Sequence record: OP744025
Reading direction: 5' to 3' (one strand)
Source of the DNA: Escherichia phage A5-4
Length of the DNA stretch: 64,000 bases
Shown here: positions 1 to 64,000 of the stretch, in pieces
Layout of the letters: every line of letters begins with the position of its first letter
How positions within the stretch are numbered: position 1 is the first letter of the stretch
Program-made: the position numbers and the translations under genes
Notes under the pieces: generated by a model
The model's database searches: none
What the model saw: the letters and a program-made list of their open reading frames with translations, nothing else
Told to the model about the DNA's origin: nothing

Positions 1-882
1 ATAGGCAACATTGATCAAGTCATCACCGATGATATCCGTGCTGGTAAAGTGACTTCCGGTAACACTGTTATCACTCGCACTGTCGGGTCTAATGACCCCG
101 CTCTTGAAGTTCGTGGACCAGGTGAGATTCAGGGCGACCTTAATGTAACCGGAACTGTAACTGGTAACATTGACCTTAGCTCTCAAGACGTTAACGTTGC
201 TTCTATGACCTCAACGGGAACAGTAAATGCCCTTTCCATTGAGTCTCGTACATCGGTAACTGGATTGTCTGGTACATTCGGTGAAGATTATGAAGGTGCA
301 CCTACCTATGGTATAACTTCTCTTTCCGGCGCAAACATCAACAAGAACCTTCGAGTTGGTGGAAACCTGACTGTTGTTGGTAACATCTCTGGCAATATCG
401 ACTTATCTGGAAAGGCGATCGAGCCTGCATCTTTGTCTACCACGACAGCTACGTTAACGACGGCGAACATAACAGACCTGACTGTAACTGGTCAGTTTAA
501 TATCCCGACTGTACCGTTAAATGTTCAATCCCTTAGTTCTGAAAACGCTATTTCTGCAAGCAAGTTCAGCACCACACCAAAAGAAGTAAGCACCACCTCT
601 TCTTCTTACATCCCAGACGGCTCAACGAGCATATATAACGTAAACGTTATAAATGATGTTGAAGTGAAAGCGCCGATTGGCCTGTTGAGTTCAGGAAAAG
701 GTGAGTCAGTATTCCTCTTCTTTGAACAGGATGGTACTGGTGGACATGCGGTAACATTCGGATCGGAGTTTGTTGTGCACGGTACTGAAACCATCAACAC
801 AGATGCAAACACTGTGTCGGTAGTTAACATGGTTTATCGTGGCAAAGGCCCATTGATTGACGTATTCATCACTCGTCGCTAA
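1..882 (+). CDS. tail fibre-like protein, C-terminal part (5-prime end lies outside window)
   Basis: Frame 1 is open from base 1 (listed ORF 49..882 begins at an internal GTG). Gly/Thr/Ser/Asn-rich repeats (NVTGTVTGNIDLS, NLTVVGNISGNIDLS) typical of fibrous tail proteins. Terminator follows. Confidence 0.5.
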   Translation: MGNIDQVITDDIRAGKVTSGNTVITRTVGSNDPALEVRGPGEIQGDLNVTGTVTGNIDLSSQDVNVASMTSTGTVNALSIESRTSVTGLSGTFGEDYEGAPTYGITSLSGANINKNLRVGGNLTVVGNISGNIDLSGKAIEPASLSTTTATLTTANITDLTVTGQFNIPTVPLNVQSLSSENAISASKFSTTPKEVSTTSSSYIPDGSTSIYNVNVINDVEVKAPIGLLSSGKGESVFLFFEQDGTGGHAVTFGSEFVVHGTETINTDANTVSVVNMVYRGKGPLIDVFITRR

Positions 883-886
883 TAGA

Positions 887-910
887 GGCCCTTCGGGGCC
901 TTTTCTTTTT
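887..910 (+). terminator. rho-independent terminator
   Basis: Hairpin ggccc-ttcg-gggcc followed by ttttcttttt. Confidence 0.6.
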
Positions 911-921
911 AGGAGGACAAC

Positions 922-2157
922 ATGATCCCTTTTCCAATTATTAATTTCGGTGGCGGTGTTCCACTACCTATAGGCGTTACAATCAAGTATGCAGTAAGTA
1001 CCAGCACCGGAAATATTTTTATTCTGCTTACCAATGGGCATCTATATGTAACCGGATCTAATTATCTAAACGGGCTTGGTAAAACAGGGACCACAAATAA
1101 TGCAACTTCGGGATGGTCACTTACTAACACAGGTGTTGAAGAAGTTTATGAGGTAGGAACAGAAAGTACACTGTACGGCGGTGTGTGGGTTAAGAAAAAT
1201 AATAACCACTATGAATATATCTCTGCTGTGGTCTTTCCCACTGTTGACACAACTCTCCAAAACAGTTGGAACGTCTTGCCTGAATCCGCATACATCGTTG
1301 ATGGTGTAAATATTTTATCTTCAGCAATACAAATAGCCAGATCATACGCGATCCAACCCGACGGCACTGTTTACAGACTGCTTCCCGAGGGGCCGCAAGT
1401 AGCTTGGCCTGAAAAAACAAAATACCTGTATTTTGCAAACTATAATGCTATTCGTGTCGAGGTGGATGGGACTTTAAAATACCGAGGCGACAATGGTGTA
1501 GATCAAGTGGCAGGCACTTCTGCCGGAACAACATTATCAACTTGGACAACCATCGGGGATTCTTCTGTAAGGTATATTAGGGCAAAATGTGCTCGTGGTC
1601 AAGTGGCTAACACGAGTGGCGGTTCAGGTGCTCAATCTATTGTACTTGTTGTTGCACAGAGGGAAGATGGGTCATGGGATGCAGTTGGATCGACAGCAAG
1701 AGCAGGGATAAACTCAACCAACGTCCTCGGTCCTAATTTAGCACCTATGACAAGCATACCTGCGGGGGTTGAAGTTTATGTCACTAACCAGGTCAGTTAT
1801 ACAAACGCAAGTGTGGGAACAAGGGGAGCATTGCAAGTGTTCATCTCCGATAGGGTTAATGGCATCTATCAATCAACGGGTGGACAAGGTGGATACACCT
1901 ATTCTTTATTTAGGAATCTTTCTATAACCACTAATGCAACATCTTTCGATAATATATCTGAAGATATTATAAACGATGGTGGTATCCTTCACATGACGGG
2001 TTCATTATCCGATACTTTCAAAGTGATTGTTAGTGGTAATGGTAATCTTTACTGGACAGGGAGAGGATATTCAGGGGCTATGTACCCTGCTGACTTTACG
2101 GCCTCTAATACGATAGCTCAGAAGTTTAACTTGGAAGGTATAGTTATTCCAGCATAA
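922..2157 (+). CDS. tail fibre / receptor-binding-like protein with Gly-rich RCC1-like repeats
   Basis: 411 aa ORF with AGGAGG RBS at 911-916. Repeats of the aromatic-x-x-G-x-x-x-x-G kind (LYVTGSNYLNGLGKTG, LYWTGRGYSGAMYP), same style as ORFs at 62211-64000. Confidence 0.5.
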   Translation: MIPFPIINFGGGVPLPIGVTIKYAVSTSTGNIFILLTNGHLYVTGSNYLNGLGKTGTTNNATSGWSLTNTGVEEVYEVGTESTLYGGVWVKKNNNHYEYISAVVFPTVDTTLQNSWNVLPESAYIVDGVNILSSAIQIARSYAIQPDGTVYRLLPEGPQVAWPEKTKYLYFANYNAIRVEVDGTLKYRGDNGVDQVAGTSAGTTLSTWTTIGDSSVRYIRAKCARGQVANTSGGSGAQSIVLVVAQREDGSWDAVGSTARAGINSTNVLGPNLAPMTSIPAGVEVYVTNQVSYTNASVGTRGALQVFISDRVNGIYQSTGGQGGYTYSLFRNLSITTNATSFDNISEDIINDGGILHMTGSLSDTFKVIVSGNGNLYWTGRGYSGAMYPADFTASNTIAQKFNLEGIVIPA

Positions 2158-2163
2158 AGAAAA

Positions 2164-2190
2164 GGCGCTCAAATGAGCGCCTTTATTTTT
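2164..2190. terminator. bidirectional rho-independent terminator
   Basis: Hairpin ggcgctc-aaat-gagcgcc with A-run upstream and T-run downstream, between convergent genes. Confidence 0.6.
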
Positions 2191-2205
2191 ATCTAAATTT
2201 TACGA

Positions 2206-3381
2206 TCAAAACGGAATATCGTCGTCAAAATCCATATCATCTACAGACATATTCACATGGCCTTCGATATCAGGTGTAGGTGAATCTTCTGCTGACGGAG
2301 TTAACTGCGGTTCCGGCTCAGGTTTCTTTTCTTCTTTCTTAGGAGTTGAAGCACCGTTACGGATCTTATCTTCCAGTTGACAGATGAATCGGAAATTCTC
2401 TTCAGTCTTAGCAATAAACGTTTCAATGTTATTACTTCCCCAACGGGCAGAAAGAATACCACACTGGCCTAAACGAGCACCAAAAGAATAATCATCCATA
2501 GATTTAAACTCTTCGCGAAGTTTTGCTTTAATGGAGTCCATCGCTGCAAGAACTTGCTCTACAACAATACCCTGATTTGCGATCGTTTCATTCGGGAACA
2601 TTGCATCTGTGATAGACAGTGCATTACCTAAACGAATGGGGAGATCATCCTTACCTTTACCTGAACGAGAACCTGTTCCGGTGTTTGCACCTTTTGGACC
2701 ATATGCTTTAAAGCCAGTTACAGTACCATCTTCTGCACGAACACCTGCAATACGACCACCTTCTGAAATCTGACCTGCTTGTTCATCAGTAAGATTTACA
2801 GTAACTTCTGTGCCATCTTCCAGCTTAACAACTACCTTATTGCCTTCGATAGATGTGATATCACCATAAATCTTCTTAGCTGCACCACCAGACGGCTTTT
2901 GCTGCTGTTGGGAACCACTTGATTGCTGCTGTTGCTGACGAGGCTCACGAGCACCGGATGCGTCAGTAATTTTGATACGTGCTTTCTTACCTTCTGTAGA
3001 AGAACCTTGACTACCATCTTCTTTGGTATAGGTCTTGATAACAACAGGTAAACGAATTTTCATACCCTCTTTAAGATCAGTGTAACCACCTTCAGGATTT
3101 TTAATCTGGAACTGATTCTCATACTTCAGGTTTTTAACTTCACCCTCACCAAAAGAAATCCATGCTTGATCTTCACCTTCTTTAAGAAGAACCGCATAGC
3201 GGTGGGTATTGTTAATGCTTTTCTGCTGACCAGTATTCTTGTCTTTGAAGGTAGTCACTCGTGGGCTACCATCTCCATTAATACGTTTGATCATGATACG
3301 TTCAATCGTACCTGCTGCGATGTTTACTGTGGTATCGGAAACAGCATCGTATACAGCATTGATAACTTTAACTTCAGACAT
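2206..3381 (-). CDS. putative single-stranded DNA-binding protein
   Basis: 391 aa. C-terminus DDMDFDDDIPF is an SSB-type acidic tail; Gln/Ser-rich flexible linker (EPRQQQQQSSGSQQQQ); lies in the replication gene block. Confidence 0.5.
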   Translation of the reverse strand: MSEVKVINAVYDAVSDTTVNIAAGTIERIMIKRINGDGSPRVTTFKDKNTGQQKSINNTHRYAVLLKEGEDQAWISFGEGEVKNLKYENQFQIKNPEGGYTDLKEGMKIRLPVVIKTYTKEDGSQGSSTEGKKARIKITDASGAREPRQQQQQSSGSQQQQKPSGGAAKKIYGDITSIEGNKVVVKLEDGTEVTVNLTDEQAGQISEGGRIAGVRAEDGTVTGFKAYGPKGANTGTGSRSGKGKDDLPIRLGNALSITDAMFPNETIANQGIVVEQVLAAMDSIKAKLREEFKSMDDYSFGARLGQCGILSARWGSNNIETFIAKTEENFRFICQLEDKIRNGASTPKKEEKKPEPEPQLTPSAEDSPTPDIEGHVNMSVDDMDFDDDIPF

Positions 3382-3464
3382 TTAAATCTCCTTTAACTAT
3401 TGAACACACCATTTAAGGCCGAGAAACTATATTACAACTAACTTATTTGAATTGCAAACAACTT

Positions 3465-3845
3465 TTAGAGATAAACTCGCTTAACTTTTTCATGAACATT
3501 ATCAAACAAAGTGTTGATCATCTGCAAGTCTTTAATAAGTTCTTCCGTAAATTGTTCTTCTTTGTGAGCAAACACACGAGAACGGTCAATGTTTACGGGA
3601 TCTGCACTTTGGTCACCAGACAGGTCGAAAATGTCGATACCAATACGAGCACGACCTTTTTCAATCTTATTCTCATCATCAATACCATAAACACTCATGA
3701 TTTGCATTTCACGATCTTCTTCACTGTTTGTATAGATGATCGTGGTATTCAGATTCTTAATGCCATCATAAATGTGGATATTACGTGTAGCTGAGATAGG
3801 AATCCAATCACCAACCAAATAATCTTTACCGTCGAAAATACTCAT
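3465..3845 (-). CDS. hypothetical protein
   Basis: 126 aa ORF in the minus-strand block; no recognisable motif. Confidence 0.5.
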   Translation of the reverse strand: MSIFDGKDYLVGDWIPISATRNIHIYDGIKNLNTTIIYTNSEEDREMQIMSVYGIDDENKIEKGRARIGIDIFDLSGDQSADPVNIDRSRVFAHKEEQFTEELIKDLQMINTLFDNVHEKVKRVYL

Positions 3846-3899
3846 CTTCTTTCCTCTTTTGTTTAAGTGGGGCCATTATGCCCCACACTTAACTTTCTG

Positions 3900-4472
3900 T
3901 CAAGGACGTTTCGGTGGACTAACGACACCTTTTTTAGATAAAGGTAATTCGTCTGCATCTTTTCCACGGAGAGATTCTAACCACTCATCTAAAGATAGAG
4001 GTACTTTGCCAACACCCTTGGACCATACAGATAAGCAATACAGGTCGTATGCAGATGGGCCAGCATCACCCTTGTCACCATACGGCCCTTTTAAACTCGC
4101 CAACCAATCCTTTTCATTCAGTGGGATAGTGCCTGGATCTTCTTGTCGAAGAACTCTTAGGTATGTTTCATAAGCAGACTCTCCACGGGGACCCATTGGA
4201 CCAGGTAAACCTTGCGGTCCCTTTGCATACTCTAAATATGCAGACTTTGAACCATCATTGACCACTGAAACTTTATACAATGACCAAGCCAACAGAACTA
4301 TCCAACAAGCAAACAATGCAAGCGGGTAAGGGATCATTGAAGTAAAGAATGACAGGGCTAAAATTACAACCTTGTTCTTGTGATCACGACGGAAAGCGAT
4401 GATCACAGGGGCTAACCAGATAGCAAAGATAACCCACGCAGATAAGATAAACAACCAACTAATGTATTCCAT
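3900..4472 (-). CDS. membrane protein with superinfection-immunity-like N-terminus and collagen-like G-x-Y repeats
   Basis: N-terminal TM region WLAPVIIAFRRDHKNKVVILALSFF resembles the Imm-type motif; C-terminal GPQGLPGPMGPRGESAY and GPYGDKGDAGPSAY triplet repeats. Confidence 0.5.
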   Translation of the reverse strand: MEYISWLFILSAWVIFAIWLAPVIIAFRRDHKNKVVILALSFFTSMIPYPLALFACWIVLLAWSLYKVSVVNDGSKSAYLEYAKGPQGLPGPMGPRGESAYETYLRVLRQEDPGTIPLNEKDWLASLKGPYGDKGDAGPSAYDLYCLSVWSKGVGKVPLSLDEWLESLRGKDADELPLSKKGVVSPPKRP

Positions 4473-4660
4473 TAAGCCTCCTCAGTATCGTCTTTAAAGT
4501 AATCTAACATCCAACTCTCTACAGGTTTCGCATAGTAACCCGTTCGCCCTTTCTTTTGGAACTCCATAACAATTTCATTTGCAATACCTTTTGTGATTGC
4601 GATCCCGATCAGTGCACCACCAGGCCCCATTACTGCATGTGAACTAAGATCATTACTCAT
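4472..4660 (-). CDS. hypothetical protein
   Basis: 62 aa ORF abutting its neighbours. Confidence 0.4.
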   Translation of the reverse strand: MSNDLSSHAVMGPGGALIGIAITKGIANEIVMEFQKKGRTGYYAKPVESWMLDYFKDDTEEA

Positions 4661-4952
4661 TTTTAACCCCCTTCATTTTATCTCTTAAACTTTGAGCATC
4701 CCACGTATAACCTGAGGAGATACCTTTTTCACGTTCACTATCTTTGAACTTGCAAATTACAGATTTTGCTTCACCATCAACAACAACCGCATAACTGTTG
4801 TAGTAATTGTGTTGCTTCTTGCAAAATTCGTGTAACTCCTTGACCTCTGTTGGCATCAGAGAAGGTAGATTCTTGTATCGCTTTGTATGCTCGTCTTCAC
4901 CTTCTTTACAACCTATGAGAAGAAGTATACATAAAACGATCAACCTTTTCAA
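4653..4952 (-). CDS. putative lipoprotein
   Basis: TTG start with AGGAGG RBS 8 nt upstream; N-terminus LKRLIVLCILLLIGC carries a lipobox-like LIGC. Confidence 0.5.
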   Translation of the reverse strand: MKRLIVLCILLLIGCKEGEDEHTKRYKNLPSLMPTEVKELHEFCKKQHNYYNSYAVVVDGEAKSVICKFKDSEREKGISSGYTWDAQSLRDKMKGVKNE

Positions 4953-5101
4953 TAGTTACCTCCTAAATATTTTGTGATCTCTACTGCAAATATTGTTCCA
5001 AGTATAAACCATGTTGCACTTAACACGTTGAAAGGTAAAAACCTTGAACCTGCAAGAGAAACCATAATAAAGAACGTTACAAAAATTTCTGGAGAAATCA
5101 T
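4949..5101 (-). CDS. small hydrophobic protein (50 aa), not in ORF track
   Basis: ATG at 5101-5099 overlaps the upstream stop (TGATG); translation MISPEIFVTFFIMVSLAGSRFLPFNVLSATWFILGTIFAVEITKYLGGNY; stop overlaps the TTG start of the lipoprotein gene. Confidence 0.3.
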   Translation of the reverse strand: MISPEIFVTFFIMVSLAGSRFLPFNVLSATWFILGTIFAVEITKYLGGNY

Positions 5102-5502
5102 CATTGTTTTATAGTTCCCTTTGCAATCAATTCGTCAACCTCATCCTCTGCACGACACATAATCTGATAAATAGTCTCCGGATTGTTTAAGAATTCCGTA
5201 TACTTCTTGATACGGCATACTAAACGTGAACGAACTTGCCGCTCCCGAGTAACATGACGAAAATAATGACCTTTCTGACGATAAACCCAAGCATAGTATA
5301 CAGTCTTTGCTCGATTGCGATCTGAACCTAAACGCTCAGCCAACAGAGTGTAAGGGTCATTATTAGTGGGACCAAACAAAAATATTTCTGCAAAACTTTC
5401 TTTAACGATACGAGATTCTTCATCCGTGATTCGCGGACATTCTTCAGAACCGTAGCGTGGTGTTTTAGTGGCATTTGGCTTCTTAGGGTATACTTTACGC
5501 AT
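5101..5502 (-). CDS. hypothetical protein, possible HTH regulator
   Basis: 133 aa basic protein; segment TLLAERLGSDRNRAKTVYYAW looks like a helix-turn-helix. Speculative. Confidence 0.45.
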   Translation of the reverse strand: MRKVYPKKPNATKTPRYGSEECPRITDEESRIVKESFAEIFLFGPTNNDPYTLLAERLGSDRNRAKTVYYAWVYRQKGHYFRHVTRERQVRSRLVCRIKKYTEFLNNPETIYQIMCRAEDEVDELIAKGTIKQ

Positions 5503-5569
5503 TTCATCACTCCTCTAATTAAAACTCTTACTCCCGATGTGAGGAGCCTTTCGGCCCCTCTCTTAAATA

Positions 5570-6178
5570 TCAATCACAACTGCTTGAAGAACTACTACTG
5601 CTACTGTCAGAAGAATAACTATCATATGAAGATGAGCTTTCATACGAACTTGATCGACTTGAAGAACAGTAAGAACTTGAACTACTTGTACGATCTTCAC
5701 TGGAGGACATTACAGCAGCATACGTTGCCACACCACCTAAAGCTGCCACCTGAGGATCAACCTGGCTAGTTCCATATCCGTTTGGAGAGTCGCTCATTTT
5801 ACGTGGCGCTGCCCGACGTGCCTGATCAATATATTGTCGCTTTGCCTTCGGTGGTAATTTCTTACCTTGAGCATAAGACGGCAGTTCAACACCCTTCAGT
5901 TGTTCATCCAAAGGTTTCGGCGGCGTAGCCTGTGATTTTGGTCGTTCAACAGAGATATCAACAACCTTCATCGTCTTATCTTTGATGTTTAACCCAACCA
6001 ATACCTCATTTTCTTTTAATGGTTCTTCTAAAGATCGTGTTTCAACTGGACTGAATTTAACGCTTGCAGTTTCTTGACGTTGTTCAGCTTGCTTTGCGAT
6101 ATACTTATCGATCGCCGCAGTTTCTACTTCCAGCGGAATAAATAATGATTTTACCCAAGCAACAAACTTCTTGATCAT
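5570..6178 (-). CDS. hypothetical protein with Ser-rich C-terminal tail
   Basis: 202 aa; low-complexity C-terminus SSSSSSYCSSSRSSSYESSSSYDSYSSDSSSSSSSSSCD. Confidence 0.5.
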   Translation of the reverse strand: MIKKFVAWVKSLFIPLEVETAAIDKYIAKQAEQRQETASVKFSPVETRSLEEPLKENEVLVGLNIKDKTMKVVDISVERPKSQATPPKPLDEQLKGVELPSYAQGKKLPPKAKRQYIDQARRAAPRKMSDSPNGYGTSQVDPQVAALGGVATYAAVMSSSEDRTSSSSSYCSSSRSSSYESSSSYDSYSSDSSSSSSSSSCD

Positions 6179-6399
6179 ACTCTTTCTCCTTTTTCATCAA
6201 TAACGATTAATGGCTCAATAACTAAAAGGCGCTGCTTCATAAGACTTTTTATAGTCTCATCGATATCAGATAGAAGAATATCTTTTTGACTTTCTATCCA
6301 ATTACGTGCTGCCTTTTCTGAGACAAAGGCAATACCTTCTTGACCAATGTCCCACTCACAGAATACTTTATACACCATCATCCTCACCCTTGTCAACAT
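6175..6399 (-). CDS. hypothetical protein
   Basis: 74 aa ORF, 4-nt overlap with the downstream gene. Confidence 0.45.
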   Translation of the reverse strand: MLTRVRMMVYKVFCEWDIGQEGIAFVSEKAARNWIESQKDILLSDIDETIKSLMKQRLLVIEPLIVIDEKGERV

Positions 6400-6685
6400 T
6401 ATTTGGATTCAGTTTCTTTTCTGCCTGTTTCAAAATAATATCTAGCTTTTCAATTTCTTTGTGGAGAGGTTCAGACAACAACTTCTCACCAAAAAGCCAG
6501 AACTTCTTCATACCTTTTTTGACACCCTTCCCCATAAAATTAGCAAGATCTTCAAGCTTCCATGCAATAAAGCTAATAACCGCTGCAATAAGATGAACAA
6601 GTGCCAACAACACACGGTGCGGGTTTAAAATGCCAAGACAGATAAGCATAAAGATTATTTTTGTAAAGCCCCATACAATTTTCAT
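6368..6685 (-). CDS. hypothetical membrane protein
   Basis: 105 aa with two hydrophobic segments. Confidence 0.45.
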   Translation of the reverse strand: MKIVWGFTKIIFMLICLGILNPHRVLLALVHLIAAVISFIAWKLEDLANFMGKGVKKGMKKFWLFGEKLLSEPLHKEIEKLDIILKQAEKKLNPNNVDKGEDDGV

Positions 6686-7068
6686 TCGTAATTAATCCCC
6701 ACGTTAACAATTTCCCCAGTTTTATCATTGAACACTTCAATATCATAGTATTCAATAACGCCTTCTTCATCAAAAGAACTTTTCTGTTTACAAGGTGATA
6801 CCCAAAAGCCGTGAATTACCGCCTCTTCAAGACCATCAGTGCCGGACACACGACTTAATGTTGGATAAGGGACCAGTATAGGTTTTACTTCACCACACCC
6901 ACACGTACAGCAAAATACTTCATCTTCTTCCAGTTGGTACAGTCGCTTTTCTGGAACAAAAGTCAGATGCGCCAAAGGATATTTAGAGACGATGGCATTA
7001 ATATAAGGTTTTCCTGCCAAGCTGTCAATAAATTCATTAAACTCTTTTCTATTTTTTGATAAGCTCAT
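6682..7068 (-). CDS. hypothetical Cys-rich protein
   Basis: 128 aa; CCTCGCG cysteine cluster suggests metal binding. Confidence 0.5.
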   Translation of the reverse strand: MSLSKNRKEFNEFIDSLAGKPYINAIVSKYPLAHLTFVPEKRLYQLEEDEVFCCTCGCGEVKPILVPYPTLSRVSGTDGLEEAVIHGFWVSPCKQKSSFDEEGVIEYYDIEVFNDKTGEIVNVGINYE

Positions 7069-7301
7069 CGAGTACCTCCAAAAATATTTAAAGCTTTAGA
7101 ATAATCAATGTGACCTGGAACAGTGTGGGCCTCTTGTACAAGGCATTGCCGACAAATACGTGACACAACTGTTGTCTTGATCTCTTCTGTATCGTAGAAG
7201 CGAGACATTACCTTTGTAACTTGATTGCATTGAGTAATAACAAAATCGTGTTTACAACTTGGTTTGTTTTCTTCAGTTTCTTTCTTTTTAAAAGGCCACA
7301 T
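7065..7301 (-). CDS. hypothetical Cys-rich protein
   Basis: 78 aa; CKHD...C...CRQC pattern (zinc-ribbon-like); ATGA-type overlap with neighbour. Confidence 0.45.
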   Translation of the reverse strand: MWPFKKKETEENKPSCKHDFVITQCNQVTKVMSRFYDTEEIKTTVVSRICRQCLVQEAHTVPGHIDYSKALNIFGGTR

Positions 7302-7309
7302 GGTGACTC

Positions 7310-7492
7310 CTATTCTTCAACTATTTCGTATTCATCTTTCAAGAGCATAAATTGATAGCCCTTGCCCTTATTCGCAATAATAGTACCAGACGCGCTTTCT
7401 TTTGTCACGAAAAGAATTGAATCTTTTTGGACACCGTAATACTTAAGTTGCTCAAGCAGTTTGGTCTTTGATTCTAAGATTTTGACTTTCAT
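7310..7492 (-). CDS. hypothetical protein
   Basis: 60 aa ORF in block. Confidence 0.4.
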   Translation of the reverse strand: MKVKILESKTKLLEQLKYYGVQKDSILFVTKESASGTIIANKGKGYQFMLLKDEYEIVEE

Positions 7493-7749
7493 TAGATATC
7501 AATTACTACGATTTCAAGCATTGAATTTTCAACAGCTTCCTTAAGCTCATCGTATACAATAATAGACCAATCATTATTAAGATTACCTTTGATCAGTTTA
7601 GCCACCTGTTCTAACGAAGTCACAAAAGGTGTGTCACATTCATTATTGGAGAGACTTAACTTTGTATACATAAAGCCATCATCGTCAGCAGTCTGCCAAA
7701 ATGAAACAAATTCACCACTGACCTTATGTTTTGCTGAGTAAAATTTCAT
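7492..7749 (-). CDS. hypothetical protein
   Basis: 85 aa ORF in block. Confidence 0.45.
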   Translation of the reverse strand: MKFYSAKHKVSGEFVSFWQTADDDGFMYTKLSLSNNECDTPFVTSLEQVAKLIKGNLNNDWSIIVYDELKEAVENSMLEIVVIDI

Positions 7750-7770
7750 TTAATTATCCTCTCTGCCAGT

Positions 7771-8037
7771 TTATAATTTTTCTTTGCCCAAAGTAAGACT
7801 AATTTCGAAAGTTTTTGTTATAACTTTGTCGTCTTTGTCGAAGAAATCAAACTGGACATAACTCTCGGCCGAACTGACAACCAGGCCTACAGAGACAGTC
7901 CCTTCTGGTACGAGAGCCTTATATTCTTCTTTTAGCACAACGTCGTAAAAATACAACGCTCCACAATAAACTTCATCCCAACCATCAAAAGATTCGATGA
8001 AAGCTTTTTCAATACCAACTAAAGTCTTTTCTGACAT
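7771..8037 (-). CDS. hypothetical protein
   Basis: 88 aa ORF in block. Confidence 0.45.
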   Translation of the reverse strand: MSEKTLVGIEKAFIESFDGWDEVYCGALYFYDVVLKEEYKALVPEGTVSVGLVVSSAESYVQFDFFDKDDKVITKTFEISLTLGKEKL

Positions 8038-8060
8038 TATATTTTCCTCTTCGTTTCAAG

Positions 8061-8333
8061 TTAGATATAGTCTACACCAGCTTGTTCCAACAAGTCAAGC
8101 CTTAATTTAAGTTCTTTTTCACGATAGTCGGAAACAAGTTTATCCTTTTTCTTTTCTTCTTCTTCGAACTGGTCGAGTGGAAGAATACGAATAATGTGTT
8201 CTGCCTTCATGTAGGATGTTGATCCGATAAGCTGAACATTACCATTTGGCAGTAGTCGGCCTTTGATCACCCGATAACGAGGAAACAGGTCATATTTGAC
8301 GATTGCTGTAACTGCCATATTACTCATGTGCAT
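8061..8333 (-). CDS. hypothetical protein
   Basis: 90 aa ORF in block. Confidence 0.45.
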   Translation of the reverse strand: MHMSNMAVTAIVKYDLFPRYRVIKGRLLPNGNVQLIGSTSYMKAEHIIRILPLDQFEEEEKKKDKLVSDYREKELKLRLDLLEQAGVDYI

Positions 8334-8646
8334 TCTCCATGTCAGAAATTCGATCTTCTACCCAACCACGACGGTAAATGTTGAGGTAAGATTTACCTTT
8401 TGAACCATGATGGGCATATTCGTCAAAATCAAAATCGAAAGGTGTCTCGGTATTAAGACCTGCATCAAAGAATTGATTCTTCATTTCGAATTGCACTTTC
8501 ATGTCTGGATCATTTTTACCCAGGAATGAGGACAAATTAAAACAAAGGCCAGCGCCTCGGTAAAAAGCACCATCTTTTGGTGCACCGATATCTAACCATT
8601 TTTTATATTCTTGATAGAAATTAAGAAGTTGTGGGCTGCTTTTCAT
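8320..8646 (-). CDS. hypothetical protein (paralog of 18822..19118)
   Basis: 108 aa; shares FYxxYxxWLDxGAP...GLC...DAGL...FPFD pattern with ORF 18822..19118. Confidence 0.5.
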   Translation of the reverse strand: MKSSPQLLNFYQEYKKWLDIGAPKDGAFYRGAGLCFNLSSFLGKNDPDMKVQFEMKNQFFDAGLNTETPFDFDFDEYAHHGSKGKSYLNIYRRGWVEDRISDMENAHE

Positions 8647-8704
8647 TTTGTTCTCCTCATTTGTTTGATAGGACTACTATAACATAGTCCTATCCGCTTG
8701 TATA

Positions 8705-8947
8705 CTATTTAATTAAAGATTTTATAAATGCCTGATATGATTCAAGGTCCTCTTCTTTAATGTGGACTGTACCAGTCTCATCACCTGAAGAATTGAACAT
8801 CTGTACGATAAGATCTTGGTTGCCAGACGAAATGCAAGATAAGTTGCCTGGCTTCAAGCACTCGTTGTATGTTGCCGCTACATCGGTAAAAGCCGCAACG
8901 TTCCAGACACCACAATAATCCATACTTCTTTGAATAATAAAAATCAT
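8705..8947 (-). CDS. hypothetical protein
   Basis: Track ORF 8705..8995 trimmed to the internal ATG at 8947 (MIFIIQRSMDYCG...) to remove overlap with the upstream gene; start uncertain. Confidence 0.4.
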   Translation of the reverse strand: MIFIIQRSMDYCGVWNVAAFTDVAATYNECLKPGNLSCISSGNQDLIVQMFNSSGDETGTVHIKEEDLESYQAFIKSLIK

Positions 8948-8948
8948 C

Positions 8949-9326
8949 TTATACTCCAAATGTGGATTTGATTTCAGCAATAACCTCATGCACATTGTTT
9001 TCGTTTACTTCAAATGTGTAGGACGTTGGTTTAAGGAACGTCTGAGGTGAAACATTAACAAAGAATTCAAATTCATCATCAAAAATTTCAAAGTATTTTC
9101 CAGGTGTTGATTCTTGGCTTTTGAAAACAGTACCATCTTCCATAGTAACAGAAGAAACAGATTTTTCACCAAGGGTGTATGTTTTTAGCTCGTCAACAAC
9201 GAAACTGGGGCCGTGGCGACGGAGTATTTCAACCATAGTTCGGTTAGCTCCACAAATACCAGTACGCTTAATAAATAACTCTTCACACCGAGGATTGAGA
9301 ATATAAGTTTTTCCTACTTGCATCAT
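8949..9326 (-). CDS. hypothetical protein, member 3 of tandem paralog triplet
   Basis: 125 aa; N-terminus MxVGKTYxLNP and C-terminus EVIxxIKSTF shared with the next two genes. Confidence 0.55.
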   Translation of the reverse strand: MMQVGKTYILNPRCEELFIKRTGICGANRTMVEILRRHGPSFVVDELKTYTLGEKSVSSVTMEDGTVFKSQESTPGKYFEIFDDEFEFFVNVSPQTFLKPTSYTFEVNENNVHEVIAEIKSTFGV

Positions 9327-9336
9327 TACAATCTCC

Positions 9337-9696
9337 TTATGCTAAGTTAAATGTGGATTTGATCAGGTCAATAACCTCTTGTGCGTTGCTCTCCGACACA
9401 GATACCTGAATAATTTTAAGGTCGCTGACCTCTTCAAAGTATTCGAACTCAGATTCACGAAGTTCAAAGTACATTGCCCCACAGCCCACACTGAATGAAT
9501 CACACCCTACAGCGCCATCTTCTGTTGTGATGTTATTAACATACTCATCACCTTCGATCATGCTCATGTTGTTAACAATAAATCGTGGCCCGTGCTCATC
9601 CAGAAAAGAAACAATCTCGTGATTGTAACTTGGGTCAGCCTTAATAAATTTGTCTACGAGTTTTGGATTAAGTTTATAAGTTTTACCCACTTCCAT
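9337..9696 (-). CDS. hypothetical protein, member 2 of tandem paralog triplet
   Basis: 119 aa; clearly similar to 9708..10082 (MExGKTYxLN, HGPxFxVNN, YFELxESEF, VSxSNAQExxDLIKxTFNLA). Confidence 0.6.
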   Translation of the reverse strand: MEVGKTYKLNPKLVDKFIKADPSYNHEIVSFLDEHGPRFIVNNMSMIEGDEYVNNITTEDGAVGCDSFSVGCGAMYFELRESEFEYFEEVSDLKIIQVSVSESNAQEVIDLIKSTFNLA

Positions 9697-9707
9697 TTTT
9701 GTTCTCC

Positions 9708-10082
9708 TTACGCCAGGTTAAAGGTAGCTTTAATCAAATCTAAAGTTTCTTGTGCATTACTACGAGAGACGGCAACCTGAATAATAACAGGGTCTTCATC
9801 TTCCCCGACTTCTTTGAAGAAGGGGAATTCACTCTCTGCAAGTTCAAAGTATACACACTTGTTACCTTCGCGGTCGTGAAAAACGTCACTACCTAAAGTA
9901 CCATCTTCAAATATGACATTGTTAACATATCTAACATTATCATAAAAGTAGGTGTTGTTGACAACAAATTTAGGACCGTGTTTATAAAGAAGATCAGCCA
10001 ATTCTTGATTGTAGCTAGGGTCCATACTAATAAAAGCTTTTTCTAAGTCTTTATTAAGAATATAAGTTTTTCCGATTTCCAT
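9708..10082 (-). CDS. hypothetical protein, member 1 of tandem paralog triplet
   Basis: 124 aa; see 9337..9696. Confidence 0.6.
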   Translation of the reverse strand: MEIGKTYILNKDLEKAFISMDPSYNQELADLLYKHGPKFVVNNTYFYDNVRYVNNVIFEDGTLGSDVFHDREGNKCVYFELAESEFPFFKEVGEDEDPVIIQVAVSRSNAQETLDLIKATFNLA

Positions 10083-10095
10083 CTTTGTTTTCCTC

Positions 10096-10272
10096 TTATT
10101 TGTTGATGAATTGGCTAAGGATTTCGATAAGATCTTTAGCTTGTTTCTTGTCGAGAATCACGCTGTCTCCTGCATGGCAGATTTCAATAACATCCTCTTC
10201 TGCATGATATTCAACTTCCTTTGCATGAAAATCTTCAGTTTCTTTAATCACTTTTACAATGCGCTGTGTCAT
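10096..10272 (-). CDS. small acidic protein (58 aa), not in ORF track
   Basis: ATG at 10272 preceded by GGGAGAGAA; translation MTQRIVKVIKETEDFHAKEVEYHAEEDVIEICHAGDSVILDKKQAKDLIEILSQFINK; fills a gap in the minus-strand block. Confidence 0.4.
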   Translation of the reverse strand: MTQRIVKVIKETEDFHAKEVEYHAEEDVIEICHAGDSVILDKKQAKDLIEILSQFINK

Positions 10273-10382
10273 CTTGTTTCTCTCCCTTTCTCTCTTTCAT
10301 CGTTTAGTTTCGATAAGGTGATAGTACATCAACTAACCAATTATTATTTAGCAATTAGTGCTAAACGCCATAATCAATCTTA

Positions 10383-10625
10383 TTAATTTTCATTTAATAC
10401 CCTTAGTGCTCTCTTTTCACAAATATCCCTGAGCCTGATTACCTCTCCTATTAGATAGGAAATAGCCTTAGCTTGTACTGGTTCATCGTAATCCCCAACC
10501 GTCCCAAACACTTCATCGAGAGATAGGAAGAACTCTGAAGAGTAAATACTGTTTTGATCTTCTATAGCACGGTCTGCATTAAATTTAATATCTTCCAGGG
10601 CGCTATTACTGATATTCATAGTCAA
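10383..10625 (-). CDS. hypothetical protein
   Basis: 80 aa ORF, 4-nt overlap with the upstream gene. Confidence 0.45.
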   Translation of the reverse strand: MTMNISNSALEDIKFNADRAIEDQNSIYSSEFFLSLDEVFGTVGDYDEPVQAKAISYLIGEVIRLRDICEKRALRVLNEN

Positions 10626-11047
10626 ACTCCATAATCTATCTTAACAAGCTTCCCTTTGTAGTATCCAAAGTTTTTAGGAAATGCGTCGTACTCGAAGAAA
10701 TCTCGGTCAAGGGTTCTATCTTTATCGTTATCAACCTCATCATAAAGTTTTTGTAGATCAGCTGTAAATAATCCCTTATTCTCTACTGGTTTAGCCTTGT
10801 GCATCACAACCATAAGTCCGAATCTGTTTGAGTAAGCTATTGGGCATAGATGCGGGTTATTATACCCTTTCCACTGACCCTCCGTCATATTGCTGAGCAT
10901 TCCCTGAACAAACGCCTTCCATGAATTAAATCTTGGGAACTTAATCGCATACTTGTTTGTGATTATGACAATTCTCGTCCCACCACTCCTGTTTATCTGC
11001 ATCTTAATATCTCCAGACCTCGTTACTTGTTTCGATGAGGGCATCAT
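10622..11047 (-). CDS. hypothetical protein, possible small kinase-like fold
   Basis: 141 aa; Gly-rich loop RSGGTRIVIITNKYAIKF and KIDYG near C-terminus faintly resemble kinase subdomains. Speculative. Confidence 0.45.
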   Translation of the reverse strand: MMPSSKQVTRSGDIKMQINRSGGTRIVIITNKYAIKFPRFNSWKAFVQGMLSNMTEGQWKGYNNPHLCPIAYSNRFGLMVVMHKAKPVENKGLFTADLQKLYDEVDNDKDRTLDRDFFEYDAFPKNFGYYKGKLVKIDYGV

Positions 11048-11084
11048 ACCAGAATGAATCTGTGTGTCAACACTTTTTATTCAG

Positions 11085-11112
11085 GCAATAAAAAACCACC
11101 CCGAAGGGTGGC
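11085..11112 (-). terminator. rho-independent terminator
   Basis: Hairpin ccaccc-cgaa-gggtgg with T-run on the minus strand, just downstream of polymerase exon 2. Confidence 0.6.
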
Positions 11113-11129
11113 TTAAGATTAAAATTTCA

Positions 11130-11429
11130 TTAGTGACAATCTCCCCAGCTGTATCCACAAAGGTATTCTCCAGTTATCATCACTGGTGATTTCATCATCT
11201 TAGCTGCTTGTTCGACACAACGAACAACCATCTCTCCTACAGGGCAGTATGTAATAGTGAAGATACCATTTTCATCTGGATCACACTTAAACTTCCCTTC
11301 CTTCACGCAATGACCATCCAAGATCATTTTCTTAGCCAAGCAAGCTTCTACAAATTTCTTCGCGTCAGCTTCATTGTCAAAGGTCCAAGTCTTCTTAAAC
11401 TTGTGTGGCACTTCAAGCTGGTATTCATC
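11130..11429 (-). CDS. DNA polymerase (family A, T7 gp5-like), exon 2
   Basis: Frame of ORF 11130..11480 from GAT at 11429: DEYQLEVPHKF... ending ...GYSWGDCH, matching the family A C-terminus (T7 ...NWAICH); completes motif C when joined to exon 1. Confidence 0.7.
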   Translation of the reverse strand, partial: DEYQLEVPHKFKKTWTFDNEADAKKFVEACLAKKMILDGHCVKEGKFKCDPDENGIFTITYCPVGEMVVRCVEQAAKMMKSPVMITGEYLCGYSWGDCH

Positions 11430-12201
11430 CAAAAGTTTAACGAGGTCGTTACTCTCGCCCACATCATTACATGTTGCCATACGTTTTCACGTATGGATCG
11501 GACTATATCACCATCCTTTTCAGGATGCTCCCCATTTCGACGGCACTTGCTCGCCTACGCCTCTCGGCTAGTCTCTGAACGTTAGGACCATGTGTAGTCA
11601 CAAGAGATGTGTGTCCAGTTTTTACGGATTTTTATGGACCTTACCACGTTGTAAGGATAACCCATATCCCGAATCTGTGCACTTCCATAACCTTGCCCCA
11701 GGAAGTTGCAAATCTCTCTAACCTCTTCTTCGGTAACTATACTTCTGGCGTTATCAACCCCTGTTGCTGAACGACATTTATCAGCAAAGGTTTTCTTGAT
11801 ATTTCCACCACGAGTTGTCCATTGGAGGTTTGAATAGTGGTTATTCCTTTTGTCAGGCCACTTATGATCAACCTCCGGCAAACCTTCAGGGTTTGGTACA
11901 AAACACTCTGCCACCAAAACGTGAACAGCCTTTGTAGTCGTCCTTTTGTTGAGATACAGACTTACAATAAGATACCCACGTCCATTATCAACTGCCGCCA
12001 TTGGTTTCCCTCGACGACCTATAATGGTCCCGTCTTCATAAACCTTGTAACCGAAATAATCTTTATATTCCACATGATCCTCTTCGCTGCTGATTAACAT
12101 AGTCTCATACTAACTCACACTTGAATTAATATCAACCTTAGTCTTCCAGCAATTAAAGGAGTTTTCGATGTGAGTTACCTCACAAAGCCACAATGTTACT
12201 T
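11430..12201 (-). mobile_element. group I intron carrying an HNH homing endonuclease gene, inserted in polymerase motif C
   Basis: 772 nt between codons H and D of HDE. 5-prime exon ends in U, intron ends in G. Contains P-like AAUUGCUGGAAGACU (12139-12153), Q-like AAUCAGCAGC (12086-12095), R-like GUUCAGAGACUA (11566-11581) and S-like GAUAUAGUCC (11500-11511). Confidence 0.7.
11582..12100 (-). CDS. HNH homing endonuclease (intron-encoded)
   Basis: 172 aa; GYLIVSL...AVHVLVAECF...VDHKWPDKRNNHYSNLQWTTRGGN is an HNH-3 type signature; lies between the two polymerase exons. Confidence 0.75.
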   Translation of the reverse strand: MLISSEEDHVEYKDYFGYKVYEDGTIIGRRGKPMAAVDNGRGYLIVSLYLNKRTTTKAVHVLVAECFVPNPEGLPEVDHKWPDKRNNHYSNLQWTTRGGNIKKTFADKCRSATGVDNARSIVTEEEVREICNFLGQGYGSAQIRDMGYPYNVVRSIKIRKNWTHISCDYTWS

Positions 12202-14085
12202 ATGGTAATAGATAATACGTCTAACGCCTTCATCATACCAACCTTTCTTGACCAACTGCCAGTGCAGGAGGATACCCACCAAGTCAAACAGTGCAGCACC
12301 ACCATTCTGCTGATAAGCATTAAGCAATGAGTGTTTGGAACGAGTGTAGATCTTACGCCCATCCAGACCATAGATGAATCGCTTACCGTTAGCTTCCCAA
12401 AACTTCTCTAATGCTTCTTTACGACCTTTCAAGCCGATGTTGCTATCCCAGAATGCGTCGATTACTGCTTGGGCTTTCTCAAGACTGATACCAAGCATTG
12501 ATGCAATCTTCGCTGCCTGTGCCCCGTACATGATTCCGTATGTCACCCCTTTACCTTCGCCACGAGAAACCTTCTTCCCTGCTGCTTTGGTATATGCTTC
12601 TGCGTTTCGGGAGTGAGCATCTCCAGATTCCATGATACGAAGATAAGCACCGCCATCGAAATCATAAGCGCCCCATGCTGCGATCATGCCTTCCAAGTTT
12701 GAACCGTCGATACCTACCTGATATTTACCCTCAGAGGCTCTGAATAGTTCACGCATCTCTTTACCGAGAAGAACTTTCTCATCCGGCTTAGGTACGTTTG
12801 CTACGATCGTATGCTTACGACGACCTGTGTTAGTTATTCCACTATAACGGGCCGGAAGTTTACCGTCAACTCGTAGACGTGGATGGTTAAGCCATCCGGT
12901 ATCAACCTTCTCTTCTTTCAGCGGGTCAAGAACAGATCGTCGGTTACGTAAAGACAGCCATTTAACAATCTGTTTAGCCATTTCACCATCTACTCGCTCA
13001 AGGTTAGGGCAAAGACCTTGCTGATCCTTAAGTTGCGGGGATGTTGGCAATGCACGAGCTTTCTTACGGAAAAACTTGAACATCTTTTCTTTATCTGACC
13101 ACTGCTTAGGTGTGATCGCCAAGCTTTTCAGAATCAGATCACGATACTCCGTCTGATCCAAATCTTCAATGTATTGACGAACAATCAGATCAACCTCACT
13201 ATCAGGACGCTGTTTCTTGAACTGATCTTTAGTTGCATCCTTTGTACGCCAAATTGTTGGGACCCACCCTGCATCACGGATCAGGAACTTCTTAACGTCG
13301 TCCTGGTTACCAATACGCATCGGAATCATAATGTCCGGCATCTTTTGTTCTTTGATATCCATCAAAGCACGAGCCATATCTTCCGGCGGCAAAGGAACAA
13401 GTCCTTGCTGCTTAACGTTTTGTGCACGGATAAAATCACCCATTTTGGATTCATCCTCTACACCGTGCTCAACACAATACTTGATCGCGGCGGCAGTAAG
13501 AGATCCGTCAGCCTTAAACGGCTTACTTGGTGCACCTTTAAACTCCAAGGCTTCCCAATTGATATTATAACCTAACTTCTCTAACCATTTCCAACCTGTA
13601 CCGGAAAGAGATCCATCACCCTTGAAAGGTTTAGATGGGAATGTCGGTTGTGCTGATTTCGACATCTCTTTCTTCGGCAACTTAGGTTCAACCTCTAACT
13701 CAATGTCTGTCATCATCTTATCGATACGATCACGAAGCTTGAGTGCTTTTTCTTCATCAAATGAAACACCCTGAATTTCTTGCTCAATCATCAGGTAGTC
13801 AGTCAACATACCTCGACGCAGGGCATTCTTCCAGTTGATCATTTTATACTTCTTCTGATCTTTGTCTGTTTCATCCTTATACATGAAGCGTTTATCATCC
13901 GGCATAGATTCACAAGAGATCTCTTTCATCAGAGCATCCCATACCATTTCGTTGATAATTACGTCTTCAATAATACGATCGCAATACTTCCAAAGTGGAA
14001 GGCCACGCCAATCTTCGATCGCCACTTTCTGGTTAGCTACTCGCATACCCCAAGCTTCAAGCCCGTGTGGCCCTACAGGCTTCAT
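12202..14085 (-). CDS. DNA polymerase (family A, T7 gp5-like), polymerase part, exon 1
   Basis: HGLEAWGMRV matches T7 HALEAWGYRLG; Exo III-like YCDRIIEDV; motif B region SRGEGKGVTYGIMYGAQAAKI; reading frame ends ...RRIIYYH at the intron junction (track ORF 12196..14085). Confidence 0.8.
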
Positions 14086-14531
14086 TTTACCGTGACGGGG
14101 TTCTTTACCATCTCAGGACAACCGCGAGGCAGAGGGCGATCTGGATACAGTGTACGGGACATTGAAAGTGTATCGAAGATGTTTACTTGTTTACCATTAA
14201 TCGTACCCATGCAACCAGGGTCTGCAAACATATCGTAAGTTGTTCCAAGCATCTTCTTAAACAACTGGAGGTCGTAGCCGAAGATGTTGTGGATAGCAAT
14301 TGCTTTAGGCTCTGTGACAAACCACTCGTTTAATTCCTCAATGGTCCGAATCTTAAAGTTTTTACCTTTAGATTGGATAAATTTAACAGCTTGATCGTAA
14401 CCTTCCCGCTGGGGATCAAGAAAGATGTTCCAGTTATCTTTTTTATACTCTTTAAACAAGACGCAGTGAATCAGATCAACCTCTGTCAATAGACCATTCG
14501 CTTCCGCATCTCCAATAAATAAGCCTTTCAT
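14082..14531 (-). CDS. DNA polymerase 3-prime-5-prime exonuclease N-terminal part (Exo I/II), separate frame
   Basis: Exo I FIGDAEANGL and Exo II AIHNIFGYD align with T7 gp5 DIEAN / HNGHKYD. Likely start ATG 14531 with GAAGGAG RBS. Stop overlaps the next ORF start (ATGA at 14082-14085). Confidence 0.7.
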   Translation of the reverse strand: MKGLFIGDAEANGLLTEVDLIHCVLFKEYKKDNWNIFLDPQREGYDQAVKFIQSKGKNFKIRTIEELNEWFVTEPKAIAIHNIFGYDLQLFKKMLGTTYDMFADPGCMGTINGKQVNIFDTLSMSRTLYPDRPLPRGCPEMVKNPVTVK

Positions 14532-14696
14532 TTTTTCTCCTTCTTCAAGCTCCAACTAGACTAAAACAAAGCCCAGCCGGAGGTATGACCCTTCGGCTAG
14601 GTTATCAAAAGTGTCGGTATCCTTCATCAATAAAATAAAGCATCACTAACAGGGCGAATACCCCACATAAGAAGATCAAGCCCAATAAGGTGGGCA

Positions 14697-14972
14697 TCAG
14701 TCTTCTATTACCTCAAATTCACCACTAAAAGCTACGATAGTTTCACCGTAGCCCATGTTCAATCGGGCAGTTGTAGGTTTGCCATTCCTAGATAGATAGT
14801 ACACCCTCGCTTCGTAAATGTCACCAACTTTTACACCGTAAGCCTGTAGGTCTTTGTTATTGATATCTTTATTTTCAGCATTGATTATTCGAACACTGCT
14901 GATCTCTGAGTATACAGAATTATCTTTCATCAGTATTTTTCCTCTGGACGGAAAACTCCACGGCAAGCCCAC
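14697..14972 (-). CDS. hypothetical protein
   Basis: 91 aa ORF in block. Confidence 0.45.
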   Translation of the reverse strand: MGLPWSFPSRGKILMKDNSVYSEISSVRIINAENKDINNKDLQAYGVKVGDIYEARVYYLSRNGKPTTARLNMGYGETIVAFSGEFEVIED

Positions 14973-15214
14973 ATACTTGCTTCTTTGAGGCGATCTTTAG
15001 CCTTAGATAAGCAATCAGATGCAAAAAGCACGGAATCTAGATCCCCTTCGGGAATCGAAGAGTCATTAGCCAGTCGATTATATTCCTCAATAATCTCGTC
15101 TTCTAATGCTTTTAAAATAAGACCTAAACGAATTTCAGCATCTTTAATGGCATTCACCTTACCGATTTTTTCATCGGTGTGTGGTTTGTAGCCCTTAATG
15201 TCATCAATAGCCAT
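14930..15214 (-). CDS. hypothetical protein
   Basis: 94 aa ORF; start may be internal. Confidence 0.45.
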   Translation of the reverse strand: MAIDDIKGYKPHTDEKIGKVNAIKDAEIRLGLILKALEDEIIEEYNRLANDSSIPEGDLDSVLFASDCLSKAKDRLKEASMWACRGVFRPEEKY

Positions 15215-15696
15215 TACCAGTCCTCCTCTGTTTGTTCATACTCTGAAGGGGTGATGAAGTAATTCTGACCCCGCTTGCACTGGTTGAAAGTCCCAACATA
15301 CCAAGTACCGATATCCATGTTGATGAAAGTTTCTTCTTGAACAAAGATCAGATCAGCAAGATTATTGTCTGATCGTTGAGTCGCTAATAAAATATGCTCA
15401 AAATCTGCTAATGTCAGGTTATAACAGAAGCCGTCTTCGTCTTCCATGATTGCAACAACAGAACTACGCCCTTGGGTAAATTTACGAAACTGTAGACGTA
15501 AATGGCGATGCTCATGATCATTAGTCTTAACCTTTTTTCGATTTTCAAAGTATTCTTCGGAATAGTGTGGATGCTTTAATTTCAGTTTTTCAATTTCCTC
15601 AATAGAAAGAGCGTCCTTATCCCAACCAGTAAACCACTTACCATTATCATTAAATACCGCAGGGTATTTACGCTTACTTAAATCTTTAAACATCAT
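15214..15696 (-). CDS. hypothetical protein
   Basis: Track ORF 15214..15756 trimmed to internal ATG (MMFKDLSKRKYP...) to reduce overlap; start uncertain. Confidence 0.45.
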   Translation of the reverse strand: MMFKDLSKRKYPAVFNDNGKWFTGWDKDALSIEEIEKLKLKHPHYSEEYFENRKKVKTNDHEHRHLRLQFRKFTQGRSSVVAIMEDEDGFCYNLTLADFEHILLATQRSDNNLADLIFVQEETFINMDIGTWYVGTFNQCKRGQNYFITPSEYEQTEEDW

Positions 15697-16018
15697 AGTC
15701 CTCCCCATAAATATCTTGAATTTTTGAAACCAGGTATTCAGGATCACTACCATCATACCACACTTCTACGAAAACCTTTTGGGAATCCTTAACGATCTTT
15801 GCCCCTACTCTTTCAATCCCCTTAAAGAAAGATTGTAAGATGTAATCATCCAGCAAGTTCACCCCGTAAGCATCGTGGAGAGATTTCTCATCGTGAACAT
15901 ACACAACCATCTTACCATCGTAGGTGAGTTGGATATGGGGATCATCTTCCCAAGCAATAGCCGGAGAATCCGGCTCAAGCTTTGCGATAACCCCAATCGT
16001 CAAGCAGTTGTCACTCAC
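15686..16018 (-). CDS. hypothetical protein
   Basis: 110 aa acidic protein; ATGA-type overlap with the upstream gene. Confidence 0.5.
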   Translation of the reverse strand: MSDNCLTIGVIAKLEPDSPAIAWEDDPHIQLTYDGKMVVYVHDEKSLHDAYGVNLLDDYILQSFFKGIERVGAKIVKDSQKVFVEVWYDGSDPEYLVSKIQDIYGEDYDV

Positions 16019-17232
16019 TCCTTACCTCCTGCGATACGTAACATTTGGATAGTTTTCTCCAGTTCTTTACGAGGTTTGGCAACCAGGCGACGTTCATGTC
16101 GCTTAAGGAAACCCTCTAAAAACTCCAACGGTTTAAATGATAACACTTCCTGAACTGATTCGTCAACAGCATATTCTTTCTGGACCATACGATAAACCGG
16201 ATTCTTTACAGTTACCGGAGTATAACCCTTCGTGATCGCCATCTGAGTAACAACACGTTTCTTACCGTCGGTCCACGAATCGTCAATAGGGAAAGAATCT
16301 TTTCCGTATTTTTCAGCGAACAACTTAACTGCTGTCTTTGTCAGGTCGTCCTGATCTTCTTGTGACCGACTTTGACCCCAATAATAGCCACCAGAGGTCT
16401 TAGCACGACGTTCTGAGAACAAAGCAAGGTCATCGTACTGCTCAAGAGCTAAACGCGCCAGAAGTTCGATATCGTCGCTTTCTGACAGTAGTCGGTTTGC
16501 TTCGTACTTAACCTCAAAAGTATTTGCACTGTCACGATCACGGTCAAGAGTAAAAGCCTCTGGCTTAAAATCATAATCGAATTTAAAATTACCTGGAACA
16601 CGAGTAACGAACAGTCCATTTACAAACAGGTTGCAGTCGCCACCTGTGATAGAGCCATCCTCTTCTTCATTTTGGTATTCGTCCGCAGCATTGTATAGCT
16701 TAGTATAAGCTTTACCGCGGTCATTCTGAATAACGACTGTACGTTCAGTAGTTGGTGCATAGTTATCCATAATTTCCGACATAGCGTACTGAGGGATGTT
16801 TTCAATGATAACGGTCACAGTATTTGAATCACGACCCGATAAGGCGTTTTCATGGATATCCACCGCCAAAATGTTCTGTTCGTATGTGGTATCGTAAACC
16901 ATATTTGGAATCCAAAGATCATTACCATTTTCGATAACGATATCTGCGCCTTCACGAACAAGCACCAGAAGACCCACTTTCAGACCTTCACCAAACTTAC
17001 CGATCTTACTGTCATCATCACGTTTGGTTGAAACACCCATCAAAAGGCCGGAAACAGGAACAACACCGCCACGAGAGATGATTGTGATCTTACCTTGATT
17101 ACTATCATCATTCCCAAAATAAATATTGAAATCTTCTGTATCGATAGCATTTTGCATGAGTTCACGAGCACCTTGCCACCATGACCAGTGGCTGACGTAA
17201 TTTTCAGTGATGCTCAATTTAATCTGTTTCAT
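16015..17232 (-). CDS. GHKL (Bergerat-fold) ATPase-like protein
   Basis: 405 aa; N-box-like ELMQNAIDT and G2-box-like IGKFGEGLKVG; remainder unassigned. Confidence 0.45.
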   Translation of the reverse strand: MKQIKLSITENYVSHWSWWQGARELMQNAIDTEDFNIYFGNDDSNQGKITIISRGGVVPVSGLLMGVSTKRDDDSKIGKFGEGLKVGLLVLVREGADIVIENGNDLWIPNMVYDTTYEQNILAVDIHENALSGRDSNTVTVIIENIPQYAMSEIMDNYAPTTERTVVIQNDRGKAYTKLYNAADEYQNEEEDGSITGGDCNLFVNGLFVTRVPGNFKFDYDFKPEAFTLDRDRDSANTFEVKYEANRLLSESDDIELLARLALEQYDDLALFSERRAKTSGGYYWGQSRSQEDQDDLTKTAVKLFAEKYGKDSFPIDDSWTDGKKRVVTQMAITKGYTPVTVKNPVYRMVQKEYAVDESVQEVLSFKPLEFLEGFLKRHERRLVAKPRKELEKTIQMLRIAGGKE

Positions 17233-17244
17233 TTATTTGTCCTC

Positions 17245-17961
17245 TTATTTGTTGTATTGATAAATTGCTTCAGCTAAGCCCCGTGGGGTTAGTGACCGGA
17301 TCATCTTAGTTCTTGCTGACTTACCTCCTAACTTATTCTGCTGATCTGACCAACCAGGTGCAACAGGAACCGGAGAGGTTTTTGGAATTATAAACCCATT
17401 TCCTGTCCAAAGTCCAGTCTTTTTCGGATAAGCATCCCTTGGTTTAATGTATTGAGGAAAATAAGGGTTAACATCATTTACCGGAAGGTAACCGCCATAT
17501 TCCCAAGGGTTAAAATATACAGTAGGTTTTCGCCATTGTCCAGCTAAAACACTTACTGGGTTTTCAATCATATACGGACAATCGAAAACAAATTCAGCAA
17601 GCCAAGCTGCAATCTTCGCAGTTCTTACCGCCTTGACCTGGAAGAAAGGATCTTTTGCTTTCTTCGATGCAAAGTGACGAGAACCACTAACAGCCATATC
17701 GGTACATGGAGGATAGGCAAGGATCAGGTCCGGCGCAGGCAATCCTAAGTTCTCTACATTCTCCATCCATTCAATATCGATAAAGGCGTTAACGTAAGTG
17801 ATGTTGGGATGAATTTCCTTTACGCCTTCATAATCCCCGTGATCAGCATCGTCATAGTTGAAGCAGTAGCATTTGTGCCCTGCCTTCGCCCAGGGAAGAA
17901 CATCAATCCCTGAACCAGAAAAGAGACTCCAGATAATCTTTTTATTCATCGTAGCATCCAA
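17245..17961 (-). CDS. DNA cytosine-C5 methyltransferase-like protein (short form)
   Basis: 238 aa; motif I-like WSLFSGSGIDVL, motif IV-like LAYPPCTDMAVSGS, motif VI-like MIENPVSVL; no obvious target-recognition domain. Confidence 0.5.
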   Translation of the reverse strand: MDATMNKKIIWSLFSGSGIDVLPWAKAGHKCYCFNYDDADHGDYEGVKEIHPNITYVNAFIDIEWMENVENLGLPAPDLILAYPPCTDMAVSGSRHFASKKAKDPFFQVKAVRTAKIAAWLAEFVFDCPYMIENPVSVLAGQWRKPTVYFNPWEYGGYLPVNDVNPYFPQYIKPRDAYPKKTGLWTGNGFIIPKTSPVPVAPGWSDQQNKLGGKSARTKMIRSLTPRGLAEAIYQYNK

Positions 17962-18254
17962 ATAGTGGTTAATTTACAAATACACCAGAAAATCCCGATC
18001 AGTGTAGCCAGAGTAATAACACAAGTCAATACTATAGGTAAGAATATCGTCATAATCACTGCAAAGACTGAAATACCTATGCTTGCAATAAGATCCGGCA
18101 CGAAATAGTGAAATGGATCTCTTGCCTTTTTAATGTTGTCCCATGTTATTACTACGGAGCTAAGGACGAGCCAGAATAAAAAGTACAAAATGCAAGGAAA
18201 TAAAGTCATGTGTGACTTAACCATATCAAACCACATGTTGTAGAATTCAATCAT
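17946..18254 (-). CDS. hypothetical membrane protein
   Basis: 102 aa, three hydrophobic segments. Confidence 0.5.
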   Translation of the reverse strand: MIEFYNMWFDMVKSHMTLFPCILYFLFWLVLSSVVITWDNIKKARDPFHYFVPDLIASIGISVFAVIMTIFLPIVLTCVITLATLIGIFWCICKLTTIWMLR

Positions 18255-18574
18255 TCAGTTTTCCTCGGTACAGATGCAATAACAGCCTTTTCGACGAGAC
18301 ATACAATAAATCTCCCAATCCCTGCCAAAAGGAGAGCAAAGACTGTAAAAGGCAACCCATAAATAAGAACCAAAATCATCAATCCAAAACAAGCGGAAAA
18401 CAGGACTTCTGTGCCTAGCCACATTTTGGAGTAATTGATATAATTATGCCGCAATTTTAAAAACAGTCCAGCAATAGAGCCTACAGAAAATATACCAATC
18501 AACCAAGGTGCAGTTACAAATGAACGACTGAACCCTTCCCAAAAAACAAAAACATTAATGATTGCTTCGATCAT
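18251..18574 (-). CDS. hypothetical membrane protein
   Basis: 107 aa, hydrophobic segments; 4-nt overlap. Confidence 0.5.
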   Translation of the reverse strand: MIEAIINVFVFWEGFSRSFVTAPWLIGIFSVGSIAGLFLKLRHNYINYSKMWLGTEVLFSACFGLMILVLIYGLPFTVFALLLAGIGRFIVCLVEKAVIASVPRKTE

Positions 18575-18825
18575 AAACCATACCTCGCTTCATATAAGAA
18601 TTCATCAAGATCTTTACTGTCGTCGGAACCTTCTACTGTCAACGGCATCAGGTGTTCTTTGAAATAATAGCAAAGATTGCCGGAACTCGTTTCCACTAAA
18701 CATGTGGTTTTGCAAACCATCTTAACTTTCACCGATAGTCCCGCATCTTCATGGCTGTGGACCATTGCAAGACAACCATCATAAAGCTTATCCTCGTAAG
18801 GTAAGCAAGGATCTGGATTTTTCAT
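18571..18825 (-). CDS. hypothetical protein
   Basis: 84 aa ORF, 4-nt overlaps on both sides. Confidence 0.45.
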   Translation of the reverse strand: MKNPDPCLPYEDKLYDGCLAMVHSHEDAGLSVKVKMVCKTTCLVETSSGNLCYYFKEHLMPLTVEGSDDSKDLDEFLYEARYGL

Positions 18826-19118
18826 CGTGAACTTTCCTCCTCCGCATGTTTACGCACCCATTCTACACGGGACGCGTTCAGGTGTTTGTTATCGTCGTAG
18901 TGATACGCTTTCCAACCTTCGTCGAAAGGGAACTCCCAGTTCAGTCCGGCATCGGTAAACTGTTGCTGCATCTCTTTGAGTAACTTATAGTCACACTCTG
19001 AAAACTCTTCCAGTGCGTTACACAGACCGCAGGTCCGATCAAACGTCTCGGAGTGTGGTGCACCAGCGTCAAGCCACTCAGCATAGGCTTTATAGAATGC
19101 TTTAAGTTGCTCGCTCAT
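18822..19118 (-). CDS. hypothetical protein (paralog of 8320..8646)
   Basis: 98 aa; AFYKAYAEWLDAGAP...GLCNAL...DAGLNWEFPFD shared with 8320..8646. Confidence 0.5.
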   Translation of the reverse strand: MSEQLKAFYKAYAEWLDAGAPHSETFDRTCGLCNALEEFSECDYKLLKEMQQQFTDAGLNWEFPFDEGWKAYHYDDNKHLNASRVEWVRKHAEEESSR

Positions 19119-19514
19119 TTATTTATCCTCTGCATATGCAATCTTAGTCATGTAGTCAATACAATCATATTGAACATTGTGGCTATTAAAAACAGCCTTG
19201 TCTTTGTAAATAACTTGCCAATAATCAATGCTTTCAATTTCGGAAAGGTATGCAACACACTCCCCTTTTGGATTAATAAGTTCAACTCGATCAGTTTCTC
19301 GTAATTTCCAACCAGTAGGTAACTGAACAGCTTGTTCCTTAAAAATCACAATATCGTCACGGTGACCAGTTGCCCTTTTAAATGCCCGCAGTAATTCTTT
19401 GTATTCACGATATTTCACATAAAGGCCGTCCTCTGATTTTTCCATACGGGCTTCATTGATATTGCAATTACCATCCATATCTCCAACCAGGTCGTAACGA
19501 TATACAGGTTTCAT
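19119..19514 (-). CDS. hypothetical protein
   Basis: 131 aa ORF in block. Confidence 0.5.
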   Translation of the reverse strand: MKPVYRYDLVGDMDGNCNINEARMEKSEDGLYVKYREYKELLRAFKRATGHRDDIVIFKEQAVQLPTGWKLRETDRVELINPKGECVAYLSEIESIDYWQVIYKDKAVFNSHNVQYDCIDYMTKIAYAEDK

Positions 19515-19723
19515 TTTTTAACTTTCTCCTTTTTCTCAGGTTTTACATCGCAAACTTTTTGTTGATAACTGATCGGTGTTACATAGCGCCACGTCTTTTT
19601 AAGGTTCTCAACGAGGATTCGCATTTGTTCCTCATCAGCACCCCAGCCTGCGGTATGTGCTATTTCATCAACACTCATCTGGCATTTAACGTACCATCTT
19701 GTAATTGTCTTCGATTGTATCAT
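19511..19723 (-). CDS. hypothetical protein
   Basis: 70 aa ORF, 4-nt overlap. Confidence 0.45.
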   Translation of the reverse strand: MIQSKTITRWYVKCQMSVDEIAHTAGWGADEEQMRILVENLKKTWRYVTPISYQQKVCDVKPEKKEKVKK

Positions 19724-19750
19724 TATCGTTTCCTTGAGGTCAAGAGATTT

Positions 19751-20047
19751 TTATTTAATACCTAATTCTTTTGCACTGTAAATATCATTACCTTCATAGC
19801 CTTTGTAGTAGATCAGGATATCTTTGACAATCTCTCCCGTCGGTCCGCTCCGGCGAGTACGTGGTCGCTGTGCATTGACCAAATAAACTTCACCACGAGT
19901 ATTTATTTTTGTTGTACGATGGCCTTCGACAAAGGTCAAAGTTGTATATGCAGGAACCTTAACAAGAACTTCTACCTGGTCACCAGCAGTATTCTGTTGT
20001 TCATTTGCCATATCATCTTTAACAACAGTAGTCATAAGTTTGGTCAT
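19751..20047 (-). CDS. hypothetical protein
   Basis: 98 aa ORF in block. Confidence 0.45.
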   Translation of the reverse strand: MTKLMTTVVKDDMANEQQNTAGDQVEVLVKVPAYTTLTFVEGHRTTKINTRGEVYLVNAQRPRTRRSGPTGEIVKDILIYYKGYEGNDIYSAKELGIK

Positions 20048-20049
20048 TT

Positions 20050-20373
20050 TTATTCTCCTTTGTTCAGTGTGGATACGAATTCGATATAAGATTCTGCATT
20101 TCGTTTATGATAAATCTTAGGGTAACTTTCGGTTACTTTGCTGTATTTGATGTATCGCTCAAACATACCGACGACACCACCAATGGAATGCACAACAACG
20201 CCCTCTTCACCAACAAAGGTAACAACCTCTACGAATGGAGTATTATCGTAAGAGCGATTTACAATCAGGTCGCCAACTTCAAATTCGATTTTATCATTTT
20301 GTGAGTAGTACATTTGTTTTCTCCTTTCTGTTTGGTATGGGAGAAGTATAGGGAAGTTTGATGAGGGTGTCAA
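20050..20373 (-). CDS. hypothetical protein
   Basis: 107 aa ORF in block. Confidence 0.45.
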   Translation of the reverse strand: MTPSSNFPILLPYQTERRKQMYYSQNDKIEFEVGDLIVNRSYDNTPFVEVVTFVGEEGVVVHSIGGVVGMFERYIKYSKVTESYPKIYHKRNAESYIEFVSTLNKGE

Positions 20374-20405
20374 TAGAAAAAACCGCCCGAAGGCGGTTTA
20401 TTTTT
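20371..20405. terminator. bidirectional rho-independent terminator
   Basis: Hairpin ccgccc-gaag-gcgg flanked by A-run and T-run, immediately downstream of the helicase gene; same hairpin recurs at 62178-62193. Confidence 0.6.
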
Positions 20406-20409
20406 AGGA

Positions 20410-21516
20410 TCAGAAAGGTGCGTCGTCGTCCCAATCATCCGGCTCTGTGTCCGGCACATCAGGAATATCACCTGTGGATTCAACGATACTTTGTTGTTCC
20501 CACGTAGGTTCTTCTGAAGGTTGTTCCATTTCTTCCATAACCTTCTTGATCTCTTCCTCTTGCTCACGCAGGAAGTTATCATCCGGCTCAGGAATATCTT
20601 CCTCTTTAATATCTGAACGAGTGAGATCACTGTTTTGTTCAGACAGAGGTTGAATCTCTGCTGCTTTAGGCTTAAAGTCTGGAGAACGATGATCATCTTC
20701 TGGATGAGCGGCATACCACTCACGAAGAGTTTCATAAGGACTCTCTAAGAAGCCCTCTGGCGGTTCCAGATAATCACCCGTGTCAATGTCATAGAACACA
20801 GGGAATTTACCAGCACGACCGTGTTTACGGTCATCCAGAATAACAAAGTAAGAAGTGTTACGTTGTTTCATCGGGAGTTCTGGATCTTTGTTACGTTCAA
20901 TACCCCACATGTAATAAGTGTTACGCATCATTGCACGGCTACCAGCAAACTGCGCTGACTGGACTTGACCACCAAATTCATGAGGCTTACCAGATTCAGG
21001 CTTGTTAAGGTGACAGAAGCAATAATAGGTAAAGCCAAGCTCTTTTGCCAGTTTGGAGATCTCATCAGAGAATCGTTCCAGTTCCTGGTTAGCTTCGGAA
21101 GCACTCATACCTTGCACAAGACGAGTGATTGGGTCAATAAAGATATCTTCACAACCTTCTACGATCACTGCGTGACGGATAGCACCTTTCAGTTCATCCC
21201 ATACTGCACGACCATAGTTGTTATAATAGATAACACTATCACCAACTTCATCAGTAGCCTTGATCAGTTCTTCTTGCTTAAAGTAGCCACGTTGACCTTC
21301 AAATACTTCATTACCCCAAATGTCACGGAAAGTTCCATCTTCTTGAGGAATCATTACCTTTTCTGCGTTAACAAAGTCTTTATGATAACGCTTACCTGCG
21401 ATCTTTTTACAGGTAATTTCGTTCTCTTCTTCAAACTTAAACACCGCAGCCTTTGACTTCTCAATACCTGTAATGTGTTCTACCATCTGGTTAAGAAGTT
21501 CAGACTTACCCATTTT
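20410..21516 (-). CDS. primase-helicase (T7 gp4-like), helicase domain, exon 2
   Basis: Begins within Walker A (..KMGKSELL); CFCHLNKPESGKPHEFGGQVQSAQFAGSRAMMRNTYYMWGIERN aligns with T7 gp4 [32 protein letters not shown]...IALERN; acidic C-terminus ...DDWDDDAPF. Exon start uncertain by a few nt. Confidence 0.75.
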   Translation of the reverse strand, partial: KMGKSELLNQMVEHITGIEKSKAAVFKFEEENEITCKKIAGKRYHKDFVNAEKVMIPQEDGTFRDIWGNEVFEGQRGYFKQEELIKATDEVGDSVIYYNNYGRAVWDELKGAIRHAVIVEGCEDIFIDPITRLVQGMSASEANQELERFSDEISKLAKELGFTYYCFCHLNKPESGKPHEFGGQVQSAQFAGSRAMMRNTYYMWGIERNKDPELPMKQRNTSYFVILDDRKHGRAGKFPVFYDIDTGDYLEPPEGFLESPYETLREWYAAHPEDDHRSPDFKPKAAEIQPLSEQNSDLTRSDIKEEDIPEPDDNFLREQEEEIKKVMEEMEQPSEEPTWEQQSIVESTGDIPDVPDTEPDDWDDDAPF

Positions 21517-22268
21517 CACCGTTATGTTCGACAGGGTTCGCTACTCCCTGCCCGTTCTCTTACGAACTGCTACATGTCCCCATGCAGACCAGACTATATC
21601 TTCAACCTGTTTCCAGGTGCTATGCACTTCGGACCGCTTGGCCCTACTCTACTCGATTCAAGAGTCTAGCTCTTGTCTTTCGATAGTCGTTGCTCCTTCC
21701 TCTCAACCGCTTTGTAATTTGTCTTACGGTATCTCTGTGTATCCCAAAATGCTCTGCAATTTCTTTTTGTTGAAGCGTGGTATTAATAACCATTTCGTAA
21801 ACCTGCTTCTCAAAATCATCAGCATATCTATTTGGATTTCTTCTACCGTTGGCCCAACCATGATCGACATTTTCTTTCGTGGTTGTCCATTCCAAATTAA
21901 CATCGTTGTTGTTTTGCCTGTCGCTATCTTTATGATTAACAACAGGAAGGTTATGAGGGTTATCAACGTAGTGTTCAGCCACCAATTGGTGAATAAATCT
22001 ACGTGTAACCTTACCATCTTTACTTAACGAAACTCTAAGATACCCTGAACTATTGGTATCCGGTTTGAGTTTTTTAAGCTTCCGGTAAACATCTCCCCTT
22101 CGGGTAATGATGTAATTTTCAAAACCTTTTATTCTTTTCATTTCCCCCCCTTGCAATAAACAAAGAGGTTGAGAGGCTTGGATCAGGATTACGTGTTCTA
22201 CGCTTCCCCTGAGTTCACATAGTATTTAGTCGAGGCATCTCTGCCAAGGCTGGCTAGACTTAATGTTT
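21517..22268 (-). mobile_element. group I intron carrying an HNH homing endonuclease gene, inserted in helicase Walker A codons
   Basis: About 750 nt between ...FIGAG and (K)MGKS...; S-like AAGAUAUAGUCU (21591-21606); R-like CAACGACUAUCG (21681-21695); candidate P/Q in the 5-prime part (CUCAGGGGAAGCG, AAUCCUGAUCC). Boundaries approximate. Confidence 0.6.
21644..22156 (-). CDS. HNH homing endonuclease (intron-encoded)
   Basis: 170 aa; GYLRVSL...FIHQLVAEHYVDNPHNLPVVNHKDSDRQNNNDVNLEWTTTKEN is an HNH signature; probable true start at the internal ATG (MKRIKGF). Confidence 0.75.
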   Translation of the reverse strand: MQGGEMKRIKGFENYIITRRGDVYRKLKKLKPDTNSSGYLRVSLSKDGKVTRRFIHQLVAEHYVDNPHNLPVVNHKDSDRQNNNDVNLEWTTTKENVDHGWANGRRNPNRYADDFEKQVYEMVINTTLQQKEIAEHFGIHRDTVRQITKRLRGRSNDYRKTRARLLNRVE

Positions 22269-23204
22269 ACCAGCACCGATGAAGTAACCTTCACCTGGAC
22301 GACGACCCAAGGTAAGCTTGGTCATGGTGGGCCAAGGGAACTTCTTGCCGAGTTTAGGGATCTCATGTGCCTTTTCGCGGAACTGTGAATAAGTCGAGAA
22401 ACCATCCGGCACATATTCCTTTGGCTTCATTGCAGCCCAAAACAACTGATCAGAAAGTCCTTTGTTATACATGTCGCAAGGGTCCATATCTTCTGGAATG
22501 TCCACGACCTTCATTTGTGGAATTACAGAGTATACCGCTGCAACTGCATCTTTACCTTTCATGATCCCTTTGGCCTTCTCTGCTTCTGTCGCACGGTCAG
22601 CATCGAAAGCTACGATAATCTCTTCAAACTTACTCAGAAGCTTATAGTTATTCTTCTGTGATAAGTTTTGCACGGCATTGGATGTACCGTTAGAGATAGA
22701 TACAACTGTGAAGTTTGGTTTACGAGTGGAACCATCCTTCGGTTTGTACTTCTCTGTCAATACCTGCCACAAGATTGCAGCATCATATTCACCTTCAGTG
22801 ATAAAGATCATACGTTTGGAAGACTTATTTGCACCTTCCAGCCCAAACATATCACAAGCCACAGATTGGAAACCAATAGTTGTAAAGTGACCTTTCTGTT
22901 GCTTAGGGATCGTAAGATCACGCTTCTTAAAACCTACAACCTTACCTTCTAATGTATACGGGAAATAATGTGCTTCTGGTGTCATACCGTCTTTAGCTGA
23001 CAGTTTGGTACGAATACCAAATCGTTTAGCTGTCTTTTCGTCGATACCGCGCTCAGGGATACTTTTGCACGGGTAAGTCAATACGTCTTCAACTGTTTCT
23101 TCTACACGAGACACACCACCACCATAATTACGTGCTACTGAAGCTTTAGGATTTTTATGTCCAAACTTATAACCGCCAAACAAACTTTCGCCAATAGTGC
23201 TCAT
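22269..23204 (-). CDS. primase-helicase (T7 gp4-like), primase (TOPRIM) domain, exon 1
   Basis: KRMIFITEGEYDAAIL, VVSISNGTSNA, IIVAFDADRATEAE, EYVPDGFSTY and TLGRRPGE align with T7 gp4 TEGEIDMLTV, VVSLGHGASAA, ILMFDMDEAGRKA, PWIPDGVVS, TLGARGGE. No N-terminal Cys4 zinc-binding domain. Frame stops 3 codons after the proposed splice site. Confidence 0.75.
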
Positions 23205-23361
23205 TACTGCTCCTTGATCATCGTCGCCAAATAAATAGTGTTACCGTTTGAATTAATACCTGCTGTTACAGGACCCATCAATTTATAACCATAATCGTAA
23301 TGCTTCAGTATATATTTCTGAAGAGACAATAGATTTGTATACGATAGGATCTTAATGTCCA

Positions 23362-23670
23362 TCAAAAACCTCCAGTTTCTTCATCAAATGCCTGACTTAC
23401 TTGTGCATCACGGATACGTTCTTCAATACAACGATACACTACTTCATACGGGATATCAAGAGCAATTTCTTCACCATCTTCATAAACAGTGATTGAAAAA
23501 ATATCTAAGTAATCTTCGGCATCCCAATCTGACTCTGCATCTGGAATACCTTTGTACATAACAACCTCTACTTCAACAACCACCTCTTTACCGATCGCCT
23601 TATGAAAATGTGTGAATTCGAAGTTTACTGTACGCATTTTATTTTCTCCTGATAATTTATATTTATTCAA
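23362..23670 (-). CDS. hypothetical protein
   Basis: 102 aa acidic ORF. Confidence 0.45.
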   Translation of the reverse strand: MNKYKLSGENKMRTVNFEFTHFHKAIGKEVVVEVEVVMYKGIPDAESDWDAEDYLDIFSITVYEDGEEIALDIPYEVVYRCIEERIRDAQVSQAFDEETGGF

Positions 23671-23673
23671 TTC

Positions 23674-23865
23674 TTACTTTTTGGAAATGATATGTTCTTC
23701 ACGAACTTGAAGCTTAGTACCATCTGTCATTTCGACAAGATAAGCATTGCAAAGAATGTATTCTTGTAGCAACAAGACCTTACCATCACCTTTCTTACCG
23801 TACTTTTCGTCAACTTGGTCGAAACTTACTTCATCGTTGATTGCATATTTAAACACATTACTCAT
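23674..23865 (-). CDS. hypothetical protein
   Basis: 63 aa ORF. Confidence 0.4.
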   Translation of the reverse strand: MSNVFKYAINDEVSFDQVDEKYGKKGDGKVLLLQEYILCNAYLVEMTDGTKLQVREEHIISKK

Positions 23866-24239
23866 GCGTATTCAACCTCACTGATCATTTCAAAACCATC
23901 ATTTTGGATTAACGTTTTAACAAAGCCAATATTACCATCTTCTATGTTTCTGTGCAACCACATATACCCTTCAGCACAGTAAACATTAACACCGTAGCCT
24001 AGTTTAGCTGCTCGTTCAAAATCACCACTTTCTTTCTTAACCAAACAACGAACCATCTTTTTCATCAGTCTTTCCCCCTTATGATCAGGAACAACGTACT
24101 TATTGATTGCCTTAACAAGATGTTCCCGTAATTGTTGTGTATGACCATACTTTGAAACAGTTTCCATAATCTCACCAATGCACTTATTGAACAGGTGGGG
24201 TGGAATTTTTAACTTTCCGAATTGATCCATATCAACCAC
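23862..24239 (-). CDS. hypothetical protein
   Basis: 125 aa ORF, 4-nt overlap. Confidence 0.5.
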   Translation of the reverse strand: MVDMDQFGKLKIPPHLFNKCIGEIMETVSKYGHTQQLREHLVKAINKYVVPDHKGERLMKKMVRCLVKKESGDFERAAKLGYGVNVYCAEGYMWLHRNIEDGNIGFVKTLIQNDGFEMISEVEYA

Positions 24240-24449
24240 CTAAGTTAGTGAAATCTCTATTGTAACTTTAGCTTTACCTGCCACCATTGCAGTTCCAGAT
24301 TGTAACGCAAGCTCGATAGTTTCAAAATTTACAGATGGACTTTGCAACAATATACCATCAACAGCACGGAAAACCTCAGGCTTTTGACTATCCCGATTGA
24401 TAAAATATAATTCTCGGCTCTCCATAAACTTCACAATGTCAAACATCAT
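24240..24449 (-). CDS. hypothetical protein
   Basis: 69 aa ORF. Confidence 0.4.
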   Translation of the reverse strand: MMFDIVKFMESRELYFINRDSQKPEVFRAVDGILLQSPSVNFETIELALQSGTAMVAGKAKVTIEISLT

Positions 24450-24452
24450 CGC

Positions 24453-24677
24453 TTACTCCTCAATAATTTCAAGTTTACCGTTAATAGTATACAGAGTTGT
24501 CGCCTTCTCTTCAACAACTTTTAACGCGTTAATGACAGAATCATAAAACTCTTCAGATTCCTTAACTTCTTGTTTGCACTTCTTGATATGGTCGGCACTA
24601 ATATCCCGAAGACTCAACAGTTGTGCACGATTAAGTACAGACAAGTCTACAGAAAAATCATCAACTTTAAAACTCAT
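24453..24677 (-). CDS. hypothetical protein
   Basis: 74 aa ORF. Confidence 0.4.
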   Translation of the reverse strand: MSFKVDDFSVDLSVLNRAQLLSLRDISADHIKKCKQEVKESEEFYDSVINALKVVEEKATTLYTINGKLEIIEE

Positions 24678-24759
24678 ATTTAATCTCCTTGTTTGTGTTC
24701 AGTTACTTTATCACTTTGAGAGAAAGATGCAACAAGATTATTGCATCTTTTTTAATTAT

Positions 24760-26118
24760 TTACTGGTTATTGAAAATACTCGGGAACTTCTCGTGATAGA
24801 AGTCTACAACATCCTGATCAACGATGATATCTTTTACTCGCAGACGCTTCATCAGGCGAAGACCTTCTACGGATGTGGCACGAGATAGCATAACGTAGGC
24901 TTGCCCAGGTGTAAAAGTACCAAAACCAAGATCAATATTTACTTTACCCAAGGTAAGACCCTGCGCTTTGTGACCCGTGATCGCATAGCCTAACTTAAAT
25001 GGGTACTGGATATACTCACCGATAGATTTATCGACAAGAACAGTTTTTTCAACCATCTTCTTGATCGTCTTTTTGGTTCCGTCCGGCATATCAACTTCTT
25101 CCTCTTCAAGCATCATCTTTTTCTCAGGTACTTGAGCAACGTTGTTCCATGTTGCAGGGCCGATTGGGACCATCTTGCCATCGATATCTACAACAACAAA
25201 GGTTTTTGCGATACGACGAACAATGCCGACTGTACCGTTGACATAATCAGGCACTTTCTTCTTCTGATCATTGTCGTTAACAACAATCATTACTTTAAGA
25301 CCTTCCTTGAGAAAGAGTTTTTCATTAACTGGACGTTCAACAAACTCACCAGTAATACGGGCATTAAATTCATGCTGTTCAGCATTAATCTTTGCGTACT
25401 CTTTGTTGTTAATCTCTTCTGCCAGCTTGTTTGTGGTAGTTAAAGTTACTGCCCCGTCAAGTGGACGACCAAAGCAACGCTGGTTAAAGAAGTTAACGGC
25501 ATCAGGGATGTTTTTCCCGATACGAATATTGTTCAGGTGTTCTGCAAACACTGGATCACTTTGACGATGAACTTTAGGAAGATAAGCATAGGTCAGATTC
25601 AAAGATTCCCAAGTTTCACACCCAAAAGGAATTTCTTTCCCGTGCAGTTCACGGAACAAAGGAACTTCTTCTTTCTTAAGTACAGGCTTGATCTGGAAGC
25701 CGTCACCAAACATGATGATCTGGAGTCCACCAAAAGGCTTATCGGATTTACGATGGTGGCGAAGTTTCATATCGATTTCTTTCAGTTTGTCACTTCGAGT
25801 CATACCGATCTCATCGAACACGATACCATCGAGTGCATCAGATGCCATAAGCATAGCTGCCTTTTTAGATTTTGCTTTATAATCCTCGGAAGTTGTGACA
25901 CCAAAGGTTAAACCAAACGCTTTATGGGTAGTAACACCACGGATGTTTAATGATGCCACGCCTGTTGGACCAACAAACAGAAAACTATCAGCAAAGAAGT
26001 CACGCAGTGCTGCGATCATCATACTTTTACCACTACCACCAGGTCCGGTGATAAAAACGTTTTCCCCATTCATGATTGCTTGCATTGCCGCTTCGTTACC
26101 GATCACTGTCTTAGTCAT
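24760..26118 (-). CDS. SF1 DNA helicase (Dda/RecD/Pif1-like)
   Basis: 452 aa; Walker A ITGPGGSGKS, Walker B IVFDEIGM, later motifs YAITGHKAQGLT and AYVMLSRATS. Confidence 0.75.
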   Translation of the reverse strand: MTKTVIGNEAAMQAIMNGENVFITGPGGSGKSMMIAALRDFFADSFLFVGPTGVASLNIRGVTTHKAFGLTFGVTTSEDYKAKSKKAAMLMASDALDGIVFDEIGMTRSDKLKEIDMKLRHHRKSDKPFGGLQIIMFGDGFQIKPVLKKEEVPLFRELHGKEIPFGCETWESLNLTYAYLPKVHRQSDPVFAEHLNNIRIGKNIPDAVNFFNQRCFGRPLDGAVTLTTTNKLAEEINNKEYAKINAEQHEFNARITGEFVERPVNEKLFLKEGLKVMIVVNDNDQKKKVPDYVNGTVGIVRRIAKTFVVVDIDGKMVPIGPATWNNVAQVPEKKMMLEEEEVDMPDGTKKTIKKMVEKTVLVDKSIGEYIQYPFKLGYAITGHKAQGLTLGKVNIDLGFGTFTPGQAYVMLSRATSVEGLRLMKRLRVKDIIVDQDVVDFYHEKFPSIFNNQ

Positions 26119-26329
26119 TATTTAGTTCCTCATATTCATATGGGTAGAGTAGATATCCTTTGTTGTCTTTTAGTGCTACGGCTATAACACTCTCAAGGTA
26201 AAAATCATCATCATAGTGAATTTCTTCAATTACAAGAATATCACCTTTCTTTGGATGGTCATCGCGATCACTGAAATCATTTAGTAACTTTATTTTTACG
26301 TTTTTCATATAACATCTCCGCTGCCACAA
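26111..26329 (-). CDS. hypothetical protein
   Basis: 72 aa ORF. Confidence 0.4.
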   Translation of the reverse strand: MWQRRCYMKNVKIKLLNDFSDRDDHPKKGDILVIEEIHYDDDFYLESVIAVALKDNKGYLLYPYEYEELNND

Positions 26330-26489
26330 GGGTTAAGATCATTGCCATATACATTACAATAGAAGTCACGCTGATTTCAATGAAAACCTCGTCGGTTACA
26401 TGATCAAAGTAAGCATCCTTTACATATCTGACACCTACTAGCCAAAATGTCATAACTACAGCAAATGTCAGTATCATGCGTTTTATCAT
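26277..26489 (-). CDS. small two-TM membrane protein (holin-like candidate)
   Basis: 70 aa with two hydrophobic segments and a basic C-terminus (EKRKNKVTK); ATGA-coupled downstream of the wall hydrolase gene. Confidence 0.4.
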   Translation of the reverse strand: MIKRMILTFAVVMTFWLVGVRYVKDAYFDHVTDEVFIEISVTSIVMYMAMILTLVAAEMLYEKRKNKVTK

Positions 26490-27001
26490 TTCTTTTTCTC
26501 CTCTTTGTCTTTGTAAAAGATGTGATTTTCTATGGTGACTGTTCTTTTTAGAAGTTTACGCCAAACAGGTTTAACCTTCTTAGTATGATAGTACAGAGAT
26601 CCGTGTGTTGGGTCAAACCTTTTATACAAAACCTCATTATTTTTTATCTTGTGTACAAACTTGGAGATGCTTAGAGCGCCCTCCCAGGAATCTTTATCGG
26701 TTATGCTATAAGAGGATTTAGTTAATGTCCATGAGAACTGAGAGGCTTGATATACAACCCCTTTCATTGTCCTTGGGAATTTATCATTTTTCATCCGATT
26801 CATTGTAACAAAGGCAACAGCCATTTGCCCATTTATTGTCTCACCTCGTGACTCCATATAGACATTACAGGCCAAGGCATTTACAGAATTATCCTTTTTG
26901 GTACATTTATGAATAACCTTCTGTGCTCTCTCTTTGGCATAAGTGACGCCTGGTGCCAGAGACAGAGTACAAATCAAACCACATAAAACTAATTTTTTCA
27001 T
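26486..27001 (-). CDS. secreted cell-wall hydrolase (SleB / Hydrolase_2-like)
   Basis: Signal-peptide-like MKKLVLCGLICTLSLAPGVTYA; NVYMESRGETINGQMAVAFVTMNR resembles the SleB-family core. Confidence 0.55.
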   Translation of the reverse strand: MKKLVLCGLICTLSLAPGVTYAKERAQKVIHKCTKKDNSVNALACNVYMESRGETINGQMAVAFVTMNRMKNDKFPRTMKGVVYQASQFSWTLTKSSYSITDKDSWEGALSISKFVHKIKNNEVLYKRFDPTHGSLYYHTKKVKPVWRKLLKRTVTIENHIFYKDKEEKKK

Positions 27002-27047
27002 TTTTCCTCCAATTGAGGACCCAGCTTATCACTGGGTCACCCTCTTG

Positions 27048-27434
27048 TCAACTACCTTCGATATGCTTCTGAATTTGATCAGCAATGCCTTTCCATAAAC
27101 CATTAAGGAAAGGGTTACTTGTGATGATTTCGCCCAACCAAGGGCCATACAGGCGGTATACGTAGTCATCTGTGATCGCATAGATACTTCCATCACGTAC
27201 AGCAAGACCACGTACAAGGGAGGTTGTTACACGACGACCTGCAAACCCCGTCTTTTGGTATTCCAGTTCAGAATGTTCAATATAACCTACCAGATTTACC
27301 AGATTTTGAGTTCCATCAATTGCAAACCCACATTTCTTTTCAAGGTCTTCTGAAATCTTACTGATCCCCTCTAATGCGAAGTTACCTCCAAATTTTAGGC
27401 CGTACTTAGCTGCAAGTTTATCGTGCGCTGTCAT
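27048..27434 (-). CDS. hypothetical protein
   Basis: 128 aa ORF. Confidence 0.45.
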   Translation of the reverse strand: MTAHDKLAAKYGLKFGGNFALEGISKISEDLEKKCGFAIDGTQNLVNLVGYIEHSELEYQKTGFAGRRVTTSLVRGLAVRDGSIYAITDDYVYRLYGPWLGEIITSNPFLNGLWKGIADQIQKHIEGS

Positions 27435-27625
27435 TTTACACTTTCCTTGATCAGTTGTTCAAAAGTTTCAACATCCTGAGTGATATGTGCTGTACTTCCA
27501 TCACGGAAGACAACAACGGTAGTTTCTTCACCAAAATGATTACCTTCACGAAAGAGAAGAATCTCTTCTACACGTAGAGCAACTTTAAGACCACCCTCAC
27601 CTGTCAAATTTGCTTTTACGAACAT
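27431..27625 (-). CDS. hypothetical protein
   Basis: 64 aa ORF, 4-nt overlap. Confidence 0.4.
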   Translation of the reverse strand: MFVKANLTGEGGLKVALRVEEILLFREGNHFGEETTVVVFRDGSTAHITQDVETFEQLIKESVK

Positions 27626-27816
27626 TATAAACCTCCCATGCTACGAAGAATAACATCTTTCATACGAATAAGAATTTCATTCTTATCCACCTCAGGAAAA
27701 ATTTCAACCAGTTTAATAAGTAAACTTCTTCCACTTTTATACTCACCCGATCTTGCAAGGTGTAGAACAGTTCTTGCAAACTCTAACTCGTCTAAAGGTA
27801 CTTTTCCTTCAACCAT
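27625..27816 (-). CDS. hypothetical protein
   Basis: 63 aa ORF. Confidence 0.4.
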   Translation of the reverse strand: MVEGKVPLDELEFARTVLHLARSGEYKSGRSLLIKLVEIFPEVDKNEILIRMKDVILRSMGGL

Positions 27817-28070
27817 TCCGCAGCCTCCTTCAAGTTGTCAAACACTTTATAAGCAACACCTGTATATTCTGAATCCCAATCGTCACTTGGGTCATAATCC
27901 TCGTTAATCTCTTCTACATCAACATGATACTTATTTTCGTAGTCCTTTTCAACAAGAATACGAAGATCATGATAAACAGATGCTTCAACTTGGTCTGCTA
28001 TTTTATCAAAGTAATCTCGATCTGTCATCTTTATACCCCACAACGTTGGAGAAAAGCTTCGCAAATGCAC
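27792..28070 (-). CDS. hypothetical protein
   Basis: 92 aa acidic ORF; start may be internal. Confidence 0.4.
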   Translation of the reverse strand: MHLRSFSPTLWGIKMTDRDYFDKIADQVEASVYHDLRILVEKDYENKYHVDVEEINEDYDPSDDWDSEYTGVAYKVFDNLKEAAEWLKEKYL

Positions 28071-28282
28071 AAAAAATCTTCTTTTTCTACATTCTTGATA
28101 TCCATACCGATCTCTTTAAAAAGTTTAGGAAGATCAAGAGCCTTCGCGTCCTTTTCTAACTTGAAATAGCCGTTCTTATCATACGGAATTTTTTGGAGGA
28201 ATAGAACATCTGGATTATCAGAGCCTTTTGTTTTTGTTGCTAGATAATCATAAATATCTTCACGAGGTACTGGCTTCTTCAT
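28031..28282 (-). CDS. hypothetical protein
   Basis: 83 aa ORF. Confidence 0.4.
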   Translation of the reverse strand: MKKPVPREDIYDYLATKTKGSDNPDVLFLQKIPYDKNGYFKLEKDAKALDLPKLFKEIGMDIKNVEKEDFLCICEAFLQRCGV

Positions 28283-28283
28283 A

Positions 28284-28727
28284 TTATTCTCCTGTCAAAT
28301 TTAATTTGTCACCTTTTCGCATCTCAAGGAAGGCTTTGAGATCTCCAAACTTAGTTTCCGTAAACGCAGAACCTGCCGGAGCTTTGTTATAATCCCATGT
28401 TTCCTTTGCTTCGTCAATATCTCCCACACGAGATTCAATTTTCTTTCTGAATTCGTAAACGGAATACTTTGAACGAATAACTTTCGGCGGTACGTAACGC
28501 ATAATGCCTGCGTCGCTTGATCTCTTTGATAATGAAACCTTTTGTTGATGCATTTTAACACATCTTAAAACGTACTCCTCGAATTCCTTTTTAAAAGCCA
28601 GGTGAATCAAGGATTCTGGTGCAGAGAAGTGAACCTTGCGATAAGACCCATCATCATCCATAAGGTAACACACTTCTGGTTTTCCTGCAAAAACTTCAAC
28701 ATCAAAACTTTCAATCTGGAACTTCAT
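28284..28727 (-). CDS. hypothetical protein
   Basis: 147 aa ORF. Confidence 0.5.
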   Translation of the reverse strand: MKFQIESFDVEVFAGKPEVCYLMDDDGSYRKVHFSAPESLIHLAFKKEFEEYVLRCVKMHQQKVSLSKRSSDAGIMRYVPPKVIRSKYSVYEFRKKIESRVGDIDEAKETWDYNKAPAGSAFTETKFGDLKAFLEMRKGDKLNLTGE

Positions 28728-28771
28728 AAAGTAAAACCCCCATCGGTTAGGATAGGGGTATATTACATTGG

Positions 28772-28966
28772 TTACTCTACAGAGTCAACCGTTTCAACAA
28801 AGATAATATCACCATATTTCAGCTTACGGCGGTTGTCACCTTTGTGGGTGTGGTCCACAGGGTTAAATGATCCAATATCATTGGAATGTTTCCAGCCAGA
28901 TTTAACAGAAAACTGCTTAACAACAGCAGCAAAATCTTCCGGCTTTAACTCAATCATATGCTCCAT
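28772..28966 (-). CDS. hypothetical protein
   Basis: 64 aa ORF. Confidence 0.4.
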   Translation of the reverse strand: MEHMIELKPEDFAAVVKQFSVKSGWKHSNDIGSFNPVDHTHKGDNRRKLKYGDIIFVETVDSVE

Positions 28967-29053
28967 TACATACTCCTTTCATAAGAAATTTCTCTATAGG
29001 GGCTTCATAGAGTAAAACCCCTATTGATTAAGATAGAACCTATTATCAGTTAT

Positions 29054-29443
29054 TTACTCGTCAACAACTTTCCAACTCCAAAGATAACCATCTTTAGGCA
29101 TAGTGGAACCTTTAACAAATATCATTTCGTCATAAAGATCATTTTCGTTAGGCAAATCTTCTAGGAGTTTAAACTCAACATTGTTATACTCATTATAGAT
29201 GATTTGTGCACGGAGTTTCTTGCCTACCTTAATGGAGTTAGTTTCTGATCGAACACATTCAATAATGTATCCCTTTTCATAAGAAATTTCTTCACGAGAT
29301 ACCTTATAGACCTTGACCAACGCAGGAAATTCCTTTTGTATTTTCAAAGCTGTATGCTGCGCTTCTTGTTCACTATCATAACCCTTGAAGAATTTAAAAA
29401 CTTCACCTTCCCACTTGATCCAGACTTCATATTCTTTTTCCAT
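29054..29443 (-). CDS. hypothetical protein
   Basis: 129 aa ORF. Confidence 0.5.
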   Translation of the reverse strand: MEKEYEVWIKWEGEVFKFFKGYDSEQEAQHTALKIQKEFPALVKVYKVSREEISYEKGYIIECVRSETNSIKVGKKLRAQIIYNEYNNVEFKLLEDLPNENDLYDEMIFVKGSTMPKDGYLWSWKVVDE

Positions 29444-29453
29444 GTATCACCTC

Positions 29454-29771
29454 TTAAGAAATAAGTTGGATTTTTGGACCTTTTTCTTTTTCTGCTTGAC
29501 GCAGGCGTTCACGAACGTACAGTTCGATATCAGTTGGTCGCCACAATTCAACTATAACCACATCGAAACGGTTTTCGTGAGCACCAGGTTGTTTATTCAT
29601 GTAGCTTGCCATCAGGTCTGCACTTTCTTGATCAGCAAATACAGCTTTTGCTACGATTGGCTTACCATCTTCAGTTTGTCCCATACTCATGCTCGGAATG
29701 TTGTGACCTGCATCATTATCACGAATAGCAAACACAAGAGTAGTTTCAGCATTTTTCAGAAAGTCAGTCAT
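29454..29771 (-). CDS. hypothetical protein
   Basis: 105 aa ORF. Confidence 0.45.
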   Translation of the reverse strand: MTDFLKNAETTLVFAIRDNDAGHNIPSMSMGQTEDGKPIVAKAVFADQESADLMASYMNKQPGAHENRFDVVIVELWRPTDIELYVRERLRQAEKEKGPKIQLIS

Positions 29772-29991
29772 TAATAATCTCCACGTCAGAATTGATATCA
29801 GTTTTATAAAACAGTCCCAGAGTTTCTGCGACCCCTATCTCTATGAAAACAGCATCCTCATACACAACTGCATCAGAGGTTGCGTATACTTTATTATAAA
29901 TTGGCTGGCCTGTAAAGTCACAATCAACAATATATTTAAACTTTTGGCCTTTCTTTACATCACGGGCCTTGATCAGCTTAACATTAATCAT
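29764..29991 (-). CDS. hypothetical protein
   Basis: 75 aa ORF, 8-nt overlap. Confidence 0.4.
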   Translation of the reverse strand: MINVKLIKARDVKKGQKFKYIVDCDFTGQPIYNKVYATSDAVVYEDAVFIEIGVAETLGLFYKTDINSDVEIIND

Positions 29992-30679
29992 CGGTACTCC
30001 CTATTTGTAATGGTACAATACCTAAAGCTTCCAAACCTGCCTCCACGACCTTACGATTTACAGAAGCCTCAAACTCTGCTTGTGCTTTCGCCTTAACAAC
30101 CTCGGAGTTTTCCTTAAACACGTTAATCGCATGTTGAGTGATATCCGGCAGCTTTGAATGAACACGAGTGATCTTATTCTTAAGTTCAGTCAATTCTTTC
30201 TTTGTTGCCTTACCTTTCTCAATAAGTTGCTGGACTTCAATTACGGCTTCCAGATGGTCCTTTAAAAGATCTTTTAAGTCTTTATCCACGTTCAAGCCGA
30301 TCATGTCAGAACTGTTTTGTTGTCCCTCAATGCCAGGAACATATCCATCGCCCTTGATATATCTTAATGTGATTGGTACGCCTTGTCCACTATGGGATGC
30401 CACTAACTCTGCCCATTGGTAAGATGTTAATTCAATCTCAATGACACGAGAGTTTCGTGACGTATAATAAGACGGCAAACCATAAGAGATCTCCTGGTAT
30501 GCGGTATCAATACGTAAACAAACACGTTGATTATGGGTCGTGTCTGATCCGAACATTTCCACATTCCCACCAGTTGGGTGAGTGATTGATGCCAACCCAT
30601 AAGCTGGGTGTGTCTGGATTACACGCTCAAATACTCCAGCTTCAGATAATTTTACTTCGGGCTTCATTACGTTTCTCAT
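29984..30679 (-). CDS. hypothetical protein
   Basis: 231 aa ORF with a coiled-coil-like C-terminal half. Confidence 0.5.
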   Translation of the reverse strand: MRNVMKPEVKLSEAGVFERVIQTHPAYGLASITHPTGGNVEMFGSDTTHNQRVCLRIDTAYQEISYGLPSYYTSRNSRVIEIELTSYQWAELVASHSGQGVPITLRYIKGDGYVPGIEGQQNSSDMIGLNVDKDLKDLLKDHLEAVIEVQQLIEKGKATKKELTELKNKITRVHSKLPDITQHAINVFKENSEVVKAKAQAEFEASVNRKVVEAGLEALGIVPLQIGSTDD

Positions 30680-30687
30680 AAAATCCC

Positions 30688-30888
30688 CTATTTTATTTTT
30701 ACAATGTATTTAGAAGTTCTTCGGATTCTTTGGGTCCTTGTCCAAGTTGGGTCAACATACTCTATTCCTGCCATACCCTTACTCGGGATGATTCTGGTGA
30801 TAATCCCCTTAAATATAGTTTTACGATCGTCATAAGTAAAAGCTACTTTGTCACCAACTTTCATCTCTATACCCATTAAATCTTTCAA
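30688..30888 (-). CDS. hypothetical protein
   Basis: 66 aa ORF. Confidence 0.4.
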   Translation of the reverse strand: MKDLMGIEMKVGDKVAFTYDDRKTIFKGIITRIIPSKGMAGIEYVDPTWTRTQRIRRTSKYIVKIK

Positions 30889-30892
30889 ATCA

Positions 30893-31117
30893 TCAACCCC
30901 GTCTTTCTTTCAGTTCCTGTAAGAACAACTCATCAGCAAGATTATTTAAACTATTTGCCAGATTTCGGGCTTGTTCACGAGTAACACGAATACCAACAGA
31001 ATCACAACCCTCACGATCGCAGTAGTCAATTCCGATCAGGATTTTACCTTTTTCAGTTGAGGGTGTAATATTAATTTCTGCCTGATAATCTACGCCAATA
31101 TCCTGGAATGTCATCAT
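30893..31117 (-). CDS. hypothetical protein
   Basis: 74 aa ORF. Confidence 0.4.
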   Translation of the reverse strand: MMTFQDIGVDYQAEINITPSTEKGKILIGIDYCDREGCDSVGIRVTREQARNLANSLNNLADELFLQELKERRG

Positions 31118-31272
31118 TTTGTGTATACCTCTTGTATTTCTGCGATTAATGTTTCAGAGGAACTGGCAATTTCTGCTCGGACTTCCTCTGCTTTTTCTTT
31201 ATCTTCAAATAGGGTCGGATGAATTTGAGCATCCTCACCACAATGAAGACACAGTATAGCATAATACTTCAT
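31114..31272 (-). CDS. small protein (52 aa), not in ORF track
   Basis: ATG 31272 overlaps the upstream stop (TGATG) and its stop overlaps the next start (ATGA); translation MKYYAILCLHCGEDAQIHPTLFEDKEKAEEVRAEIASSSETLIAEIQEVYTK. Confidence 0.35.
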   Translation of the reverse strand: MKYYAILCLHCGEDAQIHPTLFEDKEKAEEVRAEIASSSETLIAEIQEVYTK

Positions 31273-31634
31273 CACTTATTACCTTTTTCTTCTTCATGCG
31301 GCTTAACAATAATCTCTTCAATAATCTCAGGATCAATGTTTTTAGTATACATAAAAGTATAAAGCGCCGTTTTCAAAGCGGCACGTTTACCATAGTAATG
31401 ATCTGCGATGCCATTCTGTTTTGATAGTTTATGAATCTCCACTATTTTGCTTTCAACTTCTTCGTTGGAGATCTCTATATACTCGACTGCTGACATGCGT
31501 TCAATAAATATTGCATTAAGACCGTATAACTTGGCATCTCGCTCCACGTATTCTTTGAATCGCTGCCACTCTACCTCATCTTTGATAAGGTCTGCAATTT
31601 TAAAGATTACTGGGTGCTTACGTGATTTGGTCAT
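31272..31634 (-). CDS. hypothetical protein
   Basis: 120 aa ORF. Confidence 0.5.
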   Translation of the reverse strand: MTKSRKHPVIFKIADLIKDEVEWQRFKEYVERDAKLYGLNAIFIERMSAVEYIEISNEEVESKIVEIHKLSKQNGIADHYYGKRAALKTALYTFMYTKNIDPEIIEEIIVKPHEEEKGNK

Positions 31635-31690
31635 TTATTCTCTCCTCGTTTGTTTTGATAGGGTCATATTACACGACCCTTGATATGGTG

Positions 31691-31948
31691 TCAACTAAAA
31701 ATTAAAGAAACAACGTGGTAAATTACTTGGGGAAAGATAACTACGAAGTACAGATCAACAAATCCAGAGATAAAGTGATAAGCCTTCAGTTTTGTACGTT
31801 TACCTTTGTAAAAATCAGAGATGATTTTGAAATATTTATAAAGATTCCTTAAAAGTGCAAAACCGATCAACCCCAATCCACTAAGAACCACAACAAAAAG
31901 TGAAAACTGGACGTCCGCACTAAAAACACCAATAATAAGATCTAACAT
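31691..31948 (-). CDS. hypothetical membrane protein
   Basis: 85 aa with two hydrophobic segments. Confidence 0.45.
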   Translation of the reverse strand: MLDLIIGVFSADVQFSLFVVVLSGLGLIGFALLRNLYKYFKIISDFYKGKRTKLKAYHFISGFVDLYFVVIFPQVIYHVVSLIFS

Positions 31949-32229
31949 TAAATTTCCTCCAATTCAGACTCTACGATGTAAAAACCTTGTAATATTTCAT
32001 AAACCCACGTATTAAAATGGTCAGAATATACTATACCCTTTACACTATAAGTTTTATTTTCAAACTTAACTGTTGGGTTATTGACCCTCACCACAGTATC
32101 ACTTGCAAACTTAGGCATACCGTGCTTTGAAATTGCTTCACGATCAACTTTGTAAACATCCCTCCCAAAGAACTTTTCTAGTGGACAAAGATTATTCTCA
32201 AAATCAGTACCCATAGTCAACATCTCCAT
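31948..32229 (-). CDS. hypothetical protein
   Basis: 93 aa ORF. Confidence 0.45.
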   Translation of the reverse strand: MEMLTMGTDFENNLCPLEKFFGRDVYKVDREAISKHGMPKFASDTVVRVNNPTVKFENKTYSVKGIVYSDHFNTWVYEILQGFYIVESELEEI

Positions 32230-32470
32230 TAATTACCGAGGTGCTTTTGTTTGTCTTACCATTTGAAGTCTTGATATGAGTATCTGCATGAGGACAATAC
32301 ACCACATTCAGACTCATATCTCCTGGGTTAGCTTTGAGACGATAAATCTTACAACCTGCCTCTTTCATTTCTTGCGGTAAAATGTAATTAGTAGTCTTAT
32401 CGACAACGCCCTTTTGATCACAACCGGAAATGAAACATACCATAAAAATCGCAGCAATAATCTTTTTCAT
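32204..32470 (-). CDS. putative lipoprotein
   Basis: 88 aa; N-terminus MKKIIAAIFMVCFISGCDQ with lipobox ISGC. Confidence 0.5.
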   Translation of the reverse strand: MKKIIAAIFMVCFISGCDQKGVVDKTTNYILPQEMKEAGCKIYRLKANPGDMSLNVVYCPHADTHIKTSNGKTNKSTSVINGDVDYGY

Positions 32471-32817
32471 TTTACCTCCATCATAAATACTTTAACTTTT
32501 CGTACCTCTAATCTTACTTTATTAGAGCCTTGAAGTCTATTTCTTTTTTCAATTGCGTCATTAATGTCGCCATAGAAGTAGTGATCCTTACCTATTGTTG
32601 GTATTCCATTGCCGCCTTGCATAGCCAGTGTATACATTTCTTTTCCACCTTGCAACCCTTTTGATACTTTTTCTTCAAAATATTTATTGAATTGGGTTGG
32701 TGAAGTGTCAATTTCTACATCATCTTCCCATCCCATAACTTTATCCCAAAAACGGTCAATCTTGTCAAGAACTTTGTTACTAATCTTTTTAATCTTCTTC
32801 AACATAATCTTCCCCAT
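32467..32817 (-). CDS. hypothetical protein
   Basis: 116 aa ORF, 4-nt overlap. Confidence 0.45.
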   Translation of the reverse strand: MGKIMLKKIKKISNKVLDKIDRFWDKVMGWEDDVEIDTSPTQFNKYFEEKVSKGLQGGKEMYTLAMQGGNGIPTIGKDHYFYGDINDAIEKRNRLQGSNKVRLEVRKVKVFMMEVK

Positions 32818-33277
32818 TATTTATTTGGATACCGAAACGATTTTCGTTAGTGGAAAAGAAACCATTTTCCATGCGGCGAATCTCTTCTTTCATCACTTCC
32901 TGCATCGTTAATTTAAGGATTTCTTTGTTTAATTTTGGCTTAACTTCACGGAGCTTGTCAAGAAGTTTTTCCATTTCTTCTTTTACTTTTTCTTCCTCAT
33001 TTTCTACCTCTAATTGGTCCATTGCATCTTTACAAACACAGCAATGGCCCACAACTCTTAAAATATGATTTTGTATAGGTAATGCTTTTCTTCCACAATA
33101 CCCACAAACAATAGACCCACCGGAGGACCGGGCATCTATCGTCAATGTAGGCTTGGCCCCTTCTGCTTGAGAATGCCAAGTCTTTTTACCCTGGTAATCA
33201 TACATAAAGAATTCGTAGGATCTTTCATCAACGTGGTCTTCGAGCATATGTAAAGTTCGTGTATTGAAATGTTTCAT
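32789..33277 (-). CDS. hypothetical Cys-rich protein (zinc-ribbon-like)
   Basis: 162 aa; CGYCGRK...GHCCVC cysteine cluster plus a Glu/Lys-rich helical tail; first gene of the leftward block. Confidence 0.5.
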   Translation of the reverse strand: MKHFNTRTLHMLEDHVDERSYEFFMYDYQGKKTWHSQAEGAKPTLTIDARSSGGSIVCGYCGRKALPIQNHILRVVGHCCVCKDAMDQLEVENEEEKVKEEMEKLLDKLREVKPKLNKEILKLTMQEVMKEEIRRMENGFFSTNENRFGIQINNGEDYVEED

Positions 33278-33397
33278 TTTTAACTCCTCGTCGTTTGTAT
33301 GTGCTAACTATACGAGAACTTGAGGGGAAGATCAATACTTGATTTGCATTTTATTTTCATTATACTGTGCACATCTAAAACGAGAAGGAGATGACAA

Positions 33398-33961
33398 ATG
33401 AGTCAAGATAAAGAGTTAGCCATTGCGATATCCGTAGCTGCTTCTGCCCATGTTGACCAAGTAGATAAAGGGGGGAATATCTATATTCTTCATCCTTTGC
33501 AGGTGATGCAAACATTGCAGCAAAAGGGAAGGGAAGATTTAATGGCAGCAGGAGTTTTGCATGATGTGATTGAAGATACTGAAATCACTATGGAACACCT
33601 CTTTAAAAAGGGGATTTCAGAAAGAACCTTAGTGATTGTCGATGCAGTGACAAAGAAACGTAAGCAATCTTCATCTGATTACCTAGAGGGGATTTTAGAG
33701 AGTGAGGGTGCTTGTCATGTTAAGCTTGCGGATCTTAAACACAACTTAGATATTCTGCGAACTTGTAGCACCACAGAAAAAGACTTGCAACGGGTCAGGA
33801 AGTATGTAACAATGCACTTGTTGATTACGGAGATGGTTGATTGGTATGAAAGTATCGGAAGGTATCTCGATTATTGTGATTCTTTTGCCTATTCTAGCTA
33901 TCTCGACGAACGTAAAGAATTTGTTCAGAAACTTATTAAAAAATGGAAGGAGTTTAAATGA
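33398..33961 (+). CDS. small alarmone hydrolase (SpoT/RelA-type HD-domain (p)ppGpp hydrolase-like)
   Basis: 187 aa; ILHPLQV, AAGVLHDVIEDT and VKLADLKHNL align with SpoT hydrolase motifs (ITHP, LLHDVIEDT, IKLADRTHNMRTL). Confidence 0.75.
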   Translation: MSQDKELAIAISVAASAHVDQVDKGGNIYILHPLQVMQTLQQKGREDLMAAGVLHDVIEDTEITMEHLFKKGISERTLVIVDAVTKKRKQSSSDYLEGILESEGACHVKLADLKHNLDILRTCSTTEKDLQRVRKYVTMHLLITEMVDWYESIGRYLDYCDSFAYSSYLDERKEFVQKLIKKWKEFK

Positions 33962-34491
33962 AAAAGGTATTGAGTATTGAGCCGTTCACAACAACATACT
34001 TTGACGATTTGGAACGTCATGGTGATTATGGGGTACAAGACGCTGATGGTTGGAAAGAATTCCCTGAAGAAACAAAAGGTGACATTACAAAGCTCGGTTG
34101 TAAGATCAATGGATCTGAACCAAAAGGTGTTTACACCATGTTTTCTTTCCTTGAAGCTATGAACCCAATGTACAAGGGAGATCGGCAATTTGGTTTTTCT
34201 TTTGCATCATTCCTTACTTGTAGCTGTGGTCATGGGGGTTGTGCAGGCTATCATGATAATGTGGTTATTCGACGTAAAAAGAATACCGTGATGGTCATGG
34301 GTAAAAAGGAAGATGGTTATGACGAAGGTGTTGTATTGACAGGTGAATCTGTTGTATACTTCGATAAAAAGCAGTGGGACGGTGTTCTAGAACACTACCT
34401 TAAACTCTTCAAAGAAAATCCTGATGGTGTTTTTGAAGATGCGGGTTTTATGTTTACTGGTCGTTGGGGGACTAAAAATTTTTCAAAATAA
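33958..34491 (+). CDS. hypothetical protein (ATGA-coupled to the alarmone hydrolase)
   Basis: 177 aa; CSCGHGGCAGYH Cys/His cluster; start overlaps the upstream stop. Confidence 0.55.
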   Translation: MKKVLSIEPFTTTYFDDLERHGDYGVQDADGWKEFPEETKGDITKLGCKINGSEPKGVYTMFSFLEAMNPMYKGDRQFGFSFASFLTCSCGHGGCAGYHDNVVIRRKKNTVMVMGKKEDGYDEGVVLTGESVVYFDKKQWDGVLEHYLKLFKENPDGVFEDAGFMFTGRWGTKNFSK

Positions 34492-34561
34492 TTTAAAAAC
34501 TTGTTGACTTAAGAAATAGAAAAGATATACTTATCACATCAAAAACAAGAGGAGATATAAA

Positions 34562-35791
34562 ATGCAAGCAACTTATCAACGTATGGACCAAACCATGTTC
34601 AAAAAACGTATCAGTGTTCGTGATATGGAATCACTGATTCGCCTAGGGGCTTCCATCGGAAAGACCGTATTCTTTTTTGGTGGTGCTGGTCTTGGTAAGT
34701 CTGAAAAAGTAAAACAGATCGCTGATTCCATGTTCCCACATCGTGTAGGTAATAACCTTTGTGATGTTCGTCTGTCGGATAAAGAGCCACAAGATATCGC
34801 AGGTATTCCGATTCCGATCTCTTATCCAGATCCGAAAACTGGTAAAGAAGTCACTCGTACCGTATATGCAGTTCCAAACTTTTGGCCTACTGATCCTGAT
34901 TGGGAAGGTATCGTGTTCTTGGATGAACTGCCAAATGCACCATTGGGCACTCAGCACTCTGCATATCAGGTTATTCTTGATCACGTTGCAGGTGAGCATA
35001 AGTTCCCGAAAGGTACTGTGTTTGTAGGTGCAGGTAACCGTGATACTGATGGAGCAGGGACTACTTCTATGCCTGGCCCATTGGTTAACCGTATGATCAT
35101 TGCAGAAGTTGATTATAATCTGGATGTGTGGATCGAAGACTATGCGATTCCGTTCCGTCTGCACCCGAACATTATTGGTTTCTTGAAGCAGTTTCCAGAG
35201 CATTTCTATACTGGTGACGTAGAAAACCGAAGTACTCCGGTTTATTCATCTCCTCGTCAATGGAAAACAGCATCTGACATTCTGTACAAGTATGATGCGG
35301 GTGAGATTAATGAATTTATCGCAGAGGTTGCTCTTGCAGGTACAGTTGGTGAAGGCCTGGAAGTACAGATCCTTGCTTATCATTTACGTGCTAAAGAACT
35401 TCCTCCGATTGAAGATATCTTTAGTGGTGCAGTTGAAGAACATAAACTTGATCGCAGTAAGAACGACCTTGTTTACGTCCTGGCACAAACTGGCCTTCGT
35501 CGCATGGAAGATGAGGTTATGGATAATGACATGACGGATGATAAGTTCCTTGAACGTGCAGGTAACTTCCTTACGTTCATGTACAATAACTATTATGCAA
35601 ACAACAAGGATACAATGATTGCTTTGATCTTGGGCGTGTTCCGTGGTCCAAACGATAAGCCATCTATCCTGACTGTTAACCCGAAACGTCAGAAAATGAT
35701 TCCGCTCATGCGTAAAAGTTGCCCGACTGTTTCTGCCGCAGTTATGGAATACATGACTCGCTATGGTCAACTGATTAAAGAATTCGAATAA
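34562..35791 (+). CDS. MoxR-like AAA+ ATPase (CobS-like)
   Basis: 409 aa; Walker A FFFGGAGLGKSE, Walker B IVFLDELPNAP, sensor-like VFVGAGNRD. Confidence 0.7.
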   Translation: MQATYQRMDQTMFKKRISVRDMESLIRLGASIGKTVFFFGGAGLGKSEKVKQIADSMFPHRVGNNLCDVRLSDKEPQDIAGIPIPISYPDPKTGKEVTRTVYAVPNFWPTDPDWEGIVFLDELPNAPLGTQHSAYQVILDHVAGEHKFPKGTVFVGAGNRDTDGAGTTSMPGPLVNRMIIAEVDYNLDVWIEDYAIPFRLHPNIIGFLKQFPEHFYTGDVENRSTPVYSSPRQWKTASDILYKYDAGEINEFIAEVALAGTVGEGLEVQILAYHLRAKELPPIEDIFSGAVEEHKLDRSKNDLVYVLAQTGLRRMEDEVMDNDMTDDKFLERAGNFLTFMYNNYYANNKDTMIALILGVFRGPNDKPSILTVNPKRQKMIPLMRKSCPTVSAAVMEYMTRYGQLIKEFE

Positions 35792-35795
35792 TCTC

Positions 35796-35824
35796 TTGAC
35801 AACGAAAAACAGTTAACTTAATAT
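35796..35824 (+). promoter_or_regulatory. sigma70-type promoter followed by a stem-loop
   Basis: TTGACA (35796-35801), 17-nt spacer, TAATAT (35819-35824); then imperfect hairpin 35827-35848 and T-run before the HNH gene. Confidence 0.5.
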
Positions 35825-35866
35825 AAGGGCATCTCGAAAGAGGTGTCCTTTTTTAATTTGGAGAAA

Positions 35867-36361
35867 ATGATGGATTTCATAAAAGAAGGATTTTCTTTCG
35901 ACCCCCTTGCAAAGTTTCTACTAAGGAGAAATGGAAGAGAAGTAGGGAATGTAGTAAAGAATCATAAAGGTTATGATAAAGACTATGTACGTGTAACATG
36001 GTCAAGGGAAAGGAAAAGAAAATCTGCGTATGCTCACAGGATCATTTGGGAATTGCATTATGGCAAGATACCTGATGGTTATTGTATAGACCACATAAAT
36101 GGAGATGGTTTGGATAACAGGATTGAAAACTTAAGATTGGCAACTAAGAGTCAGAATGGTCAAAACAGGAAAAACAACAAGAATAAAAAGGATGGTCTTC
36201 CTAAAGGTGTAGTTATGAATCATGGAAAATACACAGGAAGGGTCTATGTAAATGGAAAAAGGTTACAGAAAATTAGTTCCGACCTTGACGAAATAGTCAA
36301 TTGGTTGGAGAATAAACGTAAAGAAAATCACGGTGTGTTCATGAACAATGGAGAACAATAA
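35867..36361 (+). CDS. HNH homing endonuclease (free-standing)
   Basis: AYAHRIIWELHYGKIPDGYCIDHINGDGLDNRIENLRLATKSQN is an HNH signature; start set at ATG 35867 after GGAG; sits between the AAA+ and VWA genes, stop overlapping the VWA start. Confidence 0.7.
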   Translation: MMDFIKEGFSFDPLAKFLLRRNGREVGNVVKNHKGYDKDYVRVTWSRERKRKSAYAHRIIWELHYGKIPDGYCIDHINGDGLDNRIENLRLATKSQNGQNRKNNKNKKDGLPKGVVMNHGKYTGRVYVNGKRLQKISSDLDEIVNWLENKRKENHGVFMNNGEQ

Positions 36362-37899
36362 TGTCAAAAATTAGTCAAGAAGAAAAAGATATGATCGAAA
36401 TGCAAGTCTTCGAAGCTGAACGTATTATTGAAGCTGCAAGTCTTCAACTTATGCGCTTCAAAGCGTTCTACGGGGTGATGCTTTCGTCTATGCCTGTTAA
36501 AAAGGCGACGGAATGGTGTAGTACAATGGCGACTGATGGACGTAACCTGTATTACCATCCAGAGTTCGTTGCAGGTATGACAGAAGAACGTAAAAAATTG
36601 GTACTTGATCGACTTTCCAAATCTGAGAAAGATCCTAAAAAGCTGAAAGAGGGTATTGAGTTTATCAATGTCTTCTATCGTCGAAAGACTGCTCGTGAGC
36701 TTGCTCTTATTCTTGAGCATGAATGTGATCATGTGATCTCTGATCATGCTTCTCGTGGCAAGGGGTTTAATCACGAACTTTATAATATTGCTGCGGATCA
36801 TCGTATCAATACAACGGCGGTTCTTATTCACCAAAAGGGGGATGAGTTAGGTAAGGCATGGTTCCCTGCCGGAGAAAGAACAGTATTCGATAAGAATGCA
36901 GAATTTGGATTTATGGCCTGGTCTTACTGTGATTTCCGATTCAAAGATATGTATACTGAGCAGATCTATGAAATCCTGAATAAAGAGCAAGATGATAAAG
37001 AAAAATCCAAAGGGAAAGGTTCTGGTTCTGGAAGTGAAGAGGGTGATGGTGAAGAAGGTGGTCAAGGTCGTAAAGGTGTTGATCAGCACATGGATCAGAA
37101 TGGTGATCCAGAAGATTCAGAAGGTGATGGTATCGAAGATGCACTAGGAATCGACCGTAAAGCGAAGCCTAAGCAAACAGCAGAGGAACGCCAGTATAAC
37201 GATGGGGTTATGCGTCGAGCCATTGAGAATGCCGTACAGGCAGCAGGAAGCGGTGCACCGGAAGATGCTCGTCGTTTTGTAGAAGCGGCGGGTAAACCAA
37301 AGATTAATTATCTTCGTTTGTTGCGTAAAACTATTGAACGTCTGTTCAAAGATGATGTATCATATCGTCGTTTGTCACGCCGTAGTCACTCGTTAACTCG
37401 GACTCTTCGTGGCTCGGGTTACTTATCTGGACGACAGACGATTGGTTTACCCTCAAAGAATAAACAGAAGACTATTCGTGCAGGTGTCTTCTTCGACGTA
37501 TCTGGATCATTTAACGATGATCTGTTAAGACCAACAATGCGTGAGATTCGTGGATTGTGTAATCTTTACGATGAGTTTGAAGTTACAATGGCTTGCTGGT
37601 CAACAAAGGTTGGTAACATTGAAACGTATACGAAGAAGAATGTGAATGAGATTGCTAACTACAAGATCAAGACCACATTTGGTACGGATGTTTCTTGTGT
37701 GTTCGAGGCATTAGATGAAATGAAAGACCCTATGGATCAGATCATCATCTACACTGACGGTTACTTTGCTGATGTATCCCAAAAGAAAGATTGGGCCAAA
37801 AAGTATGGTAAGAATGTTCTTTGGATCATCCTGGGTCGTGGGTCTTCGTTCACCCCGCCTTTTGGCAAGGCAATTGATTTTGACAAGTATCTTAAATAA
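36361..37899 (+). CDS. VWA-domain protein with N-terminal HExxH metallopeptidase-like region (CobT-like partner of the AAA+ ATPase)
   Basis: 512 aa; HECDH (HExxH) near residue 120; Gly/Glu/Asp-rich linker; C-terminal VFFDVSGSF...IIIYTDGYF consistent with a VWA/MIDAS fold. Confidence 0.6.
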   Translation: MSKISQEEKDMIEMQVFEAERIIEAASLQLMRFKAFYGVMLSSMPVKKATEWCSTMATDGRNLYYHPEFVAGMTEERKKLVLDRLSKSEKDPKKLKEGIEFINVFYRRKTARELALILEHECDHVISDHASRGKGFNHELYNIAADHRINTTAVLIHQKGDELGKAWFPAGERTVFDKNAEFGFMAWSYCDFRFKDMYTEQIYEILNKEQDDKEKSKGKGSGSGSEEGDGEEGGQGRKGVDQHMDQNGDPEDSEGDGIEDALGIDRKAKPKQTAEERQYNDGVMRRAIENAVQAAGSGAPEDARRFVEAAGKPKINYLRLLRKTIERLFKDDVSYRRLSRRSHSLTRTLRGSGYLSGRQTIGLPSKNKQKTIRAGVFFDVSGSFNDDLLRPTMREIRGLCNLYDEFEVTMACWSTKVGNIETYTKKNVNEIANYKIKTTFGTDVSCVFEALDEMKDPMDQIIIYTDGYFADVSQKKDWAKKYGKNVLWIILGRGSSFTPPFGKAIDFDKYLK

Positions 37900-37908
37900 G
37901 GAGGATCT

Positions 37909-38280
37909 TTGAGCGAGTATACTTACAAGTTGTCAGTCGGTAGGCGTGGAGTGGTTATGACTATCAACATGATTAATGAAAGTGCGGAGGCTGTGAAATG
38001 GTGGGCCTCCACCTTTAACGGGAAAGGTTTTACTTTATCTCGTCATAAGGTTGGATCAGGAAAGCCAATAGATCTTGTCAAGGAGGACACTTTCTTGTAT
38101 CCTGATCGTATTGCTGATGAAGATATTGATTTCCTATCTGCTACGGTTGGTAGTTTGTTGGATGAGGAGCCAGACATTGTAAGGTTACTCTCTTTACTTA
38201 CAGCAATGTGGTCAGCAGGTCATGATGAGGAAAGTATGCATACGATGGTAAGGAATACGTTGAGACGTTGGTCTAAGTAA
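37909..38280 (+). CDS. hypothetical protein
   Basis: 123 aa; TTG start 8 nt after AGGAGG. Confidence 0.45.
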   Translation: MSEYTYKLSVGRRGVVMTINMINESAEAVKWWASTFNGKGFTLSRHKVGSGKPIDLVKEDTFLYPDRIADEDIDFLSATVGSLLDEEPDIVRLLSLLTAMWSAGHDEESMHTMVRNTLRRWSK

Positions 38281-38600
38281 CAACATTTCCTTTATGCCCA
38301 TTTAGGCATACAATACTATATTAGATGATAAACCCCTCAACCTGCTCGGTTGCTTCGACGGGGTTTATATATCTATTAAAAAATTAACCACACTCACATT
38401 CGTTCGGTACTTAATTTTTTAAGTCACCACAAAATTGTGTTGACACCACAATGAAACAGATGTAGAGTTAACAAGAGAAGGAAAGTCAATTGGATAAGTT
38501 TTACATATACTGTCTAACATTGGGATTGATCTTCATGATTGTTGGATCAGTGGGTAAAGTTTTACTCAATAGTTTTGGAATTTATTAAGAGGAGATCGTA

Positions 38601-38843
38601 ATGAGAGTACGTCAACATCGTGGTACATTGATCGAAAGTTTGAAAACTGTTAAACAGATTGAAGGTACAAAACAAGCTCTTGTGGATCATATCAACAAAG
38701 AGTTAGGTAAACCGTTTAACTTCTCTGTTGATTCGATCAGTATTGTGGAAAAAGGAGTTGATGAGCGTATCAACTGGAACAACCATCTGATCCTGATTGA
38801 TGGATTTGGTGTATTTGGTTATTGTGATCAACATCCTGTTTAA
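38601..38843 (+). CDS. hypothetical protein
   Basis: 80 aa; GAGGAG RBS upstream. Confidence 0.5.
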   Translation: MRVRQHRGTLIESLKTVKQIEGTKQALVDHINKELGKPFNFSVDSISIVEKGVDERINWNNHLILIDGFGVFGYCDQHPV

Positions 38844-38963
38844 GAGGTGGTTATGGGTATTAAATGGTGGTTGTTTGTAGTTCCTGCAAATGATAATGCA
38901 GGTGGTGATGGTAAACGTGCAGTCGCACAAACCTATGTCTATGGTCGTCATTAAGGGGTTATT

Positions 38964-39371
38964 ATGGATGCTTTTTTGAGTATGGTGTTTGCACTAACAG
39001 TGGTTGATTGGGTATTTATCGGTATCTATTTACTGTGTATTCCTTTTGTGATCTGGTTTTACATTGACCTTTTGGCAGGTACTGGCAAGGTAAGTGGGAT
39101 GGATTACTTCATGTTTATTGTTGTGATCCTGATGGGACCTTTAGCTTTGTTGTCTTTCCTTATTGCAAACATTGTGGTAAGAGGGGGCGCTATCAAACAA
39201 GCCATTCTTTTAAAGGTGAGTGGAACTGATATCGGTAAGAAGATCATTGTCTGGAACATTACACGTAAGCTTAAGAAGACTGATACCAAATGGGTTAATC
39301 CTTTAGAGCGAGCCGTTCAGAAACGTCACAAAGTCTTAATAGGGAGAAAACATGGGAAATGCAATCCGTAA
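38964..39371 (+). CDS. hypothetical membrane protein
   Basis: 135 aa with three hydrophobic segments. Confidence 0.5.
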   Translation: MDAFLSMVFALTVVDWVFIGIYLLCIPFVIWFYIDLLAGTGKVSGMDYFMFIVVILMGPLALLSFLIANIVVRGGAIKQAILLKVSGTDIGKKIIVWNITRKLKKTDTKWVNPLERAVQKRHKVLIGRKHGKCNP

Positions 39372-39512
39372 AATCAAGTGGAAGTTTTGGGAATACGCGC
39401 TGGTTGTTGCTGGATATCTTTTCGGATACGGTCATGAAGTGTACTATGGTGTGAAGCATAATCGAAACATGGCGTACTTCGCGTGGAAGTTTCCAGAGCG
39501 TAAGGAAAAGAA

Positions 39513-40034
39513 ATGAAAGTCACAGAAAGCTTAGTTAAAAAGCTTCGAATAGAAGAACTCCAGGAAGAAAGGCTCGATCCTATCGAGGTTATCATTGAGA
39601 ACTACGAGAATGGTAGAGGTAAGCTTATAGTCACCTCAAGTGGTAAGTCTTGGGTAGGCCAATGGAATGCAATGGGAGGTAGTGTAGAGTCCTTCATCCA
39701 ACGGGTAGATAATGACTACCTTATCGGATGTATGGGGCGAGCGCCTAAATTCATTGAAGACAAGGATGAAGATCCTGTCTTCATTAAGAAGATGATCTTG
39801 AAGCAACGCCGGACCGATTCAATAACTAAAGGGCAGGCGAGATGGGCTTGGGATTATACGGAGACGTTTGCCCCTGACCGTGATCACATCCTTCATGGGG
39901 TTCCTTTTGCGCTTCAACCCCTGAGGGAGTTAGAAGAACCTTGGTATCTGGACTGGCCCACAAAAATCAATACGGATTATGTACACCAAAGTAAGATCCT
40001 GGATGTTGTTCGTAAAGTCATAAAGCCAAATTAA
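39513..40034 (+). CDS. hypothetical protein
   Basis: 173 aa ORF. Confidence 0.5.
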   Translation: MKVTESLVKKLRIEELQEERLDPIEVIIENYENGRGKLIVTSSGKSWVGQWNAMGGSVESFIQRVDNDYLIGCMGRAPKFIEDKDEDPVFIKKMILKQRRTDSITKGQARWAWDYTETFAPDRDHILHGVPFALQPLRELEEPWYLDWPTKINTDYVHQSKILDVVRKVIKPN

Positions 40035-40108
40035 TCACAAAAAGGGGTTGACGGGAGTCGCCCCTTAAGTTAGACTTCAGTTATCGAAACAAAGAGGGGA
40101 AACACATA

Positions 40109-40324
40109 ATGACTAAGATTGTAACTTACGTGTTCGAAGGTGATTCTGTACCCAGTGAATTTTTTGAAGATGTTTACAGCAATGATCGTGGAGTGGAACC
40201 TTTAAAGGTTTTACTTGTTGATGTTACCAACTACGGTGATGATATCGAAGTCACAGTGCAAGGAACAACCCGAGAAGTCATTGATGAACGTATGAAGTAT
40301 TGGACACTGTTGCTGAAAAAATAA
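40109..40324 (+). CDS. hypothetical protein
   Basis: 71 aa ORF with GAGGGG RBS. Confidence 0.45.
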   Translation: MTKIVTYVFEGDSVPSEFFEDVYSNDRGVEPLKVLLVDVTNYGDDIEVTVQGTTREVIDERMKYWTLLLKK

Positions 40325-40356
40325 AAAAGTTATTTTAAATTACATAGGAGAAAGAA

Positions 40357-40980
40357 ATGGCTATCTATGCAAAACTGAAAGAAAGTAAGAAAAGTTATTT
40401 TATTTCAATGGACCCATCTAACCGACGTATGATTGAAAATCATGGTGATCGATTCATTGTTCGACCTTCTGAGAATAACGATTCTTACTTACGTCCGGTG
40501 GGTCCACGTATTGAGGGTCAGTTCTTAACATCCCGAGATATCGAAGAGTATTTCACATTCTTCCCTAAATGGTCAGCAGAGTCAGCAGAATACATCGTTA
40601 ACCTAGCGGTTCCACGGGGTCAAGTGGCTATCGACAATCAGTATCTGTTAGGGGATGGAAGTGTTAGTGATTACAAAATTAAAACAAGTCATCCGAATAT
40701 GTGGCGACTGTATAACTCTGATAACCCTGACGATTACGTTATGCTCAACCAAAGTAATTTAGAGAAATACTTCACTTTACAGGAAGATAGCTTAAAGAAA
40801 GCATTGGCTAAGTTTGATAATTACACTCCTGCACCTGTAGAAAAAGAACAGGAAGTTGTAGATACGTATGTTTTTGAAGTGAACATTAAGCGCACAGTCA
40901 GAGTTAAGGATGCGGAAGTCACAGAGGACAATCTGGATCAATTCATTGCACAGCTTACTAAACTGGTTAAAGGAGAATAA
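40357..40980 (+). CDS. hypothetical protein
   Basis: 207 aa ORF with GGAGA RBS. Confidence 0.5.
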   Translation: MAIYAKLKESKKSYFISMDPSNRRMIENHGDRFIVRPSENNDSYLRPVGPRIEGQFLTSRDIEEYFTFFPKWSAESAEYIVNLAVPRGQVAIDNQYLLGDGSVSDYKIKTSHPNMWRLYNSDNPDDYVMLNQSNLEKYFTLQEDSLKKALAKFDNYTPAPVEKEQEVVDTYVFEVNIKRTVRVKDAEVTEDNLDQFIAQLTKLVKGE

Positions 40981-40983
40981 AAG

Positions 40984-41298
40984 ATGATTATCGATGAAAG
41001 AACGCAAGTAGTTATTGACAAGACTTTCAGTGTACGTAAAAGTATCATTGCAGACATTAGTCTTGAGCGTATCACCGAGGAGGGTATTGATACTTCTGTA
41101 AACTATCCCTTGGTGGAAGAAGACTTCCTACGTAAAATTATGAAGCAGGGTTTTACCGACTACGTTCGGGTAGAAACGAACAAAGACATGTGGTTAGTTT
41201 TTACATTAACTGCGGACACTGATCACGAACAAGAATTCAATGTGGCATTGGCCTGGATTCTTAAATACTGTGATGACAATGATCTGGAGGTGATGTAA
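40984..41298 (+). CDS. hypothetical protein
   Basis: 104 aa ORF. Confidence 0.45.
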   Translation: MIIDERTQVVIDKTFSVRKSIIADISLERITEEGIDTSVNYPLVEEDFLRKIMKQGFTDYVRVETNKDMWLVFTLTADTDHEQEFNVALAWILKYCDDNDLEVM

Positions 41299-41525
41299 TG
41301 CACAAGCTTCCAAAGAACTTTCGATTCTATCGTGATCTGAAATTAAAGTCTGTACTGTTTGTCGAGAATTTAGAGTTAGAGGAGTTTTATGGTTTTGAAT
41401 GGTACAAAGGGGATATGGGAGAGATGAACTTAGAGAATGTTCTCAAATTTTGGGGAAATGATGATGGGGAAGGATACAGCCCCACACCAAAACACAAGCT
41501 TTCCCTTGTTGAGATTAGACAGTAA
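41298..41525 (+). CDS. hypothetical protein
   Basis: 75 aa ORF, overlapping start/stop. Confidence 0.45.
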   Translation: MHKLPKNFRFYRDLKLKSVLFVENLELEEFYGFEWYKGDMGEMNLENVLKFWGNDDGEGYSPTPKHKLSLVEIRQ

Positions 41526-41630
41526 CAAAAGAAGGGGCCTAAACAGGCCCCTGTAAACATAAACAAGCACAAGACGATAAATAACCTTACCAAAGATAAA
41601 AGGTCCTCACAAACGCATACAGGAGCTTAC

Positions 41631-42449
41631 ATGGCCTACCGTAAATTTGACCCACTGATCATTTATGAAGTTGTCCCAATGAGCGTCACCAATCCTCATG
41701 GTTTGCAATCACCTACTCCACTTGACCATAAGACAATGATCAGGAATGCAGAGTACACCTTAAGAGATCTTGAGAACGAAGAGATTGAAAGTGCTGTGCA
41801 TGGATTGAAAGACCTGATCCGTGAACTTGATACGGATGATTCTGTTCAAGAATATATTGAAAAGTCAGAGGCGCTAATCACGAAGTTTCATGAGTACCGC
41901 ACTAAGGTATCGCGTATTCTTGATGAAGCTTTTGATCCTTCATCAAAAGACCCGATAAATGATGACAAGGCAATAGCCTTACTCAGCCAAATAGCTGACG
42001 CTACTGACAGCATGGACCCTGGTTTTGTAAGGGCTGATCATACCTGTGTAGATCAGTTTCCTTTAGCCTATCTTAAATCCAAAAAAGCATTCGGTAGTCT
42101 GGCTTTTGTCTGGGAGTATGAGAAAGATTCCCTTACTCGTTACATCAATCGGGTAGGTAAGAAAGATACTTCAGTTACGTTAAATATCTTTTGTGATGGT
42201 TCCTTGATGGTCCATAACAACTGGACAAAAGAGAGCATCCTCTTTGGTAAAGAAAGAGATCAGAAATTTAAACTGGTAAACTATATCCGTTTCGCAACAG
42301 AGGATAGTAAAATGGGTAAGTCATTTAAAGAGGAGGACTTTAAAACTTTCTTTGAGGATTGGCTTTCCCCAACAGAAGAAGAGATCCAACTCTTCAAGGC
42401 TGTAAATGGGGATGTTTCGTTCGACCTCTACACACTTTTTAATGAGTGA
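41631..42449 (+). CDS. hypothetical protein
   Basis: 272 aa ORF; last gene before the iteron region. Confidence 0.5.
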   Translation: MAYRKFDPLIIYEVVPMSVTNPHGLQSPTPLDHKTMIRNAEYTLRDLENEEIESAVHGLKDLIRELDTDDSVQEYIEKSEALITKFHEYRTKVSRILDEAFDPSSKDPINDDKAIALLSQIADATDSMDPGFVRADHTCVDQFPLAYLKSKKAFGSLAFVWEYEKDSLTRYINRVGKKDTSVTLNIFCDGSLMVHNNWTKESILFGKERDQKFKLVNYIRFATEDSKMGKSFKEEDFKTFFEDWLSPTEEEIQLFKAVNGDVSFDLYTLFNE

Positions 42450-42746
42450 TATTTGTTCGCTGAAACAAATTCAGATTTCAGATCCAAAATCTATTTGAGA
42501 TATTTCCCTGTGATATTTGTTTCATGGGGAATTTTCAGATTTCAATTTGAAATTCTATTTGAGATAAATTTAAGACTCCTGCCACCGTGCCCCATCCATA
42601 CTGTGTCATTCCTGCATACCTGCACCACTAGATCAACTTAGTTGATGCCCCTCTTACAGACTCACCCTCCAGATTCAATACGTTACTGCTCCACTATACA
42701 TACGATACAAAGCAAACATACGACACTCATGACCAGAATAATTTGA

Positions 42747-42912
42747 GAACTTGAGAGGTTTTTCATTTTTGAGATCGTAACCTGAAAACTGTGCACGAGA
42801 ACTTGAGAGGTTTTTCGATACAGGGATTAGGAACTTGATAGCTTTTTCATTTTTGAGTTTGCATTTGAACTTGAGAACTTGAGCTACAGGCCAGATACTT
42901 GAGAGGTTTTTC
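42747..42912. repeat. iteron-like direct repeats
   Basis: Five copies of GAACTTGAGAGGTTTTTC-like units at 42747-42764, 42799-42816, 42831-42848, 42867-42884 (partial) and 42895-42912, inside an 800-bp ORF-free region. Confidence 0.7.
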
Positions 42913-43269
42913 AAATTTCAGTTTCATTTCAAAATTGAAAAATTTTTCATAAGCATAAAAGTATAGAGGTTGTCAAGGTCTTTGATAAGAAATTTTTCAG
43001 GGGGTGAGAATTATTCTCATTTGCAAAATAGCGGGCAGGGGTGGTGATTGCCTCGTGAAACCGTCCTCATCACCGTGAATATATAATAGCACCGTTTTTG
43101 ATTCGAAAGCAACAACATTTTAAAAATATTTTTCGGTAAATTTTAGGCGAGCTACCAGCGATTATAGCTATCGATGCCCTTCGGCTATCATCACCCAAGT
43201 TTAACGCCGTTGGTAGGCGATTGTTTTCCTATGTAGGCATTATGGCCCCTGGCGGGGCCGTTGTCAACA

Positions 43270-43551
43270 TTATTTTTTATCTTCTTGCCAGGTAAGAACG
43301 CCTAACCAAAAATACACGTCGCCCTTAGCGTTCGGCGGTATCTTGCTTTCTTTCCCGCCAGCACACGCCCAAAGGTAACCATCGGTAAACGTATCAAGGT
43401 AGTCCATATCTTCCACCTTTCGATCCGCCAGGTTAAGGATAGTATTAACGTCTAAGCCTGTTGCGCTTGCTACCTGGTAGACCGTGCCACCTTGCCAGCC
43501 TAACGAGTGCATAAGATGCAAAGTAGTAGTAGTAGTGGTGATGGTAGTCAT
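43270..43551 (-). CDS. hypothetical protein
   Basis: 93 aa; poly-Thr N-terminus MTTITTTTTTL; isolated leftward gene. Confidence 0.4.
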   Translation of the reverse strand: MTTITTTTTTLHLMHSLGWQGGTVYQVASATGLDVNTILNLADRKVEDMDYLDTFTDGYLWACAGGKESKIPPNAKGDVYFWLGVLTWQEDKK

Positions 43552-43748
43552 AGTATCGCCCTTTCTTCTGTTGTGCGCCCTGGTTGGCGCGGTAAAAAGA
43601 CTATAAATGATCTTCCTTTATATGGCAAGGAAAAAGAAAATTAAAAAAGATTGAAAATAATGTTGACGTGGTGAATCTGGTAGCGTAGTATTCATCTCAT
43701 CGAACGGCGACATGCCAACAAGTAAACAAATAAAAGGGCAACAACAAA

Positions 43749-43934
43749 ATGAATAAAAGAATTACAAACGTAAATCCTGGCGAACGTTTCCAACATGAGG
43801 GGCATTTGCACACTGTAGTAAGCAACAAAGAGCATACTGTAAGAGTAAATAGAAATATCTTGCAACTTCGCGATCGTTTTGGTATCGTACAGACTTACAC
43901 TTTCGAAGCAAATAAAACAGTTAAAACTTTCTGA
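43749..43934 (+). CDS. hypothetical small protein
   Basis: 61 aa; promoter TTGACG-N17-TAGTAT upstream. Confidence 0.45.
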   Translation: MNKRITNVNPGERFQHEGHLHTVVSNKEHTVRVNRNILQLRDRFGIVQTYTFEANKTVKTF

Positions 43935-43945
43935 GGATTTTTAAA

Positions 43946-44281
43946 ATGGCACTAGTCACTAAGTATTTCATTGAAGGCCAGCAAGCGGCGCAACAAGGTT
44001 ACAGCCGTGTTACTCGTTACAAGAAAGAAGAAAACAAGATTGAATTTTTCAAGGGTTACGATAGTGTAAACCGTGATGCAATGGTCCTACGCTTCGAATC
44101 CGATCCAGTGGGCAAGCCTGTTACCTCTTACCAGGCATCACCGCAGATTGTTTATGTTGGTACTGTTAAAGAATGTAACGACAAGTTAATCACTTTGAAG
44201 CAGGCCGATCGTGCGGGTTACTTTGTTGTTTACACTGCTGACGGTAAGCCTTACCAGTACGAAAGCAAATATTTTAAATAA
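43946..44281 (+). CDS. hypothetical protein
   Basis: 111 aa; GAGGA RBS. Confidence 0.5.
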   Translation: MALVTKYFIEGQQAAQQGYSRVTRYKKEENKIEFFKGYDSVNRDAMVLRFESDPVGKPVTSYQASPQIVYVGTVKECNDKLITLKQADRAGYFVVYTADGKPYQYESKYFK

Positions 44282-44362
44282 AAAGTATTGACAGAAAGAA
44301 AGAAGTAAATTAAATTATACCACGTAACGCCGCAATCGTGCGGCAATAAAAACTGATAGGAA

Positions 44363-44584
44363 TTGAACAAAATGGCTAAAATCATCATTAAAAAATCCCG
44401 TGTATCTTCTGTTGCTCGCGTCGAAATGGTAAACACTATGCCAGGTTACCGGACTCGCGAGGAAGCCCGAAGCGTTGCAAAACAGATTAAAGCCCGTGGC
44501 TTAACTGTAAGTGCACCGACCAAAACACAAGAAGGATGGAAGGTATCTATTAAATCCGGTACACTGTCAATCAATAAACACTAA
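44363..44584 (+). CDS. hypothetical small basic protein
   Basis: 73 aa; promoter (TTGACA at 44287) and stem-loop upstream. Confidence 0.5.
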   Translation: MNKMAKIIIKKSRVSSVARVEMVNTMPGYRTREEARSVAKQIKARGLTVSAPTKTQEGWKVSIKSGTLSINKH

Positions 44585-44801
44585 TAGCCAAAACATTAAC
44601 GGGGCAACTTTGCCCTCATTAAATAACATTATCCAGGAGTATTAACATGACTAGCCAAAACACTAACATTGAAAAAATCAACATTACTAAAGAGCGTAAA
44701 GCATGGAATGAAACATTAAATCTCAAAGGTAAGAAGCTGAATAAAACTAAACGCGATCGCAGTACAAAGCGGGCCTTTTGTGAATTTACAGCGGATCAAG
44801 A

Positions 44802-45101
44802 GTGATGATTAAAGTTATTGCACTTACTGCTTTATTGTGTATACCATTTTTGGCGCACGGTACTAAGTTTTACGGTGCTAACTTGATAGATTGTAAAGCT
44901 CATATGCTGGACCATGAAACAGGCAACAAATTTCTTAAGCCTTTCCAGATCAATCCGGCGGCATTTAGTGACGGTGTTTTGTATCAGGAAGGTAAAGCCA
45001 GTACGCTGATAATGCATTACGATCCGGCAACAAAGAAAGGTAGTCTATCAATCCAGGTTGGAGAGGTGGAAGAGTTTTCCGGTGAAATAGTCTGTAATTA
45101 A
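44802..45101 (+). CDS. hypothetical secreted protein
   Basis: 99 aa; N-terminal signal-peptide-like MMIKVIALTALLCIPFLAHG. Confidence 0.5.
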   Translation: MMIKVIALTALLCIPFLAHGTKFYGANLIDCKAHMLDHETGNKFLKPFQINPAAFSDGVLYQEGKASTLIMHYDPATKKGSLSIQVGEVEEFSGEIVCN

Positions 45102-45109
45102 TATCTTGA

Positions 45110-45136
45110 GGCCCGTCATTGTACGGGCCTTTTTCT
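45110..45136 (+). terminator. rho-independent terminator
   Basis: Hairpin ggcccg-tcattgta-cgggcc followed by ttttt. Confidence 0.6.
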
Positions 45137-45290
45137 TTTATGAAAATAATTTTGAAAATGTTGTTGACAGTAAAATCGATTCTGTTAAGATGTATCACAT
45201 CAGGACGGGGAACGAAGTAAACACTCCCCGTTAAGTAGTCCAGGAGTAAGACATACGAAAAACTCCCCTGATAAAAAGATTTAAAAGTGG

Positions 45291-45318
45291 TTGACACAAA
45301 ATTAAAAACTGTTAAGAT
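45291..45318 (+). promoter_or_regulatory. promoter plus stem-loop cassette
   Basis: TTGACA (45291-45296), 16-nt spacer, TAAGAT (45313-45318); GC hairpin ggcggcaatagtgccgcc at 45330-45347; then RBS and ATG 45368. Confidence 0.6.
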
Positions 45319-45367
45319 GTATCACATACGGCGGCAATAGTGCCGCCTCCAACAAAGAGAAATTATC

Positions 45368-45619
45368 ATGGCTAACAAAACTAAAACCACTAAAACTTAT
45401 AACGGTCACAAAAACAAAAATCATTGGAACGTTTCTCTATGGCTTAACAATGATTCATCACTTTACCAGCTGGCGAAAGAATTTATTAACGCTAACACTA
45501 ATCGTAATGATGCGGCGCGGGATATGATGATTTTTCTGGAACAAACTGGACAATATAAAACTCCAGACGGTTTCAAGTACAGCACTACGGCGATCCGTGC
45601 TGCAATGGTTGGAATGTAA
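45368..45619 (+). CDS. hypothetical protein (paralog of 47186..47425)
   Basis: 83 aa; shares HKNKxHWNVSLW...TPDGFKYSTTAIRAAMVGM with 47186..47425. Confidence 0.6.
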   Translation: MANKTKTTKTYNGHKNKNHWNVSLWLNNDSSLYQLAKEFINANTNRNDAARDMMIFLEQTGQYKTPDGFKYSTTAIRAAMVGM

Positions 45620-45675
45620 TATTCAATACTGTAACAATGGCGGGATTAGTTCCCGCCTTTGCGGAGAAATATCTA

Positions 45676-45963
45676 ATGAGCAAAGTAATTGACTGTAAAG
45701 TGTTAACCAAATCATTGTCAATCAGTGAGTGCACCAATGGTTATTGGCTTTATGATGAAACACGCGGCATGAATCTGGCTATGGAAGCTAAAACGGCTGA
45801 GGCGGCGTATGTGCAAGCCCTGGAATACTACCAGAGACGTTTAAAGGAAGTAGAAAACAATTATCAGAATCTCAAAGAGAAAGTAGATCATTTCGTTGGT
45901 CAATTCGTTGACGATGACGAGGAAGACGGGCACTACTGCAACCGCTGCGGATCTTACAGTTAA
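45676..45963 (+). CDS. hypothetical protein
   Basis: Track ORF 45637..45963 trimmed to ATG 45676 (MSKVIDCK...) because the first 13 codons lie in the upstream stem-loop; CNRCG near C-terminus. Confidence 0.45.
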   Translation: MSKVIDCKVLTKSLSISECTNGYWLYDETRGMNLAMEAKTAEAAYVQALEYYQRRLKEVENNYQNLKEKVDHFVGQFVDDDEEDGHYCNRCGSYS

Positions 45964-46049
45964 GTACTTGCAATTAGTTTTAAGTACTGTATAATGTTTT
46001 ACATCGAGAGCGGGAATAGTTCCCGCCTCACATCAAAGAGATTAAAATT

Positions 46050-46277
46050 ATGGCTATCCTTATTGTTCGTGTATCCGGTACAGTTGGTAACTCCCAGGTT
46101 GTAGCAGTTGTAACAAGCAAAAAGATTAATGAATCTTCTAAAATCTTGAACGAATGGGCCGTTGCTAACTTTGGTCAATGGTCGAGCGTCGAGTATCTCG
46201 AATCTTACCAGGTGCCAACTATTAGCCTAACCGATCTCAATGTTGATCGCCTGTTATGCCTGGATGAATTGATTTAA
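46050..46277 (+). CDS. hypothetical small protein
   Basis: 75 aa; stem-loop gcgggaatagttcccgc upstream. Confidence 0.5.
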   Translation: MAILIVRVSGTVGNSQVVAVVTSKKINESSKILNEWAVANFGQWSSVEYLESYQVPTISLTDLNVDRLLCLDELI

Positions 46278-46361
46278 AAAGTAGTTGCAAAGTAAAACGA
46301 ATAAAGTATAATACATTACATCAGGGGGAGAAATGATTCTCCCCACTAAAAGGAAACTAAA

Positions 46362-46505
46362 ATGAAAACTTGTCAGTGTGGTAAAAAGTCTATTGCTGGT
46401 CTGCGTCGCGGTGTTGCTTTATGCCAGTATCATTACAATAGTCAAGTATGGGGTAAAACGTGGGCTGACCAGGTTGAAGCAGCAAAGAAAGCAAAAAGTA
46501 ATTGA
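46362..46505 (+). CDS. small Cys-rich protein (47 aa), not in ORF track
   Basis: ATG 46362 follows the stem-loop ggggagaaatgattctcccc; translation MKTCQCGKKSIAGLRRGVALCQYHYNSQVWGKTWADQVEAAKKAKSN; replaces the unlikely minus-strand ORF 46390..46707. Confidence 0.4.
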   Translation: MKTCQCGKKSIAGLRRGVALCQYHYNSQVWGKTWADQVEAAKKAKSN

Positions 46506-46529
46506 CAGCAAGAAGAAAAAGAGTAAACT
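46502..46529 (+). promoter_or_regulatory. promoter plus stem-loop cassette
   Basis: TTGACA (46502-46507), 16-nt spacer, TAAACT (46524-46529); hairpin ggcggcaatagcgccgcc at 46541-46558. Confidence 0.55.
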
Positions 46530-46582
46530 GTATTACGTAGGGCGGCAATAGCGCCGCCACATCAAAGATAGAGAGAATCAAA

Positions 46583-46801
46583 ATGGCCAATATCCGCACT
46601 GTACTGAAAAATGCAAAACAAGTTTTATTTTCTGACGATGAATATTTTAATCGCAATATCAAAGGCGTTCGGAACATTGAGGATGTAAAGGAATTATTTG
46701 GAATCAAAGGTAACGTATATCGTAAAGGATTGCACGGTAATAATTTTGAATATAAGTTGGCTGATAGTGATTATAATTTTACACTGACCACCATTAGTTG
46801 A
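46583..46801 (+). CDS. hypothetical small protein
   Basis: 72 aa ORF after the cassette. Confidence 0.5.
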   Translation: MANIRTVLKNAKQVLFSDDEYFNRNIKGVRNIEDVKELFGIKGNVYRKGLHGNNFEYKLADSDYNFTLTTIS

Positions 46802-46881
46802 AAGTTTTAATCTAGCGCTATTGACTTAAGCCGATAGTGCTGGCATAATAACTTTTATCAAGAACATCAAAGGAAAGTAAA

Positions 46882-47094
46882 ATGGCTATCATTACTAAAA
46901 TCAAAGTAAACAAAACACTGGTTAAGCTGGAAGAAGTGAAAGCAGGTTATAAAGTATCTTGGTGTGGCATGTATCGGATGTTCACAGATATAGACGATGC
47001 AATCAATTACTACACTAACACGATTAAAAACTTTGTTCGTGCTGATGTGATTATTGCAGTGGAAGCACATAAAGCATCGAAAGAAAGTAAGTAA
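46882..47094 (+). CDS. hypothetical small protein
   Basis: 70 aa ORF; promoter-like TTGACT upstream. Confidence 0.5.
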   Translation: MAIITKIKVNKTLVKLEEVKAGYKVSWCGMYRMFTDIDDAINYYTNTIKNFVRADVIIAVEAHKASKESK

Positions 47095-47185
47095 AATTAT
47101 TACCACAGTACTATTGACAACTGCTGATAGTACTGACATAATAACTTTTATCAAGTAGTACAAATCAAAAAGAGAGAATATCATC

Positions 47186-47425
47186 ATGGCTAAATCTAAA
47201 ACTTTCAACGATCACAAAAACAAAACTCATTGGAATGTTTCCTTGTGGATTAATAATGGTGAAGCACTGTATCGGCTTGCTCAAAATTGCATTGCACAAA
47301 GTAAAACTAAAGATATTGCTGCGGAATGTATGTACCGCAGATTAAAAGCGAACGGCACTACAACAACGCCGGACGGATTTAAGTATAGCACCACTGCGAT
47401 CCGTGCCGCGATGGTTGGAATGTAA
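47186..47425 (+). CDS. hypothetical protein (paralog of 45368..45619)
   Basis: 79 aa; see 45368..45619. Confidence 0.6.
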   Translation: MAKSKTFNDHKNKTHWNVSLWINNGEALYRLAQNCIAQSKTKDIAAECMYRRLKANGTTTTPDGFKYSTTAIRAAMVGM

Positions 47426-47444
47426 AAAGAAAAAGTAAAAGTAG

Positions 47445-47473
47445 TTGACACAAAGAAACAAAACAAGTAAATT
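47445..47473 (+). promoter_or_regulatory. promoter plus stem-loop cassette (near-identical copy at 49565)
   Basis: TTGACA (47445-47450), 17-nt spacer, TAAATT (47468-47473); hairpin gcgggg-aatgg-ccccgc at 47485-47501. Confidence 0.6.
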
Positions 47474-47523
47474 AATCACATCAGGCGGGGAATGGCCCCG
47501 CTAAAAGAGAAGAGAGAAATCAA

Positions 47524-47856
47524 ATGAGCTTTTTATCTATCGTGCAGACTAACTTTGAAAATGATTTTATTGCTCAAGCTATCAACATTGACAAAGGTAT
47601 CCCAAATATCAATTTTGGTTTTAATAGTGGTGGTTATGAGAGATACCAGTATTTTGTAACTGACGATGGAAGTGTTTTAGGTATCAATACGGTGATGGCT
47701 AATATCCAAAACATTAATTTCAATGATCCCGATGAGCGCTCATTCTATATCGTCGGTGTCCAGGTGAACTACAATGATGACTCTTTAATCGATGATTACA
47801 CTGGCGAGACGTTAGAGAGTGCTTACGGTGACGAATCAGAAGAAGAAGAAGAATAA
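47524..47856 (+). CDS. hypothetical acidic protein
   Basis: 110 aa; C-terminus DESEEEEE. Confidence 0.5.
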   Translation: MSFLSIVQTNFENDFIAQAINIDKGIPNINFGFNSGGYERYQYFVTDDGSVLGINTVMANIQNINFNDPDERSFYIVGVQVNYNDDSLIDDYTGETLESAYGDESEEEEE

Positions 47857-47956
47857 GATTAAAAAAGTAGTTGACTGAAAGACTACAAAGAAGTAAGATA
47901 ATTAACGAATAGGGGGAAACATCTTCCCCCATAAACAAAAGAAAGAGAGATTAAAA

Positions 47957-48139
47957 ATGACAGAACTGATTGCAACTACAAAGATCGAAGGCGTTAACGA
48001 TGTTACTTTGTCCTATGATCCTTCTACTCTGGTTTATGTTGTGAAATATGGCAGAATGATCGCAGAACTTGATTGCATTGATGAGGCTTTCGAAAAATAT
48101 TTCGAACTTATCAATATTGCTTATGATGACTACCGTTAA
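47957..48139 (+). CDS. hypothetical small protein
   Basis: 60 aa; promoter TTGACT and hairpin gggggaaacatcttccccc upstream. Confidence 0.45.
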   Translation: MTELIATTKIEGVNDVTLSYDPSTLVYVVKYGRMIAELDCIDEAFEKYFELINIAYDDYR

Positions 48140-48169
48140 TATACAACGCAAAAATAGAAAGGTGATAAA

Positions 48170-48379
48170 ATGATCAATGAAAAAACAATCAATGACGTTC
48201 GAGAGGAAGTTTTAGCCGTTGCCGTAGAATCTGGCGCACGTCAGGCATTTTGGAAAGCTACTGATCTTTACCCTGAGCAAGCCGAAAATATTCTCAATCA
48301 GGTCAGCGTTAAACTTGAACAAATGGGAAAACTGAAAACAAGTGAGCGCCTCGACCAAATCATTAAAGAAAGTTTTTGA
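48170..48379 (+). CDS. hypothetical small protein
   Basis: 69 aa; AAAGGTGA RBS. Confidence 0.5.
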   Translation: MINEKTINDVREEVLAVAVESGARQAFWKATDLYPEQAENILNQVSVKLEQMGKLKTSERLDQIIKESF

Positions 48380-48443
48380 TTGACTTTTAACATTGCCCCT
48401 ATTAGTATTCAGGGGCAAGATTAAAAGAAACAAGGACACGAAG

Positions 48444-48755
48444 ATGAATGATATTGTTAGCATCATAGGTTTACTCGGCATAGGTTACATCGCCACATCA
48501 ATTACAATGAGTTACTTCAATAAAAGGCGTGATAAAATGTTTTGTTACTTTGAGTATCGTTACCGTGGTAAGGTTGGATCATCCCGTGACTATGGTCCGA
48601 TGTTAGAGATTGATGCGGTTGGCGCTATGCAGTATCGCCAGTCACTAGGGGCTGAAATAATTTTTGAAGTGTACCGCAGTACAGAAGAAGAGATCCACGA
48701 CATTATTGATGAGCGTCAATATTATCACGAACAACAAACTAAACGCAGGGCTTAA
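48444..48755 (+). CDS. hypothetical membrane-anchored protein
   Basis: Track ORF 48393..48755 trimmed to ATG 48444 (MNDIVSIIGLLGIGYIATS...) because the upstream codons overlap a promoter (TTGACT 48380, TAGTAT). Confidence 0.5.
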   Translation: MNDIVSIIGLLGIGYIATSITMSYFNKRRDKMFCYFEYRYRGKVGSSRDYGPMLEIDAVGAMQYRQSLGAEIIFEVYRSTEEEIHDIIDERQYYHEQQTKRRA

Positions 48756-48903
48756 GATATGACTAATACAAACCGACAAAAAATCATCAAAACTAAAAAG
48801 CTTGATTTCAATACTTATCAAGAATGCAAGAAGAAAGTAAAAGATAAGCGAGAGAACAAGCGGCATGAATGGATCACTAATACAATCGATCTTTAACAAT
48901 CAA

Positions 48904-48930
48904 GGCCCGCTATGATGTGGGCCTTTCTTT
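48904..48930 (+). terminator. rho-independent terminator
   Basis: Hairpin ggccc...gggcc followed by tttcttt. Confidence 0.5.
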
Positions 48931-48943
48931 ATGGAGAACAGAC

Positions 48944-49171
48944 ATGATTAATATTCTTTCACTTACAGAAGTGATCCGCTTCCTCAAAAACAACGCCCTG
49001 GGAACGTCTATAGCGTATCTAATCCCTCAAGGTAAAGATTATGCCAGCGTTACACGTTCAATCACTGCTACGGCCTCCAGAGAAGAAATAAAGGTCAGTG
49101 TAAGCCAATTGCTCATCGTTGATCCTTCCTCCTGTGAAACAACCCAGGCTGTAAAGATAATTAGAAAATAA
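48944..49171 (+). CDS. hypothetical small protein
   Basis: Track ORF 48917..49171 trimmed to ATG 48944 (MINILSLTEV...) with GGAGA RBS; the earlier ATG lies inside the terminator hairpin. Confidence 0.45.
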   Translation: MINILSLTEVIRFLKNNALGTSIAYLIPQGKDYASVTRSITATASREEIKVSVSQLLIVDPSSCETTQAVKIIRK

Positions 49172-49256
49172 TTTAAAAAACTTCTTGCATCCATTATCGA
49201 GAAGATGTACATTAGTTTCATCAAGACGAGATGAAGATAACCCAAAGGTGATTACT

Positions 49257-49550
49257 ATGTTATACGAAGTTTTTGCAGGTTTCTGTTTTTATGGTGCTGC
49301 CGCCGTTCGCCAGTGTGATGACTATGTAGTTGAGTCATTCGATGATCCTTTGGCGTGTGAGATTGTTACTACAACTTATGAGCAAGATCGCCGTTGGATT
49401 AATCCGGCCTGTATTGCATCGCCTGAGGTTGAAGCTATGCCGGAAGGTGAGGAATTGACAGAAGAAGACTTGCAAGAAGTAAAAGAAGTTATGAGTTACA
49501 TGATTGATAATCTGGACGCTGAAAACTTGCAACGTGCCTTACAAAAATAA
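49257..49550 (+). CDS. hypothetical acidic protein
   Basis: Track ORF 49185..49550 trimmed to ATG 49257 (MLYEVFAGF...) with AAAGGTG RBS; upstream codons overlap a promoter. Confidence 0.45.
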   Translation: MLYEVFAGFCFYGAAAVRQCDDYVVESFDDPLACEIVTTTYEQDRRWINPACIASPEVEAMPEGEELTEEDLQEVKEVMSYMIDNLDAENLQRALQK

Positions 49551-49564
49551 TTTTAAAAAAGTAG

Positions 49565-49593
49565 TTGACTCGAAGAAACAAAACAAGTAAATT
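49565..49593 (+). promoter_or_regulatory. promoter plus stem-loop cassette (near-identical copy of 47445)
   Basis: TTGACT (49565-49570), 17-nt spacer, TAAATT (49588-49593); hairpin gcgggg-aatgg-ccccgc at about 49605-49621. Confidence 0.6.
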
Positions 49594-49637
49594 AATCACA
49601 TGAGGCGGGGAATGGCCCCGCTGAACAAAAAGAGATT

Positions 49638-50018
49638 ATGAAAATGGCTAAAAATACTAACGTTTGTGATTACGCTGATCTGGTTACTCTGAATGCAGAT
49701 TCTAAAATCAACCTGTCAAACGTGGAAGCGGTGCACGTCCTGGCCCGCCGCTGGTTCCAAAAGTTATATGGTAATACTTATTTCTCTTTAAGTGTGGATG
49801 TGGAGATCGCTGGTAAATTGGTAGAAGTAGTTAACGTCCCGTTTAAATATGGTTATGGTGATCATTTCGATACCGTGGCACTGGAAGAATTTAGCAAGGT
49901 TATCAACATGGAAGGAAAAGAGTTTTCAGAGTATAGTTACCTTTCCCGTTTTTGCCGTGACAATAACATCCCTGTTTATTCGAACGCTGTTGATGTTAAA
50001 CGCAAAAAAGATATGTAA
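49638..50018 (+). CDS. hypothetical protein
   Basis: 126 aa ORF downstream of the cassette. Confidence 0.5.
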   Translation: MKMAKNTNVCDYADLVTLNADSKINLSNVEAVHVLARRWFQKLYGNTYFSLSVDVEIAGKLVEVVNVPFKYGYGDHFDTVALEEFSKVINMEGKEFSEYSYLSRFCRDNNIPVYSNAVDVKRKKDM

Positions 50019-50105
50019 TTATTATTGACAGTACATAGAAAACAAGTAAACTGTATTACATAGAAAGCGGGAACACTTCCCGCTTATATTTCAGGAATAA
50101 GAGAA

Positions 50106-50357
50106 ATGATCGAACAAATCAAAACTACGACGGCTAACGTAACGGGTACAATATCGCACTTTATTAGTGATGAATCGCGGGGCGTTCCTTATTGTGCAGT
50201 ACATGTAAACAAAAATGGCGACTACTGGTTAACGGCGTATGGATCTTATTCTTTCGGACGTAGTGCACACCAAAAGATCCTGGATAAAGTACAACCAACG
50301 GGTAAAAATATTACCGCTGAGATGTTTAATAAATCACTTGCAAAGTTAAAAGCGTAA
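50106..50357 (+). CDS. hypothetical small protein
   Basis: 83 aa; cassette with hairpin gcgggaacacttcccgc upstream. Confidence 0.5.
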   Translation: MIEQIKTTTANVTGTISHFISDESRGVPYCAVHVNKNGDYWLTAYGSYSFGRSAHQKILDKVQPTGKNITAEMFNKSLAKLKA

Positions 50358-50418
50358 AGTATAATACATCACATCAGGCGGGGAGTGTTTCCCCGCCACA
50401 AAATGAAAGGCCAACAAA

Positions 50419-50598
50419 ATGAAATCAAGCATGATGGTAGCGACTGTAAACATTATCATTGGTAACGGAACTGGACACCACGAAATCATAAAAAACAAGG
50501 CTTACTCTATTAGCTCCCTCAAAAACGACATGCGTTTATCTTTGGGCCAAATCCGCGCTTACTTTCGTGAAGGCTATCAGAAAAAAGTAGCAAATTAA
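50419..50598 (+). CDS. small protein (59 aa), not in ORF track
   Basis: ATG 50419 follows hairpin ggcggggagtgtttccccgcc; translation MKSSMMVATVNIIIGNGTGHHEIIKNKAYSISSLKNDMRLSLGQIRAYFREGYQKKVAN. Confidence 0.45.
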   Translation: MKSSMMVATVNIIIGNGTGHHEIIKNKAYSISSLKNDMRLSLGQIRAYFREGYQKKVAN

Positions 50599-50658
50599 TA
50601 GTTGACGCAAAGGTCATTTTAATTTAATCTATAACAAATCGACAAATGAGGCATAATC

Positions 50659-50961
50659 ATGTTTACCAAAGCAAATGAGTATTTCTTTTTAGATTTACTT
50701 GATGAAAGTATCTTTGTAGCTATGGGCAAAAAGTCAATGGTCTTTAAACGCAAAAAAGATAATGGTGACTTTGAAGATAGCGAAGCCGTGCTAACAGTCA
50801 AGGAAGGTAGAGATCCTGCTACGTCTGTTTTAATCTACACCTTGACCAACGGCGGTGAAGTTATCGCATCAGGTAGTAGCCATCCGATCCCAAAATCGGA
50901 AGTGAACACTGTAATTATTGGTTTTGTTGTAGCTTGTTTCTACGAGGAAAAAAGCAAATGA
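50659..50961 (+). CDS. hypothetical protein
   Basis: 100 aa; promoter TTGACG at about 50600 upstream. Confidence 0.5.
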   Translation: MFTKANEYFFLDLLDESIFVAMGKKSMVFKRKKDNGDFEDSEAVLTVKEGRDPATSVLIYTLTNGGEVIASGSSHPIPKSEVNTVIIGFVVACFYEEKSK

Positions 50962-51122
50962 ATCCGCAAAATTTATCTTATGTAAACTGGCCCAATAAGG
51001 CTGAGAAGAAAGAAAACTTGAAACGTCTGGTTAACTTTTATCGTGAAGCTGGTCATAGTAAAGTAACAGCGGTTAAAATGGCAAAGCGCCACCTTAACAA
51101 GCCAAGTACTAAACTAATTTAA
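50958..51122 (+). CDS. hypothetical small basic protein
   Basis: Track ORF 50934..51122 trimmed to ATG 50958 (MNPQNLSYV...), ATGA-coupled to the upstream gene, GAGGAA RBS. Confidence 0.45.
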   Translation: MNPQNLSYVNWPNKAEKKENLKRLVNFYREAGHSKVTAVKMAKRHLNKPSTKLI

Positions 51123-51193
51123 AAACTTGTTGACGTTGGCTTGTGCCGTACCTATAATGGACGGCATAGGCAAACGAAATAGGATTTATAGAA

Positions 51194-51400
51194 ATGAAAA
51201 AGAAAATTGTATATAATATTATTAGCTTTATCGCAACTATCCTCCTGGCTATTGCTGGTCTATCTTTGATTGTTGCAGTAGGATCTCTGTTTCCTGGGGC
51301 AATAAGTATTAGCATAGCTTTCGCCGCATTGTCTGTTTTTACAGGGTATGCAGGGATTAAAGTTACTTATTGGTCAGAAGATTACAAATATTCAAACTGA
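51194..51400 (+). CDS. hypothetical small membrane protein
   Basis: 68 aa, two hydrophobic segments; promoter TTGACG-N17-TATAAT upstream. Confidence 0.5.
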   Translation: MKKKIVYNIISFIATILLAIAGLSLIVAVGSLFPGAISISIAFAALSVFTGYAGIKVTYWSEDYKYSN

Positions 51401-51413
51401 ATTGAGGTGTAAG

Positions 51414-51563
51414 ATGTACAAGCTATTAACCTGGGAAACAGAATCATCGTCACCGATCAGCCGGACCTTTTTTGATTTGTGCACGGCTTACAGGCTGGCA
51501 AAGGGAGGGTATCATAAGGCCCAAATCATTGATGAATTTAATGTTATCCTTTATGAATTTTAA
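51414..51563 (+). CDS. hypothetical small protein
   Basis: Track ORF 51348..51563 trimmed to ATG 51414 (MYKLLTWE...) with GAGGTG RBS. Confidence 0.4.
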   Translation: MYKLLTWETESSSPISRTFFDLCTAYRLAKGGYHKAQIIDEFNVILYEF

Positions 51564-51790
51564 TCAATTCATATACTTAAAAGAAAGTTAGAAAAAGTTT
51601 TAAAAAGTGGTTGCAACAGGTATTGGATAGTAGTATAGTACTTTCAACGGGGCGAGATGGCCCAAAACGAAAAAACTTGAAAGGTGATTATCATGATGGC
51701 AATTTTCTTAATTTCTCTTCTGGTCGCTGTATGTTCTGCCACTGCTGCCGCTGTACTTTATGACACCCGCTACAATGAGGAATAATAAAA

Positions 51791-52009
51791 ATGAATATTG
51801 TCAACATTACAGGTAAGACCGAGATCCTTAAGAATCTTGCGCCAGGTGAGTCCACCGTATGGATCTGCAAAGATGGCGAAGTAGAAAAACAAATGAGATT
51901 GTTTACCGCTATTTGTTGTCGGTTAAATATGAAAGTTACACAAATCCGATCGATGATTGTTAGTGTGGGAAACATTCCGACTGAATGCATAATTCTTACA
52001 AAGATTTAA
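51791..52009 (+). CDS. hypothetical small protein
   Basis: 72 aa; GAGGAA RBS. Confidence 0.45.
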   Translation: MNIVNITGKTEILKNLAPGESTVWICKDGEVEKQMRLFTAICCRLNMKVTQIRSMIVSVGNIPTECIILTKI

Positions 52010-52085
52010 AAATAGCTTTACAACAACGATAAAATCAGTACAATACAAATCAGGCAATAAAGCCAACTAAAGAAAGGTAAAGACC

Positions 52086-52325
52086 ATGCAAACTATTATC
52101 ACTAAATTTCTTCCTCCTACGAATACCCGTGGCGCTCGCATCAAAGCAAAATGTTGGTTGACAGATATCACTATCGCCTATCCGGTAGCCGAGATCAACG
52201 AAGCCCATAAACTGGCGGCAGAAGTGTTAATTACAAAATTGAAGATGACAACAGATATTGATTGGAAAATTGTTGCAAGTGGTGAAACACCGGACGGATC
52301 AGGTTATGCATTTATCATCAAATAA
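52086..52325 (+). CDS. hypothetical small protein
   Basis: 79 aa ORF. Confidence 0.5.
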   Translation: MQTIITKFLPPTNTRGARIKAKCWLTDITIAYPVAEINEAHKLAAEVLITKLKMTTDIDWKIVASGETPDGSGYAFIIK

Positions 52326-52328
52326 TTG

Positions 52329-52357
52329 TTGACAACAGCAAAGTAAGCGCGTAGTAT
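52329..52357 (+). promoter_or_regulatory. promoter plus stem-loop cassette
   Basis: TTGACA (52329-52334), 17-nt spacer, TAGTAT (52352-52357); hairpin ggggcgacaagcgcccc follows. Confidence 0.55.
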
Positions 52358-52393
52358 TCATTTTACAGGGGCGACAAGCGCCCCGCTTATCAG

Positions 52394-52675
52394 ATGAGAC
52401 AAATCATGAAAATATCATTGGACGTTGCAATCAAGGCCATCGAATCCGGTTACACTCTGGTTAAGGACGATAAGGCTAAAATCGTGCATCACGTTAACAA
52501 GGAAACAGGCGAAAGCATGATCACATATAAAGCCGCCTACTTTCTCCAATCAGTAGCAGATCCGCGCCTGCAACGCCAGGTTACGGCGGCTATCGCTAAA
52601 AAATTATGTGCTTTACAGGGTACAAGTTTTAACGAGATCGCCCCGTGTTTTGATTGGTCAAGCTTGAAAAAATAG
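52394..52675 (+). CDS. hypothetical protein
   Basis: 93 aa ORF; alternative start ATG 52406. Confidence 0.5.
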   Translation: MRQIMKISLDVAIKAIESGYTLVKDDKAKIVHHVNKETGESMITYKAAYFLQSVADPRLQRQVTAAIAKKLCALQGTSFNEIAPCFDWSSLKK

Positions 52676-53090
52676 TTTGACAATACGCAGTTATCTGGTA
52701 AAGTGTACTACATAGCGCGGAAATACTTCCCGCCATTAATGAGGATAATTTAATGAAAACTTTCAACGCAACAGCCTCGACAATTGGTTATATTATTACA
52801 GTGCAAGCCGTAGATCTGGTAGCAGCAGCAAACAAGATTAAAAGAATGATCCCGCTAGGTAGTGAATTTTCCGTTTGGGAAGTAAAATAATTCTTGACAA
52901 TAGTTTGTTACTTGATAGAATGTATTTCGTAGGGCGGGGCAATGGAGCAACGCCCATTAATGAGGCTAGCATCATGTTAGAGAAAATTTTCACGGTTGCA
53001 GTGGTTGGCCTGGCGTTATCGGTTGGAGTGGTTGCAACTATGGCTAATATGATCCTATCTTCCCACGGTATCGGTTAAGAGAGACACATC

Positions 53091-53477
53091 ATGAAAACAG
53101 AAATCATTATTGAAATCATCAACGGTTACAAAGAGGCTTTTATCTTTGCTGAATCAGCCAGGAATCACGAAGGTGATTTTATAGATGACATGACTGATTA
53201 TGATTTTTCAGATCAAGCCCAGCAACGGATCATTCGTGACGTGGCGGCTTTTTGTGACGCCAATGATGCCGCTATCTCTGAGGCAATGAGCGACGGCGCA
53301 ACAGCCAACCAGATCGGGAATGATTTACATTTTACCCGTAACGGTCACAGCGTAGGCTTTTGGGATCGCCCTGAGATATACACTACTAACACGGCTAACC
53401 GTTTGACCAATGCCGCTAAATTTATGCCAAACGTGTCAGCCTACATTGGGAAAGATAATCTGATTTATATTGAATAA
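53091..53477 (+). CDS. hypothetical acidic protein
   Basis: 128 aa ORF. Confidence 0.5.
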   Translation: MKTEIIIEIINGYKEAFIFAESARNHEGDFIDDMTDYDFSDQAQQRIIRDVAAFCDANDAAISEAMSDGATANQIGNDLHFTRNGHSVGFWDRPEIYTTNTANRLTNAAKFMPNVSAYIGKDNLIYIE

Positions 53478-53483
53478 AAAGTA

Positions 53484-53511
53484 TTGACAAGCTGAATCAA
53501 CCTGACAAGAT
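53484..53511 (+). promoter_or_regulatory. promoter plus stem-loop cassette
   Basis: TTGACA (53484-53489), 16-nt spacer, CAAGAT (53506-53511); hairpin ggggcgataaacgcccc at 53522-53538. Confidence 0.55.
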
Positions 53512-53558
53512 GTATCACATAGGGGCGATAAACGCCCCATAACAGAAAGGGTAATCTT

Positions 53559-53753
53559 ATGACGTTAGCAACATGTACCGGATCAAAAATTGCTTGCTTT
53601 GAGTTTATGGAAGACTACCACACGACCGCAATCACTGACCAATATATTACAGTGATCACGCGTGACGGTATCGCCTGGCATGTTCCGGTTTATGATGGGG
53701 ATACCTATGAAGTCACCGACAGCGACGGCAATACAGCTATCTTTGTTGTCTAA
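53559..53753 (+). CDS. hypothetical small protein
   Basis: 64 aa ORF. Confidence 0.45.
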   Translation: MTLATCTGSKIACFEFMEDYHTTAITDQYITVITRDGIAWHVPVYDGDTYEVTDSDGNTAIFVV

Positions 53754-53765
53754 GGGGGAAACACT

Positions 53766-53993
53766 ATGCACAATAACATCATTACCGATCGTGCCGCCAC
53801 TATGCGCCCTGGCGATCGGGCACGTTTACAGGTTGGCGCTTATCCGTTCCCTACTTATGACTTTTGCAAGGTGACGGCAGTCGAAAACAATCCCTTTGAT
53901 CCTGATACCGTGATCATCTGGTACGAAGGAAGGGGAAATAAGTATGAAGATGTTTTATGGCGGGATGAGCATATCAACATTATTCGTTACTAA
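53766..53993 (+). CDS. hypothetical small protein
   Basis: 75 aa ORF. Confidence 0.45.
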   Translation: MHNNIITDRAATMRPGDRARLQVGAYPFPTYDFCKVTAVENNPFDPDTVIIWYEGRGNKYEDVLWRDEHINIIRY

Positions 53994-54111
53994 TCGCCAC
54001 CTAACAGCCTAAATAGTAGGAGGTAATGCAATCCCCTACTCAATGAGAATGGAGCGCCCTGGCTTATGCTGGGGCGTTTTATGTTGTATGGAAATAATTT
54101 AGAAAATAAGC

Positions 54112-54140
54112 TTGACGCCGGGAATGTTAGCGCGTATAGT
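54112..54140 (+). promoter_or_regulatory. promoter plus stem-loop cassette
   Basis: TTGACG (54112-54117), 17-nt spacer, TATAGT (54135-54140); hairpin gcggcaatagtgccgc at 54153-54168. Confidence 0.6.
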
Positions 54141-54188
54141 TTATCACATAGGGCGGCAATAGTGCCGCTCATAATTGGAGTAGAGATC

Positions 54189-54362
54189 ATGGCAATTCTG
54201 GCGAAAGATGTAAAAGTAGGTATGACCTTTAATGATTGTGAAGTTGTCTATGTTGCCGCGCACGGCGACGGTATCATTACCATTGAAACAGAACACTTTG
54301 ATCGAGATTGTGGCGAGATGGAATATTTTTCTTGCGAGTATCATGAAAACGATGAGTTTTAA
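54189..54362 (+). CDS. hypothetical small protein
   Basis: Track ORF 54066..54362 trimmed to ATG 54189 (MAILAKDVKVG...) because the upstream codons overlap the promoter cassette. Confidence 0.45.
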   Translation: MAILAKDVKVGMTFNDCEVVYVAAHGDGIITIETEHFDRDCGEMEYFSCEYHENDEF

Positions 54363-54442
54363 ACTATTGACACTGTAAGTAATTGTGTTAATATTTTTGT
54401 GTAGGGCGGCAATGTTGCCGCTCACTGACTGGAGCTATCACC

Positions 54443-54844
54443 ATGACCTTTACAATCACCTCTTACACTGACGTTGCCAGCATTGCTAAAACTTTCGGCC
54501 CTGAAGCCCTTAAATATGCGGTATCCAATGGTAATCTGACAAAAGAGGAATGTTATCTGATTGGAAGCTGTAAACGTTGGGCGGTATCTCGTAACATCGA
54601 GATTGAAAACGTAAATGATGGCAACATCGAATATAGCGTTGATGCAGTATTCCAAGTTGTTGATTTAGGTGGTATCTATAATACCAATCTTAATGATGTG
54701 CGTATCGTTCGCACTGGCTTTGGGGCTTATGATGTTCCAGTTCGTGAAGCTATGGAAAAAGGTTATATTAATCCAGCCATTTTAAGCATGATCATGACTG
54801 AGGCCAAACAACGTAACGAGATACGGGCTATCCTGGGCCTGTAA
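54443..54844 (+). CDS. hypothetical protein
   Basis: 133 aa; cassette with hairpin ggcggcaatgttgccgc upstream. Confidence 0.5.
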   Translation: MTFTITSYTDVASIAKTFGPEALKYAVSNGNLTKEECYLIGSCKRWAVSRNIEIENVNDGNIEYSVDAVFQVVDLGGIYNTNLNDVRIVRTGFGAYDVPVREAMEKGYINPAILSMIMTEAKQRNEIRAILGL

Positions 54845-54943
54845 TGAAATATTAATGGAAAACTATTGACACGGATCGTCAATATGCTAATATTTATCAC
54901 GTAGGGCGGCAACGCCCCAGATTAATAAAAATAGGAAATAAAT

Positions 54944-55150
54944 ATGACTACTTCAATGATCAGATCTTCCGACATTAAAAAGGCTTTATCTGCATTGCGT
55001 TATCATCATAGAATGAAAGTAATCAACGATGAGAGCTATCTAGATTCATCGTTAGAAAGCGATACGTTGGAAGCCATTTCAAAATTATCTGATTTGCATA
55101 AACGCATGACCGAAAGCAACCGATCCGACTTCATAGGGGGCGAAATATGA
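54944..55150 (+). CDS. hypothetical small protein
   Basis: 68 aa ORF. Confidence 0.45.
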   Translation: MTTSMIRSSDIKKALSALRYHHRMKVINDESYLDSSLESDTLEAISKLSDLHKRMTESNRSDFIGGEI

Positions 55151-55407
55151 GCATTGCAATGTTAATCAATACCGTAGAAGAGGCGAAAGCATTAAAGTTA
55201 CGTGTTGAACTGATTGATCAGCCAGGTGGAGATCTCCTTGTACAAATCTATCCCCCAAAGGATGATTCTGGCGCTTATGATTGGTGCTACTCTGACACGT
55301 TCGAACAAGTAGACATTAAAGCAATAACATCATTTATCAATAGGGCTATACTTGAGCAAACGATAGAACTTAACGGGATGTTAAAAACACCCTGGCACAT
55401 TTACTGA
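55147..55407 (+). CDS. hypothetical small protein
   Basis: 86 aa; ATGA-coupled to the upstream gene; terminator follows. Confidence 0.5.
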   Translation: MSIAMLINTVEEAKALKLRVELIDQPGGDLLVQIYPPKDDSGAYDWCYSDTFEQVDIKAITSFINRAILEQTIELNGMLKTPWHIY

Positions 55408-55418
55408 GTTCGACAAAA

Positions 55419-55446
55419 GGGCTTGACTTGTTCAGCCCTTTTTTGC
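55419..55446 (+). terminator. rho-independent terminator
   Basis: Hairpin gggcttgacttgttcagccc followed by ttttttg. Confidence 0.6.
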
Positions 55447-55619
55447 TATTCTTATCAAACGGGCGGCACCTGGGAACAGGGGGGAGGTAATCACTGGACG
55501 ACTCCGCTATATAGTGATAGTAAATAGCTATCAATAATCTCCAAAAATAAAATAAAACCTATCGAGTCTTTACAATTCTTTCTATTGACACAACAACCGC
55601 ATTACAGTATTATTTATCT

Positions 55620-55880
55620 CGTAGGGCAGCGAAGCAGTGATGTAAAGTAGTTACTCTATGATGTAAGTTCTGAGAAGTCGAATCCGATAAAGTATCAGAA
55701 AGTTTCTAAGTTTTCGAATCGTCCAGATGAAAAAGGCTGGCAAGTGTTGAGAAAGGGCACGTTGAGTAAGTCCTGAACAGGGGCGCTCCTAGACACCTTC
55801 TACTGAGATTGCGATCGAAGTGTTAAACTGTGAGAAACGATAAAGAGTACCAGGAAAGAAAGAAGTAAAAGAAGTGAAAA
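55620..55880 (+). ncRNA. candidate promoter-driven non-coding transcript
   Basis: Promoter TTGACA (55585-55590) + TATTAT (55608-55613) is followed by about 260 nt with no ORF longer than a few codons, up to the next promoter (TTGACA 55886). Every other cassette in the array sits directly in front of an ORF. Confidence 0.25.

Positions 55881-64000: not shown

Follow-up and report, generated by a model that had tools for sequence, protein, structure and literature searches.

Organization of the locus

Two adjacent phage genes coding for a MoxR-type ATPase and a VWA-domain protein, separated by an HNH endonuclease gene, raise the question of whether the three products act as one machine, and of what such a machine would do. 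We addressed this question in a 64-kb window (the whole stretch of DNA analysed, 64,000 nucleotides of Escherichia phage A5-4, an rV5-like coliphage, record OP744025), which is ~99% identical to Escherichia phage A7_1 (Vequintavirinae). Three consecutive open reading frames on the + strand (34562-35791, 409 aa; 35843-36361; 36361-37899, 512 aa) and all the motifs cited in the initial annotation were recovered from the ORF list and the homolog alignments. The genes are as follows:

34562..35791, + strand: MoxR-type AAA+ ATPase gene, homolog of N4 gp24 (ORF of 409 aa; phrog_1297)
35867..36361, + strand: free-standing HNH_3 homing endonuclease gene (164 aa from ATG 35867; Pfam HNH_3)
36361..37899, + strand: DUF2201-type protein gene, homolog of N4 gp25 (512 aa; Pfam DUF2201_N and DUF2201)

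We consider it quite probable that the outer genes form a remodelling/protease module and that the middle gene is a selfish homing endonuclease. The arrangement is genuine and had been correctly recognised, but its novelty was overstated: the pair and this type of insertion have both been described before, the pair as N4 gp24/gp25 (PMC4193335) and in jumbo phages (PMC7824862), and the GenBank record of A7_1 already labels the middle gene 'HNH homing endonuclease'.

A MoxR-type ATPase and its DUF2201 partner

The ATPase gave no Pfam or NCBIfam match, even at E≤10, and a single-sequence PDB search returned nothing, so that its placement required a family profile and a structure model. It belongs to phrog_1297 'ATPase' (E=2.8e-100). 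Walker A (GGAGLGKSE, residues 40-48) and Walker B (FLDELPN, residues 119-125) occupy columns without variation among 33 homologs; equally invariant are K46, D121/E122, N159, R177 and R232, which make up the full MoxR-class set of Walker A lysine, Walker B DE, sensor-1 asparagine, arginine finger and sensor-2 arginine. R177 directly precedes strand 178-183, the arginine-finger position before strand 5. Profile and fold agree on a MoxR-like protein: the family profile matched the AAA modules of midasin (E~1e-12), and the best Foldseek PDB matches of the AF2 model (pLDDT 88.7) were NorQ and CbbQ2 ('MoxR AAA+'), with E~1e-8 and TM(target) ~0.6. In this model, as read from DSSP, a hairpin (82-103) following helix 76-80 would occupy the helix-2 insert position and a short hairpin (142-148) ahead of strand 151-158 would be the pre-sensor-1 hairpin. 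The profile searches suggested in the initial annotation bore out the DUF2201 partner, through Pfam, while the ATPase itself did not match the AAA_5, AAA_3 or bpMoxR models; among its 33 relatives, AAA_5 was touched by three and bpMoxR by six, all weakly. PEV2 gp33 passes the AAA_5 model (24.9 vs 22 bits), and N4 gp24 falls slightly under it (20.4).

The 512-aa partner is built of an N-terminal HExxH domain, putatively zincin-like, a disordered acidic/Gly linker and a C-terminal VWA domain with a MIDAS. Pfam DUF2201_N (PF13203; E=3.5e-25, 89.6 bits, gathering cut-off 23.2) and the VWA-like DUF2201 (PF09967; E=8e-8, 32.9 bits, gathering cut-off 26.4) follow each other from N- to C-terminus, both above their gathering scores, an architecture common to 60/60 homologs that defines membership of the family. 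The HECDH motif (residues 120-124) and the MIDAS motif DVSGS (379-383) are invariant in 36 homologs, the conserved positions being H120, E121, H124 and H129 on one side and D379, S381, S383, T442 and D466 on the other. The C-terminal domain thus combines the metal-site residues DxSxS...T...D with a Rossmann-like VWA fold, and it superposes on the NorD VWA domain and the midasin MIDAS. These data support the identification of the partner as a DUF2201-type HExxH and VWA protein. Its N-terminal domain gave only marginal sequence matches to M48/BepA (E~0.06); no solved zincin matched it by sequence or fold, the top fold matches being mostly driven by the VWA domain. Peptidase activity is putative, suggested by the Pfam label and the invariant HExxH.

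A widespread phage module

The outer genes represent, in Vequintavirinae, a module that is widespread among phages and has N4 gp24/gp25 as its prototype. Profile-profile comparison (hhalign) with the N4 proteins gave a probability of 99.9% (E=1.9e-36) for the ATPase and of 100% (E=1.8e-41) for the DUF2201 protein. In N4 (Schitoviridae) the homologous genes have the same order and strand and gp25 the same DUF2201_N and DUF2201 architecture; both proteins of the window exceed those of N4 in length (409 vs 352 aa and 512 vs 380 aa), with a helical insert and, in the DUF2201 protein, the disordered acidic/Gly linker as extras. N4 has no endonuclease gene between gp24 and gp25, whereas in PEV2 and many marine N4-like contigs another gene, different from that of the window, sits inside the pair. 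At this place the marine contigs encode a 256-aa protein that is no endonuclease; it lacks a counterpart in the window and is unrelated to PEV2 gp34.

With tblastn, 814 phage records were matched by the ATPase and 335 by the DUF2201 protein. The ATPase gene is followed by the DUF2201 gene on the same strand at 64 of 90 loci, in Vequintavirinae, ~350-kb jumbo phages and N4-like contigs. Adjacency is not obligatory: rV5/PVP-SE1-like phages have the two genes in divergent orientation with ~3.6 kb between them. The jumbo-phage MoxR-vWA-metallopeptidase pair described by Iyer et al. 2021 (PMC7824862) has, in its group 2.2, the same domain composition as the window pair; the window ATPase profile directly found loci of the RaK2, GAP32 and PBECO4 type, with an adjacent DUF2201 gene, at ~25-28% identity. 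NorQ-NorD, CbbQ-CbbO and midasin (Rea1), which gave the best structure or profile matches to the ATPase, show only 13-18% identity: the MIDAS is intact in the window protein, but the ATPase carries a ~130-aa C-terminal helical extension absent from those systems, and NorD and CbbO have no HExxH domain. The CobS/CobT comparison made initially is a loose analogy, no CobS or CobT model being found among the Pfam/NCBIfam matches of the window proteins. PADLOC gave no meaningful defence-system match for either protein (a DolB match at E=0.016 was disregarded).

Once the Vequintavirinae, N4 and jumbo versions are linked, they stand as one ancient module, and what is learnt in any model phage should apply to the rest. 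Genes 24 and 25 are core genes of N4-like phages (PMC4193335), among only 14, and hundreds of large virulent phages carry the pair, some of them candidates for therapy. The literature search brought up no essentiality data for N4 gp24/25, and only incidental mentions of DUF2201.

Possible function of the pair

If NorQ-NorD, CbbQ-CbbO and midasin are taken as models, the ATPase would assemble into a hexameric ring docking on the VWA domain, whose MIDAS metal site would grip an acidic residue of the target protein. ATP hydrolysis would then remodel the target, which the fused peptidase domain would probably cleave. The weakest step of this proposal is the nature of the target, which we think more likely to be a protein of the host or a non-structural one of the phage than a component of capsid or tail, on the grounds that expression is early or middle and that the proteins are not virion components. 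The transcripts of N4 gp24/25 are middle (PMC4193335), and the PEV2 record notes early transcription (RNA-seq) for the genes flanking its pair, gp33 and gp35. In the window, the pair lies far from the structural genes, within a block of ORFs that are small and of early type, with sigma70-like promoters ahead of both genes:

34504..34531, + strand: sigma70-like promoter candidate 5' of the ATPase gene (TTGACT-16-TATACT, 10/12 consensus matches)
35796..35824, + strand: native sigma70-like promoter of the DUF2201 gene, which would now also serve the HNH gene (TTGACA-17-TAATAT, consensus scan)

The former is tentative, as the number of such sites predicted in the region is not above chance. The main text of the CB7 paper, virion MS table included, contains neither CB7_110 nor the term 'MoxR'.

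This context weighs against a late-acting chaperone-protease that would process structural proteins during virion assembly or maturation, an alternative that we regard as unlikely. Such a role was proposed for the jumbo phages on the model of ATV p618/p892, a tail-development system (PMC7824862), archaeal virus tail development is a MoxR-VWA precedent (cited in PMC7159879), and roseophage RPP1 has some virion-protein genes near its gp24/25 homologs (PMC4193335); yet the early/middle context of the window does not obviously fit the jumbo-phage proposal. Rather improbable in our opinion is a role as activase or cofactor-insertion chaperone for a phage enzyme, with a HExxH that is structural or metal-handling instead of proteolytic. 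NorQD (nitric oxide reductase), CbbQO (Rubisco) and CobST (cobalt chelation) provide models for it, and the N4 pair adjoins nucleotide-metabolism genes (dCTP deaminase and others), but no enzyme neighbour is consistent across lineages and the strict invariance of the HExxH glutamate suggests catalysis over mere metal binding.

The HNH gene is a mobile insertion

The middle gene product matched Pfam HNH_3 (E=3.6e-23, above the gathering score), phrog_99 (E=1.4e-44) and the PADLOC 'HEase' model, with its HNH motif IDHINGDGLDNRIENL encoded at 36086-36133. Translation more plausibly starts at ATG 35867 (164 aa, as in A7_1) than at GTG 35843 (172 aa); this in-frame GTG lies within a hairpin and is unlikely to be used. 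Alignment with HNH-less relatives delineated the insertion and the signals around it:

35825..35856, + strand: GC-rich hairpin with GAAA tetraloop and T-run, terminator-like, after the ATPase gene (scan, 11 pairs)
35860..35863, + strand: GGAG, the native Shine-Dalgarno of DUF2201, taken over by the HNH gene (alignment with HNH-less phages)
35871..36359 (+/- 1-2 nt), + strand: 489-bp insertion relative to HNH-less relatives (alignment with LTH01, A73, UPEC06 and W70)
36350..36353, + strand: replacement Shine-Dalgarno GGAG, located 7 nt ahead of the DUF2201 ATG within the 3' end of HNH

As the initial annotation had supposed, the HNH gene is a mobile insertion, and the check proposed there, its absence between the two genes in relatives, gave a clear answer: it is missing, with the 80-nt spacer intact, in four relatives of 94-97% identity (LTH01, A73, UPEC06 and W70), and also in more than 10 further lineages. 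Fixed-site presence or absence among close relatives, sporadic spread and decayed copies characterise it as a homing endonuclease. The same slot is filled by 63-69% identical homologs in L093 (a metagenomic relative) and in the Pectobacterium phages CB7 and phiTE, while DU_PP_IV retains a frameshifted remnant decayed through internal deletion and P7_Pc has an unrelated HNH_3 gene at another point of the same spacer. The orthologous endonuclease CB7_109 has already been catalogued (PMC7344957 Table 3). CB7_109 and phiTE_059 (Certrevirus) share 69% amino-acid identity with the window protein and lie directly 5' of the DUF2201 ATG, after the same promoter-hairpin element, although genus and host differ and the flanking DNA is not alignable at the nucleotide level. 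CB7 has 23 homing endonucleases; this HNH occurs once in the 64-kb window.

One element of the initial description did not hold. The promoter and hairpin attributed to the HNH gene are not its own: they are base-for-base identical in the four HNH-less phages, in which the DUF2201 gene follows them, and in the window the HNH gene lies downstream of both. The architecture is also conserved in Certrevirus phages, an equivalent TTGACA...TA(A/G)AAT being kept there and in L093/L095, and the hairpin (-19.4 kcal/mol for the folded region, z = -3.1) keeps its stem where the sequence has changed, its loop being UUCG in Certrevirus. The insertion point falls between the Shine-Dalgarno and the ATG of the DUF2201 gene: HNH-less phages start this gene with GGAG-N8-ATG, and in the window the same GGAG precedes the HNH ATG 35867/35870. 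The HNH gene would therefore be transcribed from the native DUF2201 promoter and translated from its native Shine-Dalgarno. The overlap reported between the genes is exact, the HNH stop TAA (36359-36361) sharing one base with the DUF2201 ATG at 36361. Given this TAATG and the replacement GGAG (GGAGAACAATAATG in the window, with an analogous GGAGGTTGAAATG in CB7 and phiTE), we propose that the DUF2201 protein is still translated. This is a textbook case of a selfish gene that exploits the promoter and ribosome-binding site of a host gene and restores downstream translation, in which a specialist would find nothing surprising.

The HNH gene is not part of the ATPase-DUF2201 machine but a free-standing selfish element. 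That it could instead encode the nuclease effector of a ternary system seems scarcely credible: bacteria do possess MoxR-vWA ternary conflict systems with effector domains (PMC7159879) and the gene shows translational coupling with the VWA gene, but against this stand its absence from the closest relatives and most lineages, the pseudogene of DU_PP_IV and the different HNH gene of P7_Pc, 1,416 phage records with relatives in unrelated contexts, and the negative PADLOC result for the pair.

A divergent tract abuts the insertion

The 5' end of the DUF2201 gene differs from its counterparts in all four HNH-less relatives:

36361..36465, + strand: divergent tract, candidate co-conversion tract or endonuclease-immune target (alignment)

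Divergence in this tract reaches 24-25% from each of them, vs 1.5-4.6% upstream, and 23 of the 36 shared differences fall inside 105 of 2,111 nt (P=1.2e-22, one-sided). The tract begins exactly at the insertion, is the sole interval where all four relatives diverge together, and ends at codon 35, where Ala stands in place of a conserved Pro; this Pro35Ala allele was seen in HNH-carrying genomes only. We infer that, in mixed infections, the endonuclease propagates by cleaving alleles that lack the HNH gene, at a place within the initial ~105 nt of DUF2201; the HNH-carrying genome would then act as repair template, and the endonuclease gene would be copied in together with the adjoining tract. 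The genomes being mosaic, the tract could also be an ordinary recombination patch abutting the insertion by chance. No donor of the tract emerged: HNH-plus L093 agrees at a few positions, the Ala codon among them, without being clearly closer than HNH-less alleles. A K-to-R change (R-P for K-P) in CB7/phiTE was rejected as a mark of immunity, since the HNH-less P0088, P0100 and P0103 also have R-P.

It could be argued that an ancestral HNH gene occupied this site and underwent many precise losses, with the tract as an unrelated recombination patch, since three diverged lineages fill the same slot and the genomes are strongly mosaic. We judge this very improbable: empty sites in many lineages keep the promoter-hairpin-Shine-Dalgarno-ATG order with no scar, the decay observed is an internal deletion and not a precise excision, and the tract starts exactly where the insertion ends.

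Returning to the selfish insertion in a remodelling/protease module, a more far-reaching and doubtful extension would be that the gp24/gp25-type module acts as an early, ATP-driven, MIDAS-targeted protease against a host protein, in takeover or counter-defence and not as an assembly chaperone, in three unrelated lineages (N4-like podophages, rV5-like myophages and RaK2-like jumbo phages), and that the HNH family separately targets a conserved ~30-nt stretch encoding ...LMRFKPFYG, Pro35Ala being the immunity allele. A7_1 (HNH-plus) and A73, W70 and LTH01 (HNH-minus) form a set of natural sister phages.

Organization of the locus

The window comes from an rV5-like coliphage of the Vequintavirinae. 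The three ORFs reported for this locus in the initial annotation were all found at their positions. Together with the two signals in the spacer, they are arranged as follows.

34562-35791, + strand: ATPase gene, ORF of 409 aa
35796-35824, + strand: promoter-like TTGACA-17-TAATAT, from a consensus scan
35825-35856, + strand: hairpin and T-run, found by scan and, independently, by folding (-19.4 kcal/mol, z = -3.1)
35843 (GTG) or 35867 (ATG) to 36361, + strand: HNH gene, ORF
36361-37899, + strand: DUF2201 gene (HExxH and VWA protein), ORF of 512 aa

The last base of the HNH stop codon (TAA) is also the first base of the DUF2201 ATG. The HNH start at GTG 35843 would lie within the 3' arm of the hairpin, with no Shine-Dalgarno sequence, while ATG 35867 (or 35870) has a GGAG upstream (35860-35863) and serves as the annotated start in Escherichia phage A7_1 (OP795442). 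This HNH-carrying phage is 99.0% identical to the window over the full length of 34400-38000. Identity falls to about 90% at 36700-36899 in the DUF2201 gene, against 98-100% elsewhere, a stretch that we read as a small mosaic recombination patch setting the two phages apart.

The HNH gene is inserted downstream of an ancestral promoter and hairpin

The region matches four HNH-less relatives (LTH01, A73, UPEC06 and W70, 94-97% identity) as two pieces, and the gap between ATPase and DUF2201 genes is 80 nt in all four. Alignment with them delimits a 489-bp insertion, 35871-36359, between GGAGAAAATGA and AATG, placing the insertion point between the native Shine-Dalgarno sequence and the DUF2201 start codon. 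The proposal that the HNH gene is an insertion missing between the pair in relatives was thus borne out. The HNH gene had also been credited with its own promoter and hairpin. This was wrong: no base of either signal differs in the HNH-less phages, and both therefore belong to the ancestral ATPase/DUF2201 spacer.

The order promoter, hairpin, Shine-Dalgarno sequence and ATG is also kept in Certrevirus phages and metagenomic relatives, in which the hairpin stems, though varying in sequence, stay paired and carry GAAA or TTCG loops. This conserved arrangement, with stems that pair despite their sequence differences, argues that the promoter-hairpin element is functional. Because the -10 hexamer directly adjoins the hairpin, RNAs initiated at the 35796-35824 promoter probably start within the hairpin 5' arm and so escape termination; read-through RNA from the ATPase gene would terminate at the hairpin. 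A new GGAG is present in the 3' end of the HNH gene, 7 nt ahead of the DUF2201 ATG (GGAGAACAATAATG), and has an equivalent in the Pectobacterium phages CB7 and phiTE (GGAGGTTGAAATG). The HNH element thus captures the host gene's signals and provides substitutes. The HNH 3' end also contains a weak promoter-like site, TTGACG-17-GAGAAT (36285-36313, + strand), about 50 nt ahead of the DUF2201 start; with 9/12 matches it is at chance level, and it might serve the downstream gene as an extra promoter.

A divergent tract adjoins the insertion

On the upstream side of the insertion, divergence between the window and the four HNH-less relatives is 1.5-4.6%, and the 300 nt nearest the insertion contain only 1-5 differences. 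Over the first 105 nt of the DUF2201 gene (36361-36465), divergence from each of the four is 24-25%, and beyond 36465 the sequences are again near-identical. Of the 36 positions at which all four relatives differ from the window, 23 fall in these 105 nt out of 2,111 (hypergeometric P=1.2e-22). Most of these substitutions are synonymous; 8 of the 35 codons are altered. Codon 35 closes the tract: it is Ala (GCG) in the window, whereas the conserved motif EAASLQLMRFKPFYG has Pro (CCC) there. In the 17 alleles and 36 family members inspected, the resulting K-A is found only in HNH carriers, namely the window and A7_1 on the one hand and the 138.6-kb metagenomic contig L093 (protein P0081) on the other. 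These phage genomes are mosaic, and the tract could be a mosaic patch abutting the insertion by coincidence. We infer instead a co-conversion tract that extends from the endonuclease gene as far as the site the enzyme cleaves or recognises, with the codon-35 substitution possibly the immunising change. The R-P variant of CB7 and phiTE was also suspected of being linked to the HNH gene, and was dropped since three HNH-less lineages are also R-P.

Intact, decayed and empty states of the HNH slot

The HNH protein contains an HNH_3 domain (Pfam E=3.6e-23), belongs to phrog_99 and is called 'HEase' by PADLOC. Its gene is single-copy within the 64-kb window and has relatives in 1,416 phage records. 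The closest, 67-69% identical, are in the Pectobacterium phages CB7, phiTE and PcCB7V; the first two have it in the identical slot, directly 5' of the DUF2201 gene. CB7_109 is indeed listed as a free-standing HNH homing endonuclease common to phiTE and not to CR3 (PMC7344957, Table 3). L093 carries a 63%-identical HNH gene in the same slot, which is empty in its sister lineage L095, as it is in CR3, F1M1E, L012, L013, L015 and six further lineages (L096-L101). In DU_PP_IV, the CB7-type gene is frameshifted by a 107-nt internal deletion, and its annotation splits it into two small ORFs. That a single site can be intact, decayed or empty is what the life cycle of a homing endonuclease gene would lead one to expect. 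The HNH gene has no part in the ATPase/DUF2201 machine.

Pectobacterium phage P7_Pc carries a different, unrelated HNH_3 gene (39% identity over 85 aa; L009:5252-5749), whose start overlaps the ATPase stop codon. Since it sits upstream of the promoter and hairpin, it is a second, independent invasion, and its different insertion point makes the spacer a repeated landing site.

Family assignment of the ATPase and its partner

Even at E<=10, the ATPase had no match in Pfam or NCBIfam; its single sequence matched no PDB sequence, and no Pfam domain was found in its 79 database homologs, nearly all on 130-150-kb phage contigs. Weak matches to bpMoxR, AAA_5 or Mg_chelatase occur in a few relatives. 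With a profile built from 33 homologs, the midasin/Rea1 AAA modules (E~1e-12) rank above Clp and p97. AlphaFold gave a confident model (pLDDT 88.7); in the PDB it most resembles NorQ, solved with the NorD VWA domain, and CbbQ2, 'a MoxR AAA+-ATPase' (E~1e-8), with dynein, RFC, RuvB and sigma54 activators next. Walker A K46, Walker B D121/E122, sensor-1 N159, R177 (just before strand 5) and R232 are invariant, and the C-terminus bears an additional helical region of about 130 aa. A MoxR-type assignment is supported by the modelled fold, catalytic residues and gene context, and not by curated sequence models. One homolog, 61% identical (P0028, Salmonella phage SSBI34), is named 'ribosomal protein uS19' at NCBI, an obvious annotation error.

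The partner matches DUF2201_N ('putative metallopeptidase') and DUF2201 ('VWA-like') above threshold, an architecture shared by 60/60 homologs. The families proposed for the pair were essentially right. H120, E121, H124 and H129 (HExxHxxxxH) are invariant, as are D379, S381, S383, T442 and D466, which form a complete MIDAS motif. For the N-terminal domain, searches recovered no solved zincin, so that the putative peptidase activity is only plausible. Residues ~205-255 (36973-37125) form an acidic, Gly/Ser/Glu-rich, low-complexity linker with pLDDT < 50. Across RefSeq records and PHROGs (phrog_1314), the label 'HNH endonuclease' is widely misapplied to DUF2201 proteins; the proteins concerned are the window's own (36361-37899), N4 gp25 (L091:2165-3307), PEV2 gp35 (L090:5086-6312), CR3_gp113 (L008) and phiTE_060 (L007). 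None of these has an HNH Pfam domain, and the propagated label could mislead automated counts of homing endonucleases.

The pair is a widespread phage module

In tblastn, the DUF2201 protein matched 335 phage records and the ATPase 814, with distant matches annotated 'N4 gp24-like' and 'gp25-like'. N4 gp24 matches the ATPase profile (probability 99.9%, E=1.9e-36) and gp25 the DUF2201 profile (100%, E=1.8e-41); gp25 is a strong DUF2201_N (E=3e-87) and DUF2201 (E=1e-46) protein and lacks the acidic linker. Genes 24 ('unknown') and 25 ('vWFA domain') belong to the 14-gene core that N4-like phages share, and in N4 both are middle transcripts (PMC4193335; PMC2784036). For PEV2, the record gives early transcription, seen by RNA-seq, for genes flanking the gp33/gp35 pair. 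A same-strand DUF2201 gene follows the ATPase gene in 64 of the 90 loci scanned, from Vequintavirinae-like genomes, ~350-kb jumbo phages and many N4-like environmental contigs. No DUF2201 gene lies within 4 kb in 20 rV5/PVP-SE1-like loci; such phages, e.g. V18, carry it ~3.6 kb away on the opposite strand. The remaining 6 are on contigs ending too early to decide. The pair is thus a known, widespread phage module. N4-like environmental contigs have a conserved gene of ~256 aa between the two (L052:5041-5811, L054:1683-2453, L055:5011-5781, L062:5041-5832, L089:2580-3263), without counterpart in the window. Its product ends in an acidic tail (...LLGDDD) and might act as a third component, or even as a ligand of the MIDAS site or a substrate of the pore.

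The pair is co-inherited, with intact ATPase, MIDAS and HExxH sites, in an early/middle-type expression context. By analogy with NorQD, CbbQO, midasin and the general MoxR-vWA model (summarised in PMC7159879), a hexameric ATPase ring would engage the VWA domain, the MIDAS site would hold an acidic residue of a client protein, and ATP hydrolysis would remodel this client, which the fused zincin domain may cleave. A role in virion assembly has been proposed for the jumbo-phage pair of MoxR ATPase and vWA-metallopeptidase (Iyer et al., PMC7824862); timing and genomic position lead us to favour instead a non-structural client, either a host protein or one of the phage's replication phase, and no other step of the model is as insecure. 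Neither CB7_110 nor 'MoxR' was found in the main text of the CB7 paper, virion MS table included (PMC7344957).

Everything substantive is already on record, in the A7_1 annotation, the MoxR labels of phiTE, CB7 and UPEC06, the CB7 homing-endonuclease table, the N4 core-gene lists and the jumbo-phage survey of Iyer et al. (PMC7824862). Our analysis adds the base-level anatomy of the HNH insertion, a candidate co-conversion tract with a candidate target region, a second, independent insertion point in the spacer, and an explicit connection of the pair's Vequintavirinae, N4 and jumbo-phage versions.

Neighbouring region

Minus-strand ORFs extend to 33277 and plus-strand ORFs start from 33398; GC skew flips sign across this interval, with the cumulative-skew minimum near 34 kb, and ~33277-33398 looks like a candidate divergent early-promoter region. 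Two genes upstream of the ATPase, 33398-33961 (+ strand) encodes a 187-aa protein with an HD_4 domain (RelA/SpoT-type HD hydrolase, Pfam E=8.6e-8; phrog_990), which may be a phage small alarmone hydrolase; its counterpart in UPEC06 is labelled 'GTP pyrophosphokinase'.

Follow-up and report, generated by a model that had tools for sequence, protein, structure and literature searches.

The non-coding gap of Escherichia phage A5-4 carries an array of direct repeats which, as judged from the sequence, is best explained as the site of protein binding at the core of a composite control region that acts in cis and is ancestral and syntenic in the Vequintavirinae and Stephanstirmvirinae. The DNA analyzed here, referred to below as the window, is a 64,000-nucleotide stretch of sequence record OP744025. 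It belongs to Septuagintavirus, a genus of rV5-like coliphages, and phage A7_1 is 99.8% identical to it. It is very probable that the array is a functional protein-binding cis-element. The proposal that its role is replication initiation is held more tentatively, with somewhat less than even confidence, and the gap is put forward as the first concrete, testable candidate for the replication origin of the rV5-like and phi92-like phages. Within the searchable literature, no description of the element has been found, nor any origin, iterons, or transcript maps for this group.

The gap spans positions 42450-43269 (820 bp) and lies between a plus-strand gene that ends at 42449 and a minus-strand gene at 43270-43551. 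A preliminary description of the window had reported an ORF-free region with a repeat array at this place, which is borne out. The flanking genes had been called convergent. This is literally so, but the minus-strand gene is only a lone 93-aa cassette amid two co-directional blocks of plus-strand genes that form the wider setting of the gap. About 15 kb of small, early-type plus-strand genes lie directly downstream. The replication genes, which encode Pol A and a DnaB-like primase-helicase of a T7-like replisome, are in the same half of the window, 10-30 kb leftward. No tRNA or tmRNA has been detected by ARAGORN. Rfam gives no matches at the gathering threshold in the whole window and only noise at E values up to 10 in 42400-43700.

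Exact copies of ACTTGAGAGGTTTTTC are located at 42749, 42801, and 42897, and a copy with two mismatches is located at 42833. The four copies share a single orientation (plus strand) and are confined to the gap within the 64 kb. Allowing three or fewer mismatches, this 16-mer has six matches in the 64 kb, four of them in the gap, where all the strong copies fall; none of 100 shuffled sequences reaches six. TTGAGA occurs eight times in the gap against an expected 0.18, while TTGAG occurs ten times on the plus strand between 42495 and 42899 and is absent from the minus strand within 42300-43400. Half-sites (AACTTGAG) are also present on the plus strand at 42740, 42868, and 42876. Five copies spaced 28-52 bp apart had been reported earlier. 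The repeats are real, but only four are full copies, the supposed fifth being a pair of half-sites at 42866-42884, and the measured start-to-start distances are 52, 32, and 64 bp. The larger repeated unit that had been noted is found as TTTTTCATTTTTGAG at 42759 and 42843, although its TTGAG part is not kept in four congeners.

The copies are parts of longer, composite units. Iteron unit 1 (42740..42784, plus strand, AATTTGAGAACTTGAGAGGTTTTTCATTTTTGAGATCGTAACC) is made up of box A, a T-tract, and box B (AGATCGTAAC). Homologous units occur in SSBI34, Certrevirus, Ro1, and PVP-SE1. An extra box A copy, GAGAACTTGAGAGGTTTTTC (42797..42816, plus strand), is positioned 52 bp past unit 1. This copy is genus-specific, since it is found in all five congeners and is missing from the three-unit arrays of other genera. 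Unit 2, AGGAACTTGATAGCTTTTTCATTTTTGAGTTTGC, is followed by two half-sites, GAACTTGAGAACTTGAGC, and together they occupy 42829..42884 on the plus strand. The box A of unit 2 has two mismatches private to A5-4, whereas A7_1 has one and the other congeners have a perfect ACTTGAGAGGTTTTTC. Box A of unit 3, AGATACTTGAGAGGTTTTTC, is found at 42893..42912 on the plus strand, and the distance from unit 1 to unit 3 is 148 bp.

The box A spacings of 52, 32, and 64 bp correspond to about 5, 3, and 6 helical turns, which would place the copies on one face of the helix. Overall, unit spacing in the A5-4 array ranges from 32 to 84 bp; in other genera, spacings of 67 and 78 bp put the units out of helical phase. 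Variability of the array among congeners does not exceed that of coding DNA, with 9.3% variable columns versus 2-14% in the neighbouring genes. DnaA boxes (TTWTNCACA) and IHF consensus sites are both absent from the A5-4 gap.

An equivalent array has been found in every rV5-like (Vequintavirinae) and phi92-like (Stephanstirmvirinae) lineage examined. It consists of three long composite repeats and is syntenically placed in rV5, Certrevirus, Seunavirus, Mydovirus, an Erwinia phage, SSBI34, and phi92, and in the relatives the array occurs at one place per record. In each composite repeat, a box A with a lineage-specific sequence is combined with a T-tract and box B. The unit spacings (in bp) are 78/63 in CR3, P7_Pc, KaOmega, and phiTE, 74/67 in Ro1, 75/67 in PVP-SE1, 77/65 in SSBI34, 67/75 in phi92, 74/71 in pEp01, 65/74 in rV5, and 84/64 in A5-4. 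As a result, the distance from unit 1 to unit 3 is 139-148 bp in all arrays examined. Loss of the repeats from relatives with conserved flanks, which would have spoken against the earlier proposal, is not seen; the array is kept in all five congeners, and its equivalent is present in the other lineages.

The units are homologous across lineages, as seen in the T-tract and the ATCGTAT box B, and the sequence types are linked through SSBI34. Box A can be divided into the types TCTCGATCG, ACTTGAGAGG, and that of phi92. In the three coliphage lineages, box A is GTACTCGATCT in rV5, GAACTTGAGAGG in the A5-4 genus, and an unrelated sequence in phi92, while the Erwinia phage has the same box A as the window. 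The observation that box A differs even among coliphages argues for a phage-encoded binder and not a host protein. The elements around the array also recur in a common order: GATATTTG repeats, the array, an AT-rich tract, Fur-box-like palindromes, and a leftward sigma-70 promoter with a structured leader. In Ro1 and PVP-SE1, homing endonuclease genes have been inserted at the edges of the region. Such genes typically target conserved, indispensable sequence, and the insertions are counted in favour of the origin reading on this ground.

Several features inside the same coordinates are missing from the preliminary description, namely a pair of 57-nt repeats, a C-rich block, a palindrome, and a conserved cassette of promoter and leader. 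The left module is formed by two 57-nt direct repeats on the plus strand, at 42446-42502 and 42510-42566, which start with GTGATATTTG, end with TATTTGAGATA, and are 75% identical to each other. The first repeat overlaps the stop codon of the upstream gene. The GATATTTG sequence is present two to four times at the same place in CR3, KaOmega, phiTE, SSBI34, Ro1, PVP-SE1, and rV5. The left module is 74-77% identical to Certrevirus DNA, and among congeners no other part of the gap varies so little (6.8%). It is followed by a C-rich, G-poor spacer (42567..42740, plus strand) with 21 G and 57 C, giving a skew of -0.46, a value that ranks among the lowest 0.3% for 170-nt windows across the 64 kb. Since the spacer is C-rich on the plus strand, a leftward transcript would be G-rich there. 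The C bias is strong in rV5 (-0.39), weaker in phiTE and pEp01, and absent in Ro1 and phi92; it is thus lineage-specific. Among the non-cassette parts of the gap, the spacer also shows the greatest variability between congeners (16.1%).

To the right of the array, an AT-rich tract at 42913..43000 contains the palindrome TGAAAAATTTTTCA (42936-42949) and a second one, AAATTTTTCA (42990-42999). The tract is a candidate unwinding or bending element. It is ~75% A+T and has a duplex stability of -44 to -47 kcal per 40 bp, compared with a window mean of -52 (sd 3.6). The tract is thus about 2 sd less stable than the mean, yet it is outside the 15 least stable sites of the window. In Ro1 and PVP-SE1, each unit of the array ends with GAAAAAATTTTT. 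A further palindrome, TGAGAATTATTCTCA (43005..43019), has the 7-1-7 geometry of a Fur box and is present as a single copy in A5-4.

Beyond the palindrome, sub-module 1 (43020..43152, plus strand) includes AATAGCGGGCA, a stem-forming sequence, and a TATAAT at 43082-43087. A profile match obtained with nhmmer covers 42998-43269 (E 1e-57), and part of the region is conserved in 457 records of the phage collection, rV5 included; copies in IMG/VR were collected with a pattern scan and an nhmmer filter. In five other lineages, TGTGTATAA of sub-module 1 matches the DnaA-box consensus, giving a single TTATACACA inside the sub-module, but in A5-4 it does not. In four other phages, a second, inverted copy of sub-module 1 is found ~7 kb away, at the far end of the early cluster.

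Module 2 (43153..43269, minus strand) is composed of a leftward sigma-70-type promoter and a structured leader of ~95 nt. The promoter has an 11/12 match, with the -35 hexamer TTGACA at 43267-43262, a 17-nt GC-rich spacer, and the -10 hexamer CATAAT at 43244-43239. Both hexamers are intact in every copy compared (19 of 19, from all lineages); the spacer between them varies. Further promoter-like sites are found within the gap. The leader contains a hairpin at 43173-43189 and a possible 5' pseudoknot, predicted to pair CGCC/GGCG (43205-43208 with 43216-43219) and CCAA/TTGG (43195-43198 with 43210-43213). Six different stem sequences of the hairpin keep one shape, the minus-strand fold is the more stable one in 13 of 14 cases, and the CCAA/TTGG pair becomes CCCC/GGGG in variant B. 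The thermodynamic test of module 2 is not significant (MFE z-scores of -1.5 to +2), and it is only the compensatory changes that point to an RNA structure.

A search for an initiator among the flanking and nearby proteins found no match to Rep, O, or HTH families, though an initiator may be encoded elsewhere. The syntenic 272-aa protein encoded upstream was considered as an initiator and rejected. It has no Pfam or NCBIfam match, its PHROG matches are only to families of unknown function, it has nine homologues even by profile search, and its AlphaFold model (pLDDT 35) is unusable. This protein also resembles that of Certrevirus and not that of the Erwinia phage, which has the window's box A, and no local protein tracks the box A type. 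The model of the 93-aa protein gives no match to a DNA-binding fold.

We infer for the array a sequence of protein binding, DNA opening, and replication start, which may proceed as follows. A phage-encoded, sequence-specific protein would bind in several copies to boxes A and B of the three composite units (with four box A copies in the A5-4 genus), and the bound copies would form a nucleoprotein complex spanning ~140-150 bp. The complex would distort or open the adjoining AT-rich tract at 42913-43000. Leftward transcription from the promoter at 43267-43239 would run via the structured leader into the AT-rich tract and then into the block in which the RNA is G-rich, and would activate or prime DNA synthesis by the T7-like replisome with its Pol A and DnaB-like primase-helicase. 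Such an origin would combine the iteron type with the transcription-activated type.

The uniqueness of the array, its deeply conserved architecture, the placement of box A on one face, the AT-rich tract, the 5-6 GATC within 141 bp in the units of several genera, the promoter aimed at the array, the coding-like variability, and the nearby replication genes are counted for an origin. Counted against it are the missing initiator, DnaA or IHF site, and skew switch, the atypical spacing, the lack of helical phasing in other genera, the only moderate instability of the tract, and the sharing of the palindromes with Repeat Region 3 of phage T5. GC skew has no switch at the gap in the 64-kb window; its minimum is at ~33.3 kb and it tracks gene orientation. 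The skew analysis by the authors of the rV5 genome likewise revealed only orientation switches, and their map includes an unexplained "non-coding" box (PMC3606486). The skew is uninformative on an origin because in these phages it follows gene orientation and transcription (PMC3606486).

The gap resembles the iteron origins of other phages in some respects and departs from them in others. The lambda ori has four iterons for the O protein and an AT-rich tract, and T4 oriE combines iterons with RepEB. As in these origins, the A5-4 repeats have the same orientation, are unique in the genome, and adjoin an AT-rich tract; related phages keep the layout although the repeat sequence differs among them, and transcription is directed to the site. 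Classical iterons, on the other hand, are regularly spaced at 19-23 bp, about two helical turns, whereas the units of the array are composite and 63-84 bp apart, approximately three times the usual spacing, and three units with a fixed span of 139-148 bp are unlike an iteron origin. The array is also placed in a non-coding gap and not inside an initiator gene, and no initiator has been found. A second likeness is to the transcription-activated origins (T7 primary, T4 oriF/oriG, and ColE1), given the T7-like replisome and a host-type promoter that faces the AT-rich tract and then the block of G-rich RNA. However, these origins need no iteron array, whereas the gap has one, and the G-rich-RNA block is present in some lineages only.

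The main alternative is a hub for transcription and host-factor control, a possible but rather doubtful reading in which the array, the GATATTTG repeats, and the palindromes are operators or enhancers and the gap is the rV5-like counterpart of T5 Repeat Region 3. The sites would be bound by regulators of the phage and by proteins of the host (for the palindromes perhaps Fur), and this would set the timing of the promoters that border the early block or else titrate host factors. The position of the gap directly upstream of the early-type genes, the promoter conserved in all lineages with the further promoter-like sites, and the inverted sub-module 1, which behaves like a regulatory cassette, all agree with this. 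The operator-type palindromes adjoin the array, with one copy in A5-4 and 2-5 in relatives, often 29 bp apart. Those of the relatives and of T5-like phages match the 19-mer Fur consensus GATAATGATAATCATTATC at 15-16 of 19 positions, whereas in the 64-kb background a score of 15 is reached by one site and 16 by none. The A5-4 palindrome itself is a weak match (14/19, one of eight window sites that score at least 14). T5-like phages carry the same palindromes with 76-79% identity over ~80 nt, and there, too, the palindromes come behind a C-rich block and an array of direct repeats (TGTCGGATTYGCACA). T5 Repeat Region 3 is untranslated, has been proposed as an injection stop signal, and is not thought to be an origin (Davison, bioRxiv 10.1101/866236). 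It and the A5-4 gap are both large non-coding regions with direct repeats and palindromes that are conserved in their family above many neighbouring ORFs. They share the AATGAGAATnATTCTCATT palindromes at the sequence level and the order of C-rich block, direct-repeat array, AAAAATTTTT, and palindromes, and HNH genes insert near both. However, the direct repeats of the two are unrelated in sequence, and Repeat Region 3 lies in a terminal repeat with paired DnaA boxes (IRD'/IRC'), whereas the A5-4 gap is without them. The rV5-like genomes are also circularly permuted and have no reported two-step injection, unlike T5. Against regulatory control stand the fixed three-unit geometry of 139-148 bp with lineage-specific sequence, which is unusual for an operator, and the fact that no regulator gene was found among the neighbouring proteins by family scans or model comparison. 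By inspection, the array units of most lineages are without acceptable -35/-10 pairs; the iteron units were rejected as sigma-70 promoters, as the window's array has one 9/12 site and the hexamers are not conserved across genera. Control of this kind and an origin are not mutually exclusive, because promoters occur together with binding sites in the origins of lambda, T4, and T7.

Two other readings have been weighed against the origin. Known pac sites are in or beside the small-terminase gene, and the pac of P1 is a 162-bp site with Dam-regulated hexamer repeats. In a headful packaging reading, which is unlikely, the repeated boxes would serve as an assembly site for small-terminase oligomers, comparable to P1 pac or SPP1 pac, and each packaging series would start with a cut nearby. 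The region resembles P1 pac in its ~140-160 bp of repeated short boxes with GATC in several genera of a headful-packaging phage, and the 5-6 GATC-containing boxes within ~141 bp of the array in Certrevirus, Ro1, and PVP-SE1 recall its hexamer repeats. Circular permutation and terminal redundancy are known for the genomes of rV5 (PMC3606486) and phiTE (PMC3475682), and generalized transduction for phiTE (PMC3475682), so a pac site must exist. The start points of three database records fall inside the region or less than 100 bp from it (LTH01 at ~43153, RUS_R7 inside unit 3, and phi1_175008 ~85 bp upstream of unit 1), but three starts among several hundred records are close to chance, assemblers often break at repeats, and the "attL" of RUS_R7 is an 80-bp feature at the record start. 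Moreover, unlike P1 pac, the gap is not beside terminase genes, as no terminase-like gene adjoins it among the ORFs scanned, and GATC is not conserved in the A5-4 genus, the window's array having only one. It is very improbable that the array acts as an RNA (a decoy or regulator like the pseudo-ToxI of phiTE) or encodes a protein. In the related phage phiTE, a host defence is indeed countered by a non-coding RNA that contains repeats (PMC3475682), and the conserved leftward promoters could transcribe the array. However, pseudo-ToxI is at 106,714-106,772, away from the syntenic gap (PMC3475682), the units are not tandem and are irregularly spaced, unlike the ~36-nt tandem ToxI repeats, and Rfam has nothing above noise. 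As for a protein, GenBank records (A7_1, A73, W70, and LTH01) annotate a hypothetical protein at 42675..42914 on the minus strand. This ORF, which the preliminary description had attributed to the repeats, does exist (79 aa, TTG start), and its translation mirrors them. It is nevertheless judged spurious, as it has no Pfam or PHROG match and no homologues, is split into two ORFs in phage UPEC06, and has no conserved counterpart at the corresponding place in other genera. Of the earlier suggestion of a candidate origin or regulatory site, what stands is that the array is very probably of a functional protein-binding type and neither a chance repeat nor a gene; a regulatory role keeps its full weight beside that of an origin, and a packaging role is also conceivable.

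The rV5-like and phi92-like phages are a large group, and they are often isolated as candidates for phage therapy or biocontrol. The "non-coding box" of rV5 can now be described as a set of conserved elements with coordinates, each of which is directly mutable or clonable. If the gap is an origin, its iteron architecture would be unlike the classical one and would provide a handle for phage engineering, including conditional replication and plasmid-borne origins. If the palindromes shared with T5-like phages are real binding sites, two virulent phage families that are unrelated would seem to exploit one host factor, which would also bear on the disputed function of T5 Repeat Region 3. In its widest form, which we regard as improbable, the proposal makes the gap both the origin and the master switch of an rV5/phi92 supergroup, with a fixed three-unit array of ~142 bp for an as yet unrecognized phage initiator, a promoter-pseudoknot RNA cassette by which initiation is primed or licensed, and an array of host Fur boxes shared with T5-like phages. 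Should this be true, unrelated virulent coliphages would couple replication or early transcription to the iron regulator of the host, or titrate it. The gap would then have a homologous counterpart for control in T5 Repeat Region 3, which would not, or not only, be an injection stop signal.

The repeat array that the preliminary description had placed in the ORF-free gap at 42450-43269 has been confirmed. Exact copies of ACTTGAGAGGTTTTTC are located at 42749, 42801, and 42897, a copy with two mismatches at 42833, and the half-sites AACTTGAG at 42740, 42868, and 42876. All the strong ACTTGAGAGGTTTTTC copies of the window lie within the gap, and their observed number is reached by no shuffle of the window. 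TTGAGA occurs 8 times (0.18 expected), and the + strand has TTGAG at 10 places from 42495 to 42899, the − strand at none. The array is made up of three units built from a box A, a T-tract, and a box B (unit 1, 42740-42784; unit 2 with two half-sites after it, 42829-42884; box A of unit 3, 42893-42912), and its four box A copies, one of them an extra copy between units 1 and 2, are spaced 52, 32, and 64 bp apart (~5, 3, and 6 helical turns). The ORF overlapping the array (42675..42914, − strand; 79 aa) had been regarded as a product of the repeats, and this is borne out by its translation, which repeats KNLSS and LKNEK. As it also has no family match and is split in UPEC06, it has been rejected as a gene.

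The key result of this analysis is the conservation of the array in distant relatives. A gap of similar size (~790-1100 bp) lies at the same position, downstream of a fast-evolving 270-280-aa protein, in CR3, P7_Pc, KaOmega, phiTE, SSBI34, Ro1, and PVP-SE1; rV5 and phi92 have an equivalent gap but another gene upstream. Three long direct repeats are present in every syntenic gap examined. The spacing of the units is 78/63 bp in CR3, P7_Pc, KaOmega, and phiTE, 74/67 bp in Ro1, 75/67 bp in PVP-SE1, 77/65 bp in SSBI34, 67/75 bp in phi92, 65/74 bp in rV5, 74/71 bp in the Erwinia phage pEp_SNUABM_01 (pEp01), and 84/64 bp in the window. Despite single spacings of 63-84 bp, the distance from unit 1 to unit 3 is 139-148 bp in all lineages. 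The units are homologous across lineages and consist of a lineage-specific box A, a T-tract, ~8 nt, and the box B (A/G)ATCGTATTC; the SSBI34 unit (AAATTTGAGAACCGGAGCACTTTTTTAAATTTGAGATCGTATTC) forms a bridge between the window unit and the Certrevirus unit (GGGTCTCGATCGGTTTTTCGTTTTGCCGATCGTATTCTC). Box A differs among three E. coli-infecting lineages, namely rV5, the genus of the window phage, and phi92, and the presence of three box A sequences in phages of one host species argues for a phage-encoded protein as the reader of box A. The rV5 genome map shows a grey 'non-coding' box, and skew analysis gave only orientation switches (PMC3606486). No description of the array was found in the literature searched.

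The close relatives of the window phage belong to the Vequintavirinae and to the recently named genus Septuagintavirus (PMC11370258); the paper on the genus makes no mention of repeats, an origin, or non-coding regions. Compared with window positions 42000-44000, A7_1 is 99.8% identical, UPEC06, A73, and W70 are 91-95% identical, and LTH01 is 97% identical over the part of the query covered by its record. The entire gap is alignable across these five congeners, and the array is intact in 5 of 5. Of the two mismatches in the 42833 copy, one is shared with A7_1 and the other is found only in the window phage. Within the genus, variable columns make up 6.8% of the left repeats, 9.3% of the array, 11.4% of the AT tract, and 16.1% of the C-rich block, and 2-14% of the neighbouring genes. 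The non-coding DNA of the gap is therefore constrained about as much as coding sequence.

The replication genes of the window are on the − strand (Pol A, 12196-14085; DnaB-like helicase, 20410-21513; PIF1 helicase, 24760-26118), and the genes diverge at ~33.3 kb. A + strand block (33398-42449) leads to the gap, which is followed by a single 93-aa gene (43270-43551, − strand) and, to its right, ~15 kb of small + strand genes. A second ORF-free gap (58523-59264, ~740 bp) lies at a convergence of + and − strand gene blocks. Its + strand is G-rich. As direct repeats it has ACTCTGTGGACAAT and AACCAAAATGGTTTA, each in two copies (21 and 29 bp apart, respectively), and several copies of GTGACTC; the GATATTTG motif occurs twice, at ~59093-59120. 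A third gap (55408-56153, ~745 bp on a rough ORF map) holds the promoter-like unit TTGACAC..N..TATTATnTATCTyGTAGGGCA twice (~55586-55628 and ~55888-55931) and a possible unlisted ORF from near 55961.

Seven elements follow one another across the gap in a fixed order in an alignment of nine lineages. GATATTTG repeats stand directly after the upstream stop codon (in the window, a 57-nt pair at 42446-42566). The variable spacer that follows is strongly C-rich and G-poor in the window (42567-42740; G 21, C 57), with a skew of -0.46, in the lowest 0.3% of the window; this C-rich block is common to the window and rV5 and is absent from Ro1 and phi92. The array is the third element, followed by an AT-rich tract with GAAAAATTTTTC palindromes, the palindromes AATGAGAATnATTCTCATT (single in the window; relatives have 2-5 of them, often with a 29-bp spacing), a conserved block AATAGCGGGCA...TATAAT, and a ~120-bp cassette. 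We will use the terms sub-module 1 (43020-43152) and module 2 (43153-43269, − strand) for the last two. An nhmmer profile of elements 5-7 matches every related locus examined, and blastn with the CR3 version of the region matched 457 phage records. In five lineages, sub-module 1 contains TGTGTATAA, a consensus DnaA box (TTATACACA on the opposite strand), at position 3158 of phage locus L009, 2711 of L014, 2371 of L015, 2437 of L011 (Ro1), and 2373 of L012; the window has GTGAATATATAAT in its place. In four other phages, sub-module 1 (palindrome and AGCGGGCA stem block) is present again ~7 kb away, in the opposite orientation, at L060 4308-4435, L072 4973-5107, L028 1172-1297, and L067 9802-9959. 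Of these loci, only L060 was checked for genes, and there the inverted copy lies at the distal end of the cluster of small early genes; no second copy was found in the window.

The AATGAGAATnATTCTCATT palindromes are built like the Fur box (7-1-7 geometry; consensus GATAATGATAATCATTATC), and every rV5-like and phi92-like lineage has them next to its array. Palindromes of this kind were recorded at 43005-43019 in the window, L009 2990-3108, L010 2403-2519, L015 2201-2320, and L077 392-560. The window palindrome has 14 of 19 Fur consensus matches, an unremarkable score that eight sites in 64 kb attain. Clustered sites in phiTE, phi92, Ro1, and SSBI34 reach 15-16 of 19, whereas in the window background a single site scores 15 and no site scores 16. 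The same palindromes (76-79% identity over ~80 nt) lie in the terminal repeat of T5-like phages, within the untranslated Repeat Region 3. The elements of that region are, in order, a C-rich block, a direct-repeat array (TGTCGGATTYGCACA), AAAAATTTTT, the palindromes, and paired DnaA boxes, the last described in T5 by Davison (bioRxiv 10.1101/866236); the C-rich block before the direct repeats is similar to window 42567-42740. That unrelated families of enterobacteria-infecting phages have these palindromes in common suggests that they are candidate sites for a host factor.

Module 2 has a sigma-70-type promoter (TTGACA, 17 nt, CATAAT; 43267-43239, − strand; match 11/12). Both hexamers persist in each of the 19 copies examined (9-11 of 12; spacer 17-18) against a changing GC-rich spacer and downstream sequence, the signature of a working promoter, which would fire leftward into the gap. 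Approximately the first 95 nt after the promoter contain a leader hairpin for which six unrelated, compensating stem sequences give a single shape (stem segments of 3-4 and 3 bp separated by a one-base bulge, with a tetraloop), and the fold is more stable on the − strand in 13 of 14 variants. The module exists as two alternative, exchangeable cassettes, variant A (window, A7_1, Ro1 copy 1, pEp01, and one metagenomic contig) and variant B (the other congeners, CR3, PVP-SE1, phi92, and others). From A to B, CCAA...TTGG is swapped for CCCC...GGGG, and this variable pair, interleaved with an invariant CGCC...GGCG, would make a possible H-type pseudoknot near the RNA 5' end. Ro1 has both variants (L011 2501-2626 and 3250-3371), on either side of an HNH endonuclease gene, and copy 2 would be the promoter and leader of that gene. 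P7_Pc also has two copies (L013 2444-2715 and 2784-2910), the first apparently variant A. The folding energies of module 2 are no better than those of shuffles and there is no Rfam match, so that its RNA is regarded as probable but unproven.

No box A binder was found among the neighbouring proteins examined. The 272-aa protein upstream of the gap (41631-42449) is 97-99.6% identical within the genus but only ~20% identical between genera (~22% to Certrevirus proteins), with a conserved C-terminal motif, F..TFF.DW..PTEEEI.LF. It is without annotated relatives, its predicted structure is unusable, and it resembles no protein of the Erwinia phage that has the window's ACTTGAGAGGTTTTTC. For the 93-aa protein, AlphaFold gives a confident, all-helical model of five helices (pLDDT 90), which has no significant match in the PDB. 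Although 36% of its columns vary within the genus, it shares 75% identity with phi92 gp224, and its gene behaves as a mobile cassette. The other neighbours of the gap offer only an HD domain, an HNH endonuclease, and a DUF2201 metallopeptidase-like protein. An HNH homing endonuclease gene (35867-36361) lies between the DUF2201 gene and a putative AAA-ATPase gene, for which synteny with phi92 gp221 is the sole identification; the syntenic gap of Ro1 and that of PVP-SE1 are likewise flanked by HNH genes.

Taken on its sequence, the array is very probably a functional, protein-binding cis-element. That it serves as a replication origin is a tentative reading, with somewhat less than an even chance. 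The array is unique and has a single orientation, its lineage-specific sequence sits on a fixed scaffold, an AT-rich tract adjoins it, and a conserved promoter is directed at it; moreover, the replisome is T7-like and there is no other origin candidate. These points are set against the failure to find an initiator, the absence of DnaA and IHF sites from the window's gap, a unit spacing that is not classical, an only moderate helix instability, and neighbouring palindromes akin to a T5 region not regarded as an origin (bioRxiv 10.1101/866236). A rather less likely role is that of a regulatory hub heading the early genes. The fixed three-unit geometry fits such a hub less well than an origin, but the promoters, the palindromes, and the duplication of sub-module 1 fit it at least as well.

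A pac site is possible, though improbable, because these phages use headful packaging (PMC3606486, PMC3475682) and three GenBank records start inside or within ~100 bp of the region: LTH01 (L002/L006; window ~43153), RUS_R7 (L007), and phi1_175008 (H114). These starts could be packaging ends or assembly breaks at repeats, but three of them is near chance, and the neighbouring ORFs scanned include no terminase gene. The LTH01 record starts exactly on the boundary between sub-module 1 and module 2; the first base of the RUS_R7 record falls within iteron unit 3, and its annotation opens with an 80-bp 'attL'. It is very improbable that the array acts as RNA or coding sequence, and the rest of the probability goes to explanations that were not considered. 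Each kind of element is known on its own (iteron arrays, operator palindromes, and promoter-leader cassettes); the literature searched contains no description of their combination or of a ~142-bp three-unit composite array. The architecture of the array differs from that of classical iterons, and the roles of replication origin and regulatory hub are not mutually exclusive.

Follow-up and report, generated by a model that had tools for sequence, protein, structure and literature searches.

The window, the whole 64-kb stretch of Escherichia phage A5-4 DNA analysed here, comes from a Septuagintavirus (Vequintavirinae, rV5-like) and is about 99% identical to Escherichia phage A7_1. It carries a long array of small open reading frames (Table 1), whose only family matches are to PHROG or DUF entries of unknown function and which presumably constitute an early region. 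Thirty-one plus-strand sites of the form TTGACA-N16-18-TAnnnT, from 44288 to 57155, each lie upstream of a small ORF, and most of them are preceded by AAAAGT-type tracts. The recurring unit is comprised of an A-rich tract, TTGACA, a 16- or 17-nt spacer and TAnnnT, followed by a ribosome-binding site and the ATG of the small ORF; at about 20 of the 31 predicted promoters a G-rich/C-rich hairpin, with no T-run, starts 8-14 nt past the -10 element. Promoter-like sites number 76, as against 41.7 +/- 7.4 in shuffled sequences, and the hairpin-bearing ones occur only at 44-57 kb, those of the replication module being devoid of hairpins. The paper on rV5 describes transcription in that phage as relying on host-type promoters. 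No Rfam family reached its gathering score in the 64-kb window, where only weak terminator-like matches near 45100 were seen, and a tRNA scan of it gave no match. The ORF-free transcript region of 266 nt at 55620-55885 was rejected as a candidate structured RNA (z = +1.35).

Table 1. Coordinates of the array and of the cassettes, genes and terminators discussed in the text; promoter elements and transcription starts are predicted
Feature	Position	Strand	Remarks
Whole array	44282..57234	+	~42 small ORFs, ~31 sigma-70-type promoters, ~20 promoter-proximal G-rich/C-rich hairpins
Canonical intrinsic terminator	45108..45131	+	hairpin plus T-run, in contrast to cassette hairpins
Promoter-hairpin cassette before A1	45283..45367	+	TTGACA-16-TAAGAT, hairpin GGCGGCAATAGTGCCGCC
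DUF7249 gene A1	45368..45619	+	type I allele, 83 aa
Gene B1	45676..45963	+	phrog_19040, ~95 aa, partner of A1
Promoter-hairpin cassette before gene 46050..46277	45964..46049	+	
Hairpin-less promoter repeat, left copy	46801..46876	+	flanks gene 46882..47094
Hairpin-less promoter repeat, right copy	47094..47169	+	flanks gene 46882..47094
DUF7249 gene A2	47186..47425	+	type II allele, 79 aa
Focal cassette 1	47426..47523	+	intergenic, DUF7249 gene A2 to 110-aa ORF
Focal cassette 1, A-rich tract	47437-47444	+	
Focal cassette 1, -35 TTGACA	47445-47450	+	then 17-nt spacer
Focal cassette 1, -10 TAAATT	47468-47473	+	predicted start near A47480
Focal cassette 1, hairpin	47484-47502	+	perfect part 47485-47501
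Focal cassette 1, 3' end		+	purine-rich ribosome site, then ATG at 47524
Block between focal cassettes	47524..49550	+	seven small ORFs: 47524..47856, 47957..48139, 48170..48379, 48444..48755, 48759..48896, 48945..49171, 49258..49550
Internal cassette of block	47871	+	
Internal promoter of block	49185	+	
Canonical intrinsic terminator	48902..48925	+	within block between focal cassettes
Focal cassette 2	49551..49637	+	precedes 126-aa ORF, ATG at 49638
Focal cassette 2, -35 TTGACT	49565-49570	+	
Focal cassette 2, -10 TAAATT	49588-49593	+	
Focal cassette 2, hairpin	49604-49622	+	perfect part 49605-49621

The same cassette layout is seen in two phages of other groups, the jumbo phage PBECO4 (Asteriusvirus) and TSP7_1 (Phapecoctavirus), and cassette-level matches were recovered from 144 phage records. 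Several array genes are common to the window, PBECO4 and TSP7_1, with 72-93% nucleotide identity and in a different order. The DNA polymerase region, used as a control, matches mainly Vequintavirinae of many host genera, and among the records listed for it there is no Asteriusvirus or Phapecoctavirus. The 126-aa array protein, for its part, shows 75-80% identity with proteins encoded by unrelated phages of E. coli, whereas with those from Vequintavirinae that infect other hosts the figure is only 25-30%. Judged by these identities, the array genes track the host, E. coli, and not phage taxonomy. One could go further and regard the cassette as a common currency of large E. coli myoviruses from three or more unrelated lineages (Vequintavirinae, Stephanstirmvirinae and the jumbo Asteriusvirus group), through which they draw on a single host-specific pool of small early genes. 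The conserved hairpin with its AAT(A/G)G-type top would then be read by a factor of its own, whether a regulator that binds RNA or a circle-making nuclease or recombinase, and the array would act as an integron-like exchange system in virulent phages; we rate this reading as rather unlikely.

A fold of -9 kcal/mol or better, 6-35 nt past the -10 element, accompanies 49% of the array promoters versus 4.5% of the other promoter-like sites (Mann-Whitney p = 9e-7 for the hairpin enrichment), and 2.5% of random 30-mers fold that well. The energies of the cassette hairpins range from about -8 to -18 kcal/mol, and 21 of the 33 strong GC hairpins of the 64 kb fall at 44-58 kb, almost all of these with the G-rich arm first and no T-run. 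The hairpin top is AT-rich and conserved, 41 of 50 cores beginning with AA, often as AAT(A/G)G. Conservation of the stems was judged by loop-anchored counts over 67 unique cassettes and by comparisons of orthologous cassettes; RNAalifold, applied to a structure-blind MAFFT alignment of the same 67, returned only 4 consensus pairs because such an alignment misses stems of differing length. Stem positions use 2-5 pair types in the loop-anchored counts. Orthologous cassettes display a compensated change from AAGCGGGAA/TTCCCGCTT to AGGCGGGAA/TTCCCGCCT, while the stem of the cassette at 45964..46049 varies among relatives with pairing kept (GCGGGAA/TTCCCGC, GCGGCA/TGCCGC, GGGGAGAA/TTCTCCCC); a G.T pair of the cassette at 47445 is replaced by A-T or G-C, and a matched A-T pair of the cassette at 47871 is lost. 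All 15 G.T pairs among the 67 cassettes have the G in the 5' arm, and since pairs so oriented would be tolerated only in plus-strand RNA, this asymmetry argues for RNA or a single plus strand rather than a duplex site. We infer that the hairpin acts in RNA.

If the usual 7 nt separate the -10 element from the start, the hairpin would begin about 4-6 nt from the mRNA 5' end in the window cassettes, and up to about 9 nt from it in PBECO4. The most likely role, on these sequence grounds, is that of a 5' stem-loop protecting or tuning a short mRNA rather than that of an efficient terminator. Work from the Belasco laboratory reportedly established 5'-terminal stabilising stem-loops of E. coli mRNAs, of the ompA 5' UTR type, which the cassette hairpins resemble in being stable, near the predicted 5' end and upstream of the ribosome site without covering it. 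The predicted overhang of 4-6 nt, in contrast, may exceed the limit for full protection, and it is uncertain whether a hairpin behind so many unpaired nucleotides would shield the message from 5'-end-dependent decay. Two further candidate roles were rejected, namely RNase III sites, the stems being too short, and hairpin promoters of the N4 type, read by a virion RNA polymerase, which fit neither the position of these hairpins downstream of good sigma-70 promoters nor the reported reliance of rV5 on host-type promoters.

It is unlikely, in our estimate, that the stem-loops are instead terminators or attenuators that insulate genes from read-through, a role that would still leave shuffling possible. 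As GC-rich hairpins of 5-9 bp between genes they do look like intrinsic (Rho-independent) terminators; one related phage record labels such a site 'terminator', and the role was proposed, and partly tested, for the promoter-early stem-loop (PeSL) elements of T4-type phages, one of whose stem-loops in RB49/phi1 cut lacZ expression approximately as the rrnB T1 terminator did (PMC2839356). However, A-rich tails (TAAAAGAG, ACATCAAA and similar) follow the cassette hairpins, with no T-run on either strand, whereas the only sites of the region that qualify as terminators (45108, 48902 and 57132) combine a hairpin with a T-run. The geometry points the same way: because the hairpin follows the promoter of its own cassette and precedes the gene, efficient termination there would cut short the very transcript that carries the gene. 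Here the stem-loop is placed past the -10 element and the predicted start, and hence in its own predicted mRNA, while in RB49 it is mostly within the -35/-10 spacer, outside the cassette's own transcript.

The two focal repeats are, by their sequences, the most similar pair in this family of about 31 predicted expression cassettes. The first-pass annotation had described them as cassettes of about 65 nt that are almost identical, hairpin included, and that description is accurate, as are the positions it gave: 62 of 65 bases match between 47437-47501 and 49557-49621 (3 differences; exact shared runs of 29, 20 and 13 nt), and the hairpin GCGGGGAATGGCCCCGC closes both. Over 90 nt (47437-47526 versus 49557-49646) the similarity is 87%. 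The stem of GCGGGGAATGGCCCCGC has 6 bp, or 7 with an outer G.T pair, and a loop of 5 nt, with a predicted RNA energy of -13.4 to -15.6 kcal/mol in the focal hairpins (z about -2.3). Comparison of the 31 promoter units with one another (465 pairs) sets the focal pair apart as an outlier at 91.5% identity, the runner-up standing at 76% and the median at 55%. Both copies are found at their own sites in all five sequenced relatives, with position-specific differences, so that an assembly artefact is rejected for a pair present in six independent genomes. The 2.1-kb block between them is colinear in every examined relative that spans it, and thus no recombinant of the focal pair is seen among these relatives. 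Within the phage collection the focal cassette was confined to the five known relatives, each with two copies; exact-pattern scans of IMG/VR and JGI metagenomes gave no match, and the only additions from exact-protein look-ups were four Logan contigs, in each of which the focal block keeps its order. A sensitive blastn search detected a homologue of the first ORF of the block, 47524..47856, in PBECO4 (73.6% identical).

A single event might have left such a pair, if a circle carrying a cassette and the seven genes had integrated into a resident cassette by homologous recombination and thereby duplicated it on both sides. This would be the reverse of PeSL mini-circle excision; it would suit a pair far more alike than any other, as well as the genes of the 2.1-kb block, which, unlike their left neighbours, have no megablast match outside the clade. 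We nevertheless find it doubtful, as no genome without the block was found, both copies are present in all relatives and have diverged by position, and the TSP7_1 homologue of the 126-aa gene lies upstream of a DUF7249 gene rather than beside a single cassette.

Beyond the focal pair, gene content varies considerably among relatives. Chained alignments of seven related genomes revealed 13 insertions, deletions or replacements in 14 kb, and 23 of the 25 distinct breakpoints are intergenic or no more than 10 nt from the end of a gene (the intergenic ones alone give a binomial p of 2e-4). The alignments overlap at junctions by 9-71 nt between the two parental cassettes. W70 and A73 have no counterpart of a 698-nt segment, 45277-45974, which is bounded on the left by the cassette before A1 and on the right by that before gene 46050..46277. 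At the site of gene 46882..47094 three genomes (A73, UPEC06 and LTH01) have one chimeric cassette, left-type and then right-type, in place of the two hairpin-less promoter repeats, with the switch within a shared 19-nt block, CATAATAACTTTTATCAAG. Crossover in CATAATAACTTTTATCAAG, as read from the alignments, accounts for the absence of the gene from these genomes, by loss or by gain. Other crossovers fall within hairpins and at the ribosome site and ATG. A 6.6-kb deletion in W70 is not cassette-based, one of its ends lying within a gene at a microhomology of 9-13 nt. The first-pass annotation had named a fixed gene order, free of cassette-bounded indels, as the observation that would speak against shuffling; what the seven relatives display is the 13 events. 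Its proposal that repeated cassettes allow recombination to move or duplicate small genes is supported by these events and the chimera, although the focal pair itself has yielded no recombinant in the relatives examined.

We consider it probable, with odds of roughly three in four, that the cassettes are repeated expression units whose shared blocks let genes shuffle, both within and between lineages. Each would provide a strong promoter for host sigma-70 behind an A-rich upstream tract, its main job being the expression of its small gene, and recombination would probably be a by-product of the repetition of cassettes. The shared blocks, of 13-30 nt, would be the upstream tract plus -35 element, the -10 element plus start region, the hairpin, and the ribosome site plus ATG. 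Their repetition at intervals of a few hundred bases would allow crossover between cassettes by the recombination machinery of phage and host, such that whole genes would be deleted, inserted or replaced with their signals intact, and chimeric cassettes would be left behind. As unrelated large myoviruses of E. coli use the same cassette grammar, homology would also be available for exchange between lineages during co-infection.

A rival account would treat the cassettes as expression signals only, with illegitimate recombination striking anywhere, selection retaining the events that fall between genes, and the likeness of cassettes stemming from constraint on promoter and structure. Selection alone does predict breakpoints between genes, and some enrichment of these is expected without cassette homology, since only recombinants with intact genes survive; the microhomology-based deletion of W70 and the lack of recombination of the focal pair in every relative examined also fit. 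Yet the overlap of parental cassettes at junctions, the change from left to right type inside a shared block and several crossovers inside a 20-nt hairpin common to two cassettes are not expected of random end-joining. We regard this account as quite improbable and infer that homology, not selection alone, sets the positions of the junctions.

Still more remote is the idea that the hairpin DNA is an active recombination site for a phage nuclease of the endonuclease VII or homing type, with integron-like excision and insertion of gene circles: several crossovers do lie in or beside hairpins, the AT-rich top is conserved, mini-circles were detected and a hairpin-binding protein suggested for PeSL elements in RB49/phi1, and an endonuclease VII homologue is reported in these phages (PMC11370258), but the crossovers occur in all conserved blocks of the cassette rather than at one site, hairpin-less promoter repeats recombine too, the stems, at 5-9 bp, are on the short side for a cruciform to extrude, the G.T asymmetry favours RNA or a single plus strand over a duplex, and a non-exhaustive search found no recombinase.

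The PeSL model was published for the T4-like phages RB49/phi1, PST and nt-1 (Arbiol et al. 2010, PMC2839356; Comeau et al. 2014, PMC4122927), and the window cassettes match it in sequence organisation, except that the hairpin is in the predicted transcript. The two have in common a strong sigma-70-type promoter behind an A-rich tract, a stem-loop of G-tract/C-tract form and, before small ORFs of unknown function, a ribosome site and ATG; in both, the elements cluster in a variable region, cassettes bound the indels that separate close relatives, and junction cassettes are chimeric. Even the wording is alike, RB49 having AAAAAGTTGTTGACA ... GGAGAATCAAAATG and the window AAAAGTAGTTGACA ... GAGAGAATCAAAATG, and yet the PeSL hosts are T4-like whereas the phages here are Vequintavirinae, Stephanstirmvirinae and Asteriusvirus. 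There is no BLAST-level similarity to RB49 in the compared 30-kb region that holds its PeSL-rich variable region. The array also recalls the morons and linker sequences of modular evolution (Hendrix; Susskind and Botstein), as discussed in PMC2839356, in that genes travel with their own signals and short conserved intergenic stretches serve as exchange points; morons, in contrast, bring a terminator of their own, and their movement is not attributed to their signals, while here the repeated signals would be the crossover sites. With integron attC arrays it shares small promoter-driven ORFs between structured repeats and a proposed circular intermediate, but a non-exhaustive search showed no integrase, crossovers here are scattered over the cassette rather than confined to a single site, and the repeats, unlike attC sites, hold promoters.

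In virulent phages, functions for host takeover and probably for countering defences reside in fast-changing arrays of small early genes. Shuffling of the PeSL type is so far documented only in T4-like phages, and our literature searches turned up no account of it in rV5-like, phAPEC8-like or 121Q-like phages. The present observations would extend the PeSL model to other lineages, to array genes that track the host and to junctions within shared cassette blocks; the same architecture, the host-tracking genes and the in-block junctions together make the cassettes concrete, testable recombination substrates. On the practical side, the cassette is a compact unit of predicted promoter, 5' hairpin and ribosome site, and cassettes mark the points at which genes are expected to be gained, lost or exchanged in therapeutic phages of these genera.

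The first-pass annotation had called the two DUF7249 genes paralogs, and their homology is clear: the A1 and A2 proteins are identical at 45 of 76 positions (59%; BLASTP E = 4e-32), both match phrog_871, and both exceed the Pfam DUF7249 (PF23907) cut-off of 27 bits, with 51.5 and 43.8 bits respectively. A sequence search of the PDB with the DUF7249 protein gave no meaningful match. By sequence comparison A1 and A2 are two allelic types and not a local duplication; exchanges between cassettes probably brought them together. A recent duplication in place was rejected, A2 being nearer to the PBECO4 allele than to A1, and so was a recent transfer from a sequenced donor, the best match of A1 plus B1 outside the clade being 81%. 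The same A+B pair is present in PBECO4 and, at the second position, in W70. A2 itself is a mosaic, its ends like the A73 orthologue and its centre (about 47273-47416) like PBECO4 gene 2951..3190, and this allele swap used the conserved coding ends, not the cassettes.

The focal repeats, the two cassettes of about 65 nt described as almost identical by the first-pass annotation, differ at 3 of 65 positions, with similarity extending at 87% across 90 nt. The hairpin noted within both is indeed there, as GCGGGGAATGGCCCCGC at the 3' end of each copy, and its predicted RNA fold pairs 6-7 bp around a 5-nt loop (-13.4 to -15.6 kcal/mol, z ~ -2.3). The two copies belong to a large family of cassettes, each lying ahead of a small ORF in an array on the + strand (see the table). 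An AAAAGT-type tract usually precedes the family's 31 promoters, and some 20 of these have a GC-rich hairpin that begins 8-14 nt past the -10 element, with a purine-rich ribosome site and the ATG coming next. Among all 465 pairs in the array the focal pair is the most similar (91.5%; the runner-up reaches 76% and the median is 55%).

Positions of features in the window
Feature	Position	Strand	Remarks
Replication module	3-33 kb	-	
Small-ORF array	43.7-57.5 kb	+	~42 ORFs; contains focal repeats
Predicted TTGACA-N16-18-TAnnnT promoters	44288-57155	+	31 sites, every one upstream of a small ORF
Focal repeats	47437-47501; 49557-49621		
A1 (DUF7249)	45368..45619		83 aa; type I
B1, partner of A1	45676..45963		
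A2 (DUF7249)	47186..47425		79 aa; type II
Gene between promoter repeats	46882..47094		
Hairpin-less promoter repeats	46801-46876; 47094-47169		flank the preceding gene
True intrinsic terminators	45108; 48902; 57132		T-runs present
Hairpins without recognisable promoter	45620-45675; 44585-44646		between genes
ORF-less unit	45164-45282		promoter TTGACA-16-TAAGAT, then ~85 nt without ORF
ORF-free gap	55408-55960		553 nt; promoter-like sites 55423, 55585, 55887
Terminator-then-promoter unit	57115-57160		GGCCGCAATAGCGGCC, TTTTCT, then TTGACA
T4-like match	14929-14990	-	62 nt; C-terminal coding part of small ORF 14899..15132
Possible unannotated ORF	51684-51785		30-33 aa; in 227-nt gap past promoter 51611

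When promoters were picked on hexamers only and a fixed zone 6-35 nt 3' of the -10 was folded, folds of <= -9 kcal/mol were seen in 49% of array promoters versus 4.5% of the window's remaining promoter-like sites and 2.5% of random 30-mers (p = 9e-7). The 64 kb contain 33 strong GC hairpins; 21 of these fall within 44-58 kb, nearly all with the G-rich arm 5' and an A-rich tail. Selection appears to act on the hairpin as a + strand structure. A comparison of 67 unique cassettes (window, seven relatives and the phages PBECO4 and TSP7_1) gave several stem sequence families, including GGCGGCA/TGCCGCC, GCGGGAA/TTCCCGC, GGGGAGAA/TTCTCCCC, GGGGCG/CGCCCC and GCGGGG/CCCCGC, with 2-5 pair types per stem position, and the 15 G.T pairs have their G in the 5' arm each time. 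Orthologous cassettes display compensated changes at 50025 (A-T to G-C), at 47445 and 49565 (G.T to A-T or G-C), at 47871 (matched A-T pair lost) and ahead of gene 46050 (entire stem swapped); a few disruptive changes are also seen. From a structure-blind alignment, RNAalifold retrieved no more than 4 pairs, of which 3 had compensatory changes, lending the stem weak formal support.

The hairpin is predicted to lie in the cassette's own mRNA, past the predicted start. Our preferred reading, to which we assign a probability of roughly 40-50%, is that it acts as a 5' stem-loop to stabilise or tune this mRNA. It may also be a binding site for a putative phage factor, as the conserved hairpin top (AA... 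in 41/50 cores) would suggest. A strong terminator role is unlikely, since the hairpin has no T-run and sits between the promoter and its own gene. Cassette-type hairpins without a recognisable promoter also occur between genes, in the window and in two comparison sequences (L003 ~13620, L005 ~10700); in some relatives the same gene retains its hairpin with the promoter different or missing, gene 54443 having four different promoter parts. These cases suggest that the hairpin tends to accompany the gene downstream of it.

The proposal that such cassettes allow recombination to move small genes was examined through chained alignments of the window with W70, A73, UPEC06, LTH01 and three Logan contigs. 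Within 14 kb these relatives differ from it by 13 structural changes (insertions, deletions or replacements), while most aligned blocks are 91-97% identical and a few ~80%. With one gene start corrected to 54189, the 25 distinct breakpoints comprise 16 intergenic ones, 7 that lie no more than 10 nt from a gene end and 2 internal ones. Alignments overlap by 9-71 nt at most junctions; hence the parental ends share sequence. The clearest case is the gene flanked by hairpin-less promoter repeats: in A73, UPEC06 and LTH01 the lone cassette that remains changes at CATAATAACTTTTATCAAG from left-type to right-type. Other crossovers lie within hairpins, in a 220-nt deletion of A73, a 270-nt insertion of LTH01 and a 284-nt deletion of LTH01 between two terminator hairpins, or at the ribosome site/ATG, in a 576-nt deletion of SRR25909051. 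The terminator-then-promoter unit, the inverse of the cassette order, has its hairpin repeated 284 nt downstream (57415-57435), and LTH01 has lost the intervening gene. Cassettes are not used by every event: W70 lacks 6.6 kb (50354-56993) at a 9-13-nt microhomology, CAAAGTTAA (50341-50353, 56981-56993; 10980-10992 in the W70 sequence, L002), with one end in a promoter and the right end inside gene 56695..57114. An HNH_3 gene is present in W70 farther downstream.

Thus, cassette-bounded indels do occur among relatives, but no recombinant of the focal pair itself was found, nor any direct sign of recombination by it in the relatives examined across the 2.1-kb block between the copies. Both copies are found in all five sequenced relatives, with position-specific differences, and all examined relatives that cover the whole block are colinear there, so the pair is old and stable. 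It could be the footprint of one block insertion, but a genome without the block was looked for among the relatives and none was found.

The window shares 98.6-99.2% identity with Escherichia phage A7_1 (OP795442), a 145-kb rV5-like myovirus, and belongs to the Septuagintavirus clade of the Vequintavirinae (PMC11370258). Within ~48.6-49.65 kb, where mismatches to A7_1 number 6-15 per 150 nt, it is a recombinant mosaic of A7_1-like and A73-like sequence; it is nearer A73 at 49050-49350, and the exact 126-aa protein of the gene at 49638 has A73 as its sole recorded match. A1 and A2, earlier regarded as paralogs, are homologous (59% identity, E = 4e-32; both Pfam DUF7249 and phrog_871), but represent two allelic types rather than a local duplication. 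In every other relative the A2 position is occupied by a type I allele, and the A2 protein is 90% identical to one PBECO4 copy. Its gene has A73-like ends and flanks around a PBECO4-type center (47273-47416, ~130 nt), implying exchange that would have used conserved coding ends, not cassettes. B1 accompanies A1, and the same A+B pair recurs at the second position in W70 and in PBECO4; a 698-nt segment (one cassette, A1 and B1) is missing from W70 and A73, and the junction falls where the cassettes have their upstream tract and -35. A1 and A2 therefore co-occur through exchange.

PBECO4 (a 348-kb Asteriusvirus) and TSP7_1 (Phapecoctavirus, Stephanstirmvirinae) have the same cassette layout as the window, and several of its array genes recur in them, 72-93% identical in nucleotides and in differing order; single cassettes cross-match at 84-97% over 40-68 nt, and cassette-level similarity extends to 144 phage records. 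The DNA polymerase region served as a control: its matches are mainly Vequintavirinae of many host genera, and neither Asteriusvirus nor Phapecoctavirus is among those listed. For the 126-aa array protein, identity is 75-80% with proteins of unrelated E. coli phages versus 25-30% with those of other-host Vequintavirinae. Together with the polymerase control, this indicates that the array tracks host, not phage lineage.

The cassettes fit the picture of promoter-early stem-loops (PeSLs) from T4-like phages (Arbiol et al. 2010, PMC2839356; Comeau et al. 2014, PMC4122927). Direct inspection of the PeSL-rich region of RB49 at the sequence level revealed a similar cassette grammar, AAAAAGTTGTTGACA ... 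GGAGAATCAAAATG. However, the RB49 stem-loop is inside the -35/-10 spacer, and therefore transcribed only via upstream read-through, whereas the window hairpin follows the predicted start. Our literature search found no description of such cassettes for these phage groups. The initial observation is therefore confirmed and its recombination interpretation supported; the mechanism is already known in kind, and what is new is its occurrence in these lineages and the predicted transcribed hairpin.

Several further features deserve mention. The ORF-less unit folds into a closing helix with two hairpins (-21.6 kcal/mol, z = -2.4) and has an equally ORF-less counterpart in PBECO4 (88.6% identity; L006 2091-2178), with looser variants in PBECO4 (~5310-5390), UPEC06 and LTH01. 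The variants keep the loop UAAGNCNNAMGAAAAM, the closing stem covaries (GGAG/CUCC, CCAG/CUGG, CAACUUG/CAAGUG) and an Rfam match is absent; we regard the unit as a candidate for a family of small non-coding RNAs. The ORF-free gap is purine-rich, has recurrent AAGU/GUAAG motifs and is itself conserved in close relatives, and the predicted fold of 55620-55885 is not better than shuffles (z = +1.35). The T4-like match is 90% identical to slur11, FriedrichMiescher and G8, and adjoins a regB-type endoribonuclease gene in two of the matches listed (slur11, G8). The possible unannotated ORF would encode a hydrophobic peptide, MMAIFLISLLVAVCSATAAAVLYDTRYNEE.
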